From positions 1-64,000 of IMG/VR virus record IMGVR_UViG_3300037475_000199: DNA of 64,000 nt. One strand, given 5' to 3'. This DNA is from a virus. Below are positions 1-64,000 of this stretch, piece by piece (positions within the stretch are counted from its first letter, which is position 1; every line of letters starts with the position of its first letter). The position numbers and the translations under genes were made by a program. The notes beneath the pieces were generated by a model. That model searched no databases and was not told the DNA's origin. It saw nothing but the letters and a program-made list of their open reading frames with translations.

Positions 1-16
1 TTCTCTTAGAAGATTA

Positions 17-421
17 ATGATTCATAATCTATTTAGTTTTTTTGAGACTGAAGTACATTCTTTATTAGTTGACTTTGCGCTAGAATGGTCTAAATATGGT
101 GGAATGGTAAAGGATTATTCTGGAACATTTTTAATTAAAGCTAATTTAGATCAACTTAACAAAGAAATAGTTTTGCATCGTTTTGCATATTCTAGTGTCG
201 CCAGAATTACTTTTTCTTTATTAAATACAGAGTTAAAGTGTGAGTTTAGAATAAATAATGATAATCATGATTATACTAATGGATATAATTTAGAGTGTAT
301 CTTTAATGATCATATTCTCAGTAAAACTATTTGTAATTTTTACGAAGATATACTTGTAAAAATTAAAAATGAAACATTAATAATGTTGGCTACGAAATTT
401 TCCGTTGAAAACTTTAAGTGA
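17..421 (+). CDS. hypothetical protein
   Basis: 134-aa ORF. No recognisable motif. Same strand as the rest of the gene array. Confidence 0.4.
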   Translation: MIHNLFSFFETEVHSLLVDFALEWSKYGGMVKDYSGTFLIKANLDQLNKEIVLHRFAYSSVARITFSLLNTELKCEFRINNDNHDYTNGYNLECIFNDHILSKTICNFYEDILVKIKNETLIMLATKFSVENFK

Positions 422-427
422 GAATAT

Positions 428-604
428 ATGTCTAAAGAAGAAAAAACACTCTCTTCTTATGAAATAAGAAGACTAGGTCATTGTAAAGATACTGAATCAT
501 GTAAAGATAAATTATATTGTATTTGTCCTTGTTTACCTTGTGAAAAACAAGATTGCTTTAAACCTGGTTGTAAGTGTAAAAGAGTTCATCCTTATAAAGG
601 TTAA
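428..604 (+). CDS. small Cys-rich (Zn-binding-like) protein, 58 aa
   Basis: ATG at 428 with a TAA stop. Multiple CxC/CxxC pairs (CICPCLPC...CKCK). It is below the 60-aa cutoff of the ORF track. Confidence 0.3.
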   Translation: MSKEEKTLSSYEIRRLGHCKDTESCKDKLYCICPCLPCEKQDCFKPGCKCKRVHPYKG

Positions 605-607
605 AGT

Positions 608-865
608 ATGAAATACTTTAAATATAAATGTAGAAATTTTACAGAACTTACAATTCCTTCTGAGATTTTTATTACTAAAAGTTGGTTTGATAAAAGTCTT
701 GATAATGTTCATCTTGTTTTACAACAGGATAAACATCTTTTTAAAATATTAATGTGGAATGGTATTGAAATTTCGCGCTATTTAACAGGATATTCTCTTG
801 CACACGATGTTAATTTTATAGAATTTTCTTTAGAGTCTTTCCAAAATATAAGAGCGTTCTTATAA
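608..865 (+). CDS. small protein of the C-terminal 'LKxF-tail' paralog family
   Basis: Ends ...FQNIRAFL. It is the first of three tandem members linked by ATGA overlaps (608/865/1137). Confidence 0.5.
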   Translation: MKYFKYKCRNFTELTIPSEIFITKSWFDKSLDNVHLVLQQDKHLFKILMWNGIEISRYLTGYSLAHDVNFIEFSLESFQNIRAFL

Positions 866-1140
866 TGCTTTATCTTAAATATTTTAAATTAGAAGTTCCA
901 GAGTCTATTCTAATTTTAGAAGATTCAAAAGCTTTTTCTATAGATAAAAATAATCATTATGTAATTGAAAAACTAAATGATGATACGTTTTGTTTTAGAT
1001 ATATAAATAGGGAACCAGCAGGAGAATTTGCTCGTTATAGTGAATTTGACTTATACAGGATGTTTTTTGATACAGTAATTGGTGTTAAATATAGAGAGTA
1101 TTCTTTAGAAAAATATAATAACCTTAAAGATTTTTTATGA
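865..1140 (+). CDS. small protein of the 'LKxF-tail' family
   Basis: Ends ...YNNLKDFL. Its start overlaps the stop of the preceding gene. Confidence 0.5.
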   Translation: MLYLKYFKLEVPESILILEDSKAFSIDKNNHYVIEKLNDDTFCFRYINREPAGEFARYSEFDLYRMFFDTVIGVKYREYSLEKYNNLKDFL

Positions 1141-1439
1141 AATATTTTATTTTTTCTCAAATTGATCTTATTATGCCAAGCGAGATTCTTCTGATTGAAA
1201 ACTTTAGCCTTAGTTATGCTAAAGGCACACATCTTTGTATTTCAATCGATAAATATGCTTTAGATTTAGATATTTTCTCTATAAATAGAGATCATGGATA
1301 TTTCTTTGTTGAAAAGAAAAATGGATCTAATATTGATTTTAAATCTTTCTTCTACATTCGCCGTCTTTTAAATGAATTTAAAAATAAATATATTGAGTGT
1401 AGTTTAGAGAAGTTTAATGATTTAAAAATATTCTTATAA
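1137..1439 (+). CDS. small protein of the 'LKxF-tail' family
   Basis: Ends ...FNDLKIFL. Similar body to 865..1140 (…SLEK[FY]N[DN]LK[DI]FL). Confidence 0.5.
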   Translation: MKYFIFSQIDLIMPSEILLIENFSLSYAKGTHLCISIDKYALDLDIFSINRDHGYFFVEKKNGSNIDFKSFFYIRRLLNEFKNKYIECSLEKFNDLKIFL

Positions 1440-1461
1440 TAACATGATATATAACAATCAC

Positions 1462-1535
1462 GCCTTCATCGTTCAATGGTAGGACGTTAGCTTGTCACGC
1501 TAATAATGCCGGTTCAATTCCGACTGGGGGCGCCA
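1462..1535 (+). tRNA. tRNA-Asp (GTC)
   Basis: Acceptor GCCTTCA pairs with TGGGGGC through two G-U pairs. D-arm GTTCAATGGTAGGAC. Anticodon loop TTGTCAC. T-arm GGTTCAATTCC. G73 with an encoded CCA. Confidence 0.75.
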
Positions 1536-1547
1536 CTTAATTATTAT

Positions 1548-1622
1548 CCGCTATGAGTCTCTGGTAGAGCTGAGGGGTCTTATAAATCTTTTGGACAGGT
1601 TCGATTCCTGTATGGCGGACCA
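1548..1622 (+). tRNA. tRNA-like element (aberrant; no canonical anticodon arm)
   Basis: Perfect T-arm ACAGG-TTCGATT-CCTGT. Acceptor CCGCTAT pairs with ATGGCGG, followed by A73 and CCA. The D-arm and anticodon-arm region cannot be folded canonically. Confidence 0.4.
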
Positions 1623-1677
1623 TGAGGAATTTTCCTCGCACTGCACATGGTATCCATGTGATAATTTAGGAGCGCTC

Positions 1678-1917
1678 ATGACTAATTTTAATAATCAATC
1701 AGAACTAGATTTTTCTGATATATCTTCAGAAGAATACAGAATTTATGAATTTGAAAGTGGAAGATCAATCTTAATAAATAAACCATTAAGATTAAATGTG
1801 TCACCAAGTGGTGGACACAGGATATATGATGACTCTGGAGAGTCTCATTATATTCCAAAAGGTTGGATTCATCTTAAGTGGAAAGCTAAAGAAGGACAAC
1901 CTAATTTTGTGAAGTGA
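1678..1917 (+). CDS. hypothetical protein (start trimmed to ATG 1678 with SD AGGAG)
   Basis: The track ORF 1591..1917 begins inside the tRNA-like element. An internal ATG is preceded by AGGAG at the right spacing. Confidence 0.4.
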   Translation: MTNFNNQSELDFSDISSEEYRIYEFESGRSILINKPLRLNVSPSGGHRIYDDSGESHYIPKGWIHLKWKAKEGQPNFVK

Positions 1918-2226
1918 TTATATCGGGCAATAATGTTAATTTGTTATTGCTTTGACCATGGATAAATGCCTTGCAAGGATTACATTTTATTTGAAAAACC
2001 AACATCTTTGCTATTTCTTGTTATCCAATTATGGTGCATAGGCGAATCTAGTGAACGCGAAATCCTGAAGAGATTTAGAGCCCCGAGCGTAACGTGGGAT
2101 GCACCACCAAAGAAAGGTAGCGCCTTTCAGTCTGCTCACATGAACGAAACTGTGACGTTCCCTCTTGACTGTATAGATCAAGTAGTAAAAGGGACAGCTG
2201 GTTCACCTAGTCGGAAACGGTGATAA

Positions 2227-2303
2227 AGTCATCTAGTTTAATGGTAAAACGCCATCACATTTATGTGCCGGCGGAGATCTGGGTTCGAGTCCCAGGATGA
2301 TTT
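2227..2303 (+). tRNA. tRNA-like gene with an atypical anticodon region
   Basis: Acceptor AGTCATC pairs with GATGATT. Classic D-arm TAGTTTAATGGTAAAAC. T-arm CTGGG-TTCGAGT-CCCAG. The 28 nt between the D-arm and T-arm form CACAT-TT-ATGTG rather than a 5-bp stem with a 7-nt loop. Confidence 0.45.
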
Positions 2304-2514
2304 CTAATAACGAATGCAGTTTAGGTTTACAATACACGATCCTAAGGTAGTGACACTCTTCTATTCCTTAATTGGAAAGAGGAAATAGCAAGTACAGATA
2401 TAGTAATTTGATATCTTACGTGGCGAATACAGTAGCCTGATAAAAAGGAGCTGTACAGCAGATCACCAGAAACTTAGATAATATTTTGTCGTTATTATTT
2501 TTTAAAGGTGAAAT

Positions 2515-2628
2515 ATGAAGTGTAAGATTCATCCAAAATATAAAGCTATGAGAAAGCCTATAAAGACAGTTAAGTTTCCAAAAGGCTGTAAAGATTGTTT
2601 ATTGATATATAAGGAAATCAAACAATGA
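2515..2628 (+). CDS. very small basic protein (37 aa)
   Basis: ATG 2515 preceded by AAAGGTG. Its stop overlaps the next start (ATGA at 2625). Confidence 0.25.
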   Translation: MKCKIHPKYKAMRKPIKTVKFPKGCKDCLLIYKEIKQ

Positions 2629-2828
2629 AGATTTATAAGCACGTTTTATGTAAAAAGAATCTTTTCAAAAGCACATATAATGATTATGCTTTTGAAATTA
2701 ACAAATATTATTCTTTAGAAGATGAAGATTCGGAATTTTATTTCATAAAGGATAGTACGGGTCATAAATTTAATTTTTCTAAAGAAGTAGACGGTATATC
2801 CTATTGGATAGATGATTACTTTGAATAA
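2625..2828 (+). CDS. hypothetical small protein
   Basis: 67-aa ORF that is translationally coupled to the upstream small ORF. Confidence 0.3.
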   Translation: MKIYKHVLCKKNLFKSTYNDYAFEINKYYSLEDEDSEFYFIKDSTGHKFNFSKEVDGISYWIDDYFE

Positions 2829-2834
2829 CAATAT

Positions 2835-2911
2835 CGACCTCTAGCTCATTTGGTTAGAGTACTTCTCTGATAAGGAAGGGGTGCCGGGTTCGAATCCCGG
2901 GGGGTCGACCA
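2835..2911 (+). tRNA. tRNA-Ile (GAT)
   Basis: Acceptor CGACCTC pairs with GGGGTCG. D-arm GCTCATTTGGTTAGAGT. Anticodon stem CTTCT/GGAAG with loop CTGATAA. T-arm CCGGG-TTCGAAT-CCCGG. A73 with CCA. Confidence 0.75.
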
Positions 2912-2947
2912 TTTAAACAATATAATAATTTTAATTAGGAATTATAT

Positions 2948-3478
2948 ATGTGGGCAAAAGAAGATCAAAGAAAATCAGACCAAGCTTTTAGAGAAAGACG
3001 AAGAGCACGTACACATATTGAAATACCAATCAGTAAAATTTGTTCTGAATGTTTAATAGACAAACCGGCTAGTGAATTTACAAGAGACAAAGTCTCTAAA
3101 GATGGTTTAAAATTTCATTGCAAAGCTTGTACTAAAAAAGAAAATGATACTTGGAAAAACAAAAACTGGTTTAAAAAATTATTACATACCGCAAAATCAA
3201 CTTCGAAAAAATATAATCTTTTATTTGATCTGGATGAAGATTTTATAATTGGTTTGTTTAACTATCAAGATAGAAAGTGTTTTTACCTTGGAATAGATTT
3301 AGAGCCAGCATTTAATAGAAGAAAATTAAATTCTCCATCATTAGATAGAATAGATTGCAATAAAGGATATACTAAGGATAATGTGATTTTATGTTCACAA
3401 TTTGCCAATTTAGGTCGGTGTGATGTTCCTTTTGAAGAATTTAAAAATTTTTGCGATCAACTTATAAACAAGACTTGA
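2948..3478 (+). CDS. Endonuclease VII-like / HNH-type nuclease with Zn ribbon
   Basis: CSEC...CKAC zinc ribbon. C-terminal SLDRIDCNKGYTKDNVILCSQFANLG resembles the Endonuclease_7/HNH core (hlDHdh...vRGlLC..CN..lG). Confidence 0.45.
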   Translation: MWAKEDQRKSDQAFRERRRARTHIEIPISKICSECLIDKPASEFTRDKVSKDGLKFHCKACTKKENDTWKNKNWFKKLLHTAKSTSKKYNLLFDLDEDFIIGLFNYQDRKCFYLGIDLEPAFNRRKLNSPSLDRIDCNKGYTKDNVILCSQFANLGRCDVPFEEFKNFCDQLINKT

Positions 3479-3807
3479 AACAAATGCGAAAATTTAATAT
3501 GAAATGTTTTATTTGCAATAATGAGCTTGAAGCTCACACCGTTGGATTAGGTCACTTTTTAGTGTGCCCAATAGATAATATTATTGCTACATTAGGTGAT
3601 GACGGAAAAGTGAAGCACTATTCTTGTTATTATAAACAATATTCATTTAATATTAATTATATAACAAATAAAACAACTGTATCTAAGCAATCATTATCTC
3701 AGTTTAATGAACATACAATAATTACAATTATTGACAGTGCAATTTCTATGCCAACGTCATCAGATGATTTTTTAAAAAAAATTAAGACCATCTTGACATA
3801 TATGTAA
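3451..3807 (+). CDS. hypothetical Cys/His-rich protein
   Basis: ORF in the gene array with a C-x2-C...H motif. Confidence 0.35.
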   Translation: MRSTYKQDLKQMRKFNMKCFICNNELEAHTVGLGHFLVCPIDNIIATLGDDGKVKHYSCYYKQYSFNINYITNKTTVSKQSLSQFNEHTIITIIDSAISMPTSSDDFLKKIKTILTYM

Positions 3808-3818
3808 AAGAGGTTATA

Positions 3819-4013
3819 ATGTTCGGTGAAATCTGTAGCTGTGGCTGTCACAACAATAAAAATATAAGACATGTCATATCTTGTTGTGTTACTTGTCCTT
3901 CTTGTGATGGAAGAATTAAAACATCATTTTATGATAATCATGTTAAAAAATGTATTGAAGAATGTGAAGCTAGGCTTAAAGAATTAATTTCTAAATATAA
4001 AAAATTAGATTAA
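3819..4013 (+). CDS. small Cys-rich protein
   Basis: CSCGCH...CCVTCPSCDG zinc-ribbon-like motif. Confidence 0.35.
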   Translation: MFGEICSCGCHNNKNIRHVISCCVTCPSCDGRIKTSFYDNHVKKCIEECEARLKELISKYKKLD

Positions 4014-4014
4014 G

Positions 4015-4377
4015 ATGGAATTAACTTGTATATTTTGTCATAATAAATTAATTTTGAGAAATTCTAATTCCGCAATGGAAGGTTATTTTTGTGTTTATCA
4101 AAATGAACATGAAAATGTTAGAAAAAATCATTGGGCTTGGACTTGTCGTAATGATAACTATGAAGTTGAAATTGATGTCATTAATATAATAGTTGATAAA
4201 TATCAATTATGCGCCTCTTTTATGTCTAATAATACTAGATTACTAATCGAATCTAATAAAAATGGCGACGAAATCAAAGATACAATACTAATTATTCCTG
4301 AATTAGATTTTTTCTTTCGTATAAAAACTGAAGAAGATTTTATGAATAAAGTTAAATCTCTCTTATTATTTATGTAA
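4015..4377 (+). CDS. hypothetical protein
   Basis: ORF that is adjacent and co-directional in the array. Confidence 0.35.
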   Translation: MELTCIFCHNKLILRNSNSAMEGYFCVYQNEHENVRKNHWAWTCRNDNYEVEIDVINIIVDKYQLCASFMSNNTRLLIESNKNGDEIKDTILIIPELDFFFRIKTEEDFMNKVKSLLLFM

Positions 4378-4384
4378 GGTTTAA

Positions 4385-4681
4385 ATGACAAAAAGTTTAA
4401 TTATGAAAAATTTATTTTTAACTGTAGAAGAATTTAAATCTTCTTTACTCTCTGCTTTATTGAAAAATAATAAAACTTTTGTAGATGGAAAAAATTATAC
4501 TCAGTATAGTATTAGAAATGCTATTTATTGTTTGATTGAAATGGAAAAAGCAGCTCATCATTTTATAGATTTCCCATTAGAAGATCAAAAACAAATTATG
4601 TTTTGGGCTATTCAAATGCGAGATGAAGCTAAAAGAATTTTAAAAAAAGAATTTGACTTTTACTACGATTATTCAAAATGA
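4385..4681 (+). CDS. hypothetical protein
   Basis: ORF only. Confidence 0.35.
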   Translation: MTKSLIMKNLFLTVEEFKSSLLSALLKNNKTFVDGKNYTQYSIRNAIYCLIEMEKAAHHFIDFPLEDQKQIMFWAIQMRDEAKRILKKEFDFYYDYSK

Positions 4682-4914
4682 AAATTAATATAGAAAAAGC
4701 GTCTGCTAAAGCAAAGTGTCGTGGTATTAAATGTAAAAAAATGCCAGAATATATTAATCGTAAAGGTAGAATAAGAAAAGATACATCTTGTGCAGCTATT
4801 AGAATGTCCTCTAGTGGTGGCTGGCATACATCTTATTATTGTAGAGATTGCATTGATGTTATTTATTTAGATATGAAAGCGCAACTGAATCCTAGTTTAT
4901 GGATATTTAAATGA
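4678..4914 (+). CDS. hypothetical Cys-rich protein
   Basis: ATGA overlap with the upstream gene. CRGIKC...CRDC motif. Confidence 0.35.
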   Translation: MKINIEKASAKAKCRGIKCKKMPEYINRKGRIRKDTSCAAIRMSSSGGWHTSYYCRDCIDVIYLDMKAQLNPSLWIFK

Positions 4915-5336
4915 CTGAAAAAGATTATAAATTTTATATATCAACATCTCAAAGAGTTACTGGTGGCAAACCATATCCTGGAGAAAAGGGACCTTATGCC
5001 TGCTGTGAACCTATTTATAGAGAAACCGATTTTCATAGAGTATATATAAATCCTCCTCCAAATATGATGTTTTTTGAAACAATAGAGTTGTCTGAAGCAG
5101 AATATATTCATTTTTCTAAAAAGAAGAAAATTTATTTAGCTGTAGTTTTTTATTCAGATGGAGATACTTTTGGTACAACATATGGTCTTTTTCATATTTC
5201 AGGCTTATCTTCGACACAAAAGGGAGCAGAAAGATTAAATAAAGAAGCATTGGAGAGAAATGAATATAAACCTTGGGAAGGATATTTTTCGCATTTAATG
5301 CGTACAGAAGTTTATTTATTAGATTTAGTAAAATAA
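4911..5336 (+). CDS. hypothetical protein
   Basis: ATGA overlap. No recognisable motif. Confidence 0.4.
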   Translation: MTEKDYKFYISTSQRVTGGKPYPGEKGPYACCEPIYRETDFHRVYINPPPNMMFFETIELSEAEYIHFSKKKKIYLAVVFYSDGDTFGTTYGLFHISGLSSTQKGAERLNKEALERNEYKPWEGYFSHLMRTEVYLLDLVK

Positions 5337-5339
5337 TAT

Positions 5340-5410
5340 GAGCTTATAACTTAATGGTAAAGTAATCGATTCTTAATCGGTTAATGAAAGTTCAACTCTT
5401 TCTAAGCTCA
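5340..5410 (+). tRNA. tRNA-Lys (CTT)
   Basis: Acceptor GAGCTTA pairs with TAAGCTC. D-arm ACTTAATGGTAAAGT. Anticodon stem ATCGA/TCGGT with loop TTCTTAA. T-arm GAAAG-TTCAACT-CTTTC. A73. Confidence 0.65.
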
Positions 5411-5414
5411 CAAT

Positions 5415-5490
5415 GGGTTTATAGTGTCAACGGTAGCACATCAGACTTTTAATCTGTTCAGTTTCGGTTCGAATCCGAATAAACCCACCA
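5415..5490 (+). tRNA. tRNA-Lys (TTT)
   Basis: Acceptor GGGTTTA pairs with TAAACCC. Anticodon loop CTTTTAA. T-arm TTCGG-TTCGAAT-CCGAA. A73 with CCA. Confidence 0.7.
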
Positions 5491-5506
5491 CTTAAAGGAA
5501 AGTTAT

Positions 5507-5803
5507 ATGATTTTTATTGAAAGAATATTTATTTTAGTATTATTATGCTCTTTTATAGGAACATTAACCTTTGCAGCCCTAGCATCATTAAAAGCTAACA
5601 AAGCCAAACAATTAAGCTCTGACGCCCTTCAAAAGGCATTAGAATCTAATTCTAAAAAGAAATTAGAAAACGTTTTAATTGTTTATGATAAGCAATTAGA
5701 TAAATCTGTGAAACAAAAAGTTCATGCTCGCATTGACGATATGATTATTGAAGATATTGAAGAGATTGAAAACGAAAAGTATTCTAAATTAGAAAACAAA
5801 TAA
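5507..5803 (+). CDS. small membrane protein (N-terminal TM plus charged coiled region); possible SPFH partner
   Basis: Hydrophobic N-terminus IFILVLLCSFIGTLTFAALASL. Lies immediately upstream of the SPFH gene. Confidence 0.4.
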   Translation: MIFIERIFILVLLCSFIGTLTFAALASLKANKAKQLSSDALQKALESNSKKKLENVLIVYDKQLDKSVKQKVHARIDDMIIEDIEEIENEKYSKLENK

Positions 5804-5815
5804 GGATTTTATATT

Positions 5816-6787
5816 ATGAGTGGATTAACAAAATTAGCAATTATTTTAGGCGTATTTCTGGTGTCATCACTTCTTTTTGCAGCCTGTACCACTACAAGAG
5901 TAGATGTTGGTCATGTTGGCGTTAAAGTTAAATTAGCTGGTTCAGGGCGCGGCGTTCAAGATATGCAAATTAAAACTGGATGGGTGATTTTTAATCCATT
6001 AACAGAACAAGTTGTAGAGTTTCCGGTTTCAGTTCAAAATATTATTTTAAGCGCCGATCCACATGAAGGTGGCTCAAAAGATGATGCAACATCGGATCAT
6101 TCAGTTGATGAATCAATTACATTTTCTTCTATTGAAGGTGTTAATGCTACCGCAAATGTTGGATTCAGTTTCCACATTGATCCTAATAAGGCTCCACAGC
6201 TTTACGCAAGATTTAGACAAACTGATATGAGAGAGTTAGCTTATGGTTACATGAGAAATGTTATCAGAGAAGGTTTCAGTGAAGTTGGCTCTAAAATGCC
6301 AATTCAAGATATTTATGGTGCTGGTAAAACCAAACTTATTGCAGATGTAACTCATAAGTGTCAAGAGTCTCTTGGAAAAGATGGCGTAATTATTGATCAA
6401 TTAACCATTAATGGTGCTTTAAAACTACCTGAAAATGTTGCTGGTGCAATTAATAATGCTATGGCAGCAACACAAAATGCTATTCAAAGTGAAAATAAAG
6501 TTCGTCAAGTTAAAGCTGAAGCTGAACAAACTATTGCAACTGCACATGGTGCTGCGGAAGCTGCTCGTCAAAAAGCACAAGGTGAGGCTGATGCTCTTCT
6601 TATTAGTGCTGAAGCTGAAGCTAAATCAAGATTGATTAAAGCAGCAGCTGAAGCAAAAGCTAATGATACTGTTCAATCATCTTTGACTCCGCAAATTATT
6701 CGTTATCGTGCCATTAATAGCTGGGATGGTAAGCTCCCAACTTATTTAGGCTCTTCTGGTCCGCTACCAATGATTAATGTTCAATAA
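5816..6787 (+). CDS. SPFH/band-7 (prohibitin/HflK-C-like) membrane protein
   Basis: N-terminal TM followed by an SPFH-like core. C-terminal Ala/Glu-rich coiled coil (AEAEQTIATAHGAAEAARQKAQGEADALLISAEAEAK), as in HflK/C and prohibitins. Confidence 0.6.
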   Translation: MSGLTKLAIILGVFLVSSLLFAACTTTRVDVGHVGVKVKLAGSGRGVQDMQIKTGWVIFNPLTEQVVEFPVSVQNIILSADPHEGGSKDDATSDHSVDESITFSSIEGVNATANVGFSFHIDPNKAPQLYARFRQTDMRELAYGYMRNVIREGFSEVGSKMPIQDIYGAGKTKLIADVTHKCQESLGKDGVIIDQLTINGALKLPENVAGAINNAMAATQNAIQSENKVRQVKAEAEQTIATAHGAAEAARQKAQGEADALLISAEAEAKSRLIKAAAEAKANDTVQSSLTPQIIRYRAINSWDGKLPTYLGSSGPLPMINVQ

Positions 6788-7229
6788 TATTAAGAAAGAA
6801 TTAGTTATGATTGAAAAAATGTCAGATTTAAATCTAGATAAATTAGATCCTAAGGCTGAAGATTATTTAGATCAATTAGATAATTTGGTAAAAGAAAGTT
6901 TAGGAGTTTCATTCTCAGAATTAAAAGCTCCTATTATTTCTTATGTTGCCAGTCATTCTGAAGAATTGTCTTTGCAATTTCCTAATATTGCACCATATGG
7001 AGATTATTCTAAGTTAATTGAAGATAATGATGGTATGTCAGAATTTTTAAAAAAACTAGATCAACCAACTGATTGGAAGATTGCAGTTTTAGAAGAAGAT
7101 AAAAAATATGGCTTACTGAAATTTGGTTTCATTTGTACATCAGTTGATGATGGTGATTCGTTAGAAGGTTTTACTTATGTAACTATGTCTGGCAAGATTA
7201 AACACTCTTTTGCACAATATATTGGATGA
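6777..7229 (+). CDS. hypothetical acidic protein
   Basis: ORF only. Confidence 0.35.
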   Translation: MFNNIKKELVMIEKMSDLNLDKLDPKAEDYLDQLDNLVKESLGVSFSELKAPIISYVASHSEELSLQFPNIAPYGDYSKLIEDNDGMSEFLKKLDQPTDWKIAVLEEDKKYGLLKFGFICTSVDDGDSLEGFTYVTMSGKIKHSFAQYIG

Positions 7230-7510
7230 AAAACCTTACTGATGAAGAAATTGCTGAAGGTTGCGTTATGTCAGCTGATGGTATAAAACGGTGGTATGAT
7301 GAGAATAGACATTATCATCGTCTTGGTGGTCCAGCTATTTTAGGTTTAAATGGAAATCAATTATGGTATAAGCATGGCAGACGTCATTGTTTATGTGGTC
7401 CTGCTGTTGATGTAGATTGGAATAAAGAGTGGTGGGTTGAAGGCGAAAAGATAGAATGTTCTTCTCAAGAAGAGTTTGAACAAATTTTAAAGTTAAAAGC
7501 ATTTTGGTAA
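7226..7510 (+). CDS. MORN-repeat (MORN_2/YwqK-like) protein with LKLKAFW tail
   Basis: Repeats of the W[YW]..NG..HR..GPA type. C-terminus CSSQEEFEQILKLKAFW. Confidence 0.55.
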   Translation: MKNLTDEEIAEGCVMSADGIKRWYDENRHYHRLGGPAILGLNGNQLWYKHGRRHCLCGPAVDVDWNKEWWVEGEKIECSSQEEFEQILKLKAFW

Positions 7511-7514
7511 AATT

Positions 7515-8069
7515 ATGGCAAATGATCTTAAAACTACGATAATTAATTTATATGGTGGTCCTGGAGTTGGTAAGTCTACTTCTGCAGCATATCTTTATTA
7601 TTTACTTAAAATTAATGGCGTAAATGCTGAGTTGGTTAGAGAGTATGTTAAGGATTGGGTTTGGGAACAAAGATCAATTGGACCTTATAATCAAATTTAT
7701 TTCTTAGGCAAACAAATTCATAAAGAGAGTCTTTTATATGGTAAAGTTAATTATATAGTGACAGATGCTCCAATCATGATGAATGTTTATTATGCTTATT
7801 TGTATTGCAAAAAAGAATTGGCAGATGGAATAAGGTGTGCTGCAGAAGCATTTTATAATCAATGCAAGAATGATAATTATAATCACATTCATGTAATGTT
7901 AAAGAGGTCGCATGCATATAACCCTAATGGCAGATATCAATCAGAGGAAGAAGCTCTTCAAATTGATACTGGCGTTAGAAAGTTATTATCTGATTTAGAT
8001 ATTCCTTATATAGAGTGTAATAGTGATGAAAATAGTTTGGCAGAATTGTTAGTGAAATTAAAGCCATGA
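7515..8069 (+). CDS. P-loop NTPase/kinase (NadR-RNK- or polynucleotide-kinase-like)
   Basis: Walker A motif GGPGVGKST near the N-terminus. About 180 aa, the size of a small nucleoside/nucleotide or polynucleotide kinase domain. Confidence 0.45.
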   Translation: MANDLKTTIINLYGGPGVGKSTSAAYLYYLLKINGVNAELVREYVKDWVWEQRSIGPYNQIYFLGKQIHKESLLYGKVNYIVTDAPIMMNVYYAYLYCKKELADGIRCAAEAFYNQCKNDNYNHIHVMLKRSHAYNPNGRYQSEEEALQIDTGVRKLLSDLDIPYIECNSDENSLAELLVKLKP

Positions 8070-8413
8070 GAGATAATTTTATATATAATTCGTTACTAGA
8101 AAATGGCGAAGCAATTTGGAAGCCACAAGGCAATTCTATGACTCCAAAAATTAATTCTGGAGAAGAAGTTGAATTAAAGTCATGTGAAAAACTAAAGTTA
8201 TATGTAAATGATATAGTTTACTGTAAGGTTAAAAGTAATTATTATTTACATTTATTATCAGCTATAGAGGGTGAAAGATATCAAATTTCTAATAATCATG
8301 GATATGTTAATGGCTGGATTAATAGAAAAAATATATTTGGTATCTGTGTTAGGGTAAAAGATAAAGTACTTTTATCTGTTGATGAATTAAAACTTAGAGA
8401 AGAAACATTATAA
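8066..8413 (+). CDS. S24 LexA/signal-peptidase-like protein
   Basis: QGNSMTPKINSGEEVEL...NDIVYCKV resembles the GdSMeP...GD.v...GDiV core of S24/S26 peptidases. Confidence 0.35.
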   Translation: MRDNFIYNSLLENGEAIWKPQGNSMTPKINSGEEVELKSCEKLKLYVNDIVYCKVKSNYYLHLLSAIEGERYQISNNHGYVNGWINRKNIFGICVRVKDKVLLSVDELKLREETL

Positions 8414-8448
8414 ATCTATTACTTAGGTGATATATTTATAAGCGTTAT

Positions 8449-8522
8449 GGGGTCGTAATATAATGAGATTATTTTTCCTTTGCACGGAAAAAATGCGGGT
8501 TTGATTCCCGCCGACTCCACCA
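8449..8522 (+). tRNA. tRNA-Ala (TGC)
   Basis: Acceptor GGGGTCG pairs with CGACTCC and includes the G3:U70 Ala identity pair. Anticodon stem TTTCC/GGAAA with loop TTTGCAC. T-arm GCGGG-TTTGATT-CCCGC. A73 with CCA. Confidence 0.7.
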
Positions 8523-8628
8523 TAACTCTACTATTTAGATATTCATAATCTAGAGTATGAAAGAAATTTCTAAATAAACTGAGTAAAGTTTTATATTAAC
8601 TTTGCCTAACTTGTGACATATAGGTTGC

Positions 8629-9003
8629 ATGGCAAAAGATATTTTAGTAGTTAATAGTCGAGGGCAGCTTATAGATAGAGCTAATGGAATTAAATCCAAT
8701 AATGTTTATTGGGGCGCTACTGGTCATTATATGCCAATCAATCAGGCAACTTCTGGACAAGTGTTGACTATTAATAATAGCGCAGCAAAATGGATAACTA
8801 TTCCGGTAGTTGGACCAACTGGTCCTACAGGAGCCATAGGTCCAACGGGTCCAAGTACAAATTATTTTAATAGTGCTGGAGTAACATTAACTCAAACTAA
8901 TGGGTCATGGACAGTATCTTCAATTGGTGAAGAATATTATATGAAAAAAGTTGAGTTACCAAAATTTAATTCGGTTGTGTTTGGAAGTTTTAGTAATAAA
9001 TAA
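8629..9003 (+). CDS. protein with a short collagen-like G-X-Y tract (structural/fibre-like?)
   Basis: VGPTGPTGAIGPTGPS gives five or six Gly-X-Y triplets. Confidence 0.35.
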   Translation: MAKDILVVNSRGQLIDRANGIKSNNVYWGATGHYMPINQATSGQVLTINNSAAKWITIPVVGPTGPTGAIGPTGPSTNYFNSAGVTLTQTNGSWTVSSIGEEYYMKKVELPKFNSVVFGSFSNK

Positions 9004-9007
9004 ATAT

Positions 9008-9079
9008 TGGGGAATAGACTAATGGCAGGTCCTTTCGCGTTGAACGAAAACGGTGTGGGTTCGAATCCTACTTCCCCAA
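9008..9079 (+). tRNA. tRNA-Gln (TTG) (probable)
   Basis: U1:A72 acceptor, TGGGGAA pairing with TTCCCCA. D-arm GACTAATGGCAGGTC. Anticodon stem TTTCG/CGAAA with loop CGTTGAA. T-arm GTGGG-TTCGAAT-CCTAC. Confidence 0.55.
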
Positions 9080-9228
9080 CAATTAATATTATATAAAAAT
9101 AATTTGGGACATTTTACCACAATAGAAACGATGATTTACGGGACATTTATAGACTTTATTATCTAAGTCATGGTAATAAATATGAATTACATCATGTAAC
9201 TTAGTTATCTTTAACGAGGATAAGTGTA

Positions 9229-9576
9229 ATGTCTCATAAAGCAAATGACCCAGAAGTATTATCAGAAACAGAACTAGAGTTAGTTGAATCTGATAGACAC
9301 GCTGAAGAAAAATATAAGTCTAGAATACATAAAGATATTTTAGGTTTACAAACTGAAAGTGATCTTGTTTTATTTAAACATATTCCTGAAATAGTTCACA
9401 AACTTGATCGTGTAGCTAGTGATATTGTTATTATTAGAGATGATTATACTGATACTAATAGATTAGTACGTAAAATGTATTATGATATGATCCCATCTTT
9501 GCATACAAAGATAGATAATTTAGGTGTAAAATTTGATCTTATTTGTTCTAAATTAAATGAGTTGTTAAATAAATGA
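9229..9576 (+). CDS. hypothetical protein
   Basis: ORF only. Confidence 0.4.
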   Translation: MSHKANDPEVLSETELELVESDRHAEEKYKSRIHKDILGLQTESDLVLFKHIPEIVHKLDRVASDIVIIRDDYTDTNRLVRKMYYDMIPSLHTKIDNLGVKFDLICSKLNELLNK

Positions 9577-9815
9577 TAGTATATTTAATTATATTAATGT
9601 TAGTAATAGCTACTTCAGTTTTAGCAGCAATGTTTTGGACTGTTAGAATTGAATTGAAGCATTTACAAGATAATTTTCAATTAAAACTTTTAGCAAAACA
9701 TATTGCTTTAACAAGAGAGATTGAGGCGTTGACCAAGATAAGATCAAAAGAACTTGATTTTACTGAATTAGATAAAATCATAGAAAACTTAAGAAGGCTC
9801 CACAATGGACAATGA
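9573..9815 (+). CDS. small membrane/coiled-coil protein
   Basis: N-terminal TM MIVYLIILMLVIATSVLAAMFW. ATGA overlap. Confidence 0.4.
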   Translation: MIVYLIILMLVIATSVLAAMFWTVRIELKHLQDNFQLKLLAKHIALTREIEALTKIRSKELDFTELDKIIENLRRLHNGQ

Positions 9816-10110
9816 TCTACTTGAGCGTACAATTGATAAACAAGAATTGTTAGAGAAGTCTTTATTAGAAATAAGAGATTTGGCTTATAATTTTAAATTA
9901 AATCTAAATACATTAGAGCTTGAAAATAGATATTTAAAACAATCTATTGAAGAGATGAAAAAGATTTTAGAAAAAGAAGCTGAAAGAAGAGAGCGTGATT
10001 CACAAGCCAGTAAATCTTCTGCTTCTACTATTCGTGCCGCTCTTATTACTGGAATTTTAGGTTTTGTAACAGCTACAGTGGTTGCTGTTATATCTTTGTT
10101 TAAGCATTAA
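9805..10110 (+). CDS. coiled-coil protein with C-terminal TM anchor
   Basis: C-terminal hydrophobic segment ALITGILGFVTATVVAVISLF. Confidence 0.4.
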   Translation: MDNDLLERTIDKQELLEKSLLEIRDLAYNFKLNLNTLELENRYLKQSIEEMKKILEKEAERRERDSQASKSSASTIRAALITGILGFVTATVVAVISLFKH

Positions 10111-10131
10111 TAACTATTAAGTTGTCACCTG

Positions 10132-10512
10132 ATGACATTAAAAGAAATACTAAATTCCCTGCGTTGTCCATTATGTGAATCACAAGTAGATGGAATCTAT
10201 AGTTATTCACCACGATTTTATTGTGCTACTGAAAAAGATCATTATAATGTATGGTTTAAAGATAATTTAATTAAAAAAGAAACTATTAATTTGTATGATT
10301 ATAATAAATTAATTAAGTATGAGATCATTAAAATTTATGATGGTGACAATATAACAACTAAAGTTGTTATGGAAAATATTGATGCAGAAGGTAGAGAGAT
10401 TTTTACTTTTGAAGATAGAAGTTTTACGATTGGAATGAGTTTGTTTGATTTTAGGAACTTTAATTTAGATACCGCTTTAAATAAAATAAAAACTATTTTA
10501 TTATTTAAATAA
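10132..10512 (+). CDS. hypothetical protein
   Basis: ORF only. Confidence 0.35.
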   Translation: MTLKEILNSLRCPLCESQVDGIYSYSPRFYCATEKDHYNVWFKDNLIKKETINLYDYNKLIKYEIIKIYDGDNITTKVVMENIDAEGREIFTFEDRSFTIGMSLFDFRNFNLDTALNKIKTILLFK

Positions 10513-10536
10513 TATTTGTCTCTTAGGAGAATGCAT

Positions 10537-11430
10537 ATGTCGAAGAAAAATTTAGCCCGCACAGCTATTGAAGGTGGCAGAGCCAATTCAAACAAATGGG
10601 ATCGCCGAAATTCTCATACACAAGAACGTCGTTCAGCCAGAGATTTTTGTAATAAAGCAAAAATTGATCCAGAAATAACTAACGAAGAAAGTGTTGAAAG
10701 CAAAGATAAAGTTTATAAAGAGTTTACCGATAAATTAAGTCCAATGTATCGTTGGCTTAAGTCTAAGGTTGGTGAACCTTGGGATGAAGTTCGCTCTGAA
10801 GTTTTCAAAAAATTTGATAGTCGTACTACTGCTGGTCGTCATATTTTATTTGATCACTTACTTTCTTCTGTTGTTGATACACAAACTGGATTTAATAAAT
10901 ATGGATATATTGTTGACCCAGATATTGAAATAGCTAATAACAATAATAGTGATAGCTACTATTATCGTAGAGCTTATCAAGATTATTATGTTAATCAAGA
11001 TGGTATACTTTGTGAAAGTATTAAAGATCGTATAAAATATGAAAAGATTACTGAAGCGGATTATAGAACAGCTGGTAAATGGTTAAATGGTCGTATGATT
11101 GTAAATAGGGGCGGAGTATTATTTTGGTGCTGCCCAACAGATGGTATTTGGATGGCTTCTTGGATTAAACCCGATAAACTATTTGATCATTTTGGAAATA
11201 AATTAAAATATTATTTGTTTGATAATGGACTATATACTTTAACTACATTTATAGGTTGGGAAGGAAGTCCTAAATTCACTGGTAGAACTCATGGAGATCA
11301 TTGGGAATTGATTGAAAATCCTTTCTCTTTTCGTCAAAGAGGTCCATTATCTGAAGAAGAATTAAAACAATTTAAATCTTTAAAGAAAAGATTTCAAAAG
11401 GAAATTTTGGAGTTTTCTAAAGGAAGATAA
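10537..11430 (+). CDS. hypothetical protein
   Basis: Start taken at ATG 10537, downstream of AGGAGA. No recognisable motif. Confidence 0.4.
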   Translation: MSKKNLARTAIEGGRANSNKWDRRNSHTQERRSARDFCNKAKIDPEITNEESVESKDKVYKEFTDKLSPMYRWLKSKVGEPWDEVRSEVFKKFDSRTTAGRHILFDHLLSSVVDTQTGFNKYGYIVDPDIEIANNNNSDSYYYRRAYQDYYVNQDGILCESIKDRIKYEKITEADYRTAGKWLNGRMIVNRGGVLFWCCPTDGIWMASWIKPDKLFDHFGNKLKYYLFDNGLYTLTTFIGWEGSPKFTGRTHGDHWELIENPFSFRQRGPLSEEELKQFKSLKKRFQKEILEFSKGR

Positions 11431-11457
11431 TATAATCAATATCTTGCCATATTAAGT

Positions 11458-12033
11458 ATGAGTAAGTACTCTGAGATATTAGAACAAGCCGATTTATTCT
11501 GTTTTGCTGTTGTTAGCAAGGTTTTTGGACCCTATAAACGCGAATCAGATGGTCGTCAAATTGTTATTATTAGAGATGAAAGCGGAAATACAAGAACTGT
11601 TTCATATCCTAAATATTTAATGGAACAACATTTAAATAGAGTACTTGATCCTGATAAACACACAGTTGATCATTGGGACTCTAATAAAGATAATAATGAT
11701 ATTAGTAATCTTCGAATTATGCCAAGAGATGAGCATTCCAGAGAAGACACTCGCAGAGTTAAATTAGTAAAATTTAAATGTAAATTATGTGACAAAGAGT
11801 TTGAAAGATCTCCTCGTCTTATTAGAGATAAGGCTAAGAAGAATAAAGCTGGACCCTTTTGCTCTAGACCATGCGCTGGGCGTTACAGTCGAAAGTTACA
11901 ACTTAAGCTGATAGACAAGCTGGGTCCACAGCCAATGGTTGACAGCGAATATTATAAAAAGAAATACGCATCCTCTTACGTTGATGTAGAAAATTTATTT
12001 ATAGATTATTTTTGTGATATTTGGGAAGAATAA
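11458..12033 (+). CDS. HNH homing endonuclease
   Basis: TVDHWDSNKDNNDISNLRIMPRDEH is an HNH motif. A CKLC...CSRPC zinc ribbon follows. Confidence 0.6.
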   Translation: MSKYSEILEQADLFCFAVVSKVFGPYKRESDGRQIVIIRDESGNTRTVSYPKYLMEQHLNRVLDPDKHTVDHWDSNKDNNDISNLRIMPRDEHSREDTRRVKLVKFKCKLCDKEFERSPRLIRDKAKKNKAGPFCSRPCAGRYSRKLQLKLIDKLGPQPMVDSEYYKKKYASSYVDVENLFIDYFCDIWEE

Positions 12034-12050
12034 AATAAAATTATTTGCTC

Positions 12051-12079
12051 TTGACATTTAATTATTAGTAATTAAGTTT
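12051..12079 (+). promoter_or_regulatory. possible sigma70-like promoter (TTGACA at 12051; weak -10)
   Basis: Exact TTGACA at 12051-12056, followed after about 17 nt by an A/T-rich hexamer (TAAGTT/AAGTTT). It lies upstream of the NADAR gene. Confidence 0.25.
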
Positions 12080-12094
12080 CCATTTGGAGAATTA

Positions 12095-12592
12095 ATGAAT
12101 AAATACAATTATACAATTAAAGATAACTACTTATTATTTTGGAGTGGTCACTTTTCTAATTGGTATCCCGCCTCATTTATTATAGGATCAATGACATTTA
12201 ATTGTGTTGAACAATATATGATGTACATGAAAGCTAAAACTTTTAATGACCAAGAGACTATGGATAAAGTTATGGCAACTTTAGATGCTAAAGAACAAAA
12301 GAAATTGGGTCGTGGAGTTAAAAACTTCAACCCTGTTGCTTGGGATCTTGTAAAGGAAGAAGTTGTTTATGATGGTTGTTTTGCTAAATATTTACAAAAC
12401 TTAGATCTTAAAGAAGATATTATTAAAACAAATGATTTAATGCTTGTTGAAGCATCTCCATATGATAAGATTTGGGGAATTGGAATGAGCGCAAAAGATC
12501 CTGATGTCACTGATGAAAGTAAGTGGAAGGGTGAAAATTTATTAGGCAAAGCCTTAATGAAAGTTCGAAATAAATTAAAAGGAAACGCATGA
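12095..12592 (+). CDS. NADAR (DUF1768/YbiA-like) domain protein, copy 1
   Basis: FWSGHFSNWYPASF...CVEQYMMYMKA...LLGKALMKVR matches the NADAR signature (F...S.FSNF...F.....EH.yQa.K). Confidence 0.55.
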   Translation: MNKYNYTIKDNYLLFWSGHFSNWYPASFIIGSMTFNCVEQYMMYMKAKTFNDQETMDKVMATLDAKEQKKLGRGVKNFNPVAWDLVKEEVVYDGCFAKYLQNLDLKEDIIKTNDLMLVEASPYDKIWGIGMSAKDPDVTDESKWKGENLLGKALMKVRNKLKGNA

Positions 12593-12951
12593 GCATTGAG
12601 AAATTTGATGATTTAATTGGCAAGACATTTGTAGAAGTTAAAAATGATAATTATGATGAATTAGTTTTTAAACTAAAAGATGGTAGTGGATATAAATTTT
12701 ATCATTCACAAGACTGTTGTGAAAGTGTATCAATTGAAGACATTATTGGAGATCTTTCTGATTTATGTGGATCCCCAATAATAGAGGCAGAGGAAATTTC
12801 TTCTGAACCACCAAGACAAGAATATAATCATGAGTCATGTACTTGGACATTTTATAGATTCTCTACTGTTAAAGGAACTGTAACTGTTCGTTGGTTAGGA
12901 ATTTCCAATGGTTATTATTCTGAAAGTGTATCTTTCGGAGAATTTAAATGA
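12589..12951 (+). CDS. hypothetical protein
   Basis: ATGA overlap. Confidence 0.4.
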   Translation: MSIEKFDDLIGKTFVEVKNDNYDELVFKLKDGSGYKFYHSQDCCESVSIEDIIGDLSDLCGSPIIEAEEISSEPPRQEYNHESCTWTFYRFSTVKGTVTVRWLGISNGYYSESVSFGEFK

Positions 12952-13268
12952 AAAAAGATACTTTAAAAGATTTTTTTCGTGGTTGGTTCATTGGTAATTT
13001 TAGCCCAACTCTTATTAAAACTAATGAAGTGGAAATTGGAGTGAAAAGATATAAGGCAGGAAATTCTGAAGCAGCTCATCATCATAAGATAGCTACTGAA
13101 ATAACAGTTATTATTTCTGGGGAAGTAGAAATGAATGGCGTTAAGTATGTTGAAGATGATATTATTGTAATTGACCCCAATGATAGTACAGACTTTAAAT
13201 GTCTTACCGACGTTGTAACCGTGGTAGTTAAATATCCTGGTGCAAACAACGACAAATATGTTGATTAA
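12948..13268 (+). CDS. cupin-fold small protein
   Basis: G.K.......AAHHHKIATEITVIISGEVEM.G matches the cupin two-His pattern. Confidence 0.4.
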   Translation: MKKDTLKDFFRGWFIGNFSPTLIKTNEVEIGVKRYKAGNSEAAHHHKIATEITVIISGEVEMNGVKYVEDDIIVIDPNDSTDFKCLTDVVTVVVKYPGANNDKYVD

Positions 13269-13298
13269 TTTTTAAAATATTTGAATAGTTGACAGTGC

Positions 13299-13326
13299 CT
13301 TTCGAGTGATTATCTTGTCAGCGTAA
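13299..13326 (+). promoter_or_regulatory. sigma70-like promoter (TTGACA-16-TATCTT)
   Basis: TTGACA at 13299-13304, a 16-nt spacer, then TATCTT. Upstream of the gene at 13367. Confidence 0.35.
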
Positions 13327-13366
13327 ATGGTAGAAATACCCAAATTTTATTTAATTGGAGTTTATT

Positions 13367-13663
13367 ATGAGTAAAGAAGTTGATTCTATGTTGGAAGAGA
13401 TTGGTAATGTGTTAAGAGCTACTGAGACAAATCTTGATAGCTTAAATAGTGGGGAGCGCATTCAAATTAAAGATTTGGCTGCTGCCGTGGGCTTGGCTAC
13501 TGCTAAAGAGCCAAAGCATGTTATGCCTTTTGTTAATCATTTCGTTCACAATACCACTTTAGCTTATGTCACTCGTGGCAAGAATGGTGGCATTATAAAG
13601 GGAAGTAAGCCTGCTAAAGTAATAAAAGCTGGTAAAAAAACTGACCCTACTGAAACTGTTTGA
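13367..13663 (+). CDS. hypothetical protein
   Basis: ATG 13367 with the TGGAG Shine-Dalgarno. The track's start at 13355 is a TTG. Confidence 0.4.
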   Translation: MSKEVDSMLEEIGNVLRATETNLDSLNSGERIQIKDLAAAVGLATAKEPKHVMPFVNHFVHNTTLAYVTRGKNGGIIKGSKPAKVIKAGKKTDPTETV

Positions 13664-13687
13664 AACTTAAAGTTTCTTGGTTAAGAA

Positions 13688-13716
13688 GGCTGGCTTTGGT
13701 CCAGCCTTTTCTTTTT
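13688..13716 (+). terminator. intrinsic terminator
   Basis: GGCTGG-CTTTGGT-CCAGCC hairpin followed by TTTTCTTTTT. Confidence 0.6.
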
Positions 13717-13729
13717 GAGGATTAAATTT

Positions 13730-15007
13730 ATGAAGACTATTAATATTATTGGCGGCGGCACCGTATCTTATATTAGAAATCATTTAGCATTATGTGCTCC
13801 AGCTTATGGTAGTACAGCTAAAAAACTTGAGAAGTTGTGTCGACAAAAGAATTCTCGAGCTAATAATAAAGCTTATGGAATCTATTGCCATTTAACTAAA
13901 ATGGCTGATTCAACCTCTGACCTGGAAACTAATGAAGATATTTCTAATTTATTAGATAAATTAATTGCAAATCCAGATACCAAAATTATTTTCTTTAATC
14001 CAGCCTTAGTTGATTTTAATGGAAGCATTGCCCCAGAAAAAGAATGGAATGTAGATTGGGAAACAGGATCTATTTCTGGTAAATATGAAAGTAGACTAAA
14101 AACATCTGAGGGCTCTCAATTAATGCTGCTCACTCCGGCAGAGAAATTAGTTTCAAAAATTCGTAAGCAACGTAAAGATATTTTTCTTGTAGCCTTTAAG
14201 ACTACTTGTGGTGCCACAGCAGACGAGCAGTTTTTAACTGGCTTGCACTTACTCAAGTCTTCTAGCTGTAACCTTGTTGTAGCCAATGATACTAAAACTA
14301 GACTTAATATGATTATTACTCCAGAACAAGCCCGCTACTCCGTTACTACAAATAGAGATGAGATGTTATCTGAGTTAGTCGATATGACTTTGGCTAGAGC
14401 AAATTTAACCTTTACAAAATCTACAGTAGTAGAAGGGGATACAGTTTCATGGTCTGCCAAAGCAGTTCCTGATTCTTTGAGAACAGTCGTAGATCATTGT
14501 ATTACTAAAGGCGCTTACAAACCATTTAATGGATCAACAGTTGGACATTTTGCTGTTAAGATTGATGATAATATTTTCTTAACCTCTAAGAGAAAAACAA
14601 ATTTTAATAATTTAAATAAGGTTGGGTTGGTAAAAGTTGAATCTAGTGGTCCTGATGAGGTCGTGGCTTATGGCAGTAAACCAAGTGTGGGCGGGCAGTC
14701 GCAGAGGATTGTTTTTAAGGATCATCCGGAGATGGATTGTATTGTTCATTTTCATTGCCCTCAGAAGGGCTTAGACGTTCCTGTAAGACCTCAGAAGTTT
14801 TTTGAGTGTGGTAGTCATGAGTGTGGCGAAAACACTTCTAAAGGGTTAGCAGAGGTTGTTTCGGGCATTAAATGTGTTTATTTGGACAATCATGGTCCCA
14901 ATATTGTTTTCAATAGAAATATTGATCCACAAAAGGTAATTAATTTTATTGAAGAGAATTTTGATTTATCTCAAGCTACCGATGAAATAAACAGGAATAA
15001 TTTATGA
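13730..15007 (+). CDS. hypothetical Rossmann-like protein (weak CoaB/flavoprotein-family resemblance) with C-terminal Cys/His cluster
   Basis: ATG 13730 after GAGGA. N-terminal IIGGGTVSYIRNHLALCAPAYGSTA is a glycine loop followed by Y-I-x-N-H. C-terminal CIVHFHCPQ...ECGSHECGE. Confidence 0.35.
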   Translation: MKTINIIGGGTVSYIRNHLALCAPAYGSTAKKLEKLCRQKNSRANNKAYGIYCHLTKMADSTSDLETNEDISNLLDKLIANPDTKIIFFNPALVDFNGSIAPEKEWNVDWETGSISGKYESRLKTSEGSQLMLLTPAEKLVSKIRKQRKDIFLVAFKTTCGATADEQFLTGLHLLKSSSCNLVVANDTKTRLNMIITPEQARYSVTTNRDEMLSELVDMTLARANLTFTKSTVVEGDTVSWSAKAVPDSLRTVVDHCITKGAYKPFNGSTVGHFAVKIDDNIFLTSKRKTNFNNLNKVGLVKVESSGPDEVVAYGSKPSVGGQSQRIVFKDHPEMDCIVHFHCPQKGLDVPVRPQKFFECGSHECGENTSKGLAEVVSGIKCVYLDNHGPNIVFNRNIDPQKVINFIEENFDLSQATDEINRNNL

Positions 15008-15228
15008 GTCCTTGGGGAAAATTTTATTTAGAAACAATGGACTTTCGCCCTGATGCGTGGGCTCCATTTCATTCATGGCGAATGCATTATTTAATGGGAG
15101 AAATAGTTGAACGTTGGGGTTGGCGAGTTTCTAGGCACTTAGATCTATTATATAGAGAATTATATAATGAAGAAGATTTAATAATTGGATATAATAGAGA
15201 TAAGCAATATTATTGGCTTAGAAAGTAA
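15004..15228 (+). CDS. small Trp-rich hypothetical protein
   Basis: ATGA overlap. The ORF encodes five Trp. Confidence 0.35.
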   Translation: MSPWGKFYLETMDFRPDAWAPFHSWRMHYLMGEIVERWGWRVSRHLDLLYRELYNEEDLIIGYNRDKQYYWLRK

Positions 15229-15230
15229 AC

Positions 15231-15746
15231 ATGGTAACAAAACTTGAAATAGAAAGAAAATACTTAGTAAAATTCCCAGACTCCTGGTCGAGTTTGTCTG
15301 CCCTATTTGATCAACTGGTGGATGTTAAAAGAATATCACAAACTTATTTAAAACCCAAAGAAGGTGAACCTTCAGGTAGAGTTAGAAAAACTATTCAAGG
15401 ATTGACTGGAGATACTGATACGGTGTATCATTACAATCAAAAGCATTTCGTTGAAGCAGGTGTTAATAAAGAGACAGAAAAAGAAATTACCCGTAAACAA
15501 TACGAAAAATATTTAGAAAATCCGCTTCCTAATAAATTTACTTTAGAGAAAACCAGATTTGTTTTTAAATATAAAGATCAGTGCTTTGAGTTAGATGTTT
15601 TTAAGGGACCACTTAAAGGGCTGGCTATTTTAGAGATAGAACTTAAAAATAAAAAACAAAAAGTAGAATTGCCTCCTTATTTAAAAATAATTAAAGAAGT
15701 TACTAGTGATAAAAAATATAATAATTTTTCACTTTGTGAAAAATGA
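15231..15746 (+). CDS. CYTH-domain (CyaB/ThTPase-type triphosphate tunnel metalloenzyme) protein
   Basis: N-terminal LEIERKYLV is the hallmark ExExK start of CYTH. Size about 170 aa. Confidence 0.5.
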   Translation: MVTKLEIERKYLVKFPDSWSSLSALFDQLVDVKRISQTYLKPKEGEPSGRVRKTIQGLTGDTDTVYHYNQKHFVEAGVNKETEKEITRKQYEKYLENPLPNKFTLEKTRFVFKYKDQCFELDVFKGPLKGLAILEIELKNKKQKVELPPYLKIIKEVTSDKKYNNFSLCEK

Positions 15747-15811
15747 AGTCTTTTAATAAAGAGAAATATCCTTAACTTGAACTCTATTAATAGATTGATA
15801 TAATAATATAT

Positions 15812-15888
15812 GTCGTGGTAGCTCAGCCTGATAGAGCAGCGGATTGCAAACCCGCCGGTCGAAAGTTTAAATCTTTCCCACGACTCCA
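15812..15888 (+). tRNA. tRNA-Cys (GCA)
   Basis: Acceptor GTCGTGG pairs with CCACGAC. D-arm GCTCAGCCTGATAGAGC. Anticodon loop TTGCAAA. T-arm GAAAG-TTTAAAT-CTTTC. U73 with CCA. Confidence 0.7.
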
Positions 15889-15890
15889 AT

Positions 15891-15980
15891 GGAAATTTGA
15901 TCGAGCGGTTTATGATGTTAGTCTAGAAAACTAATGGAGGTGAAAGTCTCCCGAAGGTTCGAATCCTTCAATTTCCACCA
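15891..15980 (+). tRNA. type II tRNA (Ser/Leu class; anticodon ambiguous, loop CTAGAAA reads AGA)
   Basis: Acceptor GGAAATT pairs with AATTTCC. Anticodon stem TTAGT/ACTAA. Long variable arm GGAGGTGAAAGTCTCC. T-arm GAAGG-TTCGAAT-CCTTC. A73 with CCA. Confidence 0.55.
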
Positions 15981-15986
15981 TATAAT

Positions 15987-16078
15987 GGAAGGTAAATTAA
16001 CCAGGGTGTTGACCTAGTTTTGAAAACTAGTGGCTCCTTTGATAGGGAGTGCGTTTCGATTACTGCTACCTTCCTCCA
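15987..16078 (+). tRNA. tRNA-Ser (TGA), type II
   Basis: Acceptor GGAAGGT pairs with ACCTTCC. Anticodon stem CTAGT/ACTAG with loop TTTGAAA. Long variable arm. CCA present. Confidence 0.65.
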
Positions 16079-16082
16079 AAAT

Positions 16083-16177
16083 ATAAAGTTGCGTGAGTGG
16101 ATTAAACGATCACCCGAGTCAGGGTGAGAAAGAACTTATAAAAAGTCTTTCCAAAAGTTCGAATCTTTTACTTTATA
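16083..16177 (+). tRNA. aberrant type II tRNA-like gene (18-nt anticodon arm; possible 8-nt loop; pseudogene?)
   Basis: Acceptor ATAAAGT pairs with ACTTTAT. Three-bp D-stem CGT/ACG. Anticodon region TCACCCGAGTCAGGGTGA. Long variable hairpin GAAAGA...TCTTTC. T-arm AAAAG-TTCGAAT-CTTTT. No CCA. Confidence 0.35.
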
Positions 16178-16182
16178 TTTAT

Positions 16183-16271
16183 GGAAAGTAAATCAGCCAG
16201 GGCGCTGAATCTGTTTGCTAAACAGAATGTACCTTTATAGGTATTCGTTTCAAGTACGATGCTTTCCTCCA
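16183..16271 (+). tRNA. tRNA-Ser (GCT), type II
   Basis: Acceptor GGAAAGT pairs with GCTTTCC. Anticodon stem TCTGT/ACAGA with loop TTGCTAA. Variable hairpin GTACC...GGTAT. T-loop TTCAAGT. CCA present. Confidence 0.6.
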
Positions 16272-16298
16272 TAGTGCTCTTCAAAGAAAGAGTATAAC

Positions 16299-16709
16299 AT
16301 GTATTATACGTTACTAGTTTTTTTAGGTGTTGTTTTATACGGCATAGCTGCCTTCACCAGAAAACTAAGTGTAGAACAGATTAATCCATATCAAATACAA
16401 CTTATTTCTTGCATTGTTCATGCCGTTTTAATTCCAATACTAATGTATTTGGCTCCTAACAATAAGAACTTTAATACTTATAGTGTAGGCATGGCATCAC
16501 TTACAACTCTACTTGGAATAGGTGGAGGCTTAGCTTTTAGTTATTTGTTAAGAGGAAATGCAAATGCAGGGGTTGTTTCCGCTTTACTTGGAATTAGTCC
16601 GGTAGTTACTATTGCATTATCATATTTCTTTTATCATGATACAATTTCTGTTTGGAAATGTTTTGCATTTTTCTTTGCGATTTTAAGTGTGATTATGGTA
16701 AATTACTGA
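16299..16709 (+). CDS. small multi-pass membrane protein (EamA/SMR-like, 4 TM)
   Basis: Four hydrophobic segments across 136 aa. Confidence 0.4.
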   Translation: MYYTLLVFLGVVLYGIAAFTRKLSVEQINPYQIQLISCIVHAVLIPILMYLAPNNKNFNTYSVGMASLTTLLGIGGGLAFSYLLRGNANAGVVSALLGISPVVTIALSYFFYHDTISVWKCFAFFFAILSVIMVNY

Positions 16710-16727
16710 TATAAATATATAACTTAT

Positions 16728-16800
16728 AGGGCATAGTCAAGGTGATAATGGAGCCTCCAAAACTCCAGAAGGTCGGGTTCGATTCCCCCGTGCCCTGCCA
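16728..16800 (+). tRNA. tRNA-like gene (anticodon undetermined)
   Basis: T-arm TCGGG-TTCGATT-CCCCC. Acceptor AGGGCAT pairs with GTGCCCT. G73 with CCA. The central D and anticodon region does not fold canonically. Confidence 0.4.
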
Positions 16801-16875
16801 ATTAATTATTAATTCATTATGCCTTGACTGGCATTTTATAAAAATTATACTATTAAAACATTTAAAGGATTAAAT

Positions 16876-17397
16876 ATGTCTAATGATGAAACTATATCTG
16901 GCTTAACTCAATTGCTATCGAACCATTCATGGTTTAATGGTGTAGGTGTTGATAATTTTGGTAAACTTATTGTTTATGTAAGTCATGCTACATTAGAAAT
17001 TATGAATGCCATTCCAGATAAATTTGAAAATAAAAGAGTTGTTTGGCAATATGCATCTTCAAAATCTGAGGTTGTTGCTGCAAAATATGCTGTAGTATAT
17101 AAACCTACTTATCATAATGCGCCAATTTATGTTCCTAATATTATTCCAGTGGATCAACCACTTCCAAAATATACTGAATCTGATATTGAACCAGACCTTA
17201 AATTTTTAATATCAGAACTTGATCGTTTAGAAAAACTTTGCGGATCAAGAGTGCTACAAGACTTGTTTTATGAAGTACATGATGGAAAAAATTCAGTAAC
17301 AACCTTAAAGAATAAATTTCCAGAAATCTATGATGATGTTTTAGATTTATATGAAGAGTTTGGGTTTGATATTATGTATAATGAGTTAGATGGCTAA
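16876..17397 (+). CDS. hypothetical protein
   Basis: ORF only. Confidence 0.4.
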   Translation: MSNDETISGLTQLLSNHSWFNGVGVDNFGKLIVYVSHATLEIMNAIPDKFENKRVVWQYASSKSEVVAAKYAVVYKPTYHNAPIYVPNIIPVDQPLPKYTESDIEPDLKFLISELDRLEKLCGSRVLQDLFYEVHDGKNSVTTLKNKFPEIYDDVLDLYEEFGFDIMYNELDG

Positions 17398-17726
17398 TGT
17401 CTGATAAAAAAGAAATAAGAAGAAAATTTAGAGATGTATGCTTAAAACGCGACAAGATTACATGCGCAAAGTGTGGTCTTAAAGCAAAAAATATGGAAGA
17501 AGCATTAAAAATCTTTGACGTTCATCATATTACAGACAGAAAAGAAATGCCCAACGGCGGATATGTTTTAGAGAATGGAATTACTTTATGTCACGAGTGT
17601 CATGTTAAGGCAGAAGAATTTCACTCTACAGGGAATGCTGTTCCAGGATATTCGATTAAAGAGTTGTATATTGTAATTAATTCTAATTATGATGCAGCAG
17701 TAAAAGCAAGTGAAAAACTAAAATGA
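17397..17726 (+). CDS. small HNH endonuclease
   Basis: CAKCG...HH...NG..LCHECH gives the HNH motif with a zinc ligand pattern. Confidence 0.5.
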   Translation: MSDKKEIRRKFRDVCLKRDKITCAKCGLKAKNMEEALKIFDVHHITDRKEMPNGGYVLENGITLCHECHVKAEEFHSTGNAVPGYSIKELYIVINSNYDAAVKASEKLK

Positions 17727-17962
17727 ATTATTTATTAGTAAATGATGAGCCCTTTCCAAGGGAATTCATTTTAGTTAAAGAACATCATACAATACCAATT
17801 GGCACTCATTATGTTATTGAACCGGCAGCTGCCTATCATTCTGTTGTTAAAATGAAAAATGGAAAAGAGTTTGAGTGCAATATAACTCATAAAGTCCTAT
17901 TAGAGTTTACTGTAAAGCCATGTACAGTTGAACAGTTTTTAAAATTTAAATTATTTATATGA
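17723..17962 (+). CDS. 'LKxF-tail' family small protein
   Basis: Ends ...FLKFKLFI. ATGA-coupled. Confidence 0.45.
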   Translation: MNYLLVNDEPFPREFILVKEHHTIPIGTHYVIEPAAAYHSVVKMKNGKEFECNITHKVLLEFTVKPCTVEQFLKFKLFI

Positions 17963-18210
17963 AATATTTAAAGATAAATGATGAAAAGATTCCCTCAGAA
18001 GTTTTAATAACTTTTATTGATCGTTTAGGTAAAGAACAAACCAATCATTATTGTTTCAGATCTTCTAAAAGTAAAACATATTTAATATGTCACACAATAA
18101 ATGGAAAGATTTTAAAAAATATAATAAATTATTTCATGCAATTTATATTAAGTAATCCACATACTCCCATGACTTTAAAGAAATTTAAAAAATTAAAAGC
18201 ATTTATCTAA
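17959..18210 (+). CDS. 'LKxF-tail' family small protein
   Basis: Ends ...LKKFKKLKAFI. Confidence 0.45.
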   Translation: MKYLKINDEKIPSEVLITFIDRLGKEQTNHYCFRSSKSKTYLICHTINGKILKNIINYFMQFILSNPHTPMTLKKFKKLKAFI

Positions 18211-18239
18211 ATGCTAATATTTTAACATATATGTAACTC

Positions 18240-18268
18240 TTGCAATTAAGGAGGAAACGATTTAAAAT
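18240..18268 (+). promoter_or_regulatory. possible sigma70-like promoter (TTGCAA-17-TAAAAT)
   Basis: Hexamers at the correct spacing, upstream of the gene at 18312. Confidence 0.3.
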
Positions 18269-18311
18269 TTCTCAAAACTGTTAATAGATAATTGATTTAT
18301 GGAGTTGCACA

Positions 18312-18659
18312 ATGAATGCACTAGATTTAGATACTTTAAGTTACTTGCACGCCGAGATAGTTGATTCTAATGAAGAATTTAGTATTCCTTTAGATATTTC
18401 CGACATTATTAATATTTGTAGAGAATATAGTAATTTAGGCTGGCAAGTTCAAAATCAAGTAGAACAAATACTCGAAGTGGGAGTCGAAGAGTCTATAAAA
18501 TCCGGTTTTGTAAAAAAAGAATCGTTACCTCATATTAAAAATTTCTTAATAAGTATTCACTCTAATCCTTATTGGGGAGACGCTTCAGCACAAGCAGATA
18601 TTTGTGTAAAATTAATTTCTAAATATGAATTAAATCAAAAATCTGATAACCTAAATTAA
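18312..18659 (+). CDS. hypothetical protein
   Basis: ORF only. Confidence 0.4.
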   Translation: MNALDLDTLSYLHAEIVDSNEEFSIPLDISDIINICREYSNLGWQVQNQVEQILEVGVEESIKSGFVKKESLPHIKNFLISIHSNPYWGDASAQADICVKLISKYELNQKSDNLN

Positions 18660-18667
18660 GTTGAAAT

Positions 18668-19051
18668 ATGGAAGTTATTGATAATATAAATAATGTATAT
18701 GTTATTAAAAGAAACCTGGCAATTTTAAAAAGATTAGATCCTGAAGGTCATTTTGAATATTCGGTGGGTAATTTTATTTTAAAAATATTTACTCACCGGG
18801 TAGGATCTCAACCCATTGATAATAAGAATGATAGAGTTACTTTTTATGATAAAGTAGACGTTAATCTTTATGAAAAAATAAATGGTTTAGCGAACTATAT
18901 TAAAGTTTTTAGTGATACAAGATTTAGCTCTTGTCCTGCCATTCATTTTGAAGGATCAAATTTTTATGATTTAAATGGATTACCGCTTATTAATCTTTGT
19001 GAGTTAATCAAATTTTTATGTAAAATATCTAACCTATCAGCTTTTTTATGA
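18668..19051 (+). CDS. hypothetical protein with LSAFL tail ('LKxF-tail' family, divergent)
   Basis: Ends ...KFLCKISNLSAFL. Confidence 0.4.
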   Translation: MEVIDNINNVYVIKRNLAILKRLDPEGHFEYSVGNFILKIFTHRVGSQPIDNKNDRVTFYDKVDVNLYEKINGLANYIKVFSDTRFSSCPAIHFEGSNFYDLNGLPLINLCELIKFLCKISNLSAFL

Positions 19052-19058
19052 GGTTTTC

Positions 19059-19589
19059 ATGATTATATTTCTTATTGCCATTACATTGTCTTTTATAGTA
19101 ACAAATCTTTTTGGTTGGGTGGTACATTTTATTTTACATAGAAAAGAGGCTAAACAGTTTAATGCTTCGCATATGGCTCATCATTTAAAACTTTATCCGC
19201 CAACTGATTTTTTCTCAGATGTTTATAGAGATGCTGGTAATGATAGTACTCCTAAATTTTTTATTGTTGCTGCTATACCAATGCTACTATCTGTAGCATT
19301 TTTTTGGTGGCTTGGAATAATTTCTTTCTTTGTTGCTTGTTGTTCTTGGTCAACTATGATTGGCGTGGGATTATTGGATAATTTTCTTCATGATGCCTTT
19401 CATATTAGAAATCATTGGCTTAATCGTGTGCCTTTAATAAATAGATGGTATGATGTATTAGTTAAGTTACATTTCCTTCATCATTGTGATATGACTAGAA
19501 ATTATGGAATATTTAATTTTATGTGGGACCGCATTTTAAAAACTTTTTGGGATAAAAGAGATTTTATTATCACTGATATAAGGAAATAA
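19059..19589 (+). CDS. fatty-acid hydroxylase superfamily membrane oxygenase (CrtZ/sterol-desaturase-like)
   Basis: Four histidine boxes: HFILH, HMAHH, HDAFHIRNH and HFLHH. Several TM segments. About 176 aa, like CrtZ. Confidence 0.5.
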   Translation: MIIFLIAITLSFIVTNLFGWVVHFILHRKEAKQFNASHMAHHLKLYPPTDFFSDVYRDAGNDSTPKFFIVAAIPMLLSVAFFWWLGIISFFVACCSWSTMIGVGLLDNFLHDAFHIRNHWLNRVPLINRWYDVLVKLHFLHHCDMTRNYGIFNFMWDRILKTFWDKRDFIITDIRK

Positions 19590-19769
19590 TATGAACATTG
19601 TAAAAATAATTTTAATAAGTTTAAGTTTATCAGGTTGTGCTCATTGTGCTTATGGTTATTCTTCTGCTTGTGGTGATACAACAGTAAATGACGATAAAGA
19701 TCAGAATCAAGATCAAAACAAAGATTCTAAAGATAAAAAAGAAGATCATCCTTCCACTGGCTGGAATTG
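19590..19769 (+). CDS. small secreted lipoprotein (59 aa)
   Basis: MNIVKIILISLSLSGCA is a signal peptide with an L-S-G-C lipobox. A D/K/Q-rich tail follows. Not in the ORF track because it is under 60 aa. Confidence 0.45.
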
Positions 19770-19771
19770 AA

Positions 19772-20452
19772 ATGATTAATAAAGATAAAATTATTCAAGA
19801 AATTTACGCCATTACTAATGGTGAAGATGCTTGTGAATATATGTACCAAGACTTTCCTGATGTTAGTAAACATTTTGATACAGTAAATCAAATTTTAGCT
19901 GAAATAGATTTAAATAGAGTTGATCCACAATTTTTATATATGTTTCTTCTTATTACCTCTCATTATATTAATGAGTTGAGTAACTATAGATCTTTTTATT
20001 ATAAAGTTATAGGGGCAGCAATTCATCAAGGTTATTCTGAAAAAAGAATAAATAATTTATATGGAAAATACAAATTAGGTATGAAGCCTTATTATAATCC
20101 AAATGCGATACCATATAAGTCTCCAGATGAAAGAGAAGAAGAAAAATTACAATCAAAAATTGATTGGGCATTTACTAATGACAAAGAATTATATTATATT
20201 TTAACAGATTTTAAAAATAATAAAGATTATTATAATGAATCCAAAAGAAAATATCAGTTAATGTCTTCTCTATTTGAAGAAGATCAAATAAAAGAAAAAA
20301 CAGTGGAAGCATTAAGGGCTATGGCAGATCGAATTGAAAGTGATCACATGCTACTTGTTCACGCAGATCTTCCAAAATTACCTATTTTTAGTGATGATAA
20401 TTTTTATTCTTCTATAGAAGTTCAAATTATAGCAGGTCCAATGGGCGGATAA
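19772..20452 (+). CDS. hypothetical protein
   Basis: Start moved to ATG 19772. The track's start at 19688 lies in low-complexity sequence that overlaps the lipoprotein gene. Confidence 0.4.
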   Translation: MINKDKIIQEIYAITNGEDACEYMYQDFPDVSKHFDTVNQILAEIDLNRVDPQFLYMFLLITSHYINELSNYRSFYYKVIGAAIHQGYSEKRINNLYGKYKLGMKPYYNPNAIPYKSPDEREEEKLQSKIDWAFTNDKELYYILTDFKNNKDYYNESKRKYQLMSSLFEEDQIKEKTVEALRAMADRIESDHMLLVHADLPKLPIFSDDNFYSSIEVQIIAGPMGG

Positions 20453-20710
20453 ATGGCTGATTCAAATCCTAACTTTAATTTTTTTATGTTTAAAAACAAT
20501 GGATATACAATCCAAGTAATAATTAAATTTAATAACAATAAATTAGAATTAAAGTTAAAGTTTTTTGATATTAATTATAATTTAATTGGAAATAGTTCTT
20601 TAAATTTTAATATAATAAATAGAAAAATTAAATGGGAACAACCTGTTTGGATAAGCCAAGATTGTATGGATTACTGTGACAAACTCTTAAATTTAAGAGC
20701 ATTTGCATGA
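20453..20710 (+). CDS. 'LKxF-tail' family small protein
   Basis: Ends ...DYCDKLLNLRAFA. Confidence 0.45.
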   Translation: MADSNPNFNFFMFKNNGYTIQVIIKFNNNKLELKLKFFDINYNLIGNSSLNFNIINRKIKWEQPVWISQDCMDYCDKLLNLRAFA

Positions 20711-20955
20711 TAAGTTATAGGTTTTCAGATAAGGGCAAAATTTTTTCTAAAACTGATTATATTATTTTTATTAATTCTAACTTTATTGAAATTGATTTTC
20801 ATATTTATAATAAAGGTAAAATATTAATCTCTACTTCGGCTGAATTTAAAATTGATAATAGTTCTATTAATTGGAATGAACGATTAATAGAATTTATTTC
20901 TGATGAATGTAAAGAATATTGTAATAAGTTGATAAAATTAAAAGCATTTACGTAA
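20707..20955 (+). CDS. 'LKxF-tail' family small protein
   Basis: Ends ...EYCNKLIKLKAFT. ATGA overlap. Confidence 0.45.
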   Translation: MISYRFSDKGKIFSKTDYIIFINSNFIEIDFHIYNKGKILISTSAEFKIDNSSINWNERLIEFISDECKEYCNKLIKLKAFT

Positions 20956-20980
20956 TTTCCAAGAAAGCAATTAAAGATTT

Positions 20981-21589
20981 ATGCAAAAAATACAAATTGT
21001 AATAGGGGCAGATGAATGTGGCTATGGCTCACTTGCTGGACCATTAGTAGTTTGTGGCGTAAGGGCTCCAGAAAATTGGACTATGTCAGGATTAAAGGAC
21101 TCGAAAAAATTTAAAGATTCGAAGGGCTTGACAGCGCACCAACAACGACAAATAGTATCTGATGAACTTCAGAAAAGGATCGCTAACAAAGAAATTTCAT
21201 TTCATATTGCTGAAAGATCCAATTCTCAAATTGATTCGACTGGTGTAGCTGTTGCTTTAAAAGATTCTTTTGTAGAAATTTTTAAAGCACTATATAGTAA
21301 TGATGATAGAATTATTACTGACGGAATTTTAAATTTCAAATCTTATAATCTTAATTTTTCAATTGAATCCATTGTAAAGGCTGATGATAAATTTGCTACA
21401 GTAATGGCAGCATCTATTATCGCAAAAGCTTATAGAGATAGTAAAATGAAGTCATTGCACTTATTACATCCTATGTATGGGTGGGAGTCAAATTCTGGTT
21501 ATGGATCAAAAGATCATTTAGATGCAATAAATAAATTTGGACCATGCTTATTGCATCGGTTTTCATATGCTCCAATGAAGAATATGTAA
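20981..21589 (+). CDS. rnhB: ribonuclease HII-like
   Basis: N-terminal IGADECGYGSLAGPLVV matches the RNase HII GIDEAGRGPLAGPVV catalytic motif. Confidence 0.6.
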   Translation: MQKIQIVIGADECGYGSLAGPLVVCGVRAPENWTMSGLKDSKKFKDSKGLTAHQQRQIVSDELQKRIANKEISFHIAERSNSQIDSTGVAVALKDSFVEIFKALYSNDDRIITDGILNFKSYNLNFSIESIVKADDKFATVMAASIIAKAYRDSKMKSLHLLHPMYGWESNSGYGSKDHLDAINKFGPCLLHRFSYAPMKNM

Positions 21590-21622
21590 TCCTAACCAAT
21601 TAAAATTATTTAAAGACGTGTA

Positions 21623-22324
21623 ATGAATTTATGTTTATTTTGTAATAAGGAAATTGTTAATAAAAATAATAAATTTTGTAATCGTAGTTGTGCAGCTTCT
21701 TTTAATAATTTAAAGAGGCATCAAGAAGGGTATACTTTAAATGGCAAATCAAAAGTTTTAAATTGTTTAGATTGTAAGGTAGAATTAATTGTGCCACTTA
21801 ACTCCTCTAATTCTATTAGGTGTACAGATTGTTATTTGCACCACATTAACAATAAAGAAATAATTTGCGCAAAATGTAATGAAAAGTTTGTTGGAGCATA
21901 TTATAGAGAATATTGCAATGATTGTTTGCATTTGATTCGCGTAGAACAAGGTAGAATTGGTGGCTTAATAAGAAATACAATCAGAGTTAAACGCTCCAAA
22001 AACGAAATACACTTTGTAAATTTATGTATAGATTATTTTGGTATTGATAATGTGTTGTTAAATGAATCTATGTTTGATGGTTGGGACGCAGATGTTATAA
22101 TAAAAGTTTTAAAAATTGCTGTTTTATGGAATGGGAAATGGCATTATGAAAAAATAACTGAAAAACATTCTTTGTCTCAAGTTCAAAATAGAGATAAAAT
22201 AAAAAAAGACATTATAATGAAATATGGATATATTCCATATATAATAAAGGACATGGGAAGTGAATCAATATTATTTGTTAAAGATGAATTTGATAAATTT
22301 GTTGAATATAGTAAATTAGTTTAA
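21623..22324 (+). CDS. Zn-finger-rich hypothetical protein
   Basis: Multiple CxxC pairs in the N-terminal half. The 3' end overlaps tRNA-Met by about 15 nt. Confidence 0.4.
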   Translation: MNLCLFCNKEIVNKNNKFCNRSCAASFNNLKRHQEGYTLNGKSKVLNCLDCKVELIVPLNSSNSIRCTDCYLHHINNKEIICAKCNEKFVGAYYREYCNDCLHLIRVEQGRIGGLIRNTIRVKRSKNEIHFVNLCIDYFGIDNVLLNESMFDGWDADVIIKVLKIAVLWNGKWHYEKITEKHSLSQVQNRDKIKKDIIMKYGYIPYIIKDMGSESILFVKDEFDKFVEYSKLV

Positions 22325-22383
22325 TGGTAAAACCTCTGTCTCATAAGCAGAAGACAACGGATCGTAACCGTTATTTACTACCA
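22310..22383 (+). tRNA. tRNA-Met (CAT) (elongator or Ile2-type; unusual T-loop)
   Basis: A1:U72 acceptor, AGTAAAT pairing with ATTTACT. D-arm GTTTAATGGTAAAAC. Anticodon stem TCTGT/GCAGA with loop CTCATAA. T-arm AACGG-ATCGTAA-CCGTT has A54. A73 with CCA. Confidence 0.6.
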
Positions 22384-22413
22384 ATGTTGGTTCGAATCCA
22401 ATTATCAGCACCA
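22384..22413 (+). other. orphan tRNA 3'-half (T-arm plus acceptor 3' strand plus CCA)
   Basis: ATGTTGG-TTCGAAT-CCAAT followed by TATCAGC-A-CCA. No matching 5' acceptor strand (GCTGATA) occurs upstream. Confidence 0.45.
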
Positions 22414-22420
22414 ATTAATT

Positions 22421-22666
22421 ATGTATTATACACAAACTATTAAAGATAAAATTTACACCATGCATTTCACTGGTGAAGGGCTAGGAACTTTATGGGTAAG
22501 ATCTGTTGACGGCGCAAACAAATATTATTCCAACTCTACTATAGTATTTAAAAAGAGTGGTAAAATAAGATATGGAAAAGAAAACGGCTGGCATTTACCA
22601 GTTGAATTCATGATTAATTGCGATAAGATTTATAAAAGACTTTTAAAAATAAACGCTTTTATTTAA
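22421..22666 (+). CDS. 'LKxF-tail' family small protein
   Basis: Ends ...IYKRLLKINAFI. Confidence 0.45.
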   Translation: MYYTQTIKDKIYTMHFTGEGLGTLWVRSVDGANKYYSNSTIVFKKSGKIRYGKENGWHLPVEFMINCDKIYKRLLKINAFI

Positions 22667-23094
22667 TCACCAGCAATCATTTCGCCGGAACTTTCAGGTT
22701 TATAAGTCAAATTCATAGCAAATTGACTATAATTGATAGATTTACCATCATACATACTAGGAAATAATTCCCAATTTTTATTTAGGTATTTTTCTATTTG
22801 AACAACTAATGGCTGATATTTAGCAGTTAAATTGCTAGGAGAAACATCAAAATTTAATACTTTAATACTTTTAAAGCCTAAAGTATCATTTCTGACAACT
22901 ACAAAGTTAATAGTAGCTCCATCAGAATTAATCATTAATGGGAAATTTAATATCCCAATATTAGATAAAGCTGCATTTTTTATGGCTTGCCAAATGGATT
23001 TTTCTATTTCTGGTTTAATAGAATTAGCATTAATGGAAGCATATTTCTTGATCCAAGTCTCACCCAAAGTTATTAAATAGTCTGTTCTCTTCAT
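22663..23094 (-). CDS. hypothetical protein (minus strand)
   Basis: 143-aa ORF convergent with the array. Its start codon is followed by a tRNA pair. Confidence 0.4.
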   Translation of the reverse strand: MKRTDYLITLGETWIKKYASINANSIKPEIEKSIWQAIKNAALSNIGILNFPLMINSDGATINFVVVRNDTLGFKSIKVLNFDVSPSNLTAKYQPLVVQIEKYLNKNWELFPSMYDGKSINYSQFAMNLTYKPESSGEMIAGD

Positions 23095-23127
23095 AAGTGA
23101 TATATGATTTTAGTGACATAAATTTAT

Positions 23128-23202
23128 CGGTAATTAACTCAGAGGTAGAGTGCTACTCTAACACGATGGAAGTCACTGGTTCAAATCCAGTATTATCGAC
23201 CA
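23128..23202 (+). tRNA. aberrant tRNA (anticodon loop CTAACAC reads AAC; Val-like duplicate?)
   Basis: Acceptor CGGTAAT pairs with ATTATCG. D-arm ACTCAGAGGTAGAGT. Weak anticodon stem CTACT/GATGG with one mismatch and two G-U pairs. T-arm ACTGG-TTCAAAT-CCAGT. CCA present. Confidence 0.4.
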
Positions 23203-23206
23203 TTAT

Positions 23207-23280
23207 GCCCGATTAACTTAGTGATAAAGTGCTGGTTTTACAAGCCGGAATCGAAAGTTTGATTCTTTCATCGGGTACCA
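23207..23280 (+). tRNA. tRNA-Val (TAC)
   Basis: Acceptor GCCCGAT pairs with ATCGGGT. D-arm ACTTAGTGATAAAGT. Anticodon loop TTTACAA. T-arm GAAAG-TTTGATT-CTTTC. A73 with CCA. Confidence 0.65.
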
Positions 23281-23286
23281 TATATT

Positions 23287-23568
23287 ATGCAAAAAGAATT
23301 TTATGAAATTTACAACTCATTAAAAGATGAAACTAGATTTTTATCTTTTCATGATACAGAAAATCCTCATTTTAAACAGTTAATTGCAATGGGAAATGAA
23401 ACAATTCCCTTATTACTAAATAATTTGTGGGATAGTTGGTGGGCAATCATCGCATTACATACTCTAACAAGAGGCGCCTGTCAAATTGCCAAAGAAGATT
23501 TAGGAAGATTTGATTTGATCTCAGAGGCTTGGTATCGTTGGGGACAATTGGAGGGATATATTAAATGA
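23287..23568 (+). CDS. hypothetical protein
   Basis: ORF only. Confidence 0.4.
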   Translation: MQKEFYEIYNSLKDETRFLSFHDTENPHFKQLIAMGNETIPLLLNNLWDSWWAIIALHTLTRGACQIAKEDLGRFDLISEAWYRWGQLEGYIK

Positions 23569-23711
23569 TTTATTACCCACTTGGTAGTTATTTAAATAGT
23601 TTATTGGATAAATTATTTCGTACAAGATTTTTTAGTGATGAAGTTTTTACAAATAAAGTAATTATTTTATTATATTTAGTTGGCGTTACATTGGCAATTT
23701 GTTTACGATAA

Positions 23712-24008
23712 ATGTATATTTATAAAAATCATACAGACACTCATTTACTTTCTGTTGAAATGAAATTTATAAAGATGTCTAAAAAAACTGTTGGATATGA
23801 TAAAGGTATTTGTATTGAAATAAAAGGATATACGATTGATGATTATAATTTTGAATATACTTTAGGATCATATTCTTATCCATATCCAATTTTTGAAGGA
23901 GAAATTTTATGGAATCCTCTATCTAAAATGGACAAAGAATTTGATATAGATGTGGCGGATTTAAAAAAGTTTTGTGAAAAAATAGTAAAGTTAAAAATAT
24001 TTGAATGA
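23712..24008 (+). CDS. 'LKxF-tail' family small protein
   Basis: Ends ...FCEKIVKLKIFE. Confidence 0.45.
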   Translation: MYIYKNHTDTHLLSVEMKFIKMSKKTVGYDKGICIEIKGYTIDDYNFEYTLGSYSYPYPIFEGEILWNPLSKMDKEFDIDVADLKKFCEKIVKLKIFE

Positions 24009-24244
24009 AATTTATATATAAAGACAAATATGTTCCAAACTTAAATATTTCAGTAATTTTGGCAGATAATAATTTTGGAGTATATGTGGATGATTATCCT
24101 TACAATTTTGATAATGATATGGTATTTGAAGGTACTTTAAAAAATGTGGTTGAGTGGCATTATGCCTTTGTTGAATATAATATTGATGCCCATGCACTTA
24201 AAAGATTTTGTAGGTGTTTAATAAAAAATAAAGCTTTTATCTGA
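24005..24244 (+). CDS. 'LKxF-tail' family small protein
   Basis: Ends ...FCRCLIKNKAFI. ATGA overlap. Confidence 0.45.
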   Translation: MKFIYKDKYVPNLNISVILADNNFGVYVDDYPYNFDNDMVFEGTLKNVVEWHYAFVEYNIDAHALKRFCRCLIKNKAFI

Positions 24245-24270
24245 CTAATAAGCAGATATATACAATACAC

Positions 24271-24345
24271 GCGAATGTAGTTCAATGGTAGAATCCGAGT
24301 TTTCCAAACTCGCTGTTGCAGGTTCAAGTCCTGTCGTTCGCTCCA
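24271..24345 (+). tRNA. tRNA-Gly (TCC)
   Basis: Acceptor GCGAATG pairs with CGTTCGC. D-arm GTTCAATGGTAGAAT. Anticodon stem CGAGT/ACTCG with loop TTTCCAA. T-arm GCAGG-TTCAAGT-CCTGT. U73 with CCA. Confidence 0.7.
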
Positions 24346-24460
24346 CATGAAAGTTACAAAAAACTAGTATAGTACAAGAAATTTATGGAGCTATTCAAGA
24401 ATTTGGTAATTTTAACAACTCTAAGTGGATAATTAAGCAATAATAAAGTATAATATTAAT

Positions 24461-24544
24461 GCGGGTGTCGCATAGTGGCGATTGCGTCAGTTTTCCAAAC
24501 TGAAAATAAAAACACCGAAGGTTCGAGTCCTTTCACCCGCACCA
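24461..24544 (+). tRNA. tRNA-like gene with TCC anticodon loop and 13-nt unpaired variable region (aberrant Gly duplicate?)
   Basis: Acceptor GCGGGTG pairs with CACCCGC. Anticodon stem TCAGT/ACTGA with loop TTTCCAA. Variable region AAATAAAAACACC. T-arm GAAGG-TTCGAGT-CCTTT. A73 with CCA. Confidence 0.45.
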
Positions 24545-24625
24545 TAAGACGAATGTAGATAAGGTTGAGTTAAACATTTTTGTTTATGATAAAACTTTAT
24601 CGCTCTTAGTCGTCTTAATTATATT

Positions 24626-25036
24626 ATGAATTTTTTAAATTTAAATGAAGTAAAAGAATGTTTGAGTGCTTTAAATAGAGTGCAAGACAATTTATTTGCA
24701 GATAATTTTGAATCGTTAAAAATAAATAATTTTAAAATAGAATTTCGAGCAGGACAACATAGTTTTTGTTATCCAAGACAAAAACTAAAATGTATCATAG
24801 ACTACGAATCAATTCAAATAAGTATATCTGACTATAATGAAGCCGGCATTATTTCAATGATCCGACCATTAAAAGATAATAGACTTTCATATTTTAGTTG
24901 GGCAAATTGCTTTTCTTTCAAAACTAATCGGCAGCTTGTTCAAGCTAGTTATATTGGTTGTAATATACCGATTTCTACTGCTTGTCAAATAGTTAAAGAT
25001 CTTTATAAGGTAAGTCAGCTCAAAACTTTTTTCTAA
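24626..25036 (+). CDS. hypothetical protein with QLKTFF tail (family-like)
   Basis: Ends ...YKVSQLKTFF. Confidence 0.4.
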   Translation: MNFLNLNEVKECLSALNRVQDNLFADNFESLKINNFKIEFRAGQHSFCYPRQKLKCIIDYESIQISISDYNEAGIISMIRPLKDNRLSYFSWANCFSFKTNRQLVQASYIGCNIPISTACQIVKDLYKVSQLKTFF

Positions 25037-25097
25037 AATTAGTGCCCCTTGACACCTAATTTATAAAATTTAACTTAAGGGTACAGAGGATTATAAT

Positions 25098-26006
25098 ATG
25101 AATACGGCAGAACTAATTAAACAATTGCGTGAATTTACCCAAGCTGGGATGAAGGATTGTATTGATGCTTTAAAAGAATCTGGAAATGATTTAGAAAAAG
25201 CCATTGATATTATTAAAGTCAAAGGAAAAAACATTGTTTCTGGTCGTTCTGGTAGAATAGCATCAGAAGGTTTAGTGGTAATAAGATCATTACCATATAC
25301 AAATGCTATTGCTATGTTGGAAGTAAATTGTCAAACTGATTTCGTAGCTCGCAGCGAACAATTTCAATCATTAGCTAATATAGCTATGCAAGGCTTAGTT
25401 GTTGCAGTAACTAACAATCAAACATGGGATGGTAAAGACAATATAACTACTGCTGCTATTGAAAATGTAACTTCATCTACCAAAGAAAATATTGTTGTTC
25501 GTCGATGGTGGGTAGAAGAAGTAATTGATCCAACAGCCAAAGTATTTCATTATCTTCATAATGGAGATCAATTGGGAGTTATTCTTACTTTGCAAGCTCC
25601 TTCTGTTGAGGCGGCAAGCGACCCAAGATTTATTGCTCTTGGAAATGATTTAGCTATGCAAGTAGCCGCAATGAGTCCAGTAGCAATTTCAGCCGAGCAT
25701 GTATTGCCCGAGGTTAAAGAAAGGCAGCAAGCTATCTTTGAAACTCAATTAAAAGAAGCCAATAAACCAGAAACTGCCTGGGCAAAGATTTTAACTGGCA
25801 AGTTTAATAAGTGGTATTCTGAATCCTGTTTATTAGAACAGGAATCTGTGTTACATCCAAAATCTTCTGTTAAAGATGTTATTGCTTTAGTCTCTAAGCA
25901 GATTGGTGGAGATATTACTGTAGCTAATATGATTAGATGTCAAGTTGGTGAAGGTATAGTAAAAGAAAAAATTGGTTTAGCTGATGAAGTTGCAAAGTTA
26001 ATGTAA
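25098..26006 (+). CDS. tsf: translation elongation factor Ts (EF-Ts)
   Basis: N-terminal UBA-like LIKQLREFTQAGMKDCIDAL. Internal LEVNCQTDFVA is identical to the E. coli EF-Ts core motif. C-terminal RCQVGEGIVKEK compares with RFEVGEGIEK. Confidence 0.75.
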   Translation: MNTAELIKQLREFTQAGMKDCIDALKESGNDLEKAIDIIKVKGKNIVSGRSGRIASEGLVVIRSLPYTNAIAMLEVNCQTDFVARSEQFQSLANIAMQGLVVAVTNNQTWDGKDNITTAAIENVTSSTKENIVVRRWWVEEVIDPTAKVFHYLHNGDQLGVILTLQAPSVEAASDPRFIALGNDLAMQVAAMSPVAISAEHVLPEVKERQQAIFETQLKEANKPETAWAKILTGKFNKWYSESCLLEQESVLHPKSSVKDVIALVSKQIGGDITVANMIRCQVGEGIVKEKIGLADEVAKLM

Positions 26007-26332
26007 TGAATAATCCATCTAATCTAGAAGAAGCTTTTGTCCTATTAAAAGAAGATTTGTCAATCAAAGATCAAATTGAAATTTTAAATATGCAAAAAGA
26101 TGAATTATGTAGATTACATAATGGTTTAGGTAGATGGATTCGTAATAATTGGGACTTATGGAGTCATGGTTCCATGACTAAATTTTTTAATAACTTAGGT
26201 ATTCATCATGCAGATGATATGTCTGGAATTATTATAGAAAGTTTTTGGCATCATTTAAGGAATGAATCTTTAGATTTAGATAATCAAATTACTTACTATA
26301 AAGAGTTTTGGGCGTCACAGGAAAACAAATGA
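26006..26332 (+). CDS. hypothetical protein
   Basis: Its start overlaps the tsf stop. Confidence 0.4.
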   Translation: MNNPSNLEEAFVLLKEDLSIKDQIEILNMQKDELCRLHNGLGRWIRNNWDLWSHGSMTKFFNNLGIHHADDMSGIIIESFWHHLRNESLDLDNQITYYKEFWASQENK

Positions 26333-26688
26333 ATCATAAAAAATTATTAGAAGAAATGAAAGAAAGTATTGGAACTAGAGACCCTGTTATTTATTTTGAT
26401 AAATTAACAGATCTTTTATCTTCACTTTTTCAAAAATTAGAAAAAAATGAGGTAGAGCTAAAGAGATCTAAGTACCTTCTATCATTAGCAATTAATTGGG
26501 ATGCAAAAATTGCTTCGGCATATATTGCTTATCAAATTAATGAATTAAGAGAAAATAAAGATATATACTTTAATGAAATTTCTTTATTTAAAGAAGCATA
26601 TACAAAAGATTTAGTTACCCAAAACTCTAAAGATTTTTGTGATTTTTGGCAAAGTGTTTTGGGCTGGCACCCATTTTTAGGTTCTTAA
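26329..26688 (+). CDS. hypothetical protein
   Basis: ATGA overlap at 26329. Confidence 0.4.
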   Translation: MNHKKLLEEMKESIGTRDPVIYFDKLTDLLSSLFQKLEKNEVELKRSKYLLSLAINWDAKIASAYIAYQINELRENKDIYFNEISLFKEAYTKDLVTQNSKDFCDFWQSVLGWHPFLGS

Positions 26689-26885
26689 TGAATTATGTTG
26701 TTGAACCTAAAGCTGGTTATAATCTAACTACAATTTCTAATAAGCTTCATGCTATGAATATAGCACATATTATTATTGAAACTGATGAGGGTGTTCGTGT
26801 GATTAAAGCTGAACTTACCTTTAATGAAGTATGTGATTTGAAAGATATGGCTTACTGTATACATGAAGAATCAAATAACTTTTAA
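26688..26885 (+). CDS. hypothetical small protein
   Basis: TAATG overlap with the upstream gene. Confidence 0.3.
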   Translation: MNYVVEPKAGYNLTTISNKLHAMNIAHIIIETDEGVRVIKAELTFNEVCDLKDMAYCIHEESNNF

Positions 26886-26896
26886 GTATTTTTAAG

Positions 26897-27598
26897 ATGA
26901 GTAAAATTATTTTATCATTAGAAAATGATCTACAAAAATCTAGATCTTTATTGAGTGATGTTCGAGAAGATATTGGGATGATACAAATATCTTCTCAAAT
27001 GCTGTTGAAATATGGTGATGAAGCTTTGTCTTTAAGCAAAGAATTTTCTATTCCATTATTTTTAGATTTAAAATTAAATGATATGCCTTCTTCTGTTCAA
27101 GAAACTATTCATATATTAGGTCAGAAATTATCCGGATATCATTATCCTCATTTACTTTCAATCCATTGTTTTGGCGGGAAAAATATGTGTAAAACTGCTG
27201 TTAATGCTGCCGCAATATATGATATTGGTATTGTTGGTGTAGGCATTATGAATTCAATAGAAACAAGAGATCTATATTCTTTTGGTGGAAGAGATGGTCG
27301 AGTTGGTCCAAGATCTATAGAATTAAATTTAAGAGTTAGTAGAGAAGGTGGCGTTAAAAATTTTATGTGTGGGGCGGAACAAGTAAAGTTAACTAGACAA
27401 TATTTTAAAGACGCACAAATTATTGCTACTGGCATTAGAGAGCCTGGCGAAGATTTTAATGATCATTTAAGAGTAAAACCAATTAATTTTGCATTGAAAA
27501 ATGGAGCTAACTGGGTTTTGATTGGAAGACCTATTCATAATTTCTTTTCGCCACAACAAGCTGTAAGTAGACTAAAGTTGCAGTCTGATAGATACTAA
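26897..27598 (+). CDS. orotidine-5'-phosphate decarboxylase family protein (PyrF-like)
   Basis: LFLDLKLNDMPSSV compares with DlKfhDIpnTv. IHCFGG compares with the vHa.gG motif. C-terminal IGRPI compares with vGRpI. Confidence 0.5.
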   Translation: MSKIILSLENDLQKSRSLLSDVREDIGMIQISSQMLLKYGDEALSLSKEFSIPLFLDLKLNDMPSSVQETIHILGQKLSGYHYPHLLSIHCFGGKNMCKTAVNAAAIYDIGIVGVGIMNSIETRDLYSFGGRDGRVGPRSIELNLRVSREGGVKNFMCGAEQVKLTRQYFKDAQIIATGIREPGEDFNDHLRVKPINFALKNGANWVLIGRPIHNFFSPQQAVSRLKLQSDRY

Positions 27599-27621
27599 TA
27601 TTATTTCATTAAAGAAATTAC

Positions 27622-27697
27622 TCGGGAATAGATTAATAGGCAAATCTCCATACTCTGAATATGGTAAGTGTTGGTTCGAGCCCAACTTCCCGATCCA
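27622..27697 (+). tRNA. tRNA-Gln (CTG)
   Basis: U1:A72 acceptor, TCGGGAA pairing with TTCCCGA. D-arm GATTAATAGGCAAATC. Anticodon stem CCATA/TATGG with loop CTCTGAA. T-arm GTTGG-TTCGAGC-CCAAC. CCA present. Confidence 0.65.
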
Positions 27698-27715
27698 ACA
27701 AAGCATTAAATATTT

Positions 27716-28123
27716 ATGAAATCTATTGGTAAATTAATATATGAACCATCTAGCCACTTAGGATCAACCAAAAATTGGTTAGTTTTAATGTGTGATGATG
27801 AAATTGGCAAATATTATCGTCATTTATTTACTTTACAATATCCTTATTTAAATAATAATTATAATGGTAAATTAGCAAGACCTGTATTAGGATCTCACAT
27901 TAGTGTTGTAAGAGGAGAAAAAATTCAAAATTTGTATTTGTGTAAAAAAATAAATAACAAAATTATTGAATTTGAATATGATGGTGAGGTTAAAGATAAT
28001 TCAGAATATTTTTGGCTCAAGGTAAATTGCCCATTCTTGAATGATTTAAGAATTAATCTTGGATTATCTCCTATTCCAAAATTTGGGCTGCATCTTACAA
28101 TTGGTCGATCGACCAACTGTTAA
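27716..28123 (+). CDS. hypothetical protein
   Basis: ORF only. Confidence 0.4.
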   Translation: MKSIGKLIYEPSSHLGSTKNWLVLMCDDEIGKYYRHLFTLQYPYLNNNYNGKLARPVLGSHISVVRGEKIQNLYLCKKINNKIIEFEYDGEVKDNSEYFWLKVNCPFLNDLRINLGLSPIPKFGLHLTIGRSTNC

Positions 28124-28168
28124 AAGTATTATTTATCAAATAAATTAAACATTCAAGAAGAGTAATAA

Positions 28169-28855
28169 ATGTTAAACTTTCCGTCATTCAATTTATATTT
28201 AATTAGACATGGTCAATCTGAATCAAATGTTGATCCAGATAGAATGGGGCAAACTCCAGAGGTTCCATTAACAAGATTAGGAGAATCACAAAGTAATGCA
28301 TTAGGATCTAAATTAAGATCAGATGGTATTGTGTTTGATAGAATATTCTCTTCACCTTATACTAGGGCATTGTATACAGCACAAATTGTTAATTCATATT
28401 TTGGTAACCAAAATATTGTATTAGCTGATGATTTAAGAGAATATGATGCAGGTGATTGGAAAGGAACATCACGTAAAGAAACCGTAACTCCAGACATTAA
28501 ATTGTCAATGGGATACTTTACTAATGCTTTTGCTCCGCCCAATGGAGAATCATTAAATGCCGTTGAAAGAAGAGCTACTAAATGGCTAGATGATTTTATT
28601 ATGTTTAATAACGAAATCTTAACCCTTTCAGATAAAAAAATGTCTGACTCTAACAAGCCATTAGAGTTGGCTTGTTTTACTCATGGTATGACAATTAAAT
28701 GTTTACTGCATCATATTATGGGTTTTGATAAGAGTATAACTTGGAAAATTAGTGTAGATAATACATCTGTATCCAAGTTATCATTTGATCATGAAGGATG
28801 GAAAGTTCGCTATTTGAATAATTGTTCTCACTTAAGGGATAATTCATTTGCCTGA
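28169..28855 (+). CDS. histidine phosphatase (phosphoglycerate-mutase family)
   Basis: N-terminal LIRHGQSESN is the RHG catalytic motif. Confidence 0.55.
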   Translation: MLNFPSFNLYLIRHGQSESNVDPDRMGQTPEVPLTRLGESQSNALGSKLRSDGIVFDRIFSSPYTRALYTAQIVNSYFGNQNIVLADDLREYDAGDWKGTSRKETVTPDIKLSMGYFTNAFAPPNGESLNAVERRATKWLDDFIMFNNEILTLSDKKMSDSNKPLELACFTHGMTIKCLLHHIMGFDKSITWKISVDNTSVSKLSFDHEGWKVRYLNNCSHLRDNSFA

Positions 28856-29357
28856 AAGATCCAGAATAAAAAAAATTAGACAAAAAGTTATTGATCGTGA
28901 CGGGCTAATATGTTGTTATTGTGAAAATTTGTTATTGTTAACAGAAGTAACTATGGAACATATTGTTCCCATTTGTAAAAAGGGAACATTTAATACAACG
29001 AATTTAACTGTTGCATGTAAAGACTGTAATAATAAAAGAGACAATAAACCTTTTTTCAAATTTTGCAAAAACTTTAATTGGTCCACATCAAAAATAGATA
29101 AATATAGAAAATTATATTATAGTAATTTAAAAATTAAAATTCTTAATATTGCTAAAGAAAATTGTATTTCTGATATAGAAAAAGTAATTCCAGAAAATAT
29201 TATATCTCAATCTTGTTTGATTCTAAAAGTCAATCCTGCAAATTTTGATTCTTATTTTGCATTAGTTAGTATTTCTTCAAAAGAAACTTATACGCGGAAA
29301 GTGATAAAATTTTCTTTTGAAGAAATTATTAAAATAATTGAAAGCGAAACTCTTTGA
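28848..29357 (+). CDS. HNH endonuclease
   Basis: CCYCE...MEHIVP...NLTVACKDCNNKR is an HNH motif. Confidence 0.55.
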   Translation: MPERSRIKKIRQKVIDRDGLICCYCENLLLLTEVTMEHIVPICKKGTFNTTNLTVACKDCNNKRDNKPFFKFCKNFNWSTSKIDKYRKLYYSNLKIKILNIAKENCISDIEKVIPENIISQSCLILKVNPANFDSYFALVSISSKETYTRKVIKFSFEEIIKIIESETL

Positions 29358-29380
29358 TATAGTTGATGCAAGGAGTTTCA

Positions 29381-29665
29381 ATGAATATTAAACCAATTAG
29401 AGATTTAGTTGTTGTGACAAAAGAAGAAGGCGATAAAGTTTCCAGTGGAGGCATCCATTTAGTGGCAAGTGTAGATAAAGCTGCTGTAGGAACTGTTTTA
29501 GCTGTTGGATCAGGTTATGTTGCTGAAAATGGAACAATTGTTCCTTTAGAGGTTAAGGTTGGAGATCGAGTATCATTTAATAGACATGGTGTTCAAGAAG
29601 CTAGTGTTAATGGAGAAACTGTTTTGTTAGTTAGAGAAGATAGTCTTCTTTGTGTTATTAGTTAA
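29381..29665 (+). CDS. groES: co-chaperonin GroES (Hsp10)
   Basis: MNIKPIRDLVVV...GGIHL...GTVLAVGSG...VKVGDRVSF aligns along its whole length with bacterial GroES. ATG 29381 follows the AAGGAG Shine-Dalgarno. Confidence 0.7.
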   Translation: MNIKPIRDLVVVTKEEGDKVSSGGIHLVASVDKAAVGTVLAVGSGYVAENGTIVPLEVKVGDRVSFNRHGVQEASVNGETVLLVREDSLLCVIS

Positions 29666-29686
29666 TTATTAAATAATAAGTAATTC

Positions 29687-29715
29687 AAAAAGCCGCTTAT
29701 GCGGCTTTTTTATTT
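29687..29715 (+). terminator. intrinsic terminator
   Basis: AAAAAGCCGC-TTAT-GCGGCTTTTTTATTT hairpin and T-run. Confidence 0.7.
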
Positions 29716-29723
29716 GGTGTATT

Positions 29724-30314
29724 ATGAATTTTATAGATTGTGAATTTTGCGAAGATTGGAAACAAGAGAAAAAAATTAAGGAATCTTGTCCTTGTTGTGC
29801 TGGTCGTGGTAAAATTCAGAATCCTGAAGAACATTTATGCAATAATTGTGGGAGCAGAATGCACCCACCTAAATCAGATCCAAATTGGCAATTTCCTAAT
29901 GGTCTTAGTAGAGCAAAGGTTGTTGGAGATTATAGTTCTACACATTTAACAGATGATGTCATATATAGATTTTCTATTTGTGAATTTTGTTTAAGACTCA
30001 TGTTTAATAATTTTGTAATTCCTCCAGCCTTATCTGATAATAGGGCTGATGCTATTGAATTTGATTATAAGTTAGATAAAACAAATTATGAATATGAACA
30101 ATGGAGGCAGTCGGGCGGATTTTCTCAAGCTTATAAAAATAGAAAGTGTAATGCAGTTAAAGACTGTATAAATTCTGCTATTTATACTATACTTCATGGC
30201 AGTGATACTTTTGATGAAAAATGTGCTTGTGAAGAACATGTAAGTGAATATAGAAATTATAAATGGTATAAAATAGTTCCATTCATCCCAGATACACTAA
30301 AGGCATTTGTATGA
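29724..30314 (+). CDS. Cys-rich hypothetical protein
   Basis: Multiple CxxC motifs (CEFCEDW...CPCCAG...CNNCG). Confidence 0.4.
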   Translation: MNFIDCEFCEDWKQEKKIKESCPCCAGRGKIQNPEEHLCNNCGSRMHPPKSDPNWQFPNGLSRAKVVGDYSSTHLTDDVIYRFSICEFCLRLMFNNFVIPPALSDNRADAIEFDYKLDKTNYEYEQWRQSGGFSQAYKNRKCNAVKDCINSAIYTILHGSDTFDEKCACEEHVSEYRNYKWYKIVPFIPDTLKAFV

Positions 30315-30928
30315 AACAATATCCTTCAATAACTAAAGATGTTCGACAAGATACATATATTTATGCTTTTGATAAGTTAGATGGATCTAATATTAGAGCT
30401 GAATGGAATTATAAAAAAGGATTTTATAAATTTGGAAGTAGAACTCAGCTAATTGATTCCTCAAATAAACCTTTGGGAAAATCAATTAATTTGATTCAAG
30501 AAAAATATAGTGATGATTTAACAAGAATCTTTAAAGAACAACGCTATCAAGATGCTTTATGCTTCTTTGAATTCTATGGACCAAGCTCTTTTGCTGGATT
30601 ACATTCAGAAAACGAAGACCAAACAGTAATTCTGCTTGACGTCAACCCTTATAAGCAAGGCATAATGGAGCCAGAACAATTTATAAATTTGTTTGGCAGC
30701 CTAGACATACCTAAAGTCCTGTATCAAGGAAACGTAACAGCAGAGCTATTTGATAGCGTTAAACAGTCAACTTTAAAAGACATGACCCTGGAAGGCATTG
30801 TTTGTAAAGGAACTAATGACAAAAAAACTAAAATGCCAATTATGTTTAAAGTTAAATCTAATAAATGGCTAAATCTATTAAAAGAACACTGCAAAGGTGA
30901 TGAATCATTATTTACTAAATTAGCGTAA
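30311..30928 (+). CDS. RNA-ligase-like covalent nucleotidyltransferase (KxDGxN motif I)
   Basis: AFDKLDGSNIR is motif I. EFYGPSSFAG, EGIVCKG and FKVKSNKW resemble motifs III, IV and V of ATP-dependent RNA/DNA ligases. Confidence 0.45.
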   Translation: MKQYPSITKDVRQDTYIYAFDKLDGSNIRAEWNYKKGFYKFGSRTQLIDSSNKPLGKSINLIQEKYSDDLTRIFKEQRYQDALCFFEFYGPSSFAGLHSENEDQTVILLDVNPYKQGIMEPEQFINLFGSLDIPKVLYQGNVTAELFDSVKQSTLKDMTLEGIVCKGTNDKKTKMPIMFKVKSNKWLNLLKEHCKGDESLFTKLA

Positions 30929-31035
30929 ATAATACGTTTAATATCATTAAAGTGATAAAAAAGATAAATCATGATATGATCTATGAAATTTATGATATAT
31001 ACTCTGTTGAGGTTAATTAATTTAAGGAGACCCAG

Positions 31036-31935
31036 GTGTATATTCAAAATTCAAGTTACAGTGTAGATGTAGTTAGTCAATTGCCCGAATTCAAAAATAA
31101 GGCTTTAAAAAAATATGCTGTTGAAGGCATTGAAACTATTGGGGTTTGGGGCAATGAACCCTTCGAAATAAAATTTAAAAATAATACTTATGAAAGAGTT
31201 CAAATAAAAGTTTCTATTGATGGAACTGATATTTTAACAGGAGATGTTGCAGACACTACAGTTATTAAACAAATGTGGGTAGTTGAACCATTAGGCACTA
31301 TTACATTAAAGGCTTGGCCAGAAACTCAAAATGGTGGAGCTGAGTTTATATTTACTCATGCCGGAAATAGTGTAGCAGCTCATACTCATGGAGATATGAG
31401 TAGTCGTGGAATTATTGCTGTAGCTGTTTTTCGTGAAGGATATAAGGAACCAACAAGAATAGTTAATCATAATTATTGGGGCTGGGGTTATCCATATTAT
31501 GATTCTTGGACACTTGGTGGCAACCAAATTTATGGTGGCGGAGGCACTTTCAGTTCCAGTGGAACAATATTAACTTCCAATTGTGTAAATTCAAGTACGG
31601 CTGCAATGGATTCTATGAATGCTACAGTTGCTGATAATGAATCTTTATTTGAATCTGCTGCTGGAGTAGGCGCTGGGCAACATGTTGAACAAAAAATTAC
31701 TTATACTACAGGTTTAAAAGAACCTTATTTTGCTGAAACTATTAGAGTAAAGTATCTTTGGTGGGATGATTTATTAGCTAAACTAAAGGAAACTCACTCA
31801 GCAGTATCACATGCTTCAGGATTTCCTGGCGATCAACAAGAACTTATGAGCATTGGCTCTACTCCTAGAATTGGTGAATATAAAAAGGTTGCTTTTCCAA
31901 AAACTCAAACACAACCATCTTATGCAAGAATATAA
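31036..31935 (+). CDS. Gly/aromatic-rich hypothetical (structural?) protein
   Basis: GTG start 31036 after AAGGAG. Contains the tract YWGWGYPYYDSWTLGGNQIYGGGGTFSSSG. Confidence 0.4.
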   Translation: MYIQNSSYSVDVVSQLPEFKNKALKKYAVEGIETIGVWGNEPFEIKFKNNTYERVQIKVSIDGTDILTGDVADTTVIKQMWVVEPLGTITLKAWPETQNGGAEFIFTHAGNSVAAHTHGDMSSRGIIAVAVFREGYKEPTRIVNHNYWGWGYPYYDSWTLGGNQIYGGGGTFSSSGTILTSNCVNSSTAAMDSMNATVADNESLFESAAGVGAGQHVEQKITYTTGLKEPYFAETIRVKYLWWDDLLAKLKETHSAVSHASGFPGDQQELMSIGSTPRIGEYKKVAFPKTQTQPSYARI

Positions 31936-31954
31936 AATTTAACTATTATTAAAA

Positions 31955-31982
31955 GGAAGGCGCCAATTGGCGCCTTTTTATT
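31955..31982 (+). terminator. intrinsic terminator
   Basis: GGCGCCAATTGGCGCC palindrome followed by TTTTTATT. Confidence 0.7.
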
Positions 31983-32321
31983 ATGGAAGATATTTCAAAA
32001 TTAGAAAAAATAGAAATCTTATTTAAAGAATATGATTTTATGAAGTTGAAGCGCCGCACTTATTATGGTGGTGAATATAATAATGAAGCATTACACTTTT
32101 GTTTATTATTGAATCAATATGATACGGTAGATTCAATACAAGTTAAAGCTTGGGAAACTTTTTATAAATATTTTTGTACTGATGAGAGATTTTACAATCT
32201 TTATAAAAAAAAGATTGGTCTTGTTTTTAAAGATTCAAAAGAAGAAGCTATTAAAAAAATAGGTACAGTCGATAGCTTTTTAGAGTTTTCAAAAAAAGTT
32301 AAGGAAATATTAGATGGATAA
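31983..32321 (+). CDS. hypothetical protein
   Basis: ORF only. Confidence 0.4.
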   Translation: MEDISKLEKIEILFKEYDFMKLKRRTYYGGEYNNEALHFCLLLNQYDTVDSIQVKAWETFYKYFCTDERFYNLYKKKIGLVFKDSKEEAIKKIGTVDSFLEFSKKVKEILDG

Positions 32322-33411
32322 TTCAAAAGTTGCAGTAGGGTATGTGCCAGAAAAAATTTCCTATGTTTATTCTGCAGAACAAGAAGTTAATGTTGGGTGT
32401 GAATGGGATATTAATTGGGGATCCAATGTTAACGGTATAAAAGAAAAAGTTACTCCTGCGTTTCCTGTAGATTCTGTAGATGATAAAGGAATGTCTACAG
32501 CCAAAGCTTGGGCAAAAAATAACTATAGAAGAGCTCATTATCAAGATAAAACCGCGCCAACACCGCCTGAACCAATAATAGAAACCGTAAACAATGATTC
32601 TATTACGAATATTAAATTACTTTCAATAGAGCAAAGAAGTGGCGGCGGTCGTGCATATAAAGCATTAATTGATAAATTTTACGTAGATGTAAGAGAAGAT
32701 GTTGTCCTAGATACTATGCTTAAGTCTGGAGTTAGTCCAGGTGGAATTCTTAATGGTGAATTTGTGTGGGCAAAAGTTGGAGCCCAAATGAAATTAATCC
32801 GTAAAGGATCAGAAGTACATAGATTAATTATAGAGTTTTCATCTAAAAAAGATTTGAAACCAATAAAGAAGAAGACACTAGAGGTTGGAGGAGTTTATCA
32901 GACTCGTAAAAAAGAACCTGCCATTTTTATAGGGTATGTTGATTCCGTAAAATATTCTTGCCCAAGTAATATTACAAATACTTATTATTCTATGGCTCGA
33001 CTAAAAGATGATGAATATTTAAAATTTGAACAAGGACCAATTAAAAATTGCATGCTGTTCTATACATTATATAAGTTTCAAGAGTTAGAAAAAAACCTTA
33101 AAGAGATGGATGACTTTAATAATTATTATAGGTTTAATTTTAAAAAATCTCATAATTTTATTGAAAAAATAGATCAATTAGATTTAGGTAGTGATATTAT
33201 TGAGAGATTAAATGCAGCAACTTTAAAAAGTATAAAAACTAAATTTTTAGAATATGTTGGCAAGGTTCCTCCACCATCGGGGTACTCAAAAATTGATGCA
33301 TATGGTTTAGCATTAAAAATACAAGATTGTTCTGCTTATTTAAATATGTCTAAAACTGGTGAGCCTGCGAAAGAATTGTTTGATATTAAAAAATATCTTT
33401 TATTTACTTAA
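32314..33411 (+). CDS. hypothetical protein
   Basis: 365-aa ORF with no recognisable motif. Confidence 0.4.
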   Translation: MDNSKVAVGYVPEKISYVYSAEQEVNVGCEWDINWGSNVNGIKEKVTPAFPVDSVDDKGMSTAKAWAKNNYRRAHYQDKTAPTPPEPIIETVNNDSITNIKLLSIEQRSGGGRAYKALIDKFYVDVREDVVLDTMLKSGVSPGGILNGEFVWAKVGAQMKLIRKGSEVHRLIIEFSSKKDLKPIKKKTLEVGGVYQTRKKEPAIFIGYVDSVKYSCPSNITNTYYSMARLKDDEYLKFEQGPIKNCMLFYTLYKFQELEKNLKEMDDFNNYYRFNFKKSHNFIEKIDQLDLGSDIIERLNAATLKSIKTKFLEYVGKVPPPSGYSKIDAYGLALKIQDCSAYLNMSKTGEPAKELFDIKKYLLFT

Positions 33412-33425
33412 TTTATCTGTCGCTC

Positions 33426-33453
33426 TTGACAGTAATTTTAAAAAATGTATACT
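33426..33453 (+). promoter_or_regulatory. sigma70-like promoter (TTGACA-16-TATACT)
   Basis: Consensus hexamers upstream of natV/nadV. Confidence 0.45.
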
Positions 33454-33467
33454 AAGTGTAGAGGGTC

Positions 33468-33494
33468 TACTACTACTACTACTACTACTACTAC
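33468..33494 (+). repeat. (TAC)9 trinucleotide microsatellite in the natV 5' leader
   Basis: Nine perfect TAC units between the promoter -10 and the natV Shine-Dalgarno. Confidence 0.9.
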
Positions 33495-33576
33495 TTAAAC
33501 ATATGTTTGAATCTGTTATATAGGTTCATGTTCCCAGAGAGGGAACTTTATAATTTAGACAACATGGAGAATGTTA

Positions 33577-34590
33577 ATGAAAAATTTTGAATTTTGTGTA
33601 TTTATTGGTCAATTTAGTCCATTCCATAATGGTCAATCTGCTATTCTTCAAGAAGCTTTAAATCAAGCAGAAACAGTTATTGTTGTCCTTGGTTCAGCTA
33701 AAAAGGCAAGAAACATTGAAGTTTCATGGAATGTCGAGCAACGCATTGAGATGATTAAGTCAACTCTTTCTGTCGAAGATCAGGTTCGTATTAAATTTGT
33801 TCCATTACGAGATCACATTTATAGTGATACAATTTGGGTAACTGAATTATTAGAAAAAATGACTCCCATTTTAAATGGATCAAAGAATGTTTCTTTGGTT
33901 TGTAGAGAAAAGTATAATAAAGAATATCTTAAATTGTTCCCGCAATGGGAATTAATCCCAGTTAAAACTACTGAGCCGCATCATGATGCGGAAGATATTA
34001 GACATCGTTATTTTACATATGATACATCTTATTCTCGTTTCGTTCACGAAAATGTAGCTAAGATGATGAAAGAATTTCAAGACACTCCAATCTTTCAAAC
34101 CTTAAAAAGTGACTTTGATTATGTCAAGAAATATAAGGCAGCATGGGAAGGCGCCCCATTTAAACCAATCTTTGTTACAGTAGATGCTGTAATTGTTAAA
34201 TCTGGACACGTACTTTTAGTGAAGCGTAAGGGTAATCCTGGTAAAGGGCAAATGGCATTACCAGGTGGATTTTTAGATCAAGAAGAGCTAATTGAAGATG
34301 CTGTTTTAAGAGAAGTAAAAGAAGAGACTGCTATTAAAATGTCTAAAGATGAACTTCGAGCCTGCATTACATATTCTGAAGTTTTTGATGCCAAAAATCG
34401 TTCATTGCGTGGGAGAACAATTACTCACGCATTTTTAATTGATTTAGGTTCCGGAACCCTACCAAAAGTAAAAGGTTCTGATGATGCAGAAAAAGCTTTT
34501 TGGCTTCCTTTGAACGAAGTCAAGGACCGTGAAGATGAATTTTTTGAAGATCATTTTCACATTATTAGTTCATTCACAAACAAACTATAA
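33577..34590 (+). CDS. natV: bifunctional NMN adenylyltransferase / Nudix hydrolase (NatV/NadM-Nudix type)
   Basis: N-terminal GQFSPFHNGQ is the nucleotidyltransferase (H/T)xGH-like motif. Nudix box GGFLDQEELIEDAVLREVKEETA. ATG 33577 after GGAGA. Confidence 0.6.
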   Translation: MKNFEFCVFIGQFSPFHNGQSAILQEALNQAETVIVVLGSAKKARNIEVSWNVEQRIEMIKSTLSVEDQVRIKFVPLRDHIYSDTIWVTELLEKMTPILNGSKNVSLVCREKYNKEYLKLFPQWELIPVKTTEPHHDAEDIRHRYFTYDTSYSRFVHENVAKMMKEFQDTPIFQTLKSDFDYVKKYKAAWEGAPFKPIFVTVDAVIVKSGHVLLVKRKGNPGKGQMALPGGFLDQEELIEDAVLREVKEETAIKMSKDELRACITYSEVFDAKNRSLRGRTITHAFLIDLGSGTLPKVKGSDDAEKAFWLPLNEVKDREDEFFEDHFHIISSFTNKL

Positions 34591-34633
34591 TCTTTTCAGA
34601 GAGAAAAGAAGTTAACAATACGGAGAGTACGAA

Positions 34634-36085
34634 ATGAGAACAGTAATCGCAAGAAAAGAAGACTTAGAACATAGCAACGTTACCGACACTGATAGTTACA
34701 AGTTTAGCCATTTTATTTTATATAAGAAGGCTGGCGTAACTAGAATGTTTAGTTATCTAGAGTCTCGTGGTGGTGAATTTGATGTTTCTACTATTTCAGC
34801 CCTACAAGTAGCATTACATAGATACATTGCAAAAGGATTTAAGAGAAAGGACATTGATCGTGCAGAAAAGCTTGCAGCTAAACATGGCGTCCCTTTCAAT
34901 CGTCCAGGATTTGAAGCCATGTATAACAAATATAATGGTAAGTTTCCAGTTAGAATTAGATCTATTCCTGAAGGTATGATAGTTCCAGTTTCAACTGCAC
35001 TATTAACTATTGAGTGTTGTGACGAAGATTGTTTTTGGATTGTCAATTGGCTAGAGACTTTATTATCTAGAATTTGGTATCCTTCTACTATTGCAATTGC
35101 AAGTCGTTCAGTCAAGAAACTTTGGAAGCACTTCTTAGATATGACTTCCGATAATACTGATCTCGAAATTGGATTTAAGCATCATGATTTCGGATCTAGA
35201 GGAGTAACCTGCTTTGAGCAAGCCGAATTGGGCGGTATGGCTCACTTGTTGAGCTTCTTTGGTTCTGATACTTTAGCGGGTGTTGAGCTTGCCAATTACT
35301 ACTATGATTGTGATATGTCAGGATTCTCGATTTGTGCTACTGAACATTCTACCATGACTATTTTTGGTCGTGCTGGTGAACGTCAAGCACTTATTGATTG
35401 GATTACTGAAACATTGGTTAATGTTCCAAATATTCCTGGTGTACCTAAAGTGTCTGCTTGTGTTGGTGACAGCTACAATATCTATGATTTTACTACACTA
35501 GTAAGTCGTGATGATGAGGTAAGAAACTTAATTGCTAATTCAGGGGGCACTTTAGTAGTAAGACCAGATAGCGGTAAACCATCTGAAGTTCTTCCTAAAA
35601 TATTGGAATTGTTTGAGCAAAACTTGCCATCAGGATCTATTACTGTTAATAGTAAGGGATACAAAGTTCTACCTTCATATTTGAGACTTATTTGGGGTGA
35701 TGGCATTAACCGTCGTTCAATGAAAGATATTCTTCAATTAGTAGTTGATCTTGGTTGGAGTGCATCTAATATTGCGTTAGGTTCTGGTGGCGGTTTATTG
35801 CAAGATGTTAATCGTGATACACAGAAGTTTGCTTTTAAGTGTTCGTTTGCTGAAGCAAAAGGCGTCTCAATTGATGTTCTTAAAGATCCAATCACTGATC
35901 CTGGAAAGAAATCAAAAGCGGGTCGCCTTGACACTATTAAGCTTCCAGATGGTGAAATTAAAACAGTCTCCATTGGAGTAAATGAAGAATGTCATCCTCT
36001 TAGCATTATGAATACTGTTTTTGAAATGGGAGATATTACTTATCACACTACGTTCGCTGAATGTAGAGACAGAATGGCGCTATGA
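34634..36085 (+). CDS. nadV: nicotinamide phosphoribosyltransferase (NAMPT/NadV)
   Basis: DTDSYKFSHF near the N-terminus matches the NAMPT DSYK motif. About 480 aa, the size of NadV. Confidence 0.65.
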   Translation: MRTVIARKEDLEHSNVTDTDSYKFSHFILYKKAGVTRMFSYLESRGGEFDVSTISALQVALHRYIAKGFKRKDIDRAEKLAAKHGVPFNRPGFEAMYNKYNGKFPVRIRSIPEGMIVPVSTALLTIECCDEDCFWIVNWLETLLSRIWYPSTIAIASRSVKKLWKHFLDMTSDNTDLEIGFKHHDFGSRGVTCFEQAELGGMAHLLSFFGSDTLAGVELANYYYDCDMSGFSICATEHSTMTIFGRAGERQALIDWITETLVNVPNIPGVPKVSACVGDSYNIYDFTTLVSRDDEVRNLIANSGGTLVVRPDSGKPSEVLPKILELFEQNLPSGSITVNSKGYKVLPSYLRLIWGDGINRRSMKDILQLVVDLGWSASNIALGSGGGLLQDVNRDTQKFAFKCSFAEAKGVSIDVLKDPITDPGKKSKAGRLDTIKLPDGEIKTVSIGVNEECHPLSIMNTVFEMGDITYHTTFAECRDRMAL

Positions 36086-36360
36086 AAGTATTAAAGGCAC
36101 CCGAATTAGATAGTTGGTCAACAGAAGTTACATGTAAATGTACGGCTCTTCTTGAAATTGTTATTAGTGACATTTCTTCTCAATGTCATGAAGATAATGA
36201 TAGGTTTGCTGGAAGTATATATTATACATTTAATGTAAAGTGTCCAATCTGTAAAGACAGCATACCTATTCTTGAAAATAAAATGACTCCTGCTGTTAAG
36301 GCTCATTTAGAACATACAGCTAAAAGACCATATATAAGCTCTGGTCCCTGGGATAGATGA
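36082..36360 (+). CDS. small Zn-ribbon protein
   Basis: CKC...C and CPICKD Cys pairs. ATGA overlap. Confidence 0.35.
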   Translation: MKVLKAPELDSWSTEVTCKCTALLEIVISDISSQCHEDNDRFAGSIYYTFNVKCPICKDSIPILENKMTPAVKAHLEHTAKRPYISSGPWDR

Positions 36361-36977
36361 TTAATGCTGAAACAATAATTAAGACGTTTGGTTTAAATGC
36401 ATCAAACGTCTTAACCATTTTCCCTTACGGAAGTCAAGTTTACAAAACAGCTAATGAAAAATCAGACCATGATTTTATTGTTGTTTTTAAAGACGGAACA
36501 GTATCAGATGAATTTGCTATTACTAGAGACAATTTATCTATTCATTCCTATAATGATTCATCATTTCAAGATTTGTTAACCAGGCACAAAATAGCTGCAC
36601 TGGAATGTTATTTTTTACCCTCGGAATATTTATTATTAGAGAATAAAAAATACAAATTTTCCCTCCATATAGACATGTTAAGATCTACAATTAGCGAAAA
36701 ATCATCGCATTCTTTTGTGAAAGCTAAGAAAAAATTTGAAGTGGAAAAAGATCGCGATATTTATATTGCTAAAAAATCTTTATTTCATTCATTAAGAATT
36801 ATTGACTTTGGAACTCAAATAGCTGTTCATAAAAGAATTATTGATTATACATCCAGCAATCATTTATGGGAAGATATTTACACTGATCCTAATGAAGGTT
36901 GGGTTTCATATAAAGAAAAGTATCAGCCAATATTTAATTCTATGATGACTGAATTTAGAAAGGTAGCTCCTAAATAA
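36357..36977 (+). CDS. minimal Pol-beta-superfamily nucleotidyltransferase
   Basis: FPYGSQVYKTANEKSDHDFIVV matches the G[SG]-x9-13-DxD NTase signature. Confidence 0.45.
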   Translation: MINAETIIKTFGLNASNVLTIFPYGSQVYKTANEKSDHDFIVVFKDGTVSDEFAITRDNLSIHSYNDSSFQDLLTRHKIAALECYFLPSEYLLLENKKYKFSLHIDMLRSTISEKSSHSFVKAKKKFEVEKDRDIYIAKKSLFHSLRIIDFGTQIAVHKRIIDYTSSNHLWEDIYTDPNEGWVSYKEKYQPIFNSMMTEFRKVAPK

Positions 36978-37420
36978 TGGGCAACATAGCTTTTATTACA
37001 ACTAAAAAGCATATTAGGTCTTATAATATGTTTTCCTTGCTTCAAAAAATTAATGAATCAAAATTTGATGGAAAGCTAAATATTGTGGACGATATAAGTG
37101 CTTGGAGCATAAACTATCAAAATAATTGGGATAGTATAAATTACTATATTCGTAGTCCTAGAAAAATAGGTGCCAAACACCCTCATAATAATTGGATGCC
37201 TTATGTTTTTTCTGTTTTTCAAAATGAATTAGGCTATATGACGGATGGAAAATTAAGTGATGAATGCTGTAATGAATTTTGGTTACCAGAAAAAGATAAA
37301 TGGGAATCATATAAAGAATATAGATATGAGATGAATAGTTGGATGGAAGACGAAAATTCTCGAACATTAAGAACCATAGAAGATTTGCGGGATGTTCCTC
37401 CAGATATGGCAGGATATTAA
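36977..37420 (+). CDS. hypothetical protein
   Basis: ORF only. Confidence 0.4.
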   Translation: MGNIAFITTKKHIRSYNMFSLLQKINESKFDGKLNIVDDISAWSINYQNNWDSINYYIRSPRKIGAKHPHNNWMPYVFSVFQNELGYMTDGKLSDECCNEFWLPEKDKWESYKEYRYEMNSWMEDENSRTLRTIEDLRDVPPDMAGY

Positions 37421-37687
37421 ATGCGTGGTTGGACTGGCTTAGTTGGAAAAATAGACGGAGCTCATTTTTATTATGTAAATGGACTTTTGCATAGAGAAGA
37501 TGGTCCAGCCATAATAGAAGATAATGGAGATAAGTTTTGGATGCAAAATCATATGCTTCACAGATTAGATGGTCCTGCATCAGAATTTGCTGATGGTGGT
37601 AAAGAATGGTTTATTTGGGATGAAAAGATTCCGTGCTCATCTCAAGAAGAATTTGAAAGAGTTCTTAAGTTAAGAACATTTTGGTAA
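37421..37687 (+). CDS. MORN-repeat protein with KLRTFW tail
   Basis: YVNGLLHREDGPA and MQNHMLHRLDGPA repeats. C-terminus CSSQEEFERVLKLRTFW. Confidence 0.55.
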   Translation: MRGWTGLVGKIDGAHFYYVNGLLHREDGPAIIEDNGDKFWMQNHMLHRLDGPASEFADGGKEWFIWDEKIPCSSQEEFERVLKLRTFW

Positions 37688-37690
37688 CAA

Positions 37691-37960
37691 ATGAAAAACT
37701 CTTATAAAATGAAAGATGGAATTAATATTAGAGATGATGGCGCTATTTGTTATGTTAAAAATAGAAAATATCACAGAGAAGATGGACCGGCTATAATTTT
37801 AGAAGGACAATATAGATGTTGGCTTCAAAATGATGTATATTACCGTCTTGATGGACCAGCCGTGGAAGATGATAATGGTTATAAAGAATGGCATGTTGAT
37901 GATAAAGTATTCTTTACAGAAGAAGAGTATAGAATGTGGAAAATTAAAACTTTTAGTTAA
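37691..37960 (+). CDS. MORN-repeat protein with KIKTFS tail
   Basis: NRKYHREDGPA and VYYRLDGPA repeats. Confidence 0.5.
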   Translation: MKNSYKMKDGINIRDDGAICYVKNRKYHREDGPAIILEGQYRCWLQNDVYYRLDGPAVEDDNGYKEWHVDDKVFFTEEEYRMWKIKTFS

Positions 37961-37970
37961 GGATTAAAAT

Positions 37971-38885
37971 ATGTGTAATGTACTCGTAGGCACAGCTGTT
38001 GGTGATGCTTTAGGTGTTCCATTTGAAACTTTTTTGATAAATAATCCTCTTCTTTTAGATTGGGATGGAACAACTTATCTTGGAAGTAAATATCATGGTT
38101 TAGAACCAGGTCAATACTCAGATGACACTCAACTATCTATTTTGGTTGCTAAATCATTAATATTAAATTCTGGATTTAATCCAGACGATTTAGCTGCAAG
38201 ATATCAAGATTGGTTTTTTTCTGGCGTTGCACGAGGTTATGGTAAAACAACAAAGTTAGCTATGGAAGCTCTTAAAAGTGGTAAACATTGGAATGAATCT
38301 GGGATTGCCGGCTCTTTAGGTAATGGAACGGCTATGCGTGCAGCTCCATTTGGAGTTTACTTTAGAAATGATTTTAAACAATTAATTGCTGCAGTAAAAA
38401 TAGATTCAGCAATTACGCATGTTTCAGAAGATGCTGAAGCTGGAGCTATTGCTATTGCATTAACAGCAGCTTATGCCGTTAATCGTAACACTGAAAATCT
38501 TTTAGACAAAATTTGTGAAAATTTACCAGACTGTAAAGTTAAAAAAACAATTTCTAGTTTGGATGCATTAATTAACGCAGATAATATTACTCCTCCACAA
38601 GCTTTAAGAGTATTGGGGACAAAGGCTAATGTACAAGAAACTGTGCCCGCAGCATTATATTGTTTTCTGAAATTTGATAATTATCACGATGCTGTGCTTG
38701 CTGCAATTAAAGCTGGTGGTGATACCGACACTACTGCCGCAATAGTTGGAGCTTTATTTGGAGCCAGAGATGGAATCAAAAAGATAGATAGAAAATTTTA
38801 TTCGGTAGAAGATTTTGATAAATTAATAGAGTTAGATAGCCAGCTTTATAACAGATCTAATTCATTATTTTTTCCTAGAAACTAA
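37971..38885 (+). CDS. ADP-ribosylglycohydrolase (ARH/DraG family)
   Basis: N-terminal VLVGTAVGDALGVPFE matches the ARH GdAlG...E motif. C-terminal AGGDTDTTAAIVGALFGA is the metal-binding D-T-D region. Confidence 0.6.
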   Translation: MCNVLVGTAVGDALGVPFETFLINNPLLLDWDGTTYLGSKYHGLEPGQYSDDTQLSILVAKSLILNSGFNPDDLAARYQDWFFSGVARGYGKTTKLAMEALKSGKHWNESGIAGSLGNGTAMRAAPFGVYFRNDFKQLIAAVKIDSAITHVSEDAEAGAIAIALTAAYAVNRNTENLLDKICENLPDCKVKKTISSLDALINADNITPPQALRVLGTKANVQETVPAALYCFLKFDNYHDAVLAAIKAGGDTDTTAAIVGALFGARDGIKKIDRKFYSVEDFDKLIELDSQLYNRSNSLFFPRN

Positions 38886-38914
38886 TTATGAAAGAAATTC
38901 GGATAAGTAAATAA

Positions 38915-40414
38915 ATGTATAAGAAATATCCGCCTAAAAAACCAGATAATTCATATCTTGTTAAAGTAAATGTTAAACATAATTGGTCAGACTATCAAAA
39001 AGCTATTTTTAAAAGTATAGCCAAAGATACAGGACATTTAATAGTAGAAGCTTATGCTGGTAGTTCAAAAACCACTTCAGCCATTGAAAGCTTTAAATAT
39101 GTGCCAAAAGGTAAAAAAACTTTAGCATTAGCATTTAATAAAATAATTCAAGAAGAACTAAGATCTCGTAGTCCCTCTTATATTGAAACTTTTACTTTTC
39201 ATAGTTTAGGATATAGGGCTATTAAACAACGTTTTGGTAATGTTGAGTTAAATGATCATAAAGTATTTGATATTGTTTCTGAAACTTTAGATAAAAAAAC
39301 AAATTACGATCTTATAAATAATATTTGTGATACTGTTGCTTATTGCAAATATACACTTTCAGATACGCCTAAGCAAATTGAAGATTTAATTCTTAATTTT
39401 GGAATTGATACTTGTGAAATGGATGACGATAAATTTATTAAATTAGTTATTAATACTTTAGGCAAAAGTAAATCTATAACTAATAAAATAGATTTTAATG
39501 ATATGTGTTGGTTGCCGTTTGTATATAATTTACCTTTAGGTCAGTATGACTATGTTTATGTAGATGAAGCACAAGATTTAAATAAATCTCAGTTAGTAAT
39601 GGCTAAAAAAGCCAGTAAAACTAATTCTGGTAGAATAATTGTTATTATGGATCCTAATCAAGCGCTTTATTCTTGGCGCGGCGCCGATAGTACAGTAGTT
39701 GATTCTATTAAAAAAGATGAGACAACTAAATCATTACAATTACCAATATCTTATCGTTGTCCTCGATCAGTTATTGATTTGGCTAAAAAATGGGTGCCAG
39801 ATATTACTTGCCCAGAAACAGCAATAGATGGTGAAGTGTCTGATATTACCACAGACAAAATGTATGACATTGTAAAGCCTGGTTCCTTTATTTTATCAAG
39901 AACTAATGCCCCAATGATTAAAATATGTATGCTTTTAATTAAGAGAGGCATTAAAGCTAACATTCGTGGCAGAGATGTTGGAAAACAACTCAACTACTTA
40001 ATAAAGAAATCTAAAAAGAAACAAATGGCTGCTTTCTTAAAATGGTTAGAATGCTGGAAAGATGAAGAAGTTGAAAAGTTGATATCTAAAAAAATAAATA
40101 CAGATAATGTATTAGATAGATATGAATGTTTAGTGTCTTTGTGTGAAGAACACAAGACATTAGAAGAAGTTTCTGAAAAGATAGATCATTTATTTGATGA
40201 TACTGATGAAAAAAATATAGTTATTCTATCTTCTGTTCATAGAGCAAAAGGATTAGAAAGAGATAATGTCTTCATTTTAAGATGGACTTTTAGGCAATGG
40301 TTAGATGATAAGTTAGAGTTTATTGAAAAACCAAATGAAGAGGCAAATATTGCTTATGTTGCTGCTACTAGAGCAAAGAAATCACTATATATTGTTAGAA
40401 AAAGTGTAGTTTGA
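38915..40414 (+). CDS. SF1 UvrD/PcrA-like DNA helicase
   Basis: Walker A AYAGSSKTT. DEAQD box in YVYVDEAQDL. Motif VI-like VHRAKGLERDNVFIL. Confidence 0.55.
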   Translation: MYKKYPPKKPDNSYLVKVNVKHNWSDYQKAIFKSIAKDTGHLIVEAYAGSSKTTSAIESFKYVPKGKKTLALAFNKIIQEELRSRSPSYIETFTFHSLGYRAIKQRFGNVELNDHKVFDIVSETLDKKTNYDLINNICDTVAYCKYTLSDTPKQIEDLILNFGIDTCEMDDDKFIKLVINTLGKSKSITNKIDFNDMCWLPFVYNLPLGQYDYVYVDEAQDLNKSQLVMAKKASKTNSGRIIVIMDPNQALYSWRGADSTVVDSIKKDETTKSLQLPISYRCPRSVIDLAKKWVPDITCPETAIDGEVSDITTDKMYDIVKPGSFILSRTNAPMIKICMLLIKRGIKANIRGRDVGKQLNYLIKKSKKKQMAAFLKWLECWKDEEVEKLISKKINTDNVLDRYECLVSLCEEHKTLEEVSEKIDHLFDDTDEKNIVILSSVHRAKGLERDNVFILRWTFRQWLDDKLEFIEKPNEEANIAYVAATRAKKSLYIVRKSVV

Positions 40415-40444
40415 ATTTTATAAAAATGTGTGGTCTTGACTGCA

Positions 40445-40473
40445 CATTTTTAAATGATTAGGATAGTGAAATG
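40445..40473 (+). promoter_or_regulatory. sigma70-like promoter (TTGACT-17-TAGGAT) within an ATGTG...CACAT inverted repeat
   Basis: Hexamers at the correct spacing. AAATGTGTGGTCTTGACTGCACATTT forms an inverted repeat over the -35. Confidence 0.35.
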
Positions 40474-40929
40474 GAAAACCACGAAACACCAGAAGCTATT
40501 AAAGCAAGGGCTGAACAAGCGGACCCTCTTGTTATGTATTTAATAGTAAGAGAAGAGTTAGAAATGAGTATTGGTAAAGCTTGTGCTCAATGCGCTCATG
40601 CTAGCCAAATGATCACTTTAAAATATTTGCCATTATATATTAAATATTTTGAAAAAGATATTGAGAATTCTGGTTGGATTGATAAAAGTTCATATGAAAG
40701 TTACTTAAGTTTTGTTGAATGGCTTGCCGGTTCTTTTCGTAAAGTGGTTCTTAAATCAGATGAAAAAGAATGGGTTAAAATCAAAAACGAGTTACCCAAC
40801 AACTCAATAATCGTTGTTGATGCGGGTTTAACCGAGCTTCAACCAAATACAGAAACAGTAATTGGTCTTTGGCCAATGAAAAGAAGTGAACGACCCAAAA
40901 TAATCAAAAAATTGCAAGTTTTAACATGA
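40471..40929 (+). CDS. peptidyl-tRNA hydrolase, PTH2 family
   Basis: PLVMYLIVREELEMSIGKACAQCAHAS aligns with the PTH2 core ([25 protein letters not shown]). Confidence 0.6.
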   Translation: MENHETPEAIKARAEQADPLVMYLIVREELEMSIGKACAQCAHASQMITLKYLPLYIKYFEKDIENSGWIDKSSYESYLSFVEWLAGSFRKVVLKSDEKEWVKIKNELPNNSIIVVDAGLTELQPNTETVIGLWPMKRSERPKIIKKLQVLT

Positions 40930-41255
40930 AAAAAATAACTAAAAAAGTAAAAATAGAAGAAGAAACAAAAGAGTATGATTTATTGTATCCTGTTTTAAGT
41001 GGTGTAAAAATAAATCATATTTATAAATATATTATTGATTATTTTGAAGATGAAGTACTATATTTGAAAGAAAGAATTAAAGAACAAAAAGACTACATAA
41101 AATTTGAAACAGATTCATATAGGCTTCAGAAAAAAGAAGTAAAAGCAGAAGTTTTATCCATGTCTAAAAATAAAAAAGCTCTTGAAAAAGAATTAACGAA
41201 ATTAAAAATTTCGTTAAAAAACGCCGACCAATTAAAAGATAATTTATGGAAATAA
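40926..41255 (+). CDS. coiled-coil hypothetical protein
   Basis: K/E-rich heptad-like sequence. Confidence 0.4.
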   Translation: MKKITKKVKIEEETKEYDLLYPVLSGVKINHIYKYIIDYFEDEVLYLKERIKEQKDYIKFETDSYRLQKKEVKAEVLSMSKNKKALEKELTKLKISLKNADQLKDNLWK

Positions 41256-41503
41256 AAGTTATAGGATATCACCTAACTGAAATTAAAAAGGGTATTCTCG
41301 GCAAATCTTCTAAAATTCAAGAAGAGTTAGATGAATTGGTGGATGCCGAATTACAAAACAATAAAATATTAGCTTTAGTAGAGCTATCAGATTTATATGG
41401 AGCTTTGGAGGCTGTCGCTTCTTCTTACAATTGTTCTATGGATGATTTAAAGAAGATGTCTGATGCCACCAAAAGAGCGTTTACTAGCGGACATAGGAAA
41501 TGA
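41246..41503 (+). CDS. MazG-like nucleotide pyrophosphohydrolase (small all-alpha NTP-PPase)
   Basis: IQEELDELVDAELQNNKILALVELSDLYGALEAVA matches the EExxE...E..D pattern of MazG/HisE-type domains. Confidence 0.45.
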   Translation: MEIKVIGYHLTEIKKGILGKSSKIQEELDELVDAELQNNKILALVELSDLYGALEAVASSYNCSMDDLKKMSDATKRAFTSGHRK

Positions 41504-42039
41504 TTGATTATCACTTGATATCTAATTGTATTAAAAAATACGAAGATTTAGGTTACAAGTATATAGATGTTCCTTGGTTTACTACTGAAAAAATAGTTAA
41601 TATTACTTTGCCACCAGGCAAAAAACCTTTTCATATAAATAATGATTATTTAGTAGGTTCAGCAGAACAGTCTTTTTTACATTTAATTTTAGCTGGCGAA
41701 TTAAAAGATGGTAAATATGTTGCCGCTTCACCATGCTTTAGAGACGATGAAATAGATCAATATCATCAAAAATATTTTTTTAAAGTTGAACTGATTAATT
41801 ATTCCAATAGTTATAAGTTTGATTATTTTGATTTAATGAATGTTATTTCTGATGCACAAAGGACGTTATCTTCTTTATGTACCAAAACAATAAAATCTTC
41901 AAAAACAAATGAAGGCGTTGATTTATCAATAAATGATATTGAAATTGGATCATATGGTATACGACAATTTAGTAACTTTAATTGGATTTATGGAACTGGC
42001 TTGGCAGAGCCAAGATTTTCGAGTTTAAATTATGGATGA
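41500..42039 (+). CDS. mini class-II aminoacyl-tRNA-synthetase-like catalytic core
   Basis: Motif-2-like CFRDDEIDQYHQKYFFKVE (fRxE...H..F...E) and motif-3-like GTGLAEPRF (GxGxGxxR). Only 179 aa. Confidence 0.35.
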   Translation: MIDYHLISNCIKKYEDLGYKYIDVPWFTTEKIVNITLPPGKKPFHINNDYLVGSAEQSFLHLILAGELKDGKYVAASPCFRDDEIDQYHQKYFFKVELINYSNSYKFDYFDLMNVISDAQRTLSSLCTKTIKSSKTNEGVDLSINDIEIGSYGIRQFSNFNWIYGTGLAEPRFSSLNYG

Positions 42040-42667
42040 ATTTTTAATTATATCAGATGATGAAACTGAACGAAAAAGATATGCAAAAAAACTATTAAAG
42101 CAAGATTTTCTTACCAAAGAAAGTGAAAAGGCAAAAATTGCTATTACTAAGTTTTTAGAAGAAAATCCTGACATTAATATTGATTATGCCATTATTCATA
42201 TGAAAGATTCAATTTTAAGTACAATTAAATGCGCAGAAAAATTAGGAATTAGTCCAAAAGCTTTTCTTAGATTAAGAAAAAAGTATAATATTGTACCTGT
42301 CTCTGAAATTAAGAATAGTTATAAATCAAAAAGTTTTGCTCCGCATTTTTCAAAGAAAGCTACTAAGAATTTCTATAGCATTTATCAGCTAAAAAGAATT
42401 CCCAAATCAGAAATTGATTTATCTCAAAAAAGGTCGGGCAGTAATTTAAAGCTTGGAATTAAAATAAAATGGAAACCAAGAGGCTATCATTCAAATGGAA
42501 AATTAAAAGCTAGAACTGACTATTTGAGTAAATATGGATTTTTCGTTCTTTATAATCATAAAGATGATAATTATACTGTTAATAAAGATGACAAAAATAC
42601 AATTTTGTCAAAAAAAGAAGTAGATGTTTTGAATCAAAAATACTTACGATTAAAGAGCTTTGTATGA
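42032..42667 (+). CDS. hypothetical protein with RLKSFV tail
   Basis: Ends ...KYLRLKSFV. Confidence 0.4.
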   Translation: MDEFLIISDDETERKRYAKKLLKQDFLTKESEKAKIAITKFLEENPDINIDYAIIHMKDSILSTIKCAEKLGISPKAFLRLRKKYNIVPVSEIKNSYKSKSFAPHFSKKATKNFYSIYQLKRIPKSEIDLSQKRSGSNLKLGIKIKWKPRGYHSNGKLKARTDYLSKYGFFVLYNHKDDNYTVNKDDKNTILSKKEVDVLNQKYLRLKSFV

Positions 42668-43350
42668 AAATTAAATATAAAATCAAAGAAGTAAAGCCTA
42701 AAATATTTTTAGCAGAGTTTGAAGATTCTTATGACATGTGTATGACATTTTGTCGATATCAAGAATATTACGAATCACCTAATCCAAAATTTAGAAATAA
42801 AGATTTTGATATATTTACTTTCATGAAATGGTATTCTGGATTTCATGGCAAAGGAAATTTTACTTATCCTACAGATTGGGTTGGATTTAATATACCTTCA
42901 AAAATTTTAAATAAATGTATTAGTTCAATTGGCAGTGATTGGAATTGTTATGATGAAACAATGAATGATATTGTTTCCAAAATAGAAAATAAAATTTATA
43001 ATAATCCAAATCATAGCTTGGCTGTACATCAAGCTTTTAAAGAAGAAAAGTATTATCTAATTGGAGCCATGAAAGGCAGTGAAAGAACTGTTAGACATGA
43101 AGTAGCTCATGGTATGTATTATTTAAATAGTTCCTATAGAAAAGAGATGGATTATTTAGTTAATAAATTAAGCTCAAAATTCAAAAAAGATTTATTCGTA
43201 GCATTAAAGTCTGTAGGATATACAGATCAAGTTTTGATTGATGAAGCACAAGCCTTTTTATCTACTGGTTGGAGAGATTACTTTCCTAAATTAAAAAATC
43301 AAGATAAACCATTTATTTCAGTTTTTGAAAGATATTACAACGAGCCCTAA
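42664..43350 (+). CDS. hypothetical protein
   Basis: ATGA overlap. Confidence 0.4.
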   Translation: MKIKYKIKEVKPKIFLAEFEDSYDMCMTFCRYQEYYESPNPKFRNKDFDIFTFMKWYSGFHGKGNFTYPTDWVGFNIPSKILNKCISSIGSDWNCYDETMNDIVSKIENKIYNNPNHSLAVHQAFKEEKYYLIGAMKGSERTVRHEVAHGMYYLNSSYRKEMDYLVNKLSSKFKKDLFVALKSVGYTDQVLIDEAQAFLSTGWRDYFPKLKNQDKPFISVFERYYNEP

Positions 43351-43352
43351 TT

Positions 43353-44087
43353 ATGAAAAAAGAACTCTACAAGTCGATGATATCTTCTGAGGATAAAATT
43401 GCTATTTATCGTTCAGAAAAAGCAGCACATTTTATTCCTGAAAATGCTCTTGATGACATAGAAGTAATAAATTCTCCCTCCGGAAAATATTCTGTTACTG
43501 TTACCAAATACAAAACAAACAAAGAAAATAAAGTTTATACTCTGGGTTCTGTTTATTTAAATAGTAATAAACAATTGATCTCAGAGATTCAGAGAGATTA
43601 TGCTACTTTTCCACTTACGTTTGTAGAAAATCATCCAAATGGTCATGATTATTTAGTGTGTTCAGAAGATACTCAAGGTCAAACAGTAGTAGAATTAGAT
43701 ACTGGTGAAAAAGTTAGTTGGGTTCCAATTCTTGCGGGGTTTTGTTGGGTAGATATGACTCCATCACCTTCTCGCACTCTAATTGCAGTAGATGGATGTT
43801 ATTGGGCTTGCCCCTATGAGATCAAAATATATGATTTTTCAAATCCAATGAAACCACCTTTTGAGTGCTTAACTGAAGATTATAGTATTGAAAAATTCAA
43901 TGGGTGGAATGTAGATGACACTTGTTCTATTTATGTAGAATATGAAACAAGAAAATCAGATGGAAAACCAATAAAGGATTTGTCTGAAGAAGAGGAAGCT
44001 GCCCTTTATGAATTATTAGATCCTGGTCATAATCATAATGATTTATTTGGTTATAAAAACAAAGAATTTGTCTGGTCTAAATCATGA
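43353..44087 (+). CDS. hypothetical protein
   Basis: ORF only. Confidence 0.4.
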   Translation: MKKELYKSMISSEDKIAIYRSEKAAHFIPENALDDIEVINSPSGKYSVTVTKYKTNKENKVYTLGSVYLNSNKQLISEIQRDYATFPLTFVENHPNGHDYLVCSEDTQGQTVVELDTGEKVSWVPILAGFCWVDMTPSPSRTLIAVDGCYWACPYEIKIYDFSNPMKPPFECLTEDYSIEKFNGWNVDDTCSIYVEYETRKSDGKPIKDLSEEEEAALYELLDPGHNHNDLFGYKNKEFVWSKS

Positions 44088-44278
44088 ATAAAAAATATTT
44101 TGTAGTTTATTATGTTTGGGACACTTTTCGAGGGTGGAATGGTCCAATGAATATTCTTATAGATAAACATCCCTTAAAGTGGCTTAAAGAAGATAAGATT
44201 GCGTTATCAAAAGAACATAGTTGGGATGACATTTCTATTTCTTGGTGGCAATTATTAGAGGAAGATTATGACAAATAA
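44084..44278 (+). CDS. small hypothetical protein
   Basis: ATGA overlap. Confidence 0.3.
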   Translation: MNKKYFVVYYVWDTFRGWNGPMNILIDKHPLKWLKEDKIALSKEHSWDDISISWWQLLEEDYDK

Positions 44279-45029
44279 AGATAGTTTAGGCGACAGAATA
44301 AAGGCTTATGAGGATTGTTATAGAGTACAATTACCTCAAAGAATGCCAGTTATTCTTAGGGTTGATGGCAAATCATTTCATAATTATACCAAAGGTTGTA
44401 AAAGACCTGTTGACGAGAACCTTGTCAATTGTATGAATGAGACAGCAAAATATCTTTGTGAAAATATTCAGGGAGCAAAATTAGGATATGTACAATCAGA
44501 TGAAATATCTATATTATTAACTAACTATGAAACAATAAATACGCAATCATGGTTCGATAATAATTTGGTTAAAATGGTTAGCATATCTTCGGCTTTAGCT
44601 TCAGCTAAATTTACCTCTATTTCTGACACTATTTTTGGTAAGCCTAAAATGGCAGTTTTTGACAGTCGAGCTTTTGTAGTTCCAGTTAATGATGTTTGTA
44701 ATTATTTTTTATGGAGACAACAAGATTGTACCAGAAATTCAGTTCAAATGTTAGCTAGAAGTCTTTATTCTCATAAAGAATGTAATAATAAGAACAATTC
44801 TCAATTGCAAGAGATGTGCTTTCAAAAAGGTATTAATTGGAATGATTGCCCTACATCTCAAAAACGTGGTAGATGTATAATTAAACAATACAAGGTTAAA
44901 ACTGGAACTAATATTAAAACTGGCGAACAATTTTCTGCAGAACGTTCCAGTTGGGAAGTTGATAACGAAATTCCAATTTTCTCATTAGATAGAAATTATA
45001 TTAATAAACTAATAATTCTTAAAGACTAA
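44268..45029 (+). CDS. tRNA(His) guanylyltransferase Thg1-like protein (TLP)
   Basis: VILRVDGKSFHNYT compares with the Thg1 rIDGkkFH motif. KRPVDEN compares with the PxDE motif. YVQSDEISILL compares with GESDEYSFI. Confidence 0.6.
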   Translation: MTNKDSLGDRIKAYEDCYRVQLPQRMPVILRVDGKSFHNYTKGCKRPVDENLVNCMNETAKYLCENIQGAKLGYVQSDEISILLTNYETINTQSWFDNNLVKMVSISSALASAKFTSISDTIFGKPKMAVFDSRAFVVPVNDVCNYFLWRQQDCTRNSVQMLARSLYSHKECNNKNNSQLQEMCFQKGINWNDCPTSQKRGRCIIKQYKVKTGTNIKTGEQFSAERSSWEVDNEIPIFSLDRNYINKLIILKD

Positions 45030-45328
45030 GAATTCATATTATTAATATCTGATTTGGTTTTTATTTTATGGCATGATTTACATAATACCATTAAGCCAGA
45101 TGTATCGCAAAATAAACGCTCAATATATAAATCAAAAGTAGTAAATTTGCCTACTGGTATGATATGATCAACATTTATGTCTTTACGTCTAGTTGATTTC
45201 TTACATATAGCACAAGTATATAAACCATAAGATATTTTGGCTAAATTTAAAGCGCCTTGGCGTTGTTTGCTTCTGCCCCAAGTTCTACGTAGGGCGGCTT
45301 TAATATAGGCAATTGTAGATTTTCTCAT
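45026..45328 (-). CDS. free-standing HNH homing endonuclease (minus strand)
   Basis: CAICKKST...VDHIIPVGKF...LMVLCKSCHKIKT is an HNH motif. The orientation is opposite to the array. Confidence 0.55.
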   Translation of the reverse strand: MRKSTIAYIKAALRRTWGRSKQRQGALNLAKISYGLYTCAICKKSTRRKDINVDHIIPVGKFTTFDLYIERLFCDTSGLMVLCKSCHKIKTKSDINNMNS

Positions 45329-45362
45329 ACATATATTATAACTAATAAATAAAGGATTTTAA

Positions 45363-45650
45363 ATGGGCGTTGATTATTATACTTGTCAAAATTGCAGTGA
45401 TACATTTCCAGATTGTGGATACTATTTTACATGTAACGGTTGCGAAAGCATGTTTTGCTCAAACGAATGTGGTAAGAAACAAAGTGTAGATGGAAAAAAT
45501 CGCTGGAATGAAGATTTAACCTCATGTATTTTTTGTAGACATGAAGCAGTAACGGATAGAAGTGTTTTATTATTCTTGTGTAGGAAATATGGTATAACTG
45601 AAGAAGACGCAAATAAAGAGTGTTTAGAGGCTTGTAAAAATGGAAAATAA
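45363..45650 (+). CDS. Cys-rich hypothetical protein
   Basis: CQNCS...CNGC...CSNEC...CIFC motifs. Confidence 0.4.
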   Translation: MGVDYYTCQNCSDTFPDCGYYFTCNGCESMFCSNECGKKQSVDGKNRWNEDLTSCIFCRHEAVTDRSVLLFLCRKYGITEEDANKECLEACKNGK

Positions 45651-46266
45651 AGAATCTTTTAGAAATAGAATACAACCATATTTCTCCCCTGCAGTTCAAT
45701 TGGATATTAAACTTGCTTATGTATTAGCTAAATTTGGTCATCGAGCTCAAACTAGAAAAGAGCTTGATGATAATGGTAAGCCAATTAGATACTTTGAGCA
45801 TGTTAGAAGAGTTGCCATTATTCTTATGGATGATATGAAGATTATGGATGAAACAATGATCATTGCAGCTTTGCTTCATGACAGTCTAGAGGATACTTTG
45901 GATTTGACTCCCGAACTGTTAGAACACTCTTTTGGCATAGAAGCTGTCAATATAATTAAACATCTATCTAAGTGCCCTAAAGAGGGGTATCATCAAAGGT
46001 TGGCTAATTGTAGTAATTGGAAGGTTCTAGCTATTAAAGCTTGTGATAGATTAGATAATTTAAGGTCTTTAATGGTTCCAGGAACGCTTCTTAGCTTTCA
46101 AAAGAAACAAATTCAAGAAACAAAGGAAATTTATTATCCTTTATTTGACCAATTGCTTAATAGGTGCCCCTCTGAATTTAAAAACAATGTTCAATGGGTT
46201 CGCGATGAAATAAGAAGATTGGTCGAAAGATATAGTGTAATGATAGAGATGCAAGAGCAACCTTAA
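45640..46266 (+). CDS. RelA/SpoT-type HD-domain (p)ppGpp hydrolase (small alarmone hydrolase-like)
   Basis: AKFGHRAQTRK...YFEHVRRVAIIL...IIAALLHDSLEDT aligns with the SpoT HD hydrolase motifs (H..Q.R.sGePY..H...VA.iL...AALLHDvvEDT). Confidence 0.6.
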   Translation: MENKESFRNRIQPYFSPAVQLDIKLAYVLAKFGHRAQTRKELDDNGKPIRYFEHVRRVAIILMDDMKIMDETMIIAALLHDSLEDTLDLTPELLEHSFGIEAVNIIKHLSKCPKEGYHQRLANCSNWKVLAIKACDRLDNLRSLMVPGTLLSFQKKQIQETKEIYYPLFDQLLNRCPSEFKNNVQWVRDEIRRLVERYSVMIEMQEQP

Positions 46267-46282
46267 AATATATGGAGTAATC

Positions 46283-46846
46283 ATGACTTGTATTGTTGGC
46301 ATTGCTGAAAAGGGTAATGTGTATATTGGTGGAGATAGTGCTGGTGTAGGCGGATTATCTATCACCATAAGGGCAGATGAAAAAGTATTTCATAATGGTC
46401 CATTTATAATGGGGTTTACTACAAGCTTTAGAATGGGTCAATTATTAAGATATAAATTTAGCCCTCCAAAACAAACAATAAAGCAAGACGATATGGAATA
46501 TATGGTTAATGACTTTATTGACAGCGTTAGAAAGTGTTTTGCTGAAGGTGGTTGGGGTAAAGCTAGTGGTCATGATAACAATGAGGGTGGTAACTTTTTA
46601 GTAGGTTACAATGGTACCTTATATGAGATTTTTGGTGACTTTCAAGTGGCTATGCCATCTCTACAATACTCTTCTTGTGGTTGTGGCGAGGACTTAGCAT
46701 TAGGATCTTTGTATTCAACTGCAGGATTAAAGCCAGAAATAAGATTAAAGAAGGCACTTGATGCAGCTAGTCATTTTAGTGCTGGTGTTGCACCACCATA
46801 TGCCTTCGTAAAACAGCTAAGTAAGACCGCTAAATCTAAAAAATAA
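46283..46846 (+). CDS. HslV/proteasome-beta-like Ntn hydrolase
   Basis: MTCIVGIAEKGNVYIGGDSAG parallels the HslV N-terminus TTIVSVRRNGHVVIAGDGQ with Thr2. GFTTSFRMG and CGCGEDLALGSLY parallel GFAGGTADAF and IGSGGPYA. Confidence 0.45.
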   Translation: MTCIVGIAEKGNVYIGGDSAGVGGLSITIRADEKVFHNGPFIMGFTTSFRMGQLLRYKFSPPKQTIKQDDMEYMVNDFIDSVRKCFAEGGWGKASGHDNNEGGNFLVGYNGTLYEIFGDFQVAMPSLQYSSCGCGEDLALGSLYSTAGLKPEIRLKKALDAASHFSAGVAPPYAFVKQLSKTAKSKK

Positions 46847-46854
46847 TCTATCTC

Positions 46855-46883
46855 TTGACAGGTGGGCTTGACACCCTTATATT
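46855..46883 (+). promoter_or_regulatory. sigma70-like promoter (TTGACA-17-TATATT)
   Basis: TTGACA at 46855-46860 and TATATT at 46878-46883. A second TTGACA lies at 46868. Upstream of ligA. Confidence 0.45.
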
Positions 46884-46954
46884 GTCCGAGCCCACAGCGG
46901 GTTTATTTTATAAATTCAACATTTAACTGCATTGCACTTACCCAAGTAATTCAC

Positions 46955-48823
46955 ATGAACAGAATACAAGAATTATCAGACAAGATTATTAAGGCTCGTA
47001 ATGACTACTACAATCAACAGCCATCTGTTTCAGATAAGGTTTTTGATGCTTGGGTAGCTGAGCTATCATCTTTAGATCCAAATAATATAGCTGTAACGGC
47101 AATTGGTGCCCCAGTATTGCCCTCTGAATGGAAGAAGGCTAAGCATCAAATACCTATGGGCTCTTTAGATAAAGTTAATTTGCCAGCCGAACTAACTGCT
47201 TGGGTAGATACGCTACCCACAAATGGAAAACTTTTAATTACAGAGAAGCTAGATGGTCTTTCGATTGAAGTAATTTATGAAAATGGTAAGTTAACACAAG
47301 GCATTACTCGTGGTGATGGTGAAATTGGCGAAGATATTACTATTAATGTTGTTAAAATGAGTGGCGTCCCATCTCAATTAAAAGATAACTTTACTGGCTC
47401 TCTTAGAGGAGAGATTATTATGAAGAAAAGTGTTCATCAAAAGCACTTTTCAGATAAAGCAAATCCTCGAAATGCTGCTTCTGGAGTATCTAAACGTTTA
47501 GATGGTGTAGGTGTAGAGCACTTAAATATCTTCTTTTATCAAGCTTTGGGTGATATTGAGTTTCAGGCAGAGCAAGAACAATTTGCTTGGTTAGTTCATC
47601 AAGGTCTAACAACTCCTCTTTGGTGTTTAGCAAAGACCGCTGATGAGGTTAATAAGTTTTGGCGAGACTATCAAGACACTAAACGAGATAAATTAGACTA
47701 TGATATTGATGGTTTAGTTATTCGTCTTGATAATTTAGATGATCAAGCAGCTCTTGGAGACAAAGATCTTAGACCAAAGGGAGCTAAAGCCTTTAAATTT
47801 GATAATGAGACCAGAGAGTCAGTCATTAGAGATATTACTTGGCAAGTAGGCAACAGTGGTCGTATTACTCCTGTAGCCACAGTAGATCCAGTAGTACTGG
47901 TTGGGGCAACTGTAACTCGTGCCAGCATCTATAACCTAACTTATATTGAAGACCTAGGTCTAGATGTAGGTGCTACAGTTTTAGTAGCAAGAGCTAATGA
48001 TGTCATTCCCAGGATTGAAGAGTTGGTTAAAGGCACAGGAACTGTAGCTAAGCCACCAGCACATTGTCCAGAATGCAATGCTGTTACTATAATGAATGGA
48101 GAGAATCTACAATGTACTAATGTAGATACTTGTCCTGCACAAGTAATTGGTCGTATTAAGAACTGGGTAGCTGAGCTTAACTTATTAGAATGGGGCGACA
48201 CTCTTATTGAGAAGTTAGTTAAGTCTGGCAAGGTCTCTAATGTTGCTGACCTTTATACTTTAACTGTAGATGATTTAGCTAATTTAGATAGAATGGGTGA
48301 CAAGTCAGCAAAGAAATGTTATGATATTCTTTGGTCAGATGTAAATATTCCTTTGGACACTTTTTTAGGAGCTTTAAGTATGACAATGATTGGTGCTAGT
48401 ACCATTAAGTTAATTATGAATGCCGGCTGTGATACATTAGAAAAGTTTGGTCAGTTAAAGGCAGAACACTTTGAACAAGTCGCAGGCGTTGGTCCAACTA
48501 AAGCTAAGTTTTTGGCAGACGGATTAATGGCTAATCAAAAACTTATTTTGTCTATTTTGGATAACGGAGTTAAGATTAAAGATAAAGTTGATGGACCTTT
48601 GAGCAATAAAAGCGTTTGTTTTACTGGAACAATGACAAATAAGCGCCCAGTATTAGAGAAAATGGTTCAGGATGCAGGTGGCGATGTTAAAAGTTCTGTT
48701 GGCAAGGGTTTAACCTATTTGGTTATTGCAGATACTAATAGTACAAGCTCTAAAGCTGTTAGTGCTCGTAAGTATGGAACCACTTTAATTTCAGAAGATG
48801 AATTTTTAGATTTGGTGAAATAA
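46955..48823 (+). CDS. ligA: NAD+-dependent DNA ligase (LigA)
   Basis: Adenylation motif TEKLDGLSIEV (KxDG). Followed by OB, Zn-finger (CPECN...C), HhH and C-terminal BRCT-like regions. Start set at MNRIQEL. Confidence 0.7.
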   Translation: MNRIQELSDKIIKARNDYYNQQPSVSDKVFDAWVAELSSLDPNNIAVTAIGAPVLPSEWKKAKHQIPMGSLDKVNLPAELTAWVDTLPTNGKLLITEKLDGLSIEVIYENGKLTQGITRGDGEIGEDITINVVKMSGVPSQLKDNFTGSLRGEIIMKKSVHQKHFSDKANPRNAASGVSKRLDGVGVEHLNIFFYQALGDIEFQAEQEQFAWLVHQGLTTPLWCLAKTADEVNKFWRDYQDTKRDKLDYDIDGLVIRLDNLDDQAALGDKDLRPKGAKAFKFDNETRESVIRDITWQVGNSGRITPVATVDPVVLVGATVTRASIYNLTYIEDLGLDVGATVLVARANDVIPRIEELVKGTGTVAKPPAHCPECNAVTIMNGENLQCTNVDTCPAQVIGRIKNWVAELNLLEWGDTLIEKLVKSGKVSNVADLYTLTVDDLANLDRMGDKSAKKCYDILWSDVNIPLDTFLGALSMTMIGASTIKLIMNAGCDTLEKFGQLKAEHFEQVAGVGPTKAKFLADGLMANQKLILSILDNGVKIKDKVDGPLSNKSVCFTGTMTNKRPVLEKMVQDAGGDVKSSVGKGLTYLVIADTNSTSSKAVSARKYGTTLISEDEFLDLVK

Positions 48824-49164
48824 TGGATTTTATTGATAGTGATCGAAGTCTTCAAGTAGGTGATTATGTATTTCATAACTATTCAAAGAATAGTTTTTTA
48901 TGGAAAATAACTAAAATTACAAGAAGGTTTTTAACTCAAGATGATCTTAGATATGGGGTTTATAAAAATGCCAACATTGGTAATGAATATAATCCTTATG
49001 TTGAAATTGAATCTATAGCTGATTTGGGATTTAATTTAGTAAACAAAAAATATCGTAAACAAATAAGATATTTTGATGCGGTTTATTTAATTAAGGTTGA
49101 TCCAAAAGTCATTCAAAATCATATTAATACTTTAAATAAAGTATTAAAAGATTTTTGGACATAA
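48823..49164 (+). CDS. hypothetical protein
   Basis: ORF only. Confidence 0.4.
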   Translation: MDFIDSDRSLQVGDYVFHNYSKNSFLWKITKITRRFLTQDDLRYGVYKNANIGNEYNPYVEIESIADLGFNLVNKKYRKQIRYFDAVYLIKVDPKVIQNHINTLNKVLKDFWT

Positions 49165-49168
49165 TAAA

Positions 49169-49720
49169 ATGATCAGTGGTCTTAAATATATTCCCAATTT
49201 TATATCTTTAGATAATGAATTATCTTTAATTCATACTATTGACAATCAAATTTGGTCTAAAGATCTTAAAAGAAGAACTCAGCATTATGGTTATAAGTAT
49301 GATTATACTAACAAATCAATTGATGAATCTTTATATTTAGGAAGAATACCTCAGTGGTTAGAAAAATATTGTTTTAAACTTTATGATAATAAGTTTTTTG
49401 AGAAGTTGCCGGACCAAGTAATTATAAATGAATATTTGCCTGGGCAAGGAATTAATAAACATGTTGATTGCGTTCCATGTTTTGATCATACCGTTGCCTC
49501 TTTAAGCTTAAATTCAAGTTGTGTTATGTGTTTTGAAAATATTTATACGCATAAAGTTGGTGAACTGGCATTAGCACCATTAAGTTTATTGGTTTTGTCG
49601 GGCGAATCTAGATTTGAATGGATGCATTCTATTCCAGCTAGAACAAGAGATGTAATTTCTGATCAGGTTTTACCTCGTGGAAGAAGAATCTCTTTGACAT
49701 TTAGAACTGTTTTGTTATAA
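49169..49720 (+). CDS. AlkB-family 2OG-Fe(II) dioxygenase
   Basis: INEYLPGQGINKHVDCVP gives the H-x-D motif. A later H (WMHSIP) and RRISLTFR give the R-x-S motif. Confidence 0.55.
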   Translation: MISGLKYIPNFISLDNELSLIHTIDNQIWSKDLKRRTQHYGYKYDYTNKSIDESLYLGRIPQWLEKYCFKLYDNKFFEKLPDQVIINEYLPGQGINKHVDCVPCFDHTVASLSLNSSCVMCFENIYTHKVGELALAPLSLLVLSGESRFEWMHSIPARTRDVISDQVLPRGRRISLTFRTVLL

Positions 49721-50628
49721 ATTTTCCAGTCTTGTTCCCAAATAGATATAATTTTATATCCCGCCTCTATTAAAATATTTTCTCTATTTATAGTTTGTGA
49801 GTATAATTCACCAAATGTTTTATTGACAAATTTGTTAAAATCATTTGAATCAAATTTTTTAGGATTACCATGCCAATAGTCTCCATAAAATTCATAAACT
49901 ATGTTTGTAATTGGATCGAGAGCATCTACAAAATATTTTTTATTATTTATATATGATTGCCTATATTCTTGTGGTATTTGCAATTGGTTTAACCAATCAA
50001 TTTCTTGTTTTGAAATTCTGTTAATACATTTTGGACAACCTTGTCCAGATAAATGGTTATTAGGAGTTTGATTAAATTCACCATGTAATAAACAAATTAT
50101 TGTGATTTTAGTTGCATGATTTTTATATATCACTTTTGAATAATCAAATTTATCGCCATGAATGTCATTTGCTTTTACATTAAATTCTTCTAATGTTAAT
50201 CGTATGCTTTCTGAATTTTTTAGTTTGCCACATTTAGGACAACCTTTTCCACATTTATGAAGATGAGGCGTTTGCAAAAATAAACCATGTATTGGACAAA
50301 TTATTTTAATATGTTTATTTACTGAAATGTATTCAACTTCATGATAATCATAAAAATTATTATGAATTAATATAAATTCCTCAATCACATCTTTTGTTGT
50401 AAGGGTTCTGTTTTTGCCTGATGTAATTTTACTACATAATGGGCAGCCCTGACCATTTAAATGATGATTAGGTGTTTTGTAAAATTTACCATGAATTTTA
50501 CAGATTATGATTACTTTGACGCTGGAACAAATATAAATAGTTTCTGAATAATCATAAATATTATTATATATGGCATTAGCTTTTTTTAAAAAATTTTCTT
50601 GTGTAAATGCTTTGTCCATTTTAACCAT
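49663..50628 (-). CDS. homing-endonuclease-like protein: triple Zn-ribbon repeat plus Vsr/DUF559-type PD-(D/E)xK nuclease domain (minus strand)
   Basis: The motif H-G-x-F-x-Q-TP-x-x-HL-x-GQGCP-x-C occurs three times. C-terminal YEFYGDYWHGNPKKF...ISIWEQDW compares with the Vsr-like YEFDGdyWH motif. Confidence 0.5.
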   Translation of the reverse strand: MVKMDKAFTQENFLKKANAIYNNIYDYSETIYICSSVKVIIICKIHGKFYKTPNHHLNGQGCPLCSKITSGKNRTLTTKDVIEEFILIHNNFYDYHEVEYISVNKHIKIICPIHGLFLQTPHLHKCGKGCPKCGKLKNSESIRLTLEEFNVKANDIHGDKFDYSKVIYKNHATKITIICLLHGEFNQTPNNHLSGQGCPKCINRISKQEIDWLNQLQIPQEYRQSYINNKKYFVDALDPITNIVYEFYGDYWHGNPKKFDSNDFNKFVNKTFGELYSQTINRENILIEAGYKIISIWEQDWKIYNKTVLNVKEILLPRGKT

Positions 50629-50642
50629 ATATCAGGCATATA

Positions 50643-51506
50643 ATGAATTTAAAAATTTTTAAATCCGAAATTGATAGCAGTATAAATATAGTAGAAAAAC
50701 AATTAGTTGGATTTCTTGAATCTCGTTTTGTAAGAAAATGTAATGATTATTTTATTGCATATTTATCTTCTCAAACGGGATGCAATCGTGGCTGTACGTT
50801 TTGTCATCTAACTGCAACAGGGCAAACTTCTTTTACAGATTCTAGCCATAATGATTTTATGGCTCAAGCCATTCAAATTTTTAAACACTATAGAAAACAA
50901 ACGGTCAATGCAAAGTATATGCATTATAATTTTATGGCTCGTGGCGAACCATTAGCAAATAAAATTTTGCTTGAATCGGGCGACGAGTTGTTAGTTAAAC
51001 TTGGGCAGGTTGCTAAGGAAGAGGGATTGCCAGCAAAGTTTAATATCTCAACTATTATGCCAATAAGCTTAAAGAAATCATTAGTTACAACATTTAACTA
51101 TGTTAATCCAACAATTTACTATTCTTTATATTCTACCGACAAAGAATGGCGAAAGAAATGGATGCCTGCAGCAATGGATACTACTGATGCACTGAATCTT
51201 TTGAAAGATTATCAAGATTTTTCTAAAAAAATTATTAAAATACATTATCCTTTTATCGCTGGTGAAAATGATTCAGTTGAAGAGATTAATAATGTTTGTG
51301 ATGCTATAGAAAAAGTCAAACTTAATTGTGAATTTAATTTAGTTCGTTATAATCCAGCTTCTCCAGATCAAGGAATAGAGTCTTCGCAAGAGGTTATTGC
51401 TCGTAATATAGAAATTATTTCCAATAGATTTCAATTTAATGGAAAGGTACAAATTATTCCGAGAGTAGGATTCGATGTAAAGGCATCGTGCGGAATGTTT
51501 GTTTAA
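50643..51506 (+). CDS. RlmN/Cfr-like radical-SAM RNA methyltransferase (short form)
   Basis: SSQTGCNRGCTFCHLTATGQ parallels the RlmN motif SSQVGCALECKFCSTAQQG. MARGEPLAN parallels MGMGEPLLN. A C-terminal Cys sits in KASCGMF. Confidence 0.5.
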   Translation: MNLKIFKSEIDSSINIVEKQLVGFLESRFVRKCNDYFIAYLSSQTGCNRGCTFCHLTATGQTSFTDSSHNDFMAQAIQIFKHYRKQTVNAKYMHYNFMARGEPLANKILLESGDELLVKLGQVAKEEGLPAKFNISTIMPISLKKSLVTTFNYVNPTIYYSLYSTDKEWRKKWMPAAMDTTDALNLLKDYQDFSKKIIKIHYPFIAGENDSVEEINNVCDAIEKVKLNCEFNLVRYNPASPDQGIESSQEVIARNIEIISNRFQFNGKVQIIPRVGFDVKASCGMFV

Positions 51507-51546
51507 ATTAAAACGATTTAAATATCGCTTCTAATTAAAATTTTAG

Positions 51547-52152
51547 TTGACGAGTTATAGTTTATGTATGAAGTTTACTATTTCTCCCGATATTTATACA
51601 AAATGTACTGATTTTGCAAAAGATTCGGTGTCTTCTAGCTCAAACAAATATGCTGGAAGGAATCAGTTTAACGTAGAAAAAATAATAAAAGATATTTTAT
51701 GTGGTAAAATAGGAGAAGAAATAGCTTATTCTTTTTTAATAGAAAAGTTTCCTAGTTTAACAAAACCAGATTATCAAATTTATGATAGTTTTAACAAATC
51801 ATGGGATAGTGATCTAAAAGTTATAGATAGCAATATAAAAATTGCGGTTAAATCACAAAATATAGATAGTTCTATTCATTTTGGGGACAGTTGGGTGTTT
51901 CAATATAATAACAACAAAAATTATGATTGTGATAAAGAAATATTTAAATCAACTAATAATGATAGTTATGTAACTTTTGTTTCTTTAAATATACCAAAAA
52001 AACAAGCTTTAATTAGAGCTATTGTTAAAGTAAATTGGTTACATGAAAAAAATCTTTTTAAAGAAATGAAAAAAGAAAATTTACGGGGCAACAAAGTTGC
52101 GGTATATCTTGAGGATTTAGAGTCTTATAAAGATGATTTATTTCAATTATGA
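51547..52152 (+). CDS. hypothetical protein
   Basis: ORF only. Confidence 0.4.
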   Translation: MTSYSLCMKFTISPDIYTKCTDFAKDSVSSSSNKYAGRNQFNVEKIIKDILCGKIGEEIAYSFLIEKFPSLTKPDYQIYDSFNKSWDSDLKVIDSNIKIAVKSQNIDSSIHFGDSWVFQYNNNKNYDCDKEIFKSTNNDSYVTFVSLNIPKKQALIRAIVKVNWLHEKNLFKEMKKENLRGNKVAVYLEDLESYKDDLFQL

Positions 52153-52855
52153 TTGTATGTATAAAGTGTAAAAAAGAAAAGCTGTCTGAAGAATTTAGTC
52201 GTTCTTCAAAAAGAAAAAATGGAAGACAAGCAATTTGTAAGTTATGTACTAAAGAATATAATATTTTTAATAAAGAAAAAATAGCTTTACAAAAAAGCAT
52301 TTTCTATATAGAAAATAAAGAAGAAATAAAATTTGGGAGTTCAATAATAAAAATTCTATAAAATTAAGAAAGCAAGAGTATTATAAAGAAAATAAAGATG
52401 ATTTTATTCTTTATTACGTAGAAAACAAAAATATAATACGACAAAAAGCTAACGAGAATGAAAAGAAAAGAAGAAAAACGGATCCTTCTTTTAAATTAAG
52501 AAAAGACTGCTCGAGAATGATATCTATGATGCTCAACTTAACAAATGGATCTAAAAACAAACAATCTATATTAGATTTTCTTTCGTATTCAATTGATGAG
52601 TTGAAAAAACATTTAGAGAATCAATTTGAAACTTGGATGACGTGGAATAATCGTAGTTTATATAATAAAAATACTTGGGACGATAATGATCAATCAACTT
52701 GGACATGGCAACTAGATCATATTGTCCCACAATCAATTTTACCTTATACAAGTATGGAAGATGATAATTTCAAGAAATGTTGGGCGTTAAATAATCTAAG
52801 ACCACTATCTGCTAAACAAAATTTTTTAGAAGGTGTTCAAAGAACAAGGCATTAA
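52149..52855 (+). pseudogene. frameshifted HNH endonuclease (Zn-ribbon N-terminus in frame 0, HNH C-terminus in frame +2)
   Basis: ORF 52149..52361 has CIKCKK...CKLC. From 52319 a stop-free frame runs into ORF 52517..52855, which carries WQLDHIVPQS...NNLRPLSAKQN (HNH). The two frames overlap in A-rich runs around 52290-52340. Confidence 0.4.
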
Positions 52856-52856
52856 T

Positions 52857-53660
52857 ATGAATTTATCAGTTTTTAGATATCCAGGAGGAAAATCAAAATT
52901 AATTTCTATCTTAGGTTCTTATATTAATGATTTAAAAATTGAATCTTATAATGCATTTTGCGACGCATTTGTAGGAGGAGGTTCCGTTTTATTAAGTATA
53001 GCGGAAAAATATCCTAATATAAAACTGTATGCTAATGATAAAGATTTTGGAATAGCTTCCTTTTGGCAAATAGTATCAAGCAGTGATACTTTAAAATTGC
53101 AGGAGCTGCTAAAGCTAATGGAGCAGCCAGTTACGCTAGAACATTTTAATAAATTGCGCCAGGCAGTCCCATCAACCGATGTTGATGCTGCCTACCAAGC
53201 AATATTTTTTAACCGTACAACCTTTTCTGGAATTGCAAGCAGTGGTCCTATTGGTGGAAAAGAACAAAAATCAAAATACAAAGTAGATTGTAGATACAAT
53301 TTCACTAAATTAAAACAAAAAATATTAAAATGTAATAAGCTGTTGTCTGGTAGAACTGATATTTCTAATGTAAGCTTCTCAGAATATTCTGTTTTACATT
53401 CGGATATTCCTACTTATGTTGATCCGCCATATTATATAAAAGGAGATTCTCTTTATACAGAGAAAATGTCTCCACAGAATCATCAAGAGTTATTTGAGAT
53501 TTTAAATAATAAGAAAAATTGGGTATTGTCCTATGATGATCATCCTTTTATAAAAGACTTATATAAAGACCATACAATTATAGATTTAGCTGCTCGTTAT
53601 TGTATTAATGGAAATAAAGAGTCTTGGGAACATAAAAACGAATTAATAATCACATGTTAG
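52857..53660 (+). CDS. dam: Dam-type N6-adenine DNA methyltransferase
   Basis: VFRYPGGKSKL is the SAM-binding motif. VDPPYYIKG is motif IV (DPPY). Confidence 0.6.
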   Translation: MNLSVFRYPGGKSKLISILGSYINDLKIESYNAFCDAFVGGGSVLLSIAEKYPNIKLYANDKDFGIASFWQIVSSSDTLKLQELLKLMEQPVTLEHFNKLRQAVPSTDVDAAYQAIFFNRTTFSGIASSGPIGGKEQKSKYKVDCRYNFTKLKQKILKCNKLLSGRTDISNVSFSEYSVLHSDIPTYVDPPYYIKGDSLYTEKMSPQNHQELFEILNNKKNWVLSYDDHPFIKDLYKDHTIIDLAARYCINGNKESWEHKNELIITC

Positions 53661-53953
53661 ATATAATCACAATAATATTAGCTATATTTGGACTATCTTT
53701 TTTAATTAAAGATTCTAATGGTCCTTGGGATATTGTTTCTACGCTAAGAAACAAACTTATAACTAATAAATATGTTGGAGTTTTCTTCTTTAAATTTTTT
53801 GATTGTTACTTTTGTGTAGGTTGTCATTCAGGATGGATGATTTACTTGTTAACGCAGAAAGATTATCATCTCAATTTTTTAATTTGCTGGTCCCTTGCAG
53901 GCGGAATTATCAGCCTTATGTTGGACGCTGTCCTCACGAAACTTCATCAATAA
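53654..53953 (+). CDS. small membrane protein
   Basis: Three hydrophobic segments. Confidence 0.35.
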   Translation: MLDIITIILAIFGLSFLIKDSNGPWDIVSTLRNKLITNKYVGVFFFKFFDCYFCVGCHSGWMIYLLTQKDYHLNFLICWSLAGGIISLMLDAVLTKLHQ

Positions 53954-53980
53954 TTATTTATAATATTTTCGCATATATTT

Positions 53981-54166
53981 GTGAAATATTTAATAATATT
54001 ATTCCTTCTATTTGGTTGTGCTCGTCCAGAGCCCAAATCACCAGAAGTTGAATGTGGTAAAAATTTCTCTTGCTGTTATAAAGTGGGCAAGAATACTTCC
54101 GTTTGTGCTAAATACAACGGAGATCACGATCAACATAGATTCATATATTTTCAATTCAAACAATAA
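53981..54166 (+). CDS. small lipoprotein
   Basis: MKYLIILFLLFGCA is a signal peptide with an L-F-G-C lipobox. Cys-rich mature part. Confidence 0.4.
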   Translation: MKYLIILFLLFGCARPEPKSPEVECGKNFSCCYKVGKNTSVCAKYNGDHDQHRFIYFQFKQ

Positions 54167-54184
54167 TATCACAAGGATATAACT

Positions 54185-55690
54185 ATGGCAGAGAAATTAG
54201 TTGCTTATTCGGCAGGCGAAGAACCGTCTTTTCCTGGAGATTATGATGTAGTAAAAAGGACTACATTAAATTTTACAGACATTATTAACAACAACAATAA
54301 ATATTATAATTTAGAAGTTCAAGTTGCTAAGAATGGCAGTTCAAGAATTTTTACTCAGTATGGTCGAGTAGGCGGAACGGCAGCCAAAGAATATCGAGTA
54401 GCAGCTAATCAGTCTCATGCTGAAACTGAAGCCGAAAAAATTATCAAGTCCAAAACTAAAAAGGGCTATGTTGAAGTTAAATTGGTAAAAGCTGATATTG
54501 GGTCCGAAGCAGGCAAGGCTAAAGTTGATACTTCAGCTTCTAGCGTATCAGTTGATACACTTAAAAAGATGGGTGTTAAAGTTCAGGAAGCAGAAACCAG
54601 TAAATTACATCCTGAAATTGGAGATTTAGTTAGAACTTGGTTCGGCGTTACACAGGAATTTATTGAATTAAATCTTGACACTAAAAAGTGTCCATTAGGT
54701 CAATTATCGATTGATCAAATTGATAAAGCAAAAGAAATATTAGATGAAGCTCGTTTAATTATTCATGCATCTAAACCAGATGTATTAGAATTAAATAAAT
54801 TAACTAACTCTTATTATAGTAACATTCCTCATAACTTTGGTTATGGTAGAATTAATGCCGATGTACTTCGTTTAGACAACGATGATAAGGTAAATAAAGC
54901 TTTTGATATATTAGATGTTTTTGGTTCAGCTAAAAACGTTCAAAGTGTTATTTCAAAGAAATCGGCTGTAGACTCTCAGTATGCCACTTTAAATGCTGAT
55001 TTAAATTTTATTGATCCAAAAGATCCTATTTGGAAATGGATTGACACTATGTTGCATGAGACTAAAGCTAGCAATCATCATTTCTTAGGCAAATTAAAAA
55101 CTCATAAAATTTATAAAGTAAATCGTAAAGGTGAAGAACAGTATTTTCTTAAGAATGCAGAGAAGATTGCTAAAGAATGTGGAAAGCATGATCCTTCTCC
55201 AGTTTACTCTAAATTAGTTAAATCTCGCCCAGATGTATCAAAAGAGCTAAGAGATTTGTATGCAAGAGCTAACGTTTCTCCTGGTTGGCATGGAACTCGT
55301 AGAGCTAATATGATTGGCATTACTACTAAAGGTCTTTTAATTAGACCTTCAGGTGTAGTTCATGCTGGTTCAATGTATGGTGACGGTGTTTACTGGGCTA
55401 CTAATAGTACTAAGAGCATCAATTACTGTGATGTTCGTGGCTCATATTGGGCTGCTGGTACAAATAAAACGGCTTATTTATTCTTAGGTGATGTTGCTTT
55501 TGGTAATTATAAATATGCTAATGGCTCACAATATTATAATAGAAAGAATATTTCGCCAGCACATTCTGTTTTTGCTCAAGGCGGGAAGAGCGGAGTATTG
55601 AATGACGAAATTATTACTTATACTCCATCGGGTCCAGAGCAACAACATTGTTTAAGATATATTATTGAATTCGAAACACAAGCAAAATGA
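54185..55690 (+). CDS. PARP-like ADP-ribosyltransferase (WGR domain plus PARP catalytic domain; H-Y-D variant)
   Basis: WGR-like YYNLEVQ...QYGRVGG. Catalytic WHGTRRANMIGI...GSMYGDGVYWA carries the H-G-T motif and Tyr. YLFLGDVAFGNY aligns with PARP1 LLLGEVALG, with Asp in place of the catalytic Glu. Confidence 0.6.
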   Translation: MAEKLVAYSAGEEPSFPGDYDVVKRTTLNFTDIINNNNKYYNLEVQVAKNGSSRIFTQYGRVGGTAAKEYRVAANQSHAETEAEKIIKSKTKKGYVEVKLVKADIGSEAGKAKVDTSASSVSVDTLKKMGVKVQEAETSKLHPEIGDLVRTWFGVTQEFIELNLDTKKCPLGQLSIDQIDKAKEILDEARLIIHASKPDVLELNKLTNSYYSNIPHNFGYGRINADVLRLDNDDKVNKAFDILDVFGSAKNVQSVISKKSAVDSQYATLNADLNFIDPKDPIWKWIDTMLHETKASNHHFLGKLKTHKIYKVNRKGEEQYFLKNAEKIAKECGKHDPSPVYSKLVKSRPDVSKELRDLYARANVSPGWHGTRRANMIGITTKGLLIRPSGVVHAGSMYGDGVYWATNSTKSINYCDVRGSYWAAGTNKTAYLFLGDVAFGNYKYANGSQYYNRKNISPAHSVFAQGGKSGVLNDEIITYTPSGPEQQHCLRYIIEFETQAK

Positions 55691-56949
55691 AAATTGGATT
55701 ATTAACATTTCCCAGATTAACCAATAATTTTGCTGAGGGTAGACCAACTCTACTTGCACAAAAGCTGGAACCATCAGTATTATTTTTATCTCCATCTTAT
55801 GGAGAATTAGTCTTTATAGAAGACAACGTTCCTAGAGATGATATTGATTTATACTTATGTTCTGTATATACTCGTGGTTTAAGTGAGTTTATTACGTTTT
55901 CAAAGGCAGTAGGTAGAGACAAAGTAATTGCCGGAGGATATCATCCAACAGCAATGCCAGAAGAAATGCTGCCTTACGCTCATAAAGTAGTTACTGGTTA
56001 TTGTGACAACATCGATCAAATCATTGATGGTCCCACTGGAGTATCTAAAGGTTCTTTTGGTTTTACTAAGATGCGAAGAGATCTTGTTGATATGAAGTCA
56101 ATGACTCAAATTTATCCGGATATTTATCCAGATGATATTAGTGGTTCAATGGTTTCTTCTGTCGGATGTCCTTATGATTGTGACTTTTGCTCAACTCCAT
56201 CTATGTCTGGCAGAAAAATGCGAACAGCCAGCTTAGATTATGTAGCAGAAGAAATTGAAGACCTATTAAAGCATAATGTTACTACTGTTTTTATTAGAGA
56301 TGAAAGTTTTGCAACTCATCCAATGATGGCTGAAGTAGCTCCTTTATTTAAAGATAAATTTAAAGTTTTATATTCATTTGGAACCTCTGGTGTCTTTGCT
56401 AAAAAGCCAGAATTACTTAAAGTCTTAAAAGAGAGCGGCTGGCATTCTCTTAATATTGGATTAGAAGACGTTGGGGTAAAATATAGAAAAAATCTTAACT
56501 TAAAAATGGGTGTTGAAAATATTCATCGTAATGGTCTTCAACACGTAATGTCATTCATTGTAAATGATGATGGAAAATCTTTAGAAGAAGCTAAAGCAAA
56601 CTATAATTCTTTATATGATGCCTTTATAGATCTTAAACCATTGCAAGTTTGCGCGAACTTTTTGATGCCTTTTCCAGGAACGCAATTATGGCAATCATAT
56701 AAAGATCGTATGTCAGAAAAAGATTTTGATAATTTTGATTCAAAAACACCTATTTTTACTAAAGGTCCGATGCATGAATGGCACAAGAGGATGTTAGTTG
56801 CTGTACAACTCAAGTATTATTTAAGTGATTCTTATAATAAGAATGTAAGAAACTTTAATTGTGGAGATACGCTTAATCTTAGGATGAATGAGTTGCAAAA
56901 AGAATTTGGTTTAGATAATTTGTCGTGGGATAAACTATTAGAAATATGA
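55687..56949 (+). CDS. B12-binding-domain radical-SAM enzyme
   Basis: CPYDCDFC is the CxxxCxxC motif. N-terminal VIAGGYHPTAMPEEM resembles the class B cobalamin-binding region. ATGA overlap with the PARP gene indicates translational coupling. Confidence 0.55.
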   Translation: MKIGLLTFPRLTNNFAEGRPTLLAQKLEPSVLFLSPSYGELVFIEDNVPRDDIDLYLCSVYTRGLSEFITFSKAVGRDKVIAGGYHPTAMPEEMLPYAHKVVTGYCDNIDQIIDGPTGVSKGSFGFTKMRRDLVDMKSMTQIYPDIYPDDISGSMVSSVGCPYDCDFCSTPSMSGRKMRTASLDYVAEEIEDLLKHNVTTVFIRDESFATHPMMAEVAPLFKDKFKVLYSFGTSGVFAKKPELLKVLKESGWHSLNIGLEDVGVKYRKNLNLKMGVENIHRNGLQHVMSFIVNDDGKSLEEAKANYNSLYDAFIDLKPLQVCANFLMPFPGTQLWQSYKDRMSEKDFDNFDSKTPIFTKGPMHEWHKRMLVAVQLKYYLSDSYNKNVRNFNCGDTLNLRMNELQKEFGLDNLSWDKLLEI

Positions 56950-57136
56950 AGTTGTAGAAAATCTTGCAAATCTGACTAATAAGGTAATAAGAAAATTTAA
57001 TTACCTTGGGGAAGCTGAGCATTATATAAAAACAGAAAATAAGCCGAATTTAAGAATTAGACATTTGCCATTGCTAGAAACTTCTGTCTCAGGCGTTATT
57101 AGATTCTATAAATTAGAGCCTTATTGAGAAAATAAA

Positions 57137-57361
57137 ATGGGAATATTTATCTTTAATGATTCTGTGGTTTTTCATAAGCTAACTTCTCTTAAAATAATCA
57201 ATAAAGTTTTAAGGGGATTAGAAGCCAAATTTCCAATTGAAGTATATCCCAATTATGCAACTGAAAAAGATTTCTATAAATATACATTTAAAGAATCTAT
57301 TACTGATGAAACCTTAAAGAGGGCTTACGAATATTTAAGTAAGTTTAATAAAAATGCATAA
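57137..57361 (+). CDS. small hypothetical protein
   Basis: ORF only. Confidence 0.3.
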   Translation: MGIFIFNDSVVFHKLTSLKIINKVLRGLEAKFPIEVYPNYATEKDFYKYTFKESITDETLKRAYEYLSKFNKNA

Positions 57362-57626
57362 AAAGAAAACAAAGAAAAAATCTGCTTATAAAATTATGAA
57401 AGTATTTGATTGTCAAGATATGCCAGAAAATATTCGTCAAATGTTCTTTGAACTGTGTGAATCTGGCAATGATTGTTATGTTGATTGGACCATTAATGGT
57501 ACGACAGACGAATATATAACAGATGAAGAAAAAGCAATTGATGCTTGGTTGATATCTAATGGAGCGAATGGCGCTCCATCTGAAGATGATTCAGGAGAAG
57601 ATATATTAATTAGGCATTGGTGGTAA
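57354..57626 (+). CDS. small hypothetical protein
   Basis: The ORF overlaps the upstream stop. Confidence 0.3.
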   Translation: MHKKKTKKKSAYKIMKVFDCQDMPENIRQMFFELCESGNDCYVDWTINGTTDEYITDEEKAIDAWLISNGANGAPSEDDSGEDILIRHWW

Positions 57627-57627
57627 T

Positions 57628-58371
57628 ATGTTTAATAAATTTAATAAAATTTTAAACCTAATAAAACAAAGTTCTTCTCCATTTATTTTGTGTGCCATCG
57701 CTGCTGCATGTGATAATAAAGGAGAAATCCCTATATCGACATCTTTTTATAAACAAATAATAACTAAATATGGACCAAATATATCTAAAGGTAAAACTCC
57801 CCAAAATACTTTAAGCACATTATTACAATATCAGACTGGACTTGGAAGAACTATATTTCGTCGTAGGTCAAATAATTTAGAGTTAATAGATAAATCATAT
57901 TTGTCCACATTAAAAGAAGTTGCGCTTAGTTATTTGCCACCAACTTCTTTAAACATTAATAATGTTAAGCCTTTTATATCACTAACGACTCAAGCGCCGC
58001 AACCTTTAATTGATGAATTTAAAGTTCCTAAACAACATTTACAATCATACTTAAATGAAGGAATTTATATTGGAGTTGATCAAGAAACAAAAGATGGCAA
58101 AATTCAAATTAAAATAGGAAGATCTAATGATATTAAATCTCGTTTTAAAAGTTTAAAGCCGTATAAACTTGGAGCAATAGTGTCTGCTGACTTTTCAATC
58201 AAAGAAGAAAACAAATTTAAAAATAAATATTTGGAATTTAAACATGACGGCGAATATTTTCTTGTACCAAAAGATATATATAAAGAAATTATATCTTTAG
58301 ATGTTTCAAAAGAATATTCGCCTATTTCTTTAAAAAAGAAAATAGAAGATTTAATTGGAAAGAAAATATAA
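57628..58371 (+). CDS. hypothetical protein
   Basis: ORF only. Confidence 0.4.
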   Translation: MFNKFNKILNLIKQSSSPFILCAIAAACDNKGEIPISTSFYKQIITKYGPNISKGKTPQNTLSTLLQYQTGLGRTIFRRRSNNLELIDKSYLSTLKEVALSYLPPTSLNINNVKPFISLTTQAPQPLIDEFKVPKQHLQSYLNEGIYIGVDQETKDGKIQIKIGRSNDIKSRFKSLKPYKLGAIVSADFSIKEENKFKNKYLEFKHDGEYFLVPKDIYKEIISLDVSKEYSPISLKKKIEDLIGKKI

Positions 58372-58388
58372 TTTATGGAAAAAATTTA

Positions 58389-58865
58389 ATGATTACTATA
58401 ATTCAGGGAGATTTAATAGAAGCTAAAGAGAAATATTTGATCCACCAAACAAATTGTGTTTCGCATTTCGCGGCAGGTATTGCACAAACTATTTTTTCTA
58501 AATTTCCATATGCTAATGTTTATGCTAATAGAATAGAAGAAGACTTACCTGGACATATAGTTATTTGTGGTAACGGTAAAGATCAAAGATACATTGTTAA
58601 TTTAATGGGTCAGTTCTATCCTGGTGGATATTCTGAATCAGACATTGACAATGAAAAAGCACGACAACAATATTTCCACAAAGGATTACTTAGATTGGCT
58701 AAAATTCCTAATTTAGAGAGTGTTGCTTTTAATTTTAAAATTGGATGCGGAATTGGCGGAGGTAATTGGAATTGGTATAAAGGTACTCTTGAAAACTTTG
58801 CTAATTATATTGATAGTACACAAGGAGCTAAAACTTTTATCTATCAAAGAGAAGGTGACGTTTAA
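58389..58865 (+). CDS. macrodomain (ADP-ribose binding/hydrolase) protein
   Basis: ITIIQGDLIEAKEKYLIHQTNCVSHFAAGIAQ parallels the macro signature GDIT...IVNAAN..L.GGgGV. Confidence 0.55.
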   Translation: MITIIQGDLIEAKEKYLIHQTNCVSHFAAGIAQTIFSKFPYANVYANRIEEDLPGHIVICGNGKDQRYIVNLMGQFYPGGYSESDIDNEKARQQYFHKGLLRLAKIPNLESVAFNFKIGCGIGGGNWNWYKGTLENFANYIDSTQGAKTFIYQREGDV

Positions 58866-59197
58866 TGAAAAACGGATTAATAATTGATGATTATGGTACT
58901 CAAAAATGGTATAAAGAAGATCTTTTACATAAAGAAGACGGTCCTGCCGTAATCTGGAAAAGTGGAGATAAAGAATACCGCATTAATGGACAACTTCACA
59001 GAGAAGATGGTCCTGCTATTGAGTATAATAATTTTCATATGTGGTATTTTAATGATAAACTTCATAGAGTTGAAGGCGCCGCCGTCATTGACATTTTTAA
59101 TGATGAAAAAGAGTATTGGTATAAAGGAAAATCAGTTGAGGACATAGAAACTGACGAGGATTTTAAAAATTTCATCAAATTCAAGGCGTTTTGGTAA
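58865..59197 (+). CDS. MORN-repeat protein with KFKAFW tail
   Basis: LLHKEDGPA and QLHREDGPA repeats. C-terminus DEDFKNFIKFKAFW. Confidence 0.55.
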   Translation: MKNGLIIDDYGTQKWYKEDLLHKEDGPAVIWKSGDKEYRINGQLHREDGPAIEYNNFHMWYFNDKLHRVEGAAVIDIFNDEKEYWYKGKSVEDIETDEDFKNFIKFKAFW

Positions 59198-59199
59198 AC

Positions 59200-59658
59200 A
59201 TGACAATTAAGTTTTATACTTCTGCCGAACCATATGGATATTTAAATAATTTTAAAAAGTCGCCTATGTTTGTGTATGGTCGTTGGTGGAAAAATGTTGA
59301 ATCAGCTTATCAAGCACAAAAGACAATTATTCCAGAAGAATATAATAAAATTTGGTTAGCTAAACATCCAAGAGAAGCAAGAAATTTAGGACAAATAGTT
59401 CATATTAGAAAAGATTGGGATGAAATAAAAGTCTCAGTTATGTATGAATGTGTTTTAGCAAAATTTGTTCAAAATAAAGATTTTAGAAATAGATTGTTTT
59501 CTACTGGTGATGAAGAAATTGCAGAAGATTCTCCAATTGATTCATTTTGGGGATTAGGTCCAAATGGTGACGGATTAAATCATTTGGGTAAAATTCTAAT
59601 GAAAGTTAGAAGTATTTTAAGAACAAATGAATATTATGAATTATTTCAAGGATTATAA
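59200..59658 (+). CDS. NADAR (DUF1768/YbiA-like) domain protein, copy 2
   Basis: FYTSAEPYGYLNNF...VESAYQAQKT...FWGLG...LGKILMKVR matches the NADAR signature. ATG 59200, or TTG 59191. Confidence 0.6.
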   Translation: MTIKFYTSAEPYGYLNNFKKSPMFVYGRWWKNVESAYQAQKTIIPEEYNKIWLAKHPREARNLGQIVHIRKDWDEIKVSVMYECVLAKFVQNKDFRNRLFSTGDEEIAEDSPIDSFWGLGPNGDGLNHLGKILMKVRSILRTNEYYELFQGL

Positions 59659-60140
59659 TGACACAAAAAGAAAAATATATATTTAATGTTGGTGATCGTG
59701 TGGCTGTTAGTTTAAATCATAATGGAGATTTATCTACAAAATTTGTTTATGATGGTAATCATGGGTTAGAATATGGTGAAGTTATTTCAGTTTTACCTAA
59801 AAATAAATTACTTATTTTATGGGAGGCAGCCTATTTAAATCACTCCAATTACAGTACTAAAACTGGAAAATATACTTATGAACCAAAGATAATGAATTCT
59901 AATGGAATTTTGCCAGCTAAAGATGCCGAAGAGCAATTTTCTGTTTTAGAAAAAGAATTTAAAAAAATAGAAAAAGAGATTAAAGATAAGCTCGAAAATG
60001 CTGCAAAATTAATTATTGAAGCAGATAAGCTTGCTAGCAAGGCAACTGATGGCACTTTGTCTGACATGTATGACGCAATCTCTCCACTATATGATGCAAT
60101 GGATAAGTGTGGTTGGAATACCTCATCTTTTAGTTGTTAA
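59658..60140 (+). CDS. hypothetical protein
   Basis: Its start overlaps the NADAR stop. Confidence 0.4.
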   Translation: MTQKEKYIFNVGDRVAVSLNHNGDLSTKFVYDGNHGLEYGEVISVLPKNKLLILWEAAYLNHSNYSTKTGKYTYEPKIMNSNGILPAKDAEEQFSVLEKEFKKIEKEIKDKLENAAKLIIEADKLASKATDGTLSDMYDAISPLYDAMDKCGWNTSSFSC

Positions 60141-60227
60141 ATTAAAAAATAAACAACCCCTTGCGCCCTTATTTATAAAATATATGATATTATTGCAGAT
60201 TTTTATTACCGATTTTAAAGAGGAAAA

Positions 60228-60743
60228 ATGATTCAATTACAAGATGTAGTATTAAATGTTGTTAAAGATTTTGTGAAGAATGAAGTATTATTTACTGGTC
60301 TTGATGTAAGTAATGAAGTTAAAAAGACTTTACCTTTTGCTAAACATAAAGATGTTAGAGATTTGGTTAGAGCTGCTTGGCAATCTGATATTTCTCCACA
60401 AAACTATGATCGTACTCCAATTAAAGTAGTTTTAGTTGATGGTACAGTAGCCGATGCTTTGTTGTATCATCCATTATCTGCTTCTTGGGATTTAGATAAT
60501 CTTTATACTCAACAACAACGTAGCCAAACACTTAATAAAGTGGGCGTTACACAAACGGCACCTGTTACAGTAGCACCAGTAACTTCAGTAAGTGGTACTC
60601 TATCAAAAGCTGATGATGGAACTTTAACAGTAGTTACAGCTCCTGTAAACCCTTTGTCGATCACAGCTGCGCCAGCAGTTAATCCAAGAGATCTTTGGGC
60701 TCAAATGTGGCAAAATCAACCTTCATTATTTCCACGTAAATAA
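60228..60743 (+). CDS. hypothetical protein with A/P/V/T-rich C-terminal low-complexity tail
   Basis: TAPVTVAPVTSVSG...TAPVNPLSITAAPAVNP. Confidence 0.4.
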   Translation: MIQLQDVVLNVVKDFVKNEVLFTGLDVSNEVKKTLPFAKHKDVRDLVRAAWQSDISPQNYDRTPIKVVLVDGTVADALLYHPLSASWDLDNLYTQQQRSQTLNKVGVTQTAPVTVAPVTSVSGTLSKADDGTLTVVTAPVNPLSITAAPAVNPRDLWAQMWQNQPSLFPRK

Positions 60744-60748
60744 TTATT

Positions 60749-61321
60749 TTATAATAGTTTGGTTGGGTCTTCTGGACTACTGGTTGGACCATGATCTAAT
60801 TGCTCAATTTTATCTAATTCTGCTTCAGATTGATAAATATCCATTAACATAGGATTATCTTGTATATATTTTTTTAATTTAGGTATTAATTGACAAAATT
60901 TACTTATACTAAATACTTTGGGTTGTTTAAGGTTATCTTTACCATAAAAAGAAACTTCATGTTTTTTAAGATGATTTTCAATTAAAAATTCTAAATTTTC
61001 CAATATTGCTTTATTTTGTTTAGCATTAGCCCAATTAATTAGATTAAGTGTGCCAGGATAAGGATCTCTTGGATCTATGTCTTTATACAAATCTATTATT
61101 TGTTGATATATTTTAATTAATAATTGACGCAATTCAGGATTAAATCCCTTTTCTTTTAGAATAAAAAGATCACCAGCCAATTCATTAACAATATTTTTTA
61201 ATGCACCAGTGGTATCATAATAAAATTCTTCTAATCGGTCTTTTTGTTGTTTAAGCTTTTCGTCAGTAAAATGCTCGTGAGCTATTTTATTTGCTAATCT
61301 TTGCACTAAAGTACTACTCAT
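60749..61321 (-). CDS. hypothetical protein (minus strand)
   Basis: 190-aa ORF convergent with the upstream gene. An AT-rich divergent intergenic region lies at 61322-61441. Confidence 0.4.
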   Translation of the reverse strand: MSSTLVQRLANKIAHEHFTDEKLKQQKDRLEEFYYDTTGALKNIVNELAGDLFILKEKGFNPELRQLLIKIYQQIIDLYKDIDPRDPYPGTLNLINWANAKQNKAILENLEFLIENHLKKHEVSFYGKDNLKQPKVFSISKFCQLIPKLKKYIQDNPMLMDIYQSEAELDKIEQLDHGPTSSPEDPTKLL

Positions 61322-61441
61322 TTTATACCTAATAATAATATGAAAATATTCAATATGTTTAAGAATTTATAAAATTATTGTTTATTATATCTAATAATGA
61401 CTCGACAATTAAAACTATATTAACTTTTTCTTGAGGAAATT

Positions 61442-61645
61442 ATGCACACTTATAATGAAGCTAATCAAGTTAGATTGATTTTAAAAATGAAGCTATATAG
61501 CTATAGTTGGTATAATAATAGTGAAGTTAGACCTCATAAAGAAGGTTATTCTGTAGCAATTATAGTTAGAGAAATAAATAAAAAAGTTAAAAGATATATA
61601 CCAAAACATATAAACAACATACCTATAAATCTAGAATTAGGTTAA
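61442..61645 (+). CDS. small hypothetical protein
   Basis: ORF only. Confidence 0.3.
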   Translation: MHTYNEANQVRLILKMKLYSYSWYNNSEVRPHKEGYSVAIIVREINKKVKRYIPKHINNIPINLELG

Positions 61646-61655
61646 TGGAGTTAGC

Positions 61656-62318
61656 TTGCGCCTTTGTCATATTTCCGATACTCATGGTCATTTAAATCCA
61701 TTACAAGGATTCTTTGATGTAATTGTTCATTCAGGTGATTTTTTGCCCGATCCTCCGGGCAATCCTTCTTTCAAAGATGAAATAGGTCTTTGGCAACTTG
61801 ATTGGGTAAAAGATAATATAGATTCATTAAAAAAATGGATTGGAAATTATCCGTTCCTTTTTACTTTAGGAAATCATGATCATGTAGATCCTTATGATCT
61901 AGAAAAGCTTTTAAGAAAAAATAATATTGATGCAAATTGCTTACATGATAACATCTTTAAAATAAATGATATTGGATTTTATGGATTTCCATTTGTACCA
62001 TATATTAACGGATCTTTTGCATACGAAAGATTTGAGCCATACATGCAAGATGAGGTTAATGTATTGGTTGAACAAGTGAATGCGGGTAAAGTAAATGTAT
62101 TAGTTTGCCATGCTCCCCCACTAAATATTTTAGATTTATCTTACAGTAAACATCACTTAGGTAGTGCTATAATAGCAAGTGGACTTGCAAAAATTAAGGC
62201 AAAGAAATTGCCATCATATTATTTGTGTGGGCACATACATTACTCTAGAGGTGTAATGTTTAAGCATAATATTTGTTTTAGTAATGCTGCTTGTTTTCAA
62301 CAAATTTTAGAAATTTAA
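61656..62318 (+). CDS. calcineurin-like metallophosphoesterase
   Basis: CHISDTHGH, SGDF and GNHDH are motifs I to III of the MPE family. Confidence 0.55.
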   Translation: MRLCHISDTHGHLNPLQGFFDVIVHSGDFLPDPPGNPSFKDEIGLWQLDWVKDNIDSLKKWIGNYPFLFTLGNHDHVDPYDLEKLLRKNNIDANCLHDNIFKINDIGFYGFPFVPYINGSFAYERFEPYMQDEVNVLVEQVNAGKVNVLVCHAPPLNILDLSYSKHHLGSAIIASGLAKIKAKKLPSYYLCGHIHYSRGVMFKHNICFSNAACFQQILEI

Positions 62319-62347
62319 ATGTATTAATAAAAGATTGGTTTCATTTT

Positions 62348-63013
62348 ATGAAAATAATAGTTGTAAGTGATACTCACGGCAAACATAAAAATTTAGATAG
62401 TTCAAAATTAGAATGTGATACTTTTATCCATGCTGGTGATATTACTACACAGGGAGAATTAAGTACATTACTTGATTTTTCTTTTTGGTTAAAAGATATT
62501 CCGGCAAATAATAAAATAGTAATTTTTGGTAATCATGAAATTGGATTTCAAAATGGACCTAAGCGTCAAAAAGCAATAGAAATGATTAAAGAAACAGGCG
62601 CATATTATTTAGAAAATAATTCAATAATAATTGATGGAATAAAATTTTATGGATCTCCAGCTACTCCATATTTTTTTGGTTGGGAATGGAATTATCAAAG
62701 AGGAGAGGAAATTGGAAAGCAATGGTCTCAAATTCCAGATGATGTTAATGTTCTTATTACTCATGGTCCTCCATATGGAATTTTAGATCTTGTTGAAGAT
62801 ACAGCATCTAATGCTGGAAGAGATTTACATCAAGGTTGTGCAGATTTACGAAAAAGAATTTCATCTTTAACACAATTAAAAGCACATGTCTTTGGTCATT
62901 TACATTTGAACGGTGGACAAATGGTAAAAATTGCTGATACAGTCTTTGCTAATGGTGCTATTTGTACTGAAAGATATGCTCCAACTAACTTATCTGTGGT
63001 ATTTGAAATATGA
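62348..63013 (+). CDS. calcineurin-like metallophosphoesterase (second tandem copy)
   Basis: VVSDTHGKH, AGDIT and GNHE are MPE motifs. Start set at MKIIVVSD. Confidence 0.55.
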   Translation: MKIIVVSDTHGKHKNLDSSKLECDTFIHAGDITTQGELSTLLDFSFWLKDIPANNKIVIFGNHEIGFQNGPKRQKAIEMIKETGAYYLENNSIIIDGIKFYGSPATPYFFGWEWNYQRGEEIGKQWSQIPDDVNVLITHGPPYGILDLVEDTASNAGRDLHQGCADLRKRISSLTQLKAHVFGHLHLNGGQMVKIADTVFANGAICTERYAPTNLSVVFEI

Positions 63014-63279
63014 AGGTTAAGCCTAAAGAAGTTATGATAAACGTTCCGGTAGTTCTAATGTTTGGTGATTACCATGAAATACCTCATTTTGCCTCTAATA
63101 TTAATGAAATAATTCATGGTAAAGTTAAATTGAAGTATGAAGAACTGGGATGTTTGTGTGGACAATATGTTGGGCTTTTCTATTTCATTAGAAACAATGA
63201 GTTTCATGAGTTAAGACAAGAATTTAAATCTGCAATTGAACAAGAAGAAATAGATAATTATAATCTTATTAAAAATTAA
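63010..63279 (+). CDS. small hypothetical protein
   Basis: ATGA overlap. Confidence 0.35.
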   Translation: MKVKPKEVMINVPVVLMFGDYHEIPHFASNINEIIHGKVKLKYEELGCLCGQYVGLFYFIRNNEFHELRQEFKSAIEQEEIDNYNLIKN

Positions 63280-63873
63280 ATGAAAAAATCTATAATTAAA
63301 AAATCAGATGAATTAAATGTTTTATTAGATAAAGTTTATGATAAATATGCAGAAGATGGACAGGCACTAAAATTTAAAAATTTTGCAAAAAAAATATCTG
63401 ATGTTTATTTTGAAAATGATTATTTGGGAGTTTTAGAATATGCTAATTGTGGTTCAAAAATAACACAAACGGCTTTAACAGCTAACAAACCCGTCTATCA
63501 TGTTTTATGTAGTCGTTGGCATATTACTTTATTTATCATTAATACTAAATCAGCTATCAAAAAGATTTTAAATGATGAACTTGTTAAGTATAATAATTCA
63601 TCTCAAATAAAAAATATACTAAGTAGTATAAATAGTTTAGATGCATCAATCTTAGCTTTTATTGCTTTGTCTCCAAAGCCAATAAAAGATATTAGTATTT
63701 TAAATTTTTTATCAAAAGATACTGTATTACTTGGAAAATGTTTAATGAAAATTAAAGGAAACTATCCAGCAAAAATTAAAAATTCAGCCAAAGTATATTC
63801 TGAATGGGCTATTTACAAAAATAAATTAACTCCAAAAAGAAATTCTTTAATCTTAACAAAGATTGTAAAATGA
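63280..63873 (+). CDS. hypothetical protein
   Basis: ORF only. Confidence 0.4.
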   Translation: MKKSIIKKSDELNVLLDKVYDKYAEDGQALKFKNFAKKISDVYFENDYLGVLEYANCGSKITQTALTANKPVYHVLCSRWHITLFIINTKSAIKKILNDELVKYNNSSQIKNILSSINSLDASILAFIALSPKPIKDISILNFLSKDTVLLGKCLMKIKGNYPAKIKNSAKVYSEWAIYKNKLTPKRNSLILTKIVK

Positions 63874-64000
63874 TAGTTAGTTTCAGTGGTCATCGCCCCA
63901 ATAAATTAGGCGGATGGATTCTTCCTAATCCAACTTATAATCATATTTGTAAAGAAATTCAAAGAATATTGCTAGAATTAAATCCAACCAAAGTTATTTC
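63870..64000 (+). CDS. partial ORF (5' end; ...SFSGHRPNKLGG...), truncated by the window end
   Basis: ATGA overlap at 63870. The sequence continues past the window. Confidence 0.3.
   Translation, partial: MIVSFSGHRPNKLGGWILPNPTYNHICKEIQRILLELNPTKVI

Follow-up and report, generated by a model that had tools for sequence, protein, structure and literature searches.

Two NADAR enzymes from different families in part of an uncultured megaphage genome

Gene content of the window

The stretch of DNA analysed here (the window) comprises 64,000 nucleotides, positions 1 to 64,000 of the IMG/VR record IMGVR_UViG_3300037475_000199, and covers part of an uncultured phage of very large size (~450-kb class) with a 30% GC genome. 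A megablast search with the 9 kb around the first NADAR gene yielded no match among GenBank phages, indicating a genome without a close cultured relative. Matches to MAGs labelled 'Ca. Berkiella' and 'Puia' were rejected as pointers to a host, as the contigs concerned are short and themselves resemble pieces of phage genomes. A first-pass annotation had described two NADAR-domain genes in this window, accompanied by a macrodomain, an ARH and a PARP-like gene. All five genes are real, and they are listed here together with the other features relevant to their interpretation:

12095..12592, + strand: NADAR1, stand-alone 'NADAR'-family N-glycosidase, 165 aa (Pfam NADAR, E 3.3e-49)
12589-12951, + strand: DUF7448 protein (Pfam DUF7448, E 1e-28)
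12948-13268, + strand: cupin-like protein (weak Pfam Cupin_2 match)
13684..13710, + strand: terminator-like hairpin with a 10-bp stem and a trailing T run (pattern match only)
33571..34590, + strand: NMN adenylyltransferase-Nudix fusion, NadM-like (Pfam CTP_transf_like and NUDIX)
34634..36085, + strand: nicotinamide phosphoribosyltransferase, NAMPT/NadV-like (Pfam NAMPT_N and NAPRTase)
37971..38885, + strand: ADP-ribosylglycohydrolase of the ARH/DraG family (Pfam ADP_ribosyl_GH, E 2.4e-68)
54185..55690, + strand: PARP1/2-like ADP-ribosyltransferase with WGR, helical regulatory and ART domains (Pfam WGR, PARP_reg and PARP)
58389..58865, + strand: orphan DarG/TARG1-like macrodomain, 158 aa (PADLOC DarG, E 1.3e-8; NCBIfam DarG, E 2.7e-5)
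58865..59197, + strand: variable 110-aa protein containing HR.DGPA-type repeats, encoded between the macrodomain gene and NADAR2
59200..59658, + strand: NADAR2, YbiA-type core-only NADAR, 152 aa (Pfam NADAR, E 1.2e-33)
60228..60743, + strand: p171, 171 aa, conserved downstream neighbour of NADAR2

The NADAR1 gene starts with ATG downstream of a GGAG and shares a 4-nt overlap with the DUF7448 gene, which in turn overlaps the cupin-like gene by 4 nt; the three genes are probably co-transcribed. The hairpin at 13684..13710 may close this transcription unit, with the number of such sites in the sequence being at background level, and the whole reading of the unit uses gene spacing and this one hairpin only. 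Promoter-like sites around both NADAR genes occurred at, or about 2 SD above, the counts in shuffled sequence, and thus no promoter was singled out at either gene. The DUF7448 protein was considered as a functional partner of NADAR1 and rejected, because its gene is missing in the closest relative, which keeps the cupin-like gene. The second NADAR gene was listed from a TTG at 59191; its real start is the ATG at 59200, as first annotated, since homologs begin with MTIKFY and the TAA stop of the upstream gene occupies 59195-59197.

Adjacent NAMPT and NMNAT-Nudix genes are the pair that defines NARP2, the phage NAD+ reconstitution pathway 2 (bioRxiv 10.1101/2024.02.11.579819), and from their Pfam domains the two genes in the window form a NARP2-like pair. 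An NAD-dependent ligase is encoded in the window as well, and together these three genes strengthen the picture of a gene set centred on NAD and ADP-ribose.

Two NADAR families in one genome

Both NADAR genes encode real but ordinary NADAR enzymes. The Pfam NADAR model (PF08719, gathering cutoff 35.1 bits) matches both products nearly over its full length, with 167.7 bits for NADAR1 and 117.2 bits for NADAR2, well above anything expected by chance. The divergence of the two copies is confirmed (33% identity over 121 aa), and the alignment places the expected catalytic Glu and Lys in each of them (E39/K46 in NADAR1, E34/K41 in NADAR2). The signature that had been proposed for both, 'F..S.FSNF / EH.YQ..K', is approximate only, reading GHFSNWYP / VEQYMMYMK in NADAR1 and GYLNNFKK / VESAYQAQK in NADAR2, but the Glu-x6-Lys spacing is exact in both copies. 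The equivalents of PnNADAR E43, K50, W89, E125, D130 and W133 are invariant in the NADAR1 and NADAR2 clades; the T4 protein, included as a control, showed its published His (H123) at the E125 position. A recent duplication was rejected in view of the 33% identity and because each copy is closer to proteins of other organisms. The best explanation is that NADAR1 and NADAR2 represent two different NADAR families and entered the phage genome independently.

NADAR1 belongs to the stand-alone 'NADAR' family (PnNADAR / SCO5665 / AdfN-Bas60 type), with moderate bootstrap support: it groups with the Bas61 and phAPEC8 proteins at a bootstrap value of 74 and with PnNADAR at 59. Its closest sequence match in the PDB is 8bau, and it is 42% identical to bas61_0107, a protein of the AdfN-Bas60 type (E 9e-38). 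The catalytic and ADPr-binding residues of PnNADAR, S. coelicolor SCO5665 and the AdfN-Bas60 type (phages Bas60-62) are shared by NADAR1, whose key positions are E39, K46, R73, W83, E119, D124 and W127; R73 corresponds to the pyrophosphate-binding Arg (R79) of PnNADAR. The insertion that precedes the last helix in PnNADAR (8BAU) is found at aa ~131-146. The AF2 model (pLDDT 97.4) matched PnNADAR 8BAU (TM 0.87) and YbiA 2B3W (TM 0.78) and gave no further significant PDB matches in Foldseek; as modelled, it has the alpha-helical core with flanking small beta-hairpins of the solved NADARs. Like the AdfN-Bas60 type, NADAR1 is a phage-encoded orphan with no toxin partner. It differs from these proteins in its shorter N-terminus (165 aa, compared with 183 aa in Bas61), in a Pro (Pro80) at the place of PnNADAR D86, and in its source, an uncultured megaphage instead of E. 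coli phages.

NADAR2, judged by its sequence, is a member of the YbiA-type family. YbiA (2b3w) is its best PDB sequence match (E 1e-21), it shares 34% identity with bas32_0066 (AdfN-Bas32; E 5e-18), and it groups with YbiA and Bas32 at a bootstrap value of 77. Like E. coli YbiA (2B3W) and AdfN-Bas32 from a T5-like phage, it is core-only, lacking the fold-extending insertion, and carries a Glu (E109) at the family-defining position equivalent to PnNADAR E125. The other key residues are E34, K41, W73, D114 and W117. The pyrophosphate-binding Arg found in YbiA, Bas32 and PnNADAR is replaced in NADAR2 by Gln65, which is invariant within its close clade and could alter the substrate; this absence of the Arg throughout the clade is an observation that speaks against a counter-defence role. 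The genomic setting differs too: YbiA lies in the dinG-ybiB SOS operon (PMC11125620), Bas32 in an RNase H region, and NADAR2 with a macrodomain and a PARP.

The two remaining types of NADAR, the DarT1-associated BC4488-family antitoxin DarG1 and T4 gp30.3 (AdfN-T4), have the superfamily and the Glu-x6-Lys pair (E36/K43 in T4) in common with the window copies, and by analogy a similar guanine-ADPr chemistry may be expected. At the E125 position, DarG1 has an Asp and the T4 type a His, in contrast to the Glu of both window copies (PMC11543638). DarG1/BC4488 antitoxins have an N-terminal beta-beta-alpha extension; neither NADAR needed one in the alignment, which together with the absence of that Asp sets them apart, and the T4-type model (PF08010, Phage_30_3) reached 16.3 bits, below its 36-bit cutoff. 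No DarT gene adjoins either copy, and among the scanned neighbours there is no ART besides the PARP.

Conserved neighbourhoods of the NADAR genes

The macrodomain encoded upstream of NADAR2 is weak by Pfam but has a macro fold (AF2 pLDDT 95.2), and DarG macrodomains are its best structural matches in Foldseek (TM 0.74/0.77 to DarG 5M3E). It retains the conserved ribose-contact Asn (N22) of DarG2 and AdfM and, like the chimallivirus AdfM (PMC13309987), is a stand-alone phage macrodomain with no DarT-binding C-terminal domain. The catalytic Lys is not among its residues: the strand position of DarG K80 and AdfM K78 is taken by Gln75, invariant in the family (strand register IINFPTK vs IVNLMGQ), a call that is not fully secure, as a second, profile-based alignment shifts the Lys/Gln region. 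A Gln in place of the essential Lys80 makes the assumed thymine-ADPr activity doubtful. The profile of the macrodomain finds its best PDB match in the uncharacterised macrodomain BT1257 (E 4e-8), to which it is nearer than to DarG (E 2e-4). The 110-aa protein encoded between the macrodomain gene and NADAR2 matched nothing in Pfam or PHROG, ends in a shared ...KFKAFW C-terminal tail and has a paralogue at 7226-7510. It was rejected as a core component of the module, since its slot is empty in 5/14 related loci, where the macrodomain gene directly adjoins the NADAR2 homolog, and is filled by unrelated small ORFs in most others.

The PARP-like protein combines the three domains of PARP1-3-like enzymes with their H-Y-E triad (H369-Y403-E475), which is invariant in 13 clade members, and it aligns with human PARP1/2 (E 2e-26). 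The assignment of E475 as the equivalent of the catalytic Glu of PARP1 rests on the likeness of the surrounding motif NDE[IL]ITY to the YNEYIVY of PARP1. The PARP gene lies 2.7 kb upstream of the macrodomain gene with five ORFs in between, including a radical SAM gene, which places it outside the tightly coupled string p247-macro-small-NADAR2-p160. On the downstream side of NADAR2, we found no YarT-like small ART that would parallel the YarT-YbiA arrangement: p160 and p171 matched neither Pfam nor PHROG and showed no H-Y-E by eye.

This arrangement is conserved among close relatives. All 18 loci retrieved with NADAR2 homologs of at least 48% identity (12-13 independent contigs) have a macro homolog upstream, 16 have a PARP homolog (53-90% identity) 2-6 kb upstream, and 17 have a p171 homolog downstream. 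PARP, macro, NADAR2 and p171 homologs occur together within ~6 kb in 16/18 loci, the genes in between varying from locus to locus while these four persist; PARP is the most conserved of them, mostly at 70-90% identity. None of 62 more distant NADAR2 loci has these neighbours. The pairing of macro and NADAR genes recurs in mobile-element-like loci of Lachnospiraceae with ART-PolyVal/DUF3990, LPD11 and YodL, and in one Butyrivibrio MAG a macro homolog has a PARP-like gene in its vicinity. NADAR1 and the NADAR2 module also co-occur in a 448-kb contig.

The NADAR1-type genes have a different neighbour. Among the 80 other large-phage loci listed of a total of 307, a NAMPT homolog lies no more than 6 kb from the NADAR1-type gene in 33; in 10 of these it is at most 155 nt away on the same strand, and an NMNAT-Nudix homolog is present in 12. 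NAMPT also adjoins macro-family homologs in three Clostridia MAGs. In the window itself the two genes are 21 kb apart. A NADAR-NadM/NadV neighbourhood was described before by Iyer et al. 2022 (PMC9503650), and work by Iyer, Aravind and colleagues on the NAD+-ADPr gene sets of jumbo phages reported NADAR genes in >48% of medium and jumbo phages, also beside NadM/NadV, and PARP in a few jumbo phages (PMC9503650, PMC7824862). Those sets likewise combine NADAR, macro, Nudix and NadV/NadM genes; in the window, however, two NADAR families are represented within a single genome, and we found no description of the clade-conserved PARP...macro-NADAR2-p171 arrangement in these papers.

Possible roles of the two enzymes

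On balance we lean slightly towards the explanation that both NADARs remove base-linked ADP-ribose as a counter-defence. Each is predicted to be a catalytically competent N-glycosidase, which would cut the bond between ADP-ribose and the exocyclic amine of a nucleobase (guanine-N2 and probably cytosine, too) and so yield free ADP-ribose and the unmodified base. As orphan, antitoxin-like (AdfN-like) enzymes, they would act on phage DNA and/or RNA modified by host ADP-ribosyltransferase toxins of the DarT1-like or pierisin/ScARP-like kind. The DarG/TARG1-like macrodomain beside NADAR2 might cover the ring-nitrogen linkages (thymine/uracil-N3 and guanine-N1) and the ARH protein-linked ADPr, whereas NAMPT and NMNAT-Nudix would rebuild the NAD+ consumed by such defences. 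This corresponds to published activities. AdfN proteins are the functional class of phage anti-DarT1 NADARs; the AdfN-Bas60 type and AdfN-Bas32, identified here via the BASEL locus tags bas61_0107 / bas62_0106 and bas32_0066, counteract DarT1 and allow phages to grow again on hosts with DarTG1 (PMC11825919). Guanine-ADPr on DNA and RNA is a substrate of each of the four NADAR families, and two of them, NADAR and YbiA, act on cytidine-ADPr in addition (PMC11125620, PMC11833690, PMC12945103). NADARs act on guanine-N2 and spare guanine-N1 and uracil-N3, the reverse of TARG1/DarG (bioRxiv 10.64898/2026.03.31.715305; PMC13036486). The conserved macro-NADAR2 pairing, its recurrence in the Lachnospiraceae loci and the lack of riboflavin genes among the scanned ORFs speak for this role as well. 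However, activity of a family in vitro is no guarantee of counter-defence: E. coli YbiA and T4 gp30.3 show such activity but do not rescue cells from DarT1 toxicity (PMC11125620).

A housekeeping function in NAD+ and soluble-ADPr metabolism appears unlikely to us, though it deserves attention for NADAR1 in particular. One or both enzymes would then act on low-molecular-weight ADP-ribose derivatives, which could be immune signals (cADPR-type), toxic by-products or intermediates of NAD+ reconstitution, and would be partners of NAMPT and NMNAT-Nudix instead of acting on nucleic acids. The frequent position of NADAR1-type genes inside NAMPT/NMNAT operons points to soluble NAD/ADPr metabolism and, by the same token, away from counter-defence. 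With NAMPT within 6 kb in 33/80 listed loci and closely spaced on the same strand in 10, a salvage role of NADAR1 has real support from comparative genomics; the NAMPT and NMNAT-Nudix pair of the window and the NAMPT genes beside macro-family homologs in the three Clostridia MAGs fit the same reading, and in the argument of Iyer et al. 2022 (PMC9503650) soluble ADPr derivatives are the main targets of the NADAR and macro proteins of phages. Yet in the literature consulted no NADAR is reported to cleave a soluble ADPr-derived signal, and all members tested act on base-linked ADPr (PMC11543638, PMC11125620, PMC12945103). NARP2 works with two genes only and was described without a NADAR (bioRxiv 10.1101/2024.02.11.579819), the clustering possibly reflects anti-defence islands, and NADAR1 and NAMPT are 21 kb apart in the window. 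It is rather improbable that NADAR2 and the macrodomain form the eraser arm of a cycle run by the phage, in which they would reverse or limit marks that its own WGR-PARP sets on nucleic acids or proteins of the phage or the host, resembling bacterial PARP-PARG or toxin-antitoxin writer/eraser pairs. The linkage of NADAR2 to a phage PARP does point to self-made marks, an observation that runs counter to counter-defence. The four-gene set in 16/18 close loci and in none of the 62 distant ones, its persistence amid varying genes, the strong conservation of PARP with its invariant triad and the Butyrivibrio locus all agree with such a cycle. Against this, the 18 loci represent one clade of collinear genomes, so that their co-occurrence is confounded by shared ancestry; the PARP stands apart from the tight gene string around NADAR2; and the uracil-N3 and guanine-N1 marks made by PARPs are removed by TARG1/DarG-type macrodomains and not by the NADARs tested (PMC13036486; bioRxiv 10.64898/2026.03.31.715305).

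Damage control in the riboflavin pathway, with YbiA/COG3236-type N-glycosidases acting on reactive intermediates of riboflavin biosynthesis, is highly improbable. Bacterial and plant NADARs hydrolyse such intermediates according to Schuller et al. (PMC11543638), who cite Frelin et al. 2015, and many homologs bear names such as 'ribA/ribD-fused' or 'GTP cyclohydrolase II'. Assignment to a YbiA subfamily by an HMM had been put forward at the outset as a refuting outcome that would imply a different specificity, a condition that turns out to be badly posed. Both copies do pass NCBIfam TIGR02464 ('riboflavin biosynthesis intermediates N-glycosidase', cutoff 73.7 bits), with 159 bits for NADAR1 and 108 bits for NADAR2, but the score is higher for the PnNADAR-like copy and the model therefore lacks the power to separate NADAR subfamilies. 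Moreover, E. coli YbiA takes ADPr off guanine and cytosine in vitro (PMC11125620, PMC12945103), and membership in the YbiA subfamily thus does not equal a different specificity. Among ~45 window ORFs scanned there was no RibA, RibD or other riboflavin gene and no such fusion, and the neighbourhoods consist of macro and PARP genes and, in relatives, of NAMPT.

A further scenario, to which we assign a small chance, treats the PARP ... macro - NADAR2 - p171 set as a whole as a reversible ADP-ribosylation circuit operated by the phage. Its writer would be the WGR-PARP, a sensor of DNA breaks that in the course of infection marks chromatin or nucleic acids, either of the host or of the phage, and its erasers, the Gln-for-Lys macrodomain and the Gln-for-Arg YbiA-type NADAR, would edit or confine these marks. 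If true, it would go beyond simple anti-toxin defence and represent the first case of a bacteriophage running its own writer/eraser system for ADP-ribosylation signalling.

Returning to the favoured counter-defence role, phage NADARs were only recently shown to act against DNA-ADP-ribosylating toxins, with three phage types tested, and the window contributes two more divergent members, which represent the two families with additional activity on cytidine-ADPr. The presence of two divergent NADARs in one genome makes it a natural system to ask how paralogous NADARs might divide their labour, be it between DNA and RNA, guanine and cytosine, or host and self-made marks. The YbiA-type NADAR2, the unusual macrodomain and the well-conserved PARP constitute a cloneable module for the interplay of writers and erasers in phages, and the frequent occurrence of NADAR1-type genes in NAMPT operons suggests, in a form open to testing, that removal of ADP-ribose could be tied to NAD+ reconstitution. 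Finally, the database names 'GTP cyclohydrolase II' and 'ribA/ribD-fused' are misleading on these phage genes and are most simply explained by annotation transfer from fusion proteins.

Two NADAR genes from different families

Both NADAR genes called in the first-pass annotation were confirmed with Pfam:

12095-12592 (+): NADAR1, 165 aa, ATG start with GGAG upstream; Pfam NADAR E 3.3e-49
59200-59658 (+): NADAR2, 152 aa; Pfam NADAR E 1.2e-33

Mechanical ORF calling starts NADAR2 at TTG 59191, but the earlier placement at ATG 59200 is right, because homologs begin MTIKFY and the stop of the upstream gene lies at 59195-59197. The motif proposed for both copies, F..S.FSNF / EH.YQ..K, is only approximate in its literal form; its Glu-x6-Lys pair is exact in each.

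Judged by sequence, the two proteins are members of two different NADAR families. NADAR1 matches the Phytophthora enzyme PnNADAR (PDB 8BAU; E 5.7e-14) better than E. coli YbiA (1e-5) and, like PnNADAR, has an insertion ahead of the last helix, whereas NADAR2 matches YbiA (1e-21) better than PnNADAR (4e-7) and shares its core-only domain. The only PDB matches of the NADAR1 AlphaFold model (pLDDT 97.4) were 8BAU (TM 0.87) and YbiA (TM 0.78). Validated phage NADARs were retrieved via BASEL locus tags: bas61_0107 and bas62_0106 (‘AdfN-Bas60’ type), bas32_0066 (AdfN-Bas32), and T4 gp30.3. NADAR1 is 42% identical to the AdfN-Bas60 type (E 9e-38) and NADAR2 34% identical to AdfN-Bas32 (E 5e-18), while the cross pairings gave weak similarity. 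A neighbour-joining tree grouped NADAR1 with phAPEC8, Bas61 and PnNADAR (bootstrap 74 and 59), and NADAR2 with YbiA and Bas32 (bootstrap 77). Phage members of both types neutralise DarT1 (PMC11825919); by identities and tree, each copy's family thus holds a phage enzyme proven to do so. An origin of the pair by recent duplication was rejected, as they share 33% identity (121 residues) and each falls in a separate family.

The ADP-ribose complex of 8BAU defines E43, K50, R79, D86, W89, R93, E125, D130 and W133 as key positions; at E125, YbiA-like proteins carry Glu, DarT1-linked antitoxins Asp and T4-type phage proteins His (PMC11543638). In a joint alignment, where T4 gp30.3 as a control showed the published His, the corresponding residues were E39, K46, R73, W83, K87, E119, D124 and W127 in NADAR1, and E34, K41, Q65, W73, K77, E109, D114 and W117 in NADAR2. 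The catalytic Glu/Lys named in the annotation are thus present in each copy (E39/K46, E34/K41), and key residues were invariant among 60 NADAR1 and 49 NADAR2 relatives. The sole departure from the canonical set is Gln65 of NADAR2, replacing the pyrophosphate-contacting Arg; it is fixed across the close NADAR2 clade, whereas YbiA and Bas32 keep Arg.

NADAR1 also matched the PADLOC candidate-defence model PDC-M42C over nearly its full length (E 2e-51), and NADAR2 weakly matched the NCBIfam ‘NADAR family anti-phage protein’ DS32_2 (76 bits, cutoff 240 bits), so close NADAR relatives also occur in bacterial defence-candidate systems. Phages with two NADARs seem uncommon: the NADAR1 query hit 785 places in 782 GenBank phage records, a crude gauge of copy number, since a second copy that has diverged can escape a single query. 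The two types do occur together in the 448-kb relative, with ~50 kb between them, and in an uncultured phage of 595 kb, where ~10 kb separates them.

ADP-ribosylation genes and their neighbourhoods

33571-36085 (+): NAMPT and NMNAT-Nudix (Pfam domains), a NARP2-like NAD+ reconstitution pair
37971-38885 (+): ARH (ADP-ribosylglycohydrolase), Pfam E 2.4e-68
54185-55690 (+): PARP with WGR, helical regulatory and catalytic domains (Pfam)
58389-58865 (+): macrodomain protein (macro), under the Pfam cutoff; matched by DarG models in PADLOC (1.3e-8) and NCBIfam

The macrodomain, ARH and PARP-like genes of the first-pass annotation are all real, as Pfam and PADLOC matches, the macro model fold and alignment of PARP to human PARP1/2 (E 2e-26) attest. 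An NAD-dependent DNA ligase gene is also present. His369, Tyr403 and Glu475 of PARP are invariant in 13 clade members. A radical SAM gene (55687-56949) begins just before the PARP gene ends; it is kept next to PARP at 78-88% identity in 3/18 related loci, which represent two independent contigs (L003/L007 and L009), and is absent from most.

The AlphaFold model of macro (pLDDT 95.2) has a macrodomain fold, with DarG as top match (TM 0.74-0.77) followed by alphavirus nsP3 and TARG1. Compared with DarG, the Asn22 contact is kept, but Gln75 occupies the strand position of the essential Lys80, a region that a profile-based alignment shifts. In the family of ~50 proteins, almost all from metagenomes, Gln75 is invariant at this position, which holds the catalytic Lys in DarG and TARG1. 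By profile, macro is closer to the Bacteroides macrodomain BT1257 than to DarG and has the GQ motif in common with it. The family may form a macrodomain class with a mechanism of its own.

The gene order around NADAR2 runs p247, macro, the gene for a 110-aa protein, NADAR2, p160, with gaps of 17, -1, +2 and -1 nt, and no terminator-like sites were found between them. Among 82 loci fetched via NADAR homologs, 18 carry a NADAR2 homolog of at least 48% identity; a macro homolog lies 0.5-1 kb upstream in every one of them, a PARP homolog 2-6 kb upstream in 16/18, and a p171 homolog downstream in 17/18. These 18 include repeats (L005 and L006 lie inside L004; L003 and L007, from two databases, are 100% DNA-identical) and correspond to about 12-15 independent contigs. 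PARP is the most conserved gene of the set (mostly 70-90% identity). Loci with remoter NADAR2 homologs had macro, PARP or p171 homologs in 0/62 cases. Since a single clade of collinear genomes supplies all 18 loci, the macro-PARP-NADAR2 association is inflated by shared ancestry. No ORF separates macro from NADAR2 in 5/14 IMG/VR loci, and unrelated small ORFs occupy the gap in most others; this variable or empty gap marks the pair as the conserved core.

Independent support for the pairing comes from seven Lachnospiraceae-type genomes, where the distance from a macro homolog to a YbiA-type NADAR (40% identity with NADAR2) is 1.3 kb; this NADAR is surrounded by DUF3791-DUF3990/ART-PolyVal, LPD11 and YodL, ‘polyvalent’ mobile-element protein domains. 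On the Sellimonas catena chromosome (L241:2177-5669) the order is LigA, DUF3791/DUF3990 (ART-PolyVal-like), YbiA-type NADAR, LPD11, YodL, macro; L228, L230-L232, L239 and L244 resemble it. Such a locus has the look of a region for mobile-element establishment or anti-defence that encodes an ART of its own along with two erasers. In other MAGs, the macro homolog adjoins a NAMPT or PARP-like gene.

NADAR1, DUF7448 and cupin-like genes are joined by successive 4-nt overlaps, and a hairpin (pattern match) follows the unit at 13684-13710; DUF7448 is absent in the nearest relative. An HNH gene (HNH_3, 11458-12033) precedes NADAR1, and in the nearest relative (L002:8498-9403) an HNH homolog is accompanied by an additional LAGLIDADG gene of opposite orientation. 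In 80 other large-phage loci (L083-L162, IMG/VR), among the matches listed, NAMPT lies within 6 kb of NADAR1-type genes in 33, so that these genes sit inside or beside NAMPT/NMNAT-Nudix operons, and ten of the 33 have it on the same strand at a distance of at most 155 nt; NMNAT-Nudix is nearby in 12/80 and a macro homolog in 7/80. In some NAMPT/NMNAT-Nudix loci (L089, L090, L094) the macro gene lies 12 nt downstream. The NADAR-NadM/NadV neighbourhood had previously been described by Iyer et al. (PMC9503650).

Probable roles

All four NADAR families remove guanine-ADP-ribose from DNA and RNA and none removes thymine-ADP-ribose (PMC11125620, PMC11833690); stand-alone NADAR and YbiA families also act on cytidine-ADP-ribose (PMC12945103). 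NADAR targets guanine-N2 rather than guanine-N1 or uracil-N3 marks, which TARG1/DarG-type macrodomains remove (bioRxiv 10.64898/2026.03.31.715305; PMC13036486). Both copies would act as nucleobase-ADP-ribose glycohydrolases, independently acquired and serving as AdfN-like counter-defence, and NADAR2 would team with a macrodomain covering complementary linkages. We lean, with modest confidence, towards this reading as a whole, and the first-pass interpretation was essentially right.

Salvage of NAD or soluble ADP-ribose, chiefly by NADAR1, appears unlikely; NAMPT is a frequent neighbour of NADAR1-type genes, and the description of the NARP2 NAD+ reconstitution pathway names no NADAR component (bioRxiv 10.1101/2024.02.11.579819). 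We give still less weight to the copies, chiefly NADAR2, being erasers for the phage's own PARP. Riboflavin damage control is very improbable: TIGR02464 (‘riboflavin intermediates N-glycosidase’) scores above cutoff for both copies, but no riboflavin genes were seen among ~45 window ORFs scanned. The annotation had treated YbiA-subfamily membership as a different specificity; this distinction is moot, because YbiA itself removes ADP-ribose (PMC11125620) and TIGR02464 scores the non-YbiA-like NADAR1 highest.

More than 48% of medium and jumbo phages are reported to have NADAR, and a few jumbo phages PARP (PMC9503650, PMC7824862); given this frequency and the 2023-2026 literature, the two copies extend an established group. 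The features that most merit experimental follow-up are the PARP-macro-NADAR2 cluster, which is conserved, and the Gln residues substituted in NADAR2 (Gln65) and macro (Gln75).

The phage genome

The window (GC 30%, coding nearly all on the + strand) is a fragment of a ~450-kb-class uncultured phage, because a 70.9-kb JGI contig carries identical NADAR1 and macro proteins, the nearest relative, a 447,763-bp IMG/VR viral contig (IMGVR_UViG_3300009545_000018), is collinear with it, and remoter NADAR2 relatives lie on 447-486-kb contigs, one an ‘uncultured Caudovirales phage’ per NCBI. No near relative was found among GenBank phages (9 kb round NADAR1 compared). A ‘Candidatus Berkiella sp.’ MAG contig (L170, JBFWUT010000082.1, 4.8 kb) carries the phage macro-NADAR2-p171 block (53%, 61% and 44% identity), and a ‘Puia sp.’ MAG contig (P0262, 1.6 kb) the macro gene alone; both are most likely mis-binned phage fragments or, at best, point weakly to a host.

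Translation and RNA-repair genes are dense, with 17 tRNA genes plus EF-Ts, PTH2 peptidyl-tRNA hydrolase, Thg1-like tRNA-His guanylyltransferase, weak matches to a class-II aminoacyl-tRNA synthetase (short fragment) and to an RNA ligase, and a CYTH-domain protein.

1462-27697, 25098-26006, 40471-40929, 44268-45029, 41500-42039, 30311-30928, 15231-15746: ORFs/regions of this set
16082-16178: 97-nt tRNA-like gene of ambiguous identity, four-base anticodon (agtc), adjoining tRNA-Cys and tRNA-Ser (ARAGORN)
61656-63013: tandem pair of calcineurin-like metallophosphoesterase genes that overlap; relatives also have a Metallophos gene downstream of NADAR2

A C-terminal tail, typically ...F..K[IL]K.LK[AIT]F-x-COOH, is common to 15/102 ORFs on the + strand that encode 80 aa or more (chance expectation 0.33):

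865-1140, 1137-1439, 3451-3807, 4015-4377, 7226-7510, 10132-10512, 17959-18210, 18668-19051 (+): first eight tail-bearing ORFs
20707-20955, 23712-24008, 24626-25036, 29724-30314, 37691-37960, 42032-42667, 58865-59197 (+): other seven

In their N-terminal parts these proteins fall into several unrelated families; the tail could serve as a shared tag for interaction or targeting. Related loci carry it less often, in 0-3 ORFs per locus.

Follow-up and report, generated by a model that had tools for sequence, protein, structure and literature searches.

A tRNA-like gene with a remodelled anticodon arm, a candidate non-decoding tRNA mimic, in the cysteine/serine tRNA array of a phage

The array occupies positions 15812-16271 of the window, which denotes the whole 64,000-nucleotide stretch of viral DNA analysed here, and consists of five tRNA-shaped genes downstream of a single promoter-like site; the five genes, the promoter-like site and the hairpin after the array lie on the forward (+) strand. 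The promoter-like site (15777..15804; TTGAAC, a 16-nt spacer and TG-n-TATAAT) is a consensus match only, agreeing at 10 of 12 consensus positions and including an extended -10, and it ends 7 nt upstream of the first tRNA. A TGATATA-like motif is also present upstream of the Cys gene in the related loci L007, L010, L012 and L033. A terminator scan of the array made no terminator-like call besides the D-arm hairpins of the tRNAs themselves. Between the array and the EamA-family gene lies a small conserved hairpin, (G)CTCTT-CAAAGA-AAGAG(T) at 16276..16293, which was read from the sequence and not called by the terminator scan, and similar hairpins occupy the equivalent place in L007, L030 and L031. 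No toxin-antitoxin genes flank the array. The five genes, their order and their anticodons were all confirmed at the positions given in the original prediction, although ARAGORN at its default settings found three of the five and missed two, and the Rfam tRNA model matched two and missed three. Phage tRNA clusters are mosaic, and in relatives of this phage an extra opposite-strand ORF lies inside the array.

The first gene is a tRNA-Cys(GCA) (15812..15888), called by ARAGORN and scoring 58.5 bits against the Rfam tRNA model, with a canonical 7/5 cloverleaf, U73 and an encoded CCA. The second is a tRNA-Ser(AGA) (15891..15980), a canonical class II 7/5 tRNA with A73 and an encoded CCA that was likewise called by ARAGORN and was aligned by the Rfam tRNA model at 54.8 bits. 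Its loop reads CUAGAAA, so the predicted AGA anticodon is borne out and A34 is real. UCU, which matches this anticodon, is the commonest serine codon in the ORFs of the window (39% of Ser codons), and a second A34 tRNA outside the Arg family, Val(AAC), lies at 23128-23202. That A34 is unusual was also claimed, and this is supported both by the comparison phage tRNAs and by the literature: in one paper (PMC11472039), bacterial A34 editing beyond tRNA-Arg(ACG) is shown only for tRNA-Leu(AAG), whose A34 becomes I34 in Streptococcus pyogenes and Oenococcus oeni. The Ser(AGA) and Val(AAC) genes resemble that case in carrying A34 outside the Arg family but differ in that the A34 here is on Ser and Val tRNAs. 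A TadA-like deaminase motif was not found in the ORFs of the window by a weak, regex-based test. The A34 Ser and Val tRNAs match the commonest codons of an AT-rich phage, which raises the question of whether A34 is left unmodified or whether the phage's host has an expanded I34 system.

The third and fifth genes had been taken as ordinary tRNAs, and this was not borne out: each combines an 8-bp acceptor with a 4-bp T stem. Gene 3, a tRNA-Ser(UGA) of the (8/4) type (15987..16078), has an 8-bp acceptor (GGAAGGTA/TACCTTCC), a 5-bp D stem (TTAAC/GTTGA) with a 6-nt loop, the anticodon loop UUUGAAA, a long variable arm and, in the MFE fold, a 4-bp T stem with a bulged U at 16064, followed by U73 and CCA. 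Neither ARAGORN, even at -ps90, nor the Rfam tRNA model found it; against the Rfam tRNA-Sec model it scored 40.2 bits, which is under the gathering score of 47. Gene 5, a tRNA-Ser(GCU) of the same type (16183..16271), has an 8-bp acceptor (GGAAAGTA/TGCTTTCC), a 5-bp D stem (TCAGC/GCTGA), a 4-bp T stem (TCGT/ACGA), the loop UUGCUAA, U73 and CCA. It was missed by ARAGORN at default settings and by the Rfam tRNA model; at the lowered threshold of -ps90 ARAGORN drew it as 8/4, in agreement with the MFE fold (z = -3.8). The variable-arm hairpins of both genes are 6-7 bp long. Covariation across 20 sequences of this family supports the assignment: each of the four T-stem pairs can form in every member (100%) and covaries, as do all five pairs of the D stem, and pair 8:82 is A:U in 20 of 20, while the 7/5 alternative was rejected, as it would require U:U in 19 of 20. 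Genes 3 and 5 are thus non-canonical (8/4) cloverleaves of a kind already described in phages, where the (8/4) tRNA-Ser/allo-tRNA group occurs within tRNA clusters (Mukai et al. 2017, NAR 45:2776, PMC5389517). They share with that group the 8-bp acceptor, 4-bp T stem, long variable arm, U73, long D stem with a small loop, Ser anticodons and the phage tRNA cluster setting. Gene 3 departs from it by the bulged U in the 3' strand of the T stem; bulged T-stem variants have been described for Cys and Sec tRNAs (PMC5389517). The long D stem and small loop of both genes also resemble tRNA-Sec, and their serylation and use in translation are predicted only. The same 8/4 Ser(GCU) gene is present, unannotated, in the GenBank phage Atuin.

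All of the sequence that separates gene 3 from gene 5 (16079..16182) forms one tRNA-like fold, referred to here as gene 4, with its tRNA body at 16083-16177 and an MFE z-score of -3.9. The acceptor, T arm and long variable arm that had been predicted for it are present in both the ARAGORN call and the MFE fold. The acceptor core is 7 bp (16083-16089 with 16170-16176), and bases flanking it extend the pairing to an 11-bp terminal helix (16079-16089 with 16170-16180). These are joined by a D arm at 16092-16108 (3 bp, 11-nt loop), a variable-arm hairpin at 16128-16152 and a T arm at 16153-16169 (AAAAG-TTCGAAT-CTTTT, with a 5-bp stem). The elbow features U8, A14, D-loop GG, T-loop TTCGAAT and G53:C61 are all present and are conserved in the ortholog described below. 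No CCA is encoded; positions 73-76 pair instead with the 5' leader, in both orthologs. The acceptor begins with A/U pairs only, whereas every Ser tRNA here begins GGAA, AGAA or GGTG. With its 5-bp T stem and ordinary class II D arm, gene 4 is also unlike the (8/4) group.

The anticodon arm of gene 4 (16110..16127; full arm TCACCCGAGTCAGGGTGA, or TCACC-CGAGTCAG-GGTGA) is remodelled. Its only possible forms, as had been proposed and as the sequence, ARAGORN and the MFE fold all confirm, are an 8-nt loop on a 5-bp stem and a 6-nt loop on a 6-bp stem. There is a G at position 33, and C32 can pair with G38 to give the 6-bp stem and the hexaloop GAGUCA, which is the form chosen by the MFE fold. No register yields a 7-nt loop, U33 is absent and no alternative fold gives a canonical loop, and gene 4 lacks the combination of 7-nt loop, U33 and unpaired 32/38 that marks a canonical elongator. 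ARAGORN accordingly assigns a 4-base anticodon, 'tRNA-?(agtc)' at 16082-16178. Neither the Rfam tRNA model (RF00005) nor the tRNA-Sec model matched gene 4 at E up to 10 in searches of 701 nt and 197 nt, and other Rfam models, including Y-RNA-like and tmRNA, gave only chance-level matches over 15700-16400 and 16079-16275; a Y-RNA-like mimic was rejected on these grounds. An intron-containing tRNA was rejected with ARAGORN -i. Bacterial tRNA-Sec (8/5, RF01852) merits comparison, as gene 4 can be drawn as 8/5, has a long variable arm and contains the letters UCA in its loop. However, tRNA-Sec has a 13-bp acceptor branch, UCA at the anticodon and a 6-bp D stem with a 4-nt loop, whereas in gene 4 the UCA is out of register, the D stem is 3 bp with an 11-nt loop and RF01852 does not match; this identity was rejected. 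No RNA target complementary to the loop was found near the array.

One distinct ortholog of gene 4 was identified, in a 447,763-bp phage contig (represented by L007, L008 and L020), where it again lies with Ser(UGA) on one side and Ser(GCU) on the other. Over 96 aligned bases 81 are identical (84%; L007 4794-4892), compared with 74% for Cys, 95% for gene 3 and 82% for gene 5 among the real tRNAs of the two arrays. At 4-fold degenerate sites of four flanking genes identity is 38-46%, near the saturation level of about 35%. Of 25 helix pairs in gene 4, 19 are unchanged, one has a one-sided change, five are compensatory and none is broken, counts that come from two distinct sequences only, so that changes shared by descent are not independent events. 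The 11-bp terminal helix is found in both orthologs, with an indel inside it that prevents consistent pair columns between the two sequences. Most of the conserved positions fall in the acceptor, T and D arms. The loop varies, and so does the variable arm, which is fully diverged in sequence and still forms a hairpin. The ortholog arm reads TCATC-CGTGCAG-GGTGA, and its 7-nt loop CGUGCAG has only the flanks in common with the 8-nt loop of the window, CGAGUCAG. G33 and C32:G38 are present there too, the MFE fold again pairs C32 with G38, which leaves the pentaloop GUGCA, and ARAGORN calls this ortholog Ala(UGC). Comparison of the orthologous arrays places a non-canonical loop in the same slot in both phages. 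Gene 4 is absent from a further relative, L033, in which the upstream CYTH protein is 76% identical to that of the window and the Ser(UGA)-Ser(GCU) gap is 4 nt, and so it is dispensable for that phage.

Searches for further orthologs returned little else. In IMG/VR, the exact 18-nt anticodon arm gave one chance match in a high-GC coding region (L001), patterns for the D arm and T-arm junction gave L008 only, and peptide-pattern scans with two flanking proteins gave nothing. No match came from a pattern combining the loop with the T loop. Of 14 matches to a flank-anchored pattern in JGI metagenomes, L020 is the sole real one; of two patterns run against GTDB genomes, one had 0 matches and the other 14 by chance; and a blastn search of GenBank phages with gene 4 as query returned noise only. 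A 16,355-bp ENA contig of ERZ27296333 encodes a CYTH protein with 87% identity and has 676 nt free ahead of its EamA gene. Contigs reached through CYTH and EamA homologs mostly end at the array, and the distant 595-kb relative LR756511.1 has 39 tRNAs near the homologous gene, with no Ser tRNAs there.

The closest homologs of gene 4 are the 7/5 tRNA-Ser(GGA) genes of L033 (3730-3821) and L010 (3900-3990), at 68% identity, and this sequence evidence identifies a canonical tRNA-Ser(GGA) as the ancestor of gene 4. Shared with these genes are the D loop GAGTGG-T-AA, the variable-stem ends AAAG.../...TCTTTC and the T arm AAAAG-TTC-AAT-CTTTT; the CUGGAAA loop with U33, the G-starting acceptor, G73 and CCA of the Ser(GGA) genes are all missing from gene 4.

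To place the loop in context, tRNAs were collected with ARAGORN from 544 kb of other phage loci. None of the 515 tRNAs found received a 4-base anticodon call, so the one at gene 4 goes beyond chance. Among 398 distinct tRNAs used for comparison, U33 is present in 385 and missing from 13, C32:G38 always occurs together with G33, and a helix extension of at least 3 bp is seen in three, namely both gene 4 orthologs and one other. Within the window all three non-U33 genes lack CCA, compared with 2 of 17 U33 genes. One of the G33 genes in this phage is an otherwise canonical tRNA-Gln(UUG) (9008-9080; Rfam 51.6 bits) and, given its proper anticodon, G33 alone is no proof of lost decoding. A second, unrelated G33 tRNA-like family was found in a phage group not related to this one (L047, L036 and L045), where Val(UAC) and Tyr(GUA) flank it. 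Its stems covary, its 'anticodon' drifts (CGG, UGG, UGA), G33 is kept across deeper divergence and it is missing from a close relative.

Taken together, the loop of gene 4 is remodelled, with G33 for U33, C32:G38 closure and a middle that varies between orthologs, and it can probably no longer decode. The pattern of substitutions indicates that the elbow, every helix and the long variable arm are under purifying selection. The explanation favoured overall, held as a whole at about even confidence, is that a huge phage (~450 kb, low G+C) transcribes the array as a single unit in which gene 4 is a non-decoding tRNA mimic. Of the three options originally offered, a tRNA-like regulatory RNA or decoy is the one that fits the sequence data best. 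The array would then supply one Cys and three Ser decoders, and gene 4 would be excised from the precursor as its neighbours mature, to persist as a stable RNA that mimics a tRNA. This RNA may serve in trans as a decoy or competitor for some factor that binds tRNA, which might be a tRNA enzyme, whether general or specific for seryl-tRNA, or a host defence nuclease that targets tRNAs.

An unlikely alternative is that gene 4 is a former tRNA with no role in trans, kept so that an RNase P cut at it frees the CCA end of gene 3 while gene 5 stays processable, with the loop free to drift. The need to keep neighbour processing could account entirely for the structural conservation: the loop and variable arm change most and the acceptor, T and D arms least, the gene 4 helix directly follows the CCA of gene 3, and in L033 the operon is otherwise unchanged where gene 4 is missing. 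L033 also shows, however, that deletion reaches the same solution. Furthermore, the anticodon stem, the G33/C32:G38 flanks and the leader-trailer extension are conserved or covary as well, none of which is required for RNase P recognition, and the second G33 family retains G33 over deeper divergence.

It is distinctly improbable that gene 4 is a recent pseudogene, or a copy spread by recent recombination, whose similarity to the ortholog reflects a short divergence time. The variable presence of gene 4 among relatives and the mosaic make-up of the clusters, with their extra opposite-strand ORF, are in keeping with such a history. Recent transfer, however, predicts uniformly high identity, which is not seen: the variable arm is at saturation and the synonymous sites of neighbouring genes are nearly so, while the D arm, the T arm and all stems are kept, with compensatory and no broken pairs. 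Identity of 84% near neutral saturation, together with these compensatory changes, indicates that gene 4 is neither a decaying pseudogene nor a sequencing error, and the suggestion that it is a degenerating copy is not supported.

Even less probable is a decoding role, as a +1 quadruplet reader of GACU or as a Ser- or Leu-charged missense tRNA (GAC here, GCA in the relative). ARAGORN does assign four anticodon bases to gene 4 and Ala(UGC) to its ortholog, the variable arm is long enough that it could support serylation, and the same phage has a G33 tRNA-Gln with a proper anticodon. There is precedent in the natural 8-nt loop of yeast mitochondrial tRNA-Thr(UAG), which is able to decode (PMC7609411), and in allo-tRNAs with many non-Ser anticodons, GUC included (PMC5389517). 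Against this, gene 4 has no U33, its C32 and G38 can form a Watson-Crick pair, and it combines the absence of CCA with an A/U-only acceptor start and leader-trailer pairing. +1 frameshift suppressors have 8-nt anticodon loops, and neither they nor yeast mitochondrial tRNA-Thr(UAG) are known to lack U33 or a defined anticodon; gene 4 shares the 8-nt loop with such tRNAs but differs in its G33 and in having an ortholog with a 7-nt loop and another middle. As both loop length and loop sequence differ between orthologs, no 3- or 4-base anticodon is conserved, which argues against the frameshift or suppressor tRNA that had been suggested. A shifted register, with the loop U as U33, was rejected because it gives CAG here and GCA in the ortholog. 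The window already contains canonical tRNA-Ala(UGC) and tRNA-Asp(GUC), and in-frame GAC-U is ordinary (38 occurrences in 17,644 codons), so that systematic quadruplet reading would be harmful. Finally, the one extra base in the window loop might point to an ordinary tRNA gene that was wrongly sequenced or assembled. This can be set aside, as the non-canonical ortholog recurs in independent JGI and Logan contigs, editing one base of either loop never produces 7 nt with U33, and the missing CCA, A/U acceptor and extended helix are common to both orthologs.

For the non-decoding mimic, two partial precedents may be noted. RNAs C and D of phage T4 are stable non-tRNAs of no known function that are co-transcribed and co-processed in a tRNA gene cluster; gene 4 may be likened to them, by general description only, as a lead. 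Allo-tRNAs of irregular or inactive type, together with 'tRNA1' species, which are charged yet take no part in translation, have been suggested to be regulatory ncRNAs (PMC5389517). Gene 4 resembles the irregular allo-tRNAs in being tRNA-shaped and polycistronic with an anticodon unfit to its identity, but those come from soil Acidobacteria and toxin-antitoxin loci and have 8/4, 9/3 or extra-loop forms with 7-nt loops.

A broader and more doubtful proposal is that gene 4 exemplifies a recurrent, undescribed phage class of tRNA-derived mimics, retained in tRNA operons as unconsumed ligands of a factor that recognises tRNA. Such a class would be marked by G33, often by a C32:G38-closed GNRNA-like loop, by a drifting 'anticodon' and by presence/absence variation in close relatives, and the factor bound might be a tRNA enzyme or a defence nuclease with which the host cleaves tRNAs. 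The second G33 family described above has these properties. Gene 4 is the only proposed member in a phage that otherwise encodes CCA, and it lacks CCA.

Given that three of the five genes escape the Rfam tRNA model and two escape ARAGORN at default settings, and that the Atuin gene is unannotated, phage tRNA repertoires, and the codon-usage arguments resting on them, are systematically incomplete for serine. If the favoured explanation is true, a selected tRNA-shaped RNA whose loop is very probably non-decoding would add to the few non-translational tRNA mimics, and gene 4 would be a concrete candidate for phage interaction with tRNA-targeting immunity or tRNA enzymes.

The five genes and anticodons originally predicted for positions 15812-16271 are borne out on reading the sequence: five co-oriented tRNA-shaped genes, Cys(GCA), Ser(AGA), Ser(UGA), the aberrant gene 4 and Ser(GCU). 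With default settings ARAGORN made three calls in this interval, Cys(GCA), Ser(AGA) and an unassignable gene with a four-base 'anticodon' agtc, and the Rfam tRNA model identified Cys(GCA) and Ser(AGA) only. Ser(GCU), gene 5, was recovered by ARAGORN only at a lowered threshold, and Ser(UGA), gene 3, was caught by the Rfam tRNA-Sec model alone, at 40.2 bits, which does not reach the gathering score of 47. Given that a strong promoter-like site (TTGAAC-16 nt-TG-n-TATAAT) ends 7 nt 5' of the first gene and that a terminator scan identified no real terminator-like site within the array, the array looks like one transcription unit. Slot 2 varies in three genomes, being a 7/5 Ser(AGA) here, an 8/4 Ser(GGA) in the relative L007 and a 7/5 Ser(GGA) in the relative L033 (base pairs in acceptor stem/T stem). 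In these two relatives the array is interrupted, after the slot-2 Ser gene and before Ser(UGA), by an opposite-strand ORF of 230-238 aa (L007 3917-4633 and L033 3781-4473, both - strand); the window is without this ORF, for which Pfam gave nothing convincing (zf-FCS, 21.4 bits, under cut-off).

Genes 3 and 5 have an acceptor stem of 8 bp and a T stem of 4 bp, with one bulged U (16064) in gene 3; their D stem is 5 bp long and closes a small loop, the variable arm is long, and U73 precedes an encoded CCA. The acceptor and T stem lengths rule them out as ordinary tRNAs and match the (8/4) tRNA-Ser cloverleaf described in phage tRNA clusters by Mukai et al., who met it when screening tRNA-Sec false positives (PMC5389517). 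A gene-5-based pattern matched 30 IMG/VR loci, with G+C from 29% to 54%, and pairs were counted in an alignment of 20 distinct sequences. Within these, 94.7% of cells are paired, both sides have changed in 19 of the 28 pairs, and the T stem is intact in every sequence, with covariation at all four of its pairs; neither shuffled nor slid controls attain the observed values. The 7/5 alternative needs a U:U pair in 19/20 sequences. The invariance of the acceptor stem carries no weight because its sequence was preset by the search pattern. Genes 3 and 5 are thus shown to have the 8/4 fold. Arthrobacter phage Atuin carries an unannotated 8/4 Ser(GCU) gene, which ARAGORN calls there, in its own tRNA cluster (L002 2501-2588; OK040794.2 about 95992-96079).

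Gene 2 is a canonical class II 7/5 tRNA with the anticodon loop CUAGAAA and its A34 is therefore real. That A34 is unusual, as had been proposed, holds among 515 tRNAs called by ARAGORN on 544 kb of other phage loci, where it occurs only in Arg(ACG) (18 genes) and Leu(AAG) (two). A second A34 tRNA of the window, Val(AAC) at 23128-23202, adjoins Val(UAC); the matching region of the 448-kb relative (L008) holds Met and Val(UAC) only. Of the Ser codons in 100 window ORFs 39% are UCU and 5% UCC, and of the Val codons 55% are GUU and 6% GUC, so both A34 tRNAs are the Watson-Crick matches of the commonest codons. Beyond Arg, bacterial A34 is known from some Firmicutes, and PMC11472039 demonstrates editing outside Arg(ACG) for Leu(AAG) only. 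A simple motif search found no deaminase motif in window ORFs.

Gene 4 (core 16083-16177) consists of an acceptor stem ATAAAGT/ACTTTAT, a D arm CGT-GAGTGGATTAA-ACG, an 'anticodon' arm TCACC-CGAGTCAG-GGTGA, a 25-nt variable-arm hairpin and a T arm AAAAG-TTCGAAT-CTTTT. Its elbow nucleotides are canonical, CCA is not encoded, and it has no match to the Rfam tRNA or tRNA-Sec models at E up to 10. The anticodon arm is aberrant, as predicted, in that no register allows a 7-nt loop; position 33 is G, a C32:G38 pair is possible, and the MFE fold is the closed form, with a 6-bp stem and the hexaloop GAGUCA. Four nucleotides 5' of the gene pair with four past position 72, giving a terminal helix of 11 bp whose extension takes up nearly all of the spacer on both sides. 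Extensions of at least 3 bp occur in 3 of 398 distinct tRNAs, two of which are gene 4 orthologs. Elsewhere, a tRNA-Gln(UUG) of another phage locus (L063 6650-6749) lies inside a perfect 13-bp leader-trailer helix (TAGATAACTTCGC/GCGAAGTTATCTA), with a terminal stem of about 20 bp, which may be a processing helix.

Comparison with orthologous arrays in related phages identified a non-canonical gene 4 in the same slot of the same array in L007 (CYTH protein 82% identical; L007 matches L008 and L020, from a 447,763-bp contig), and the comparisons rest on these two distinct sequences. Identity is 84% for gene 4 (96 aligned bases), 74% (Cys), 95% (gene 3) and 82% (gene 5) for the array members accepted as tRNAs, and 38-46% at 4-fold degenerate sites in four flanking genes, where saturation is expected at about 35%. 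There is hardly any change in the D arm, T loop and anticodon stem, and the variable arm cannot be aligned but forms a hairpin in both copies. Of 25 helix pairs, 19 are identical, one is changed on one side but paired, five are changed on both sides (1:72, 6:67, 49:65 and two in the leader-trailer extension) and none is broken. This pattern excludes sequencing error and argues strongly against both a recent transfer and a decaying pseudogene, so that the suggested degenerating copy finds no support. Its closest homologs are the canonical 7/5 tRNA-Ser(GGA) genes of L033, L010, L012 and L009, which share the D loop, variable-stem ends and T arm but differ in having CUGGAAA as the loop, an acceptor that begins with G, G73 and CCA; gene 4 is thus a remodelled descendant of a serine tRNA, tRNA-Ser(GGA). 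L033 (CYTH protein 76% identical) is without gene 4 and has a Ser(UGA)-Ser(GCU) gap of 4 nt.

G33 alone is no proof of lost decoding, since the otherwise canonical tRNA-Gln(UUG) at 9008-9080 (loop CGUUGAA, 51.6 bits with Rfam, no encoded CCA) also has it; the window's Gln(CUG) at 27622-27697 is normal and has both U33 and CCA. U33 is missing in 13 of 398 tRNAs, and a Watson-Crick C32:G38 occurs only where G33 is present. In the window, encoded CCA is missing from 3/3 non-U33 genes versus 2/17 U33 genes (exact probability about 0.009, own calculation). An unrelated phage group carries a second G33 tRNA-like gene family, not related to gene 4, between Val(UAC) and Tyr(GUA) (L047 5078-5150, L045 6432-6503, and L036, L058, L059 and L062), and is missing from the close relative L041 (empty between 5600 and 5606). 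It has a class I body, a U1 start, covarying stems, the loops CGCGGAG and CGUGGAG (L047 and L036) and UGUGAAA (L045), and an 'anticodon' that drifts between CGG, UGG and UGA, with real Pro(UGG) and Ser(UGA) genes elsewhere in its clusters; it behaves like gene 4. G-N-R-N-A pentaloops can adopt a GNRA-like fold, and the closed C32:G38 loops GUGCA (L007), GUGGA (L036) and GCGGA (L047) all fit this consensus, a likeness in sequence that is best called a resemblance.

Other irregular genes of the window include a 78-nt 'tRNA-Met(CAU)' at 2227-2304 (A33, loop CACAUUU, 46.3 bits with Rfam, a weak anticodon stem, a 9-nt variable loop, no CCA) and an 84-nt tRNA-Gly(UCC) at 24461-24544, whose variable loop, unpaired and about 14 nt long, is unusual for Gly; this gene is kept in L008 (6108-6191) and follows a normal 75-nt Gly(UCC) 120 nt upstream. 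A tRNA-Trp(CCA) at 16727-16799, called by ARAGORN only at -ps90 (4-bp T stem, enlarged T loop, no CCA), is conserved 3' of the EamA gene in L007, L031 and L033; neither it nor the ARAGORN-called tRNA-Ile(UAU) at 1548-1622 attains the Rfam tRNA threshold.

The window is phage DNA of low G+C whose ORFs tile the + strand, with 17 tRNA genes, all on that strand (ARAGORN defaults), and it encodes an NAD-dependent ligase, a nicotinamide phosphoribosyltransferase (NAMPT) and a helicase. Homologs of the CYTH-domain gene adjoining the array upstream occur on many 447-472 kb contigs, which places the phage in a huge-phage clade, and a Cys-Ser tRNA array lies downstream of CYTH in all eight distinct relatives whose contig continues past it (L007-L015, L033). 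Many NAD- and nucleotide-related genes lie at 11458-15746 and about 34634-48823; the array's neighbourhood includes NADAR (12095-12592), a 430-aa class II aldolase-like protein, the CYTH protein, NAMPT and the NAD-dependent ligase, and relatives add ADP-ribosylglycohydrolase and NAD synthase. Stop codons in 100 + strand ORFs of at least 80 aa are TAA (61), TGA (38) and TAG (1), TAG being almost absent.

Gene 4 is thus conserved with compensatory changes, has a non-canonical, non-conserved loop and an extended helix, and is without CCA. In the main rival explanation of this conservation, the fold is retained for one purpose alone, to let RNase P go on separating gene 3 from gene 5. That gene 4 decodes, as a quadruplet or missense tRNA, is unlikely: the loop is CGAGUCAG in the window and CGUGCAG in the ortholog, with the flanks C-G...A-G common to both and a middle that differs in sequence and length, so that ARAGORN calls '?(agtc)' in one and 'Ala(tgc)' in the other. 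Neither a triplet nor a quadruplet anticodon is conserved, which also speaks against the frameshift or suppressor-type tRNA of the original prediction. Gene 4 is more probably non-decoding, and would be freed from the precursor as a stable RNA of tRNA-like form. Defences that cleave tRNAs have been documented, as has their evasion by variant phage tRNAs (PMC10264068, PMC13056530), though nothing connects either to gene 4. More speculatively, the gene 4 RNA may work in trans by posing as a tRNA to some tRNA-binding factor.
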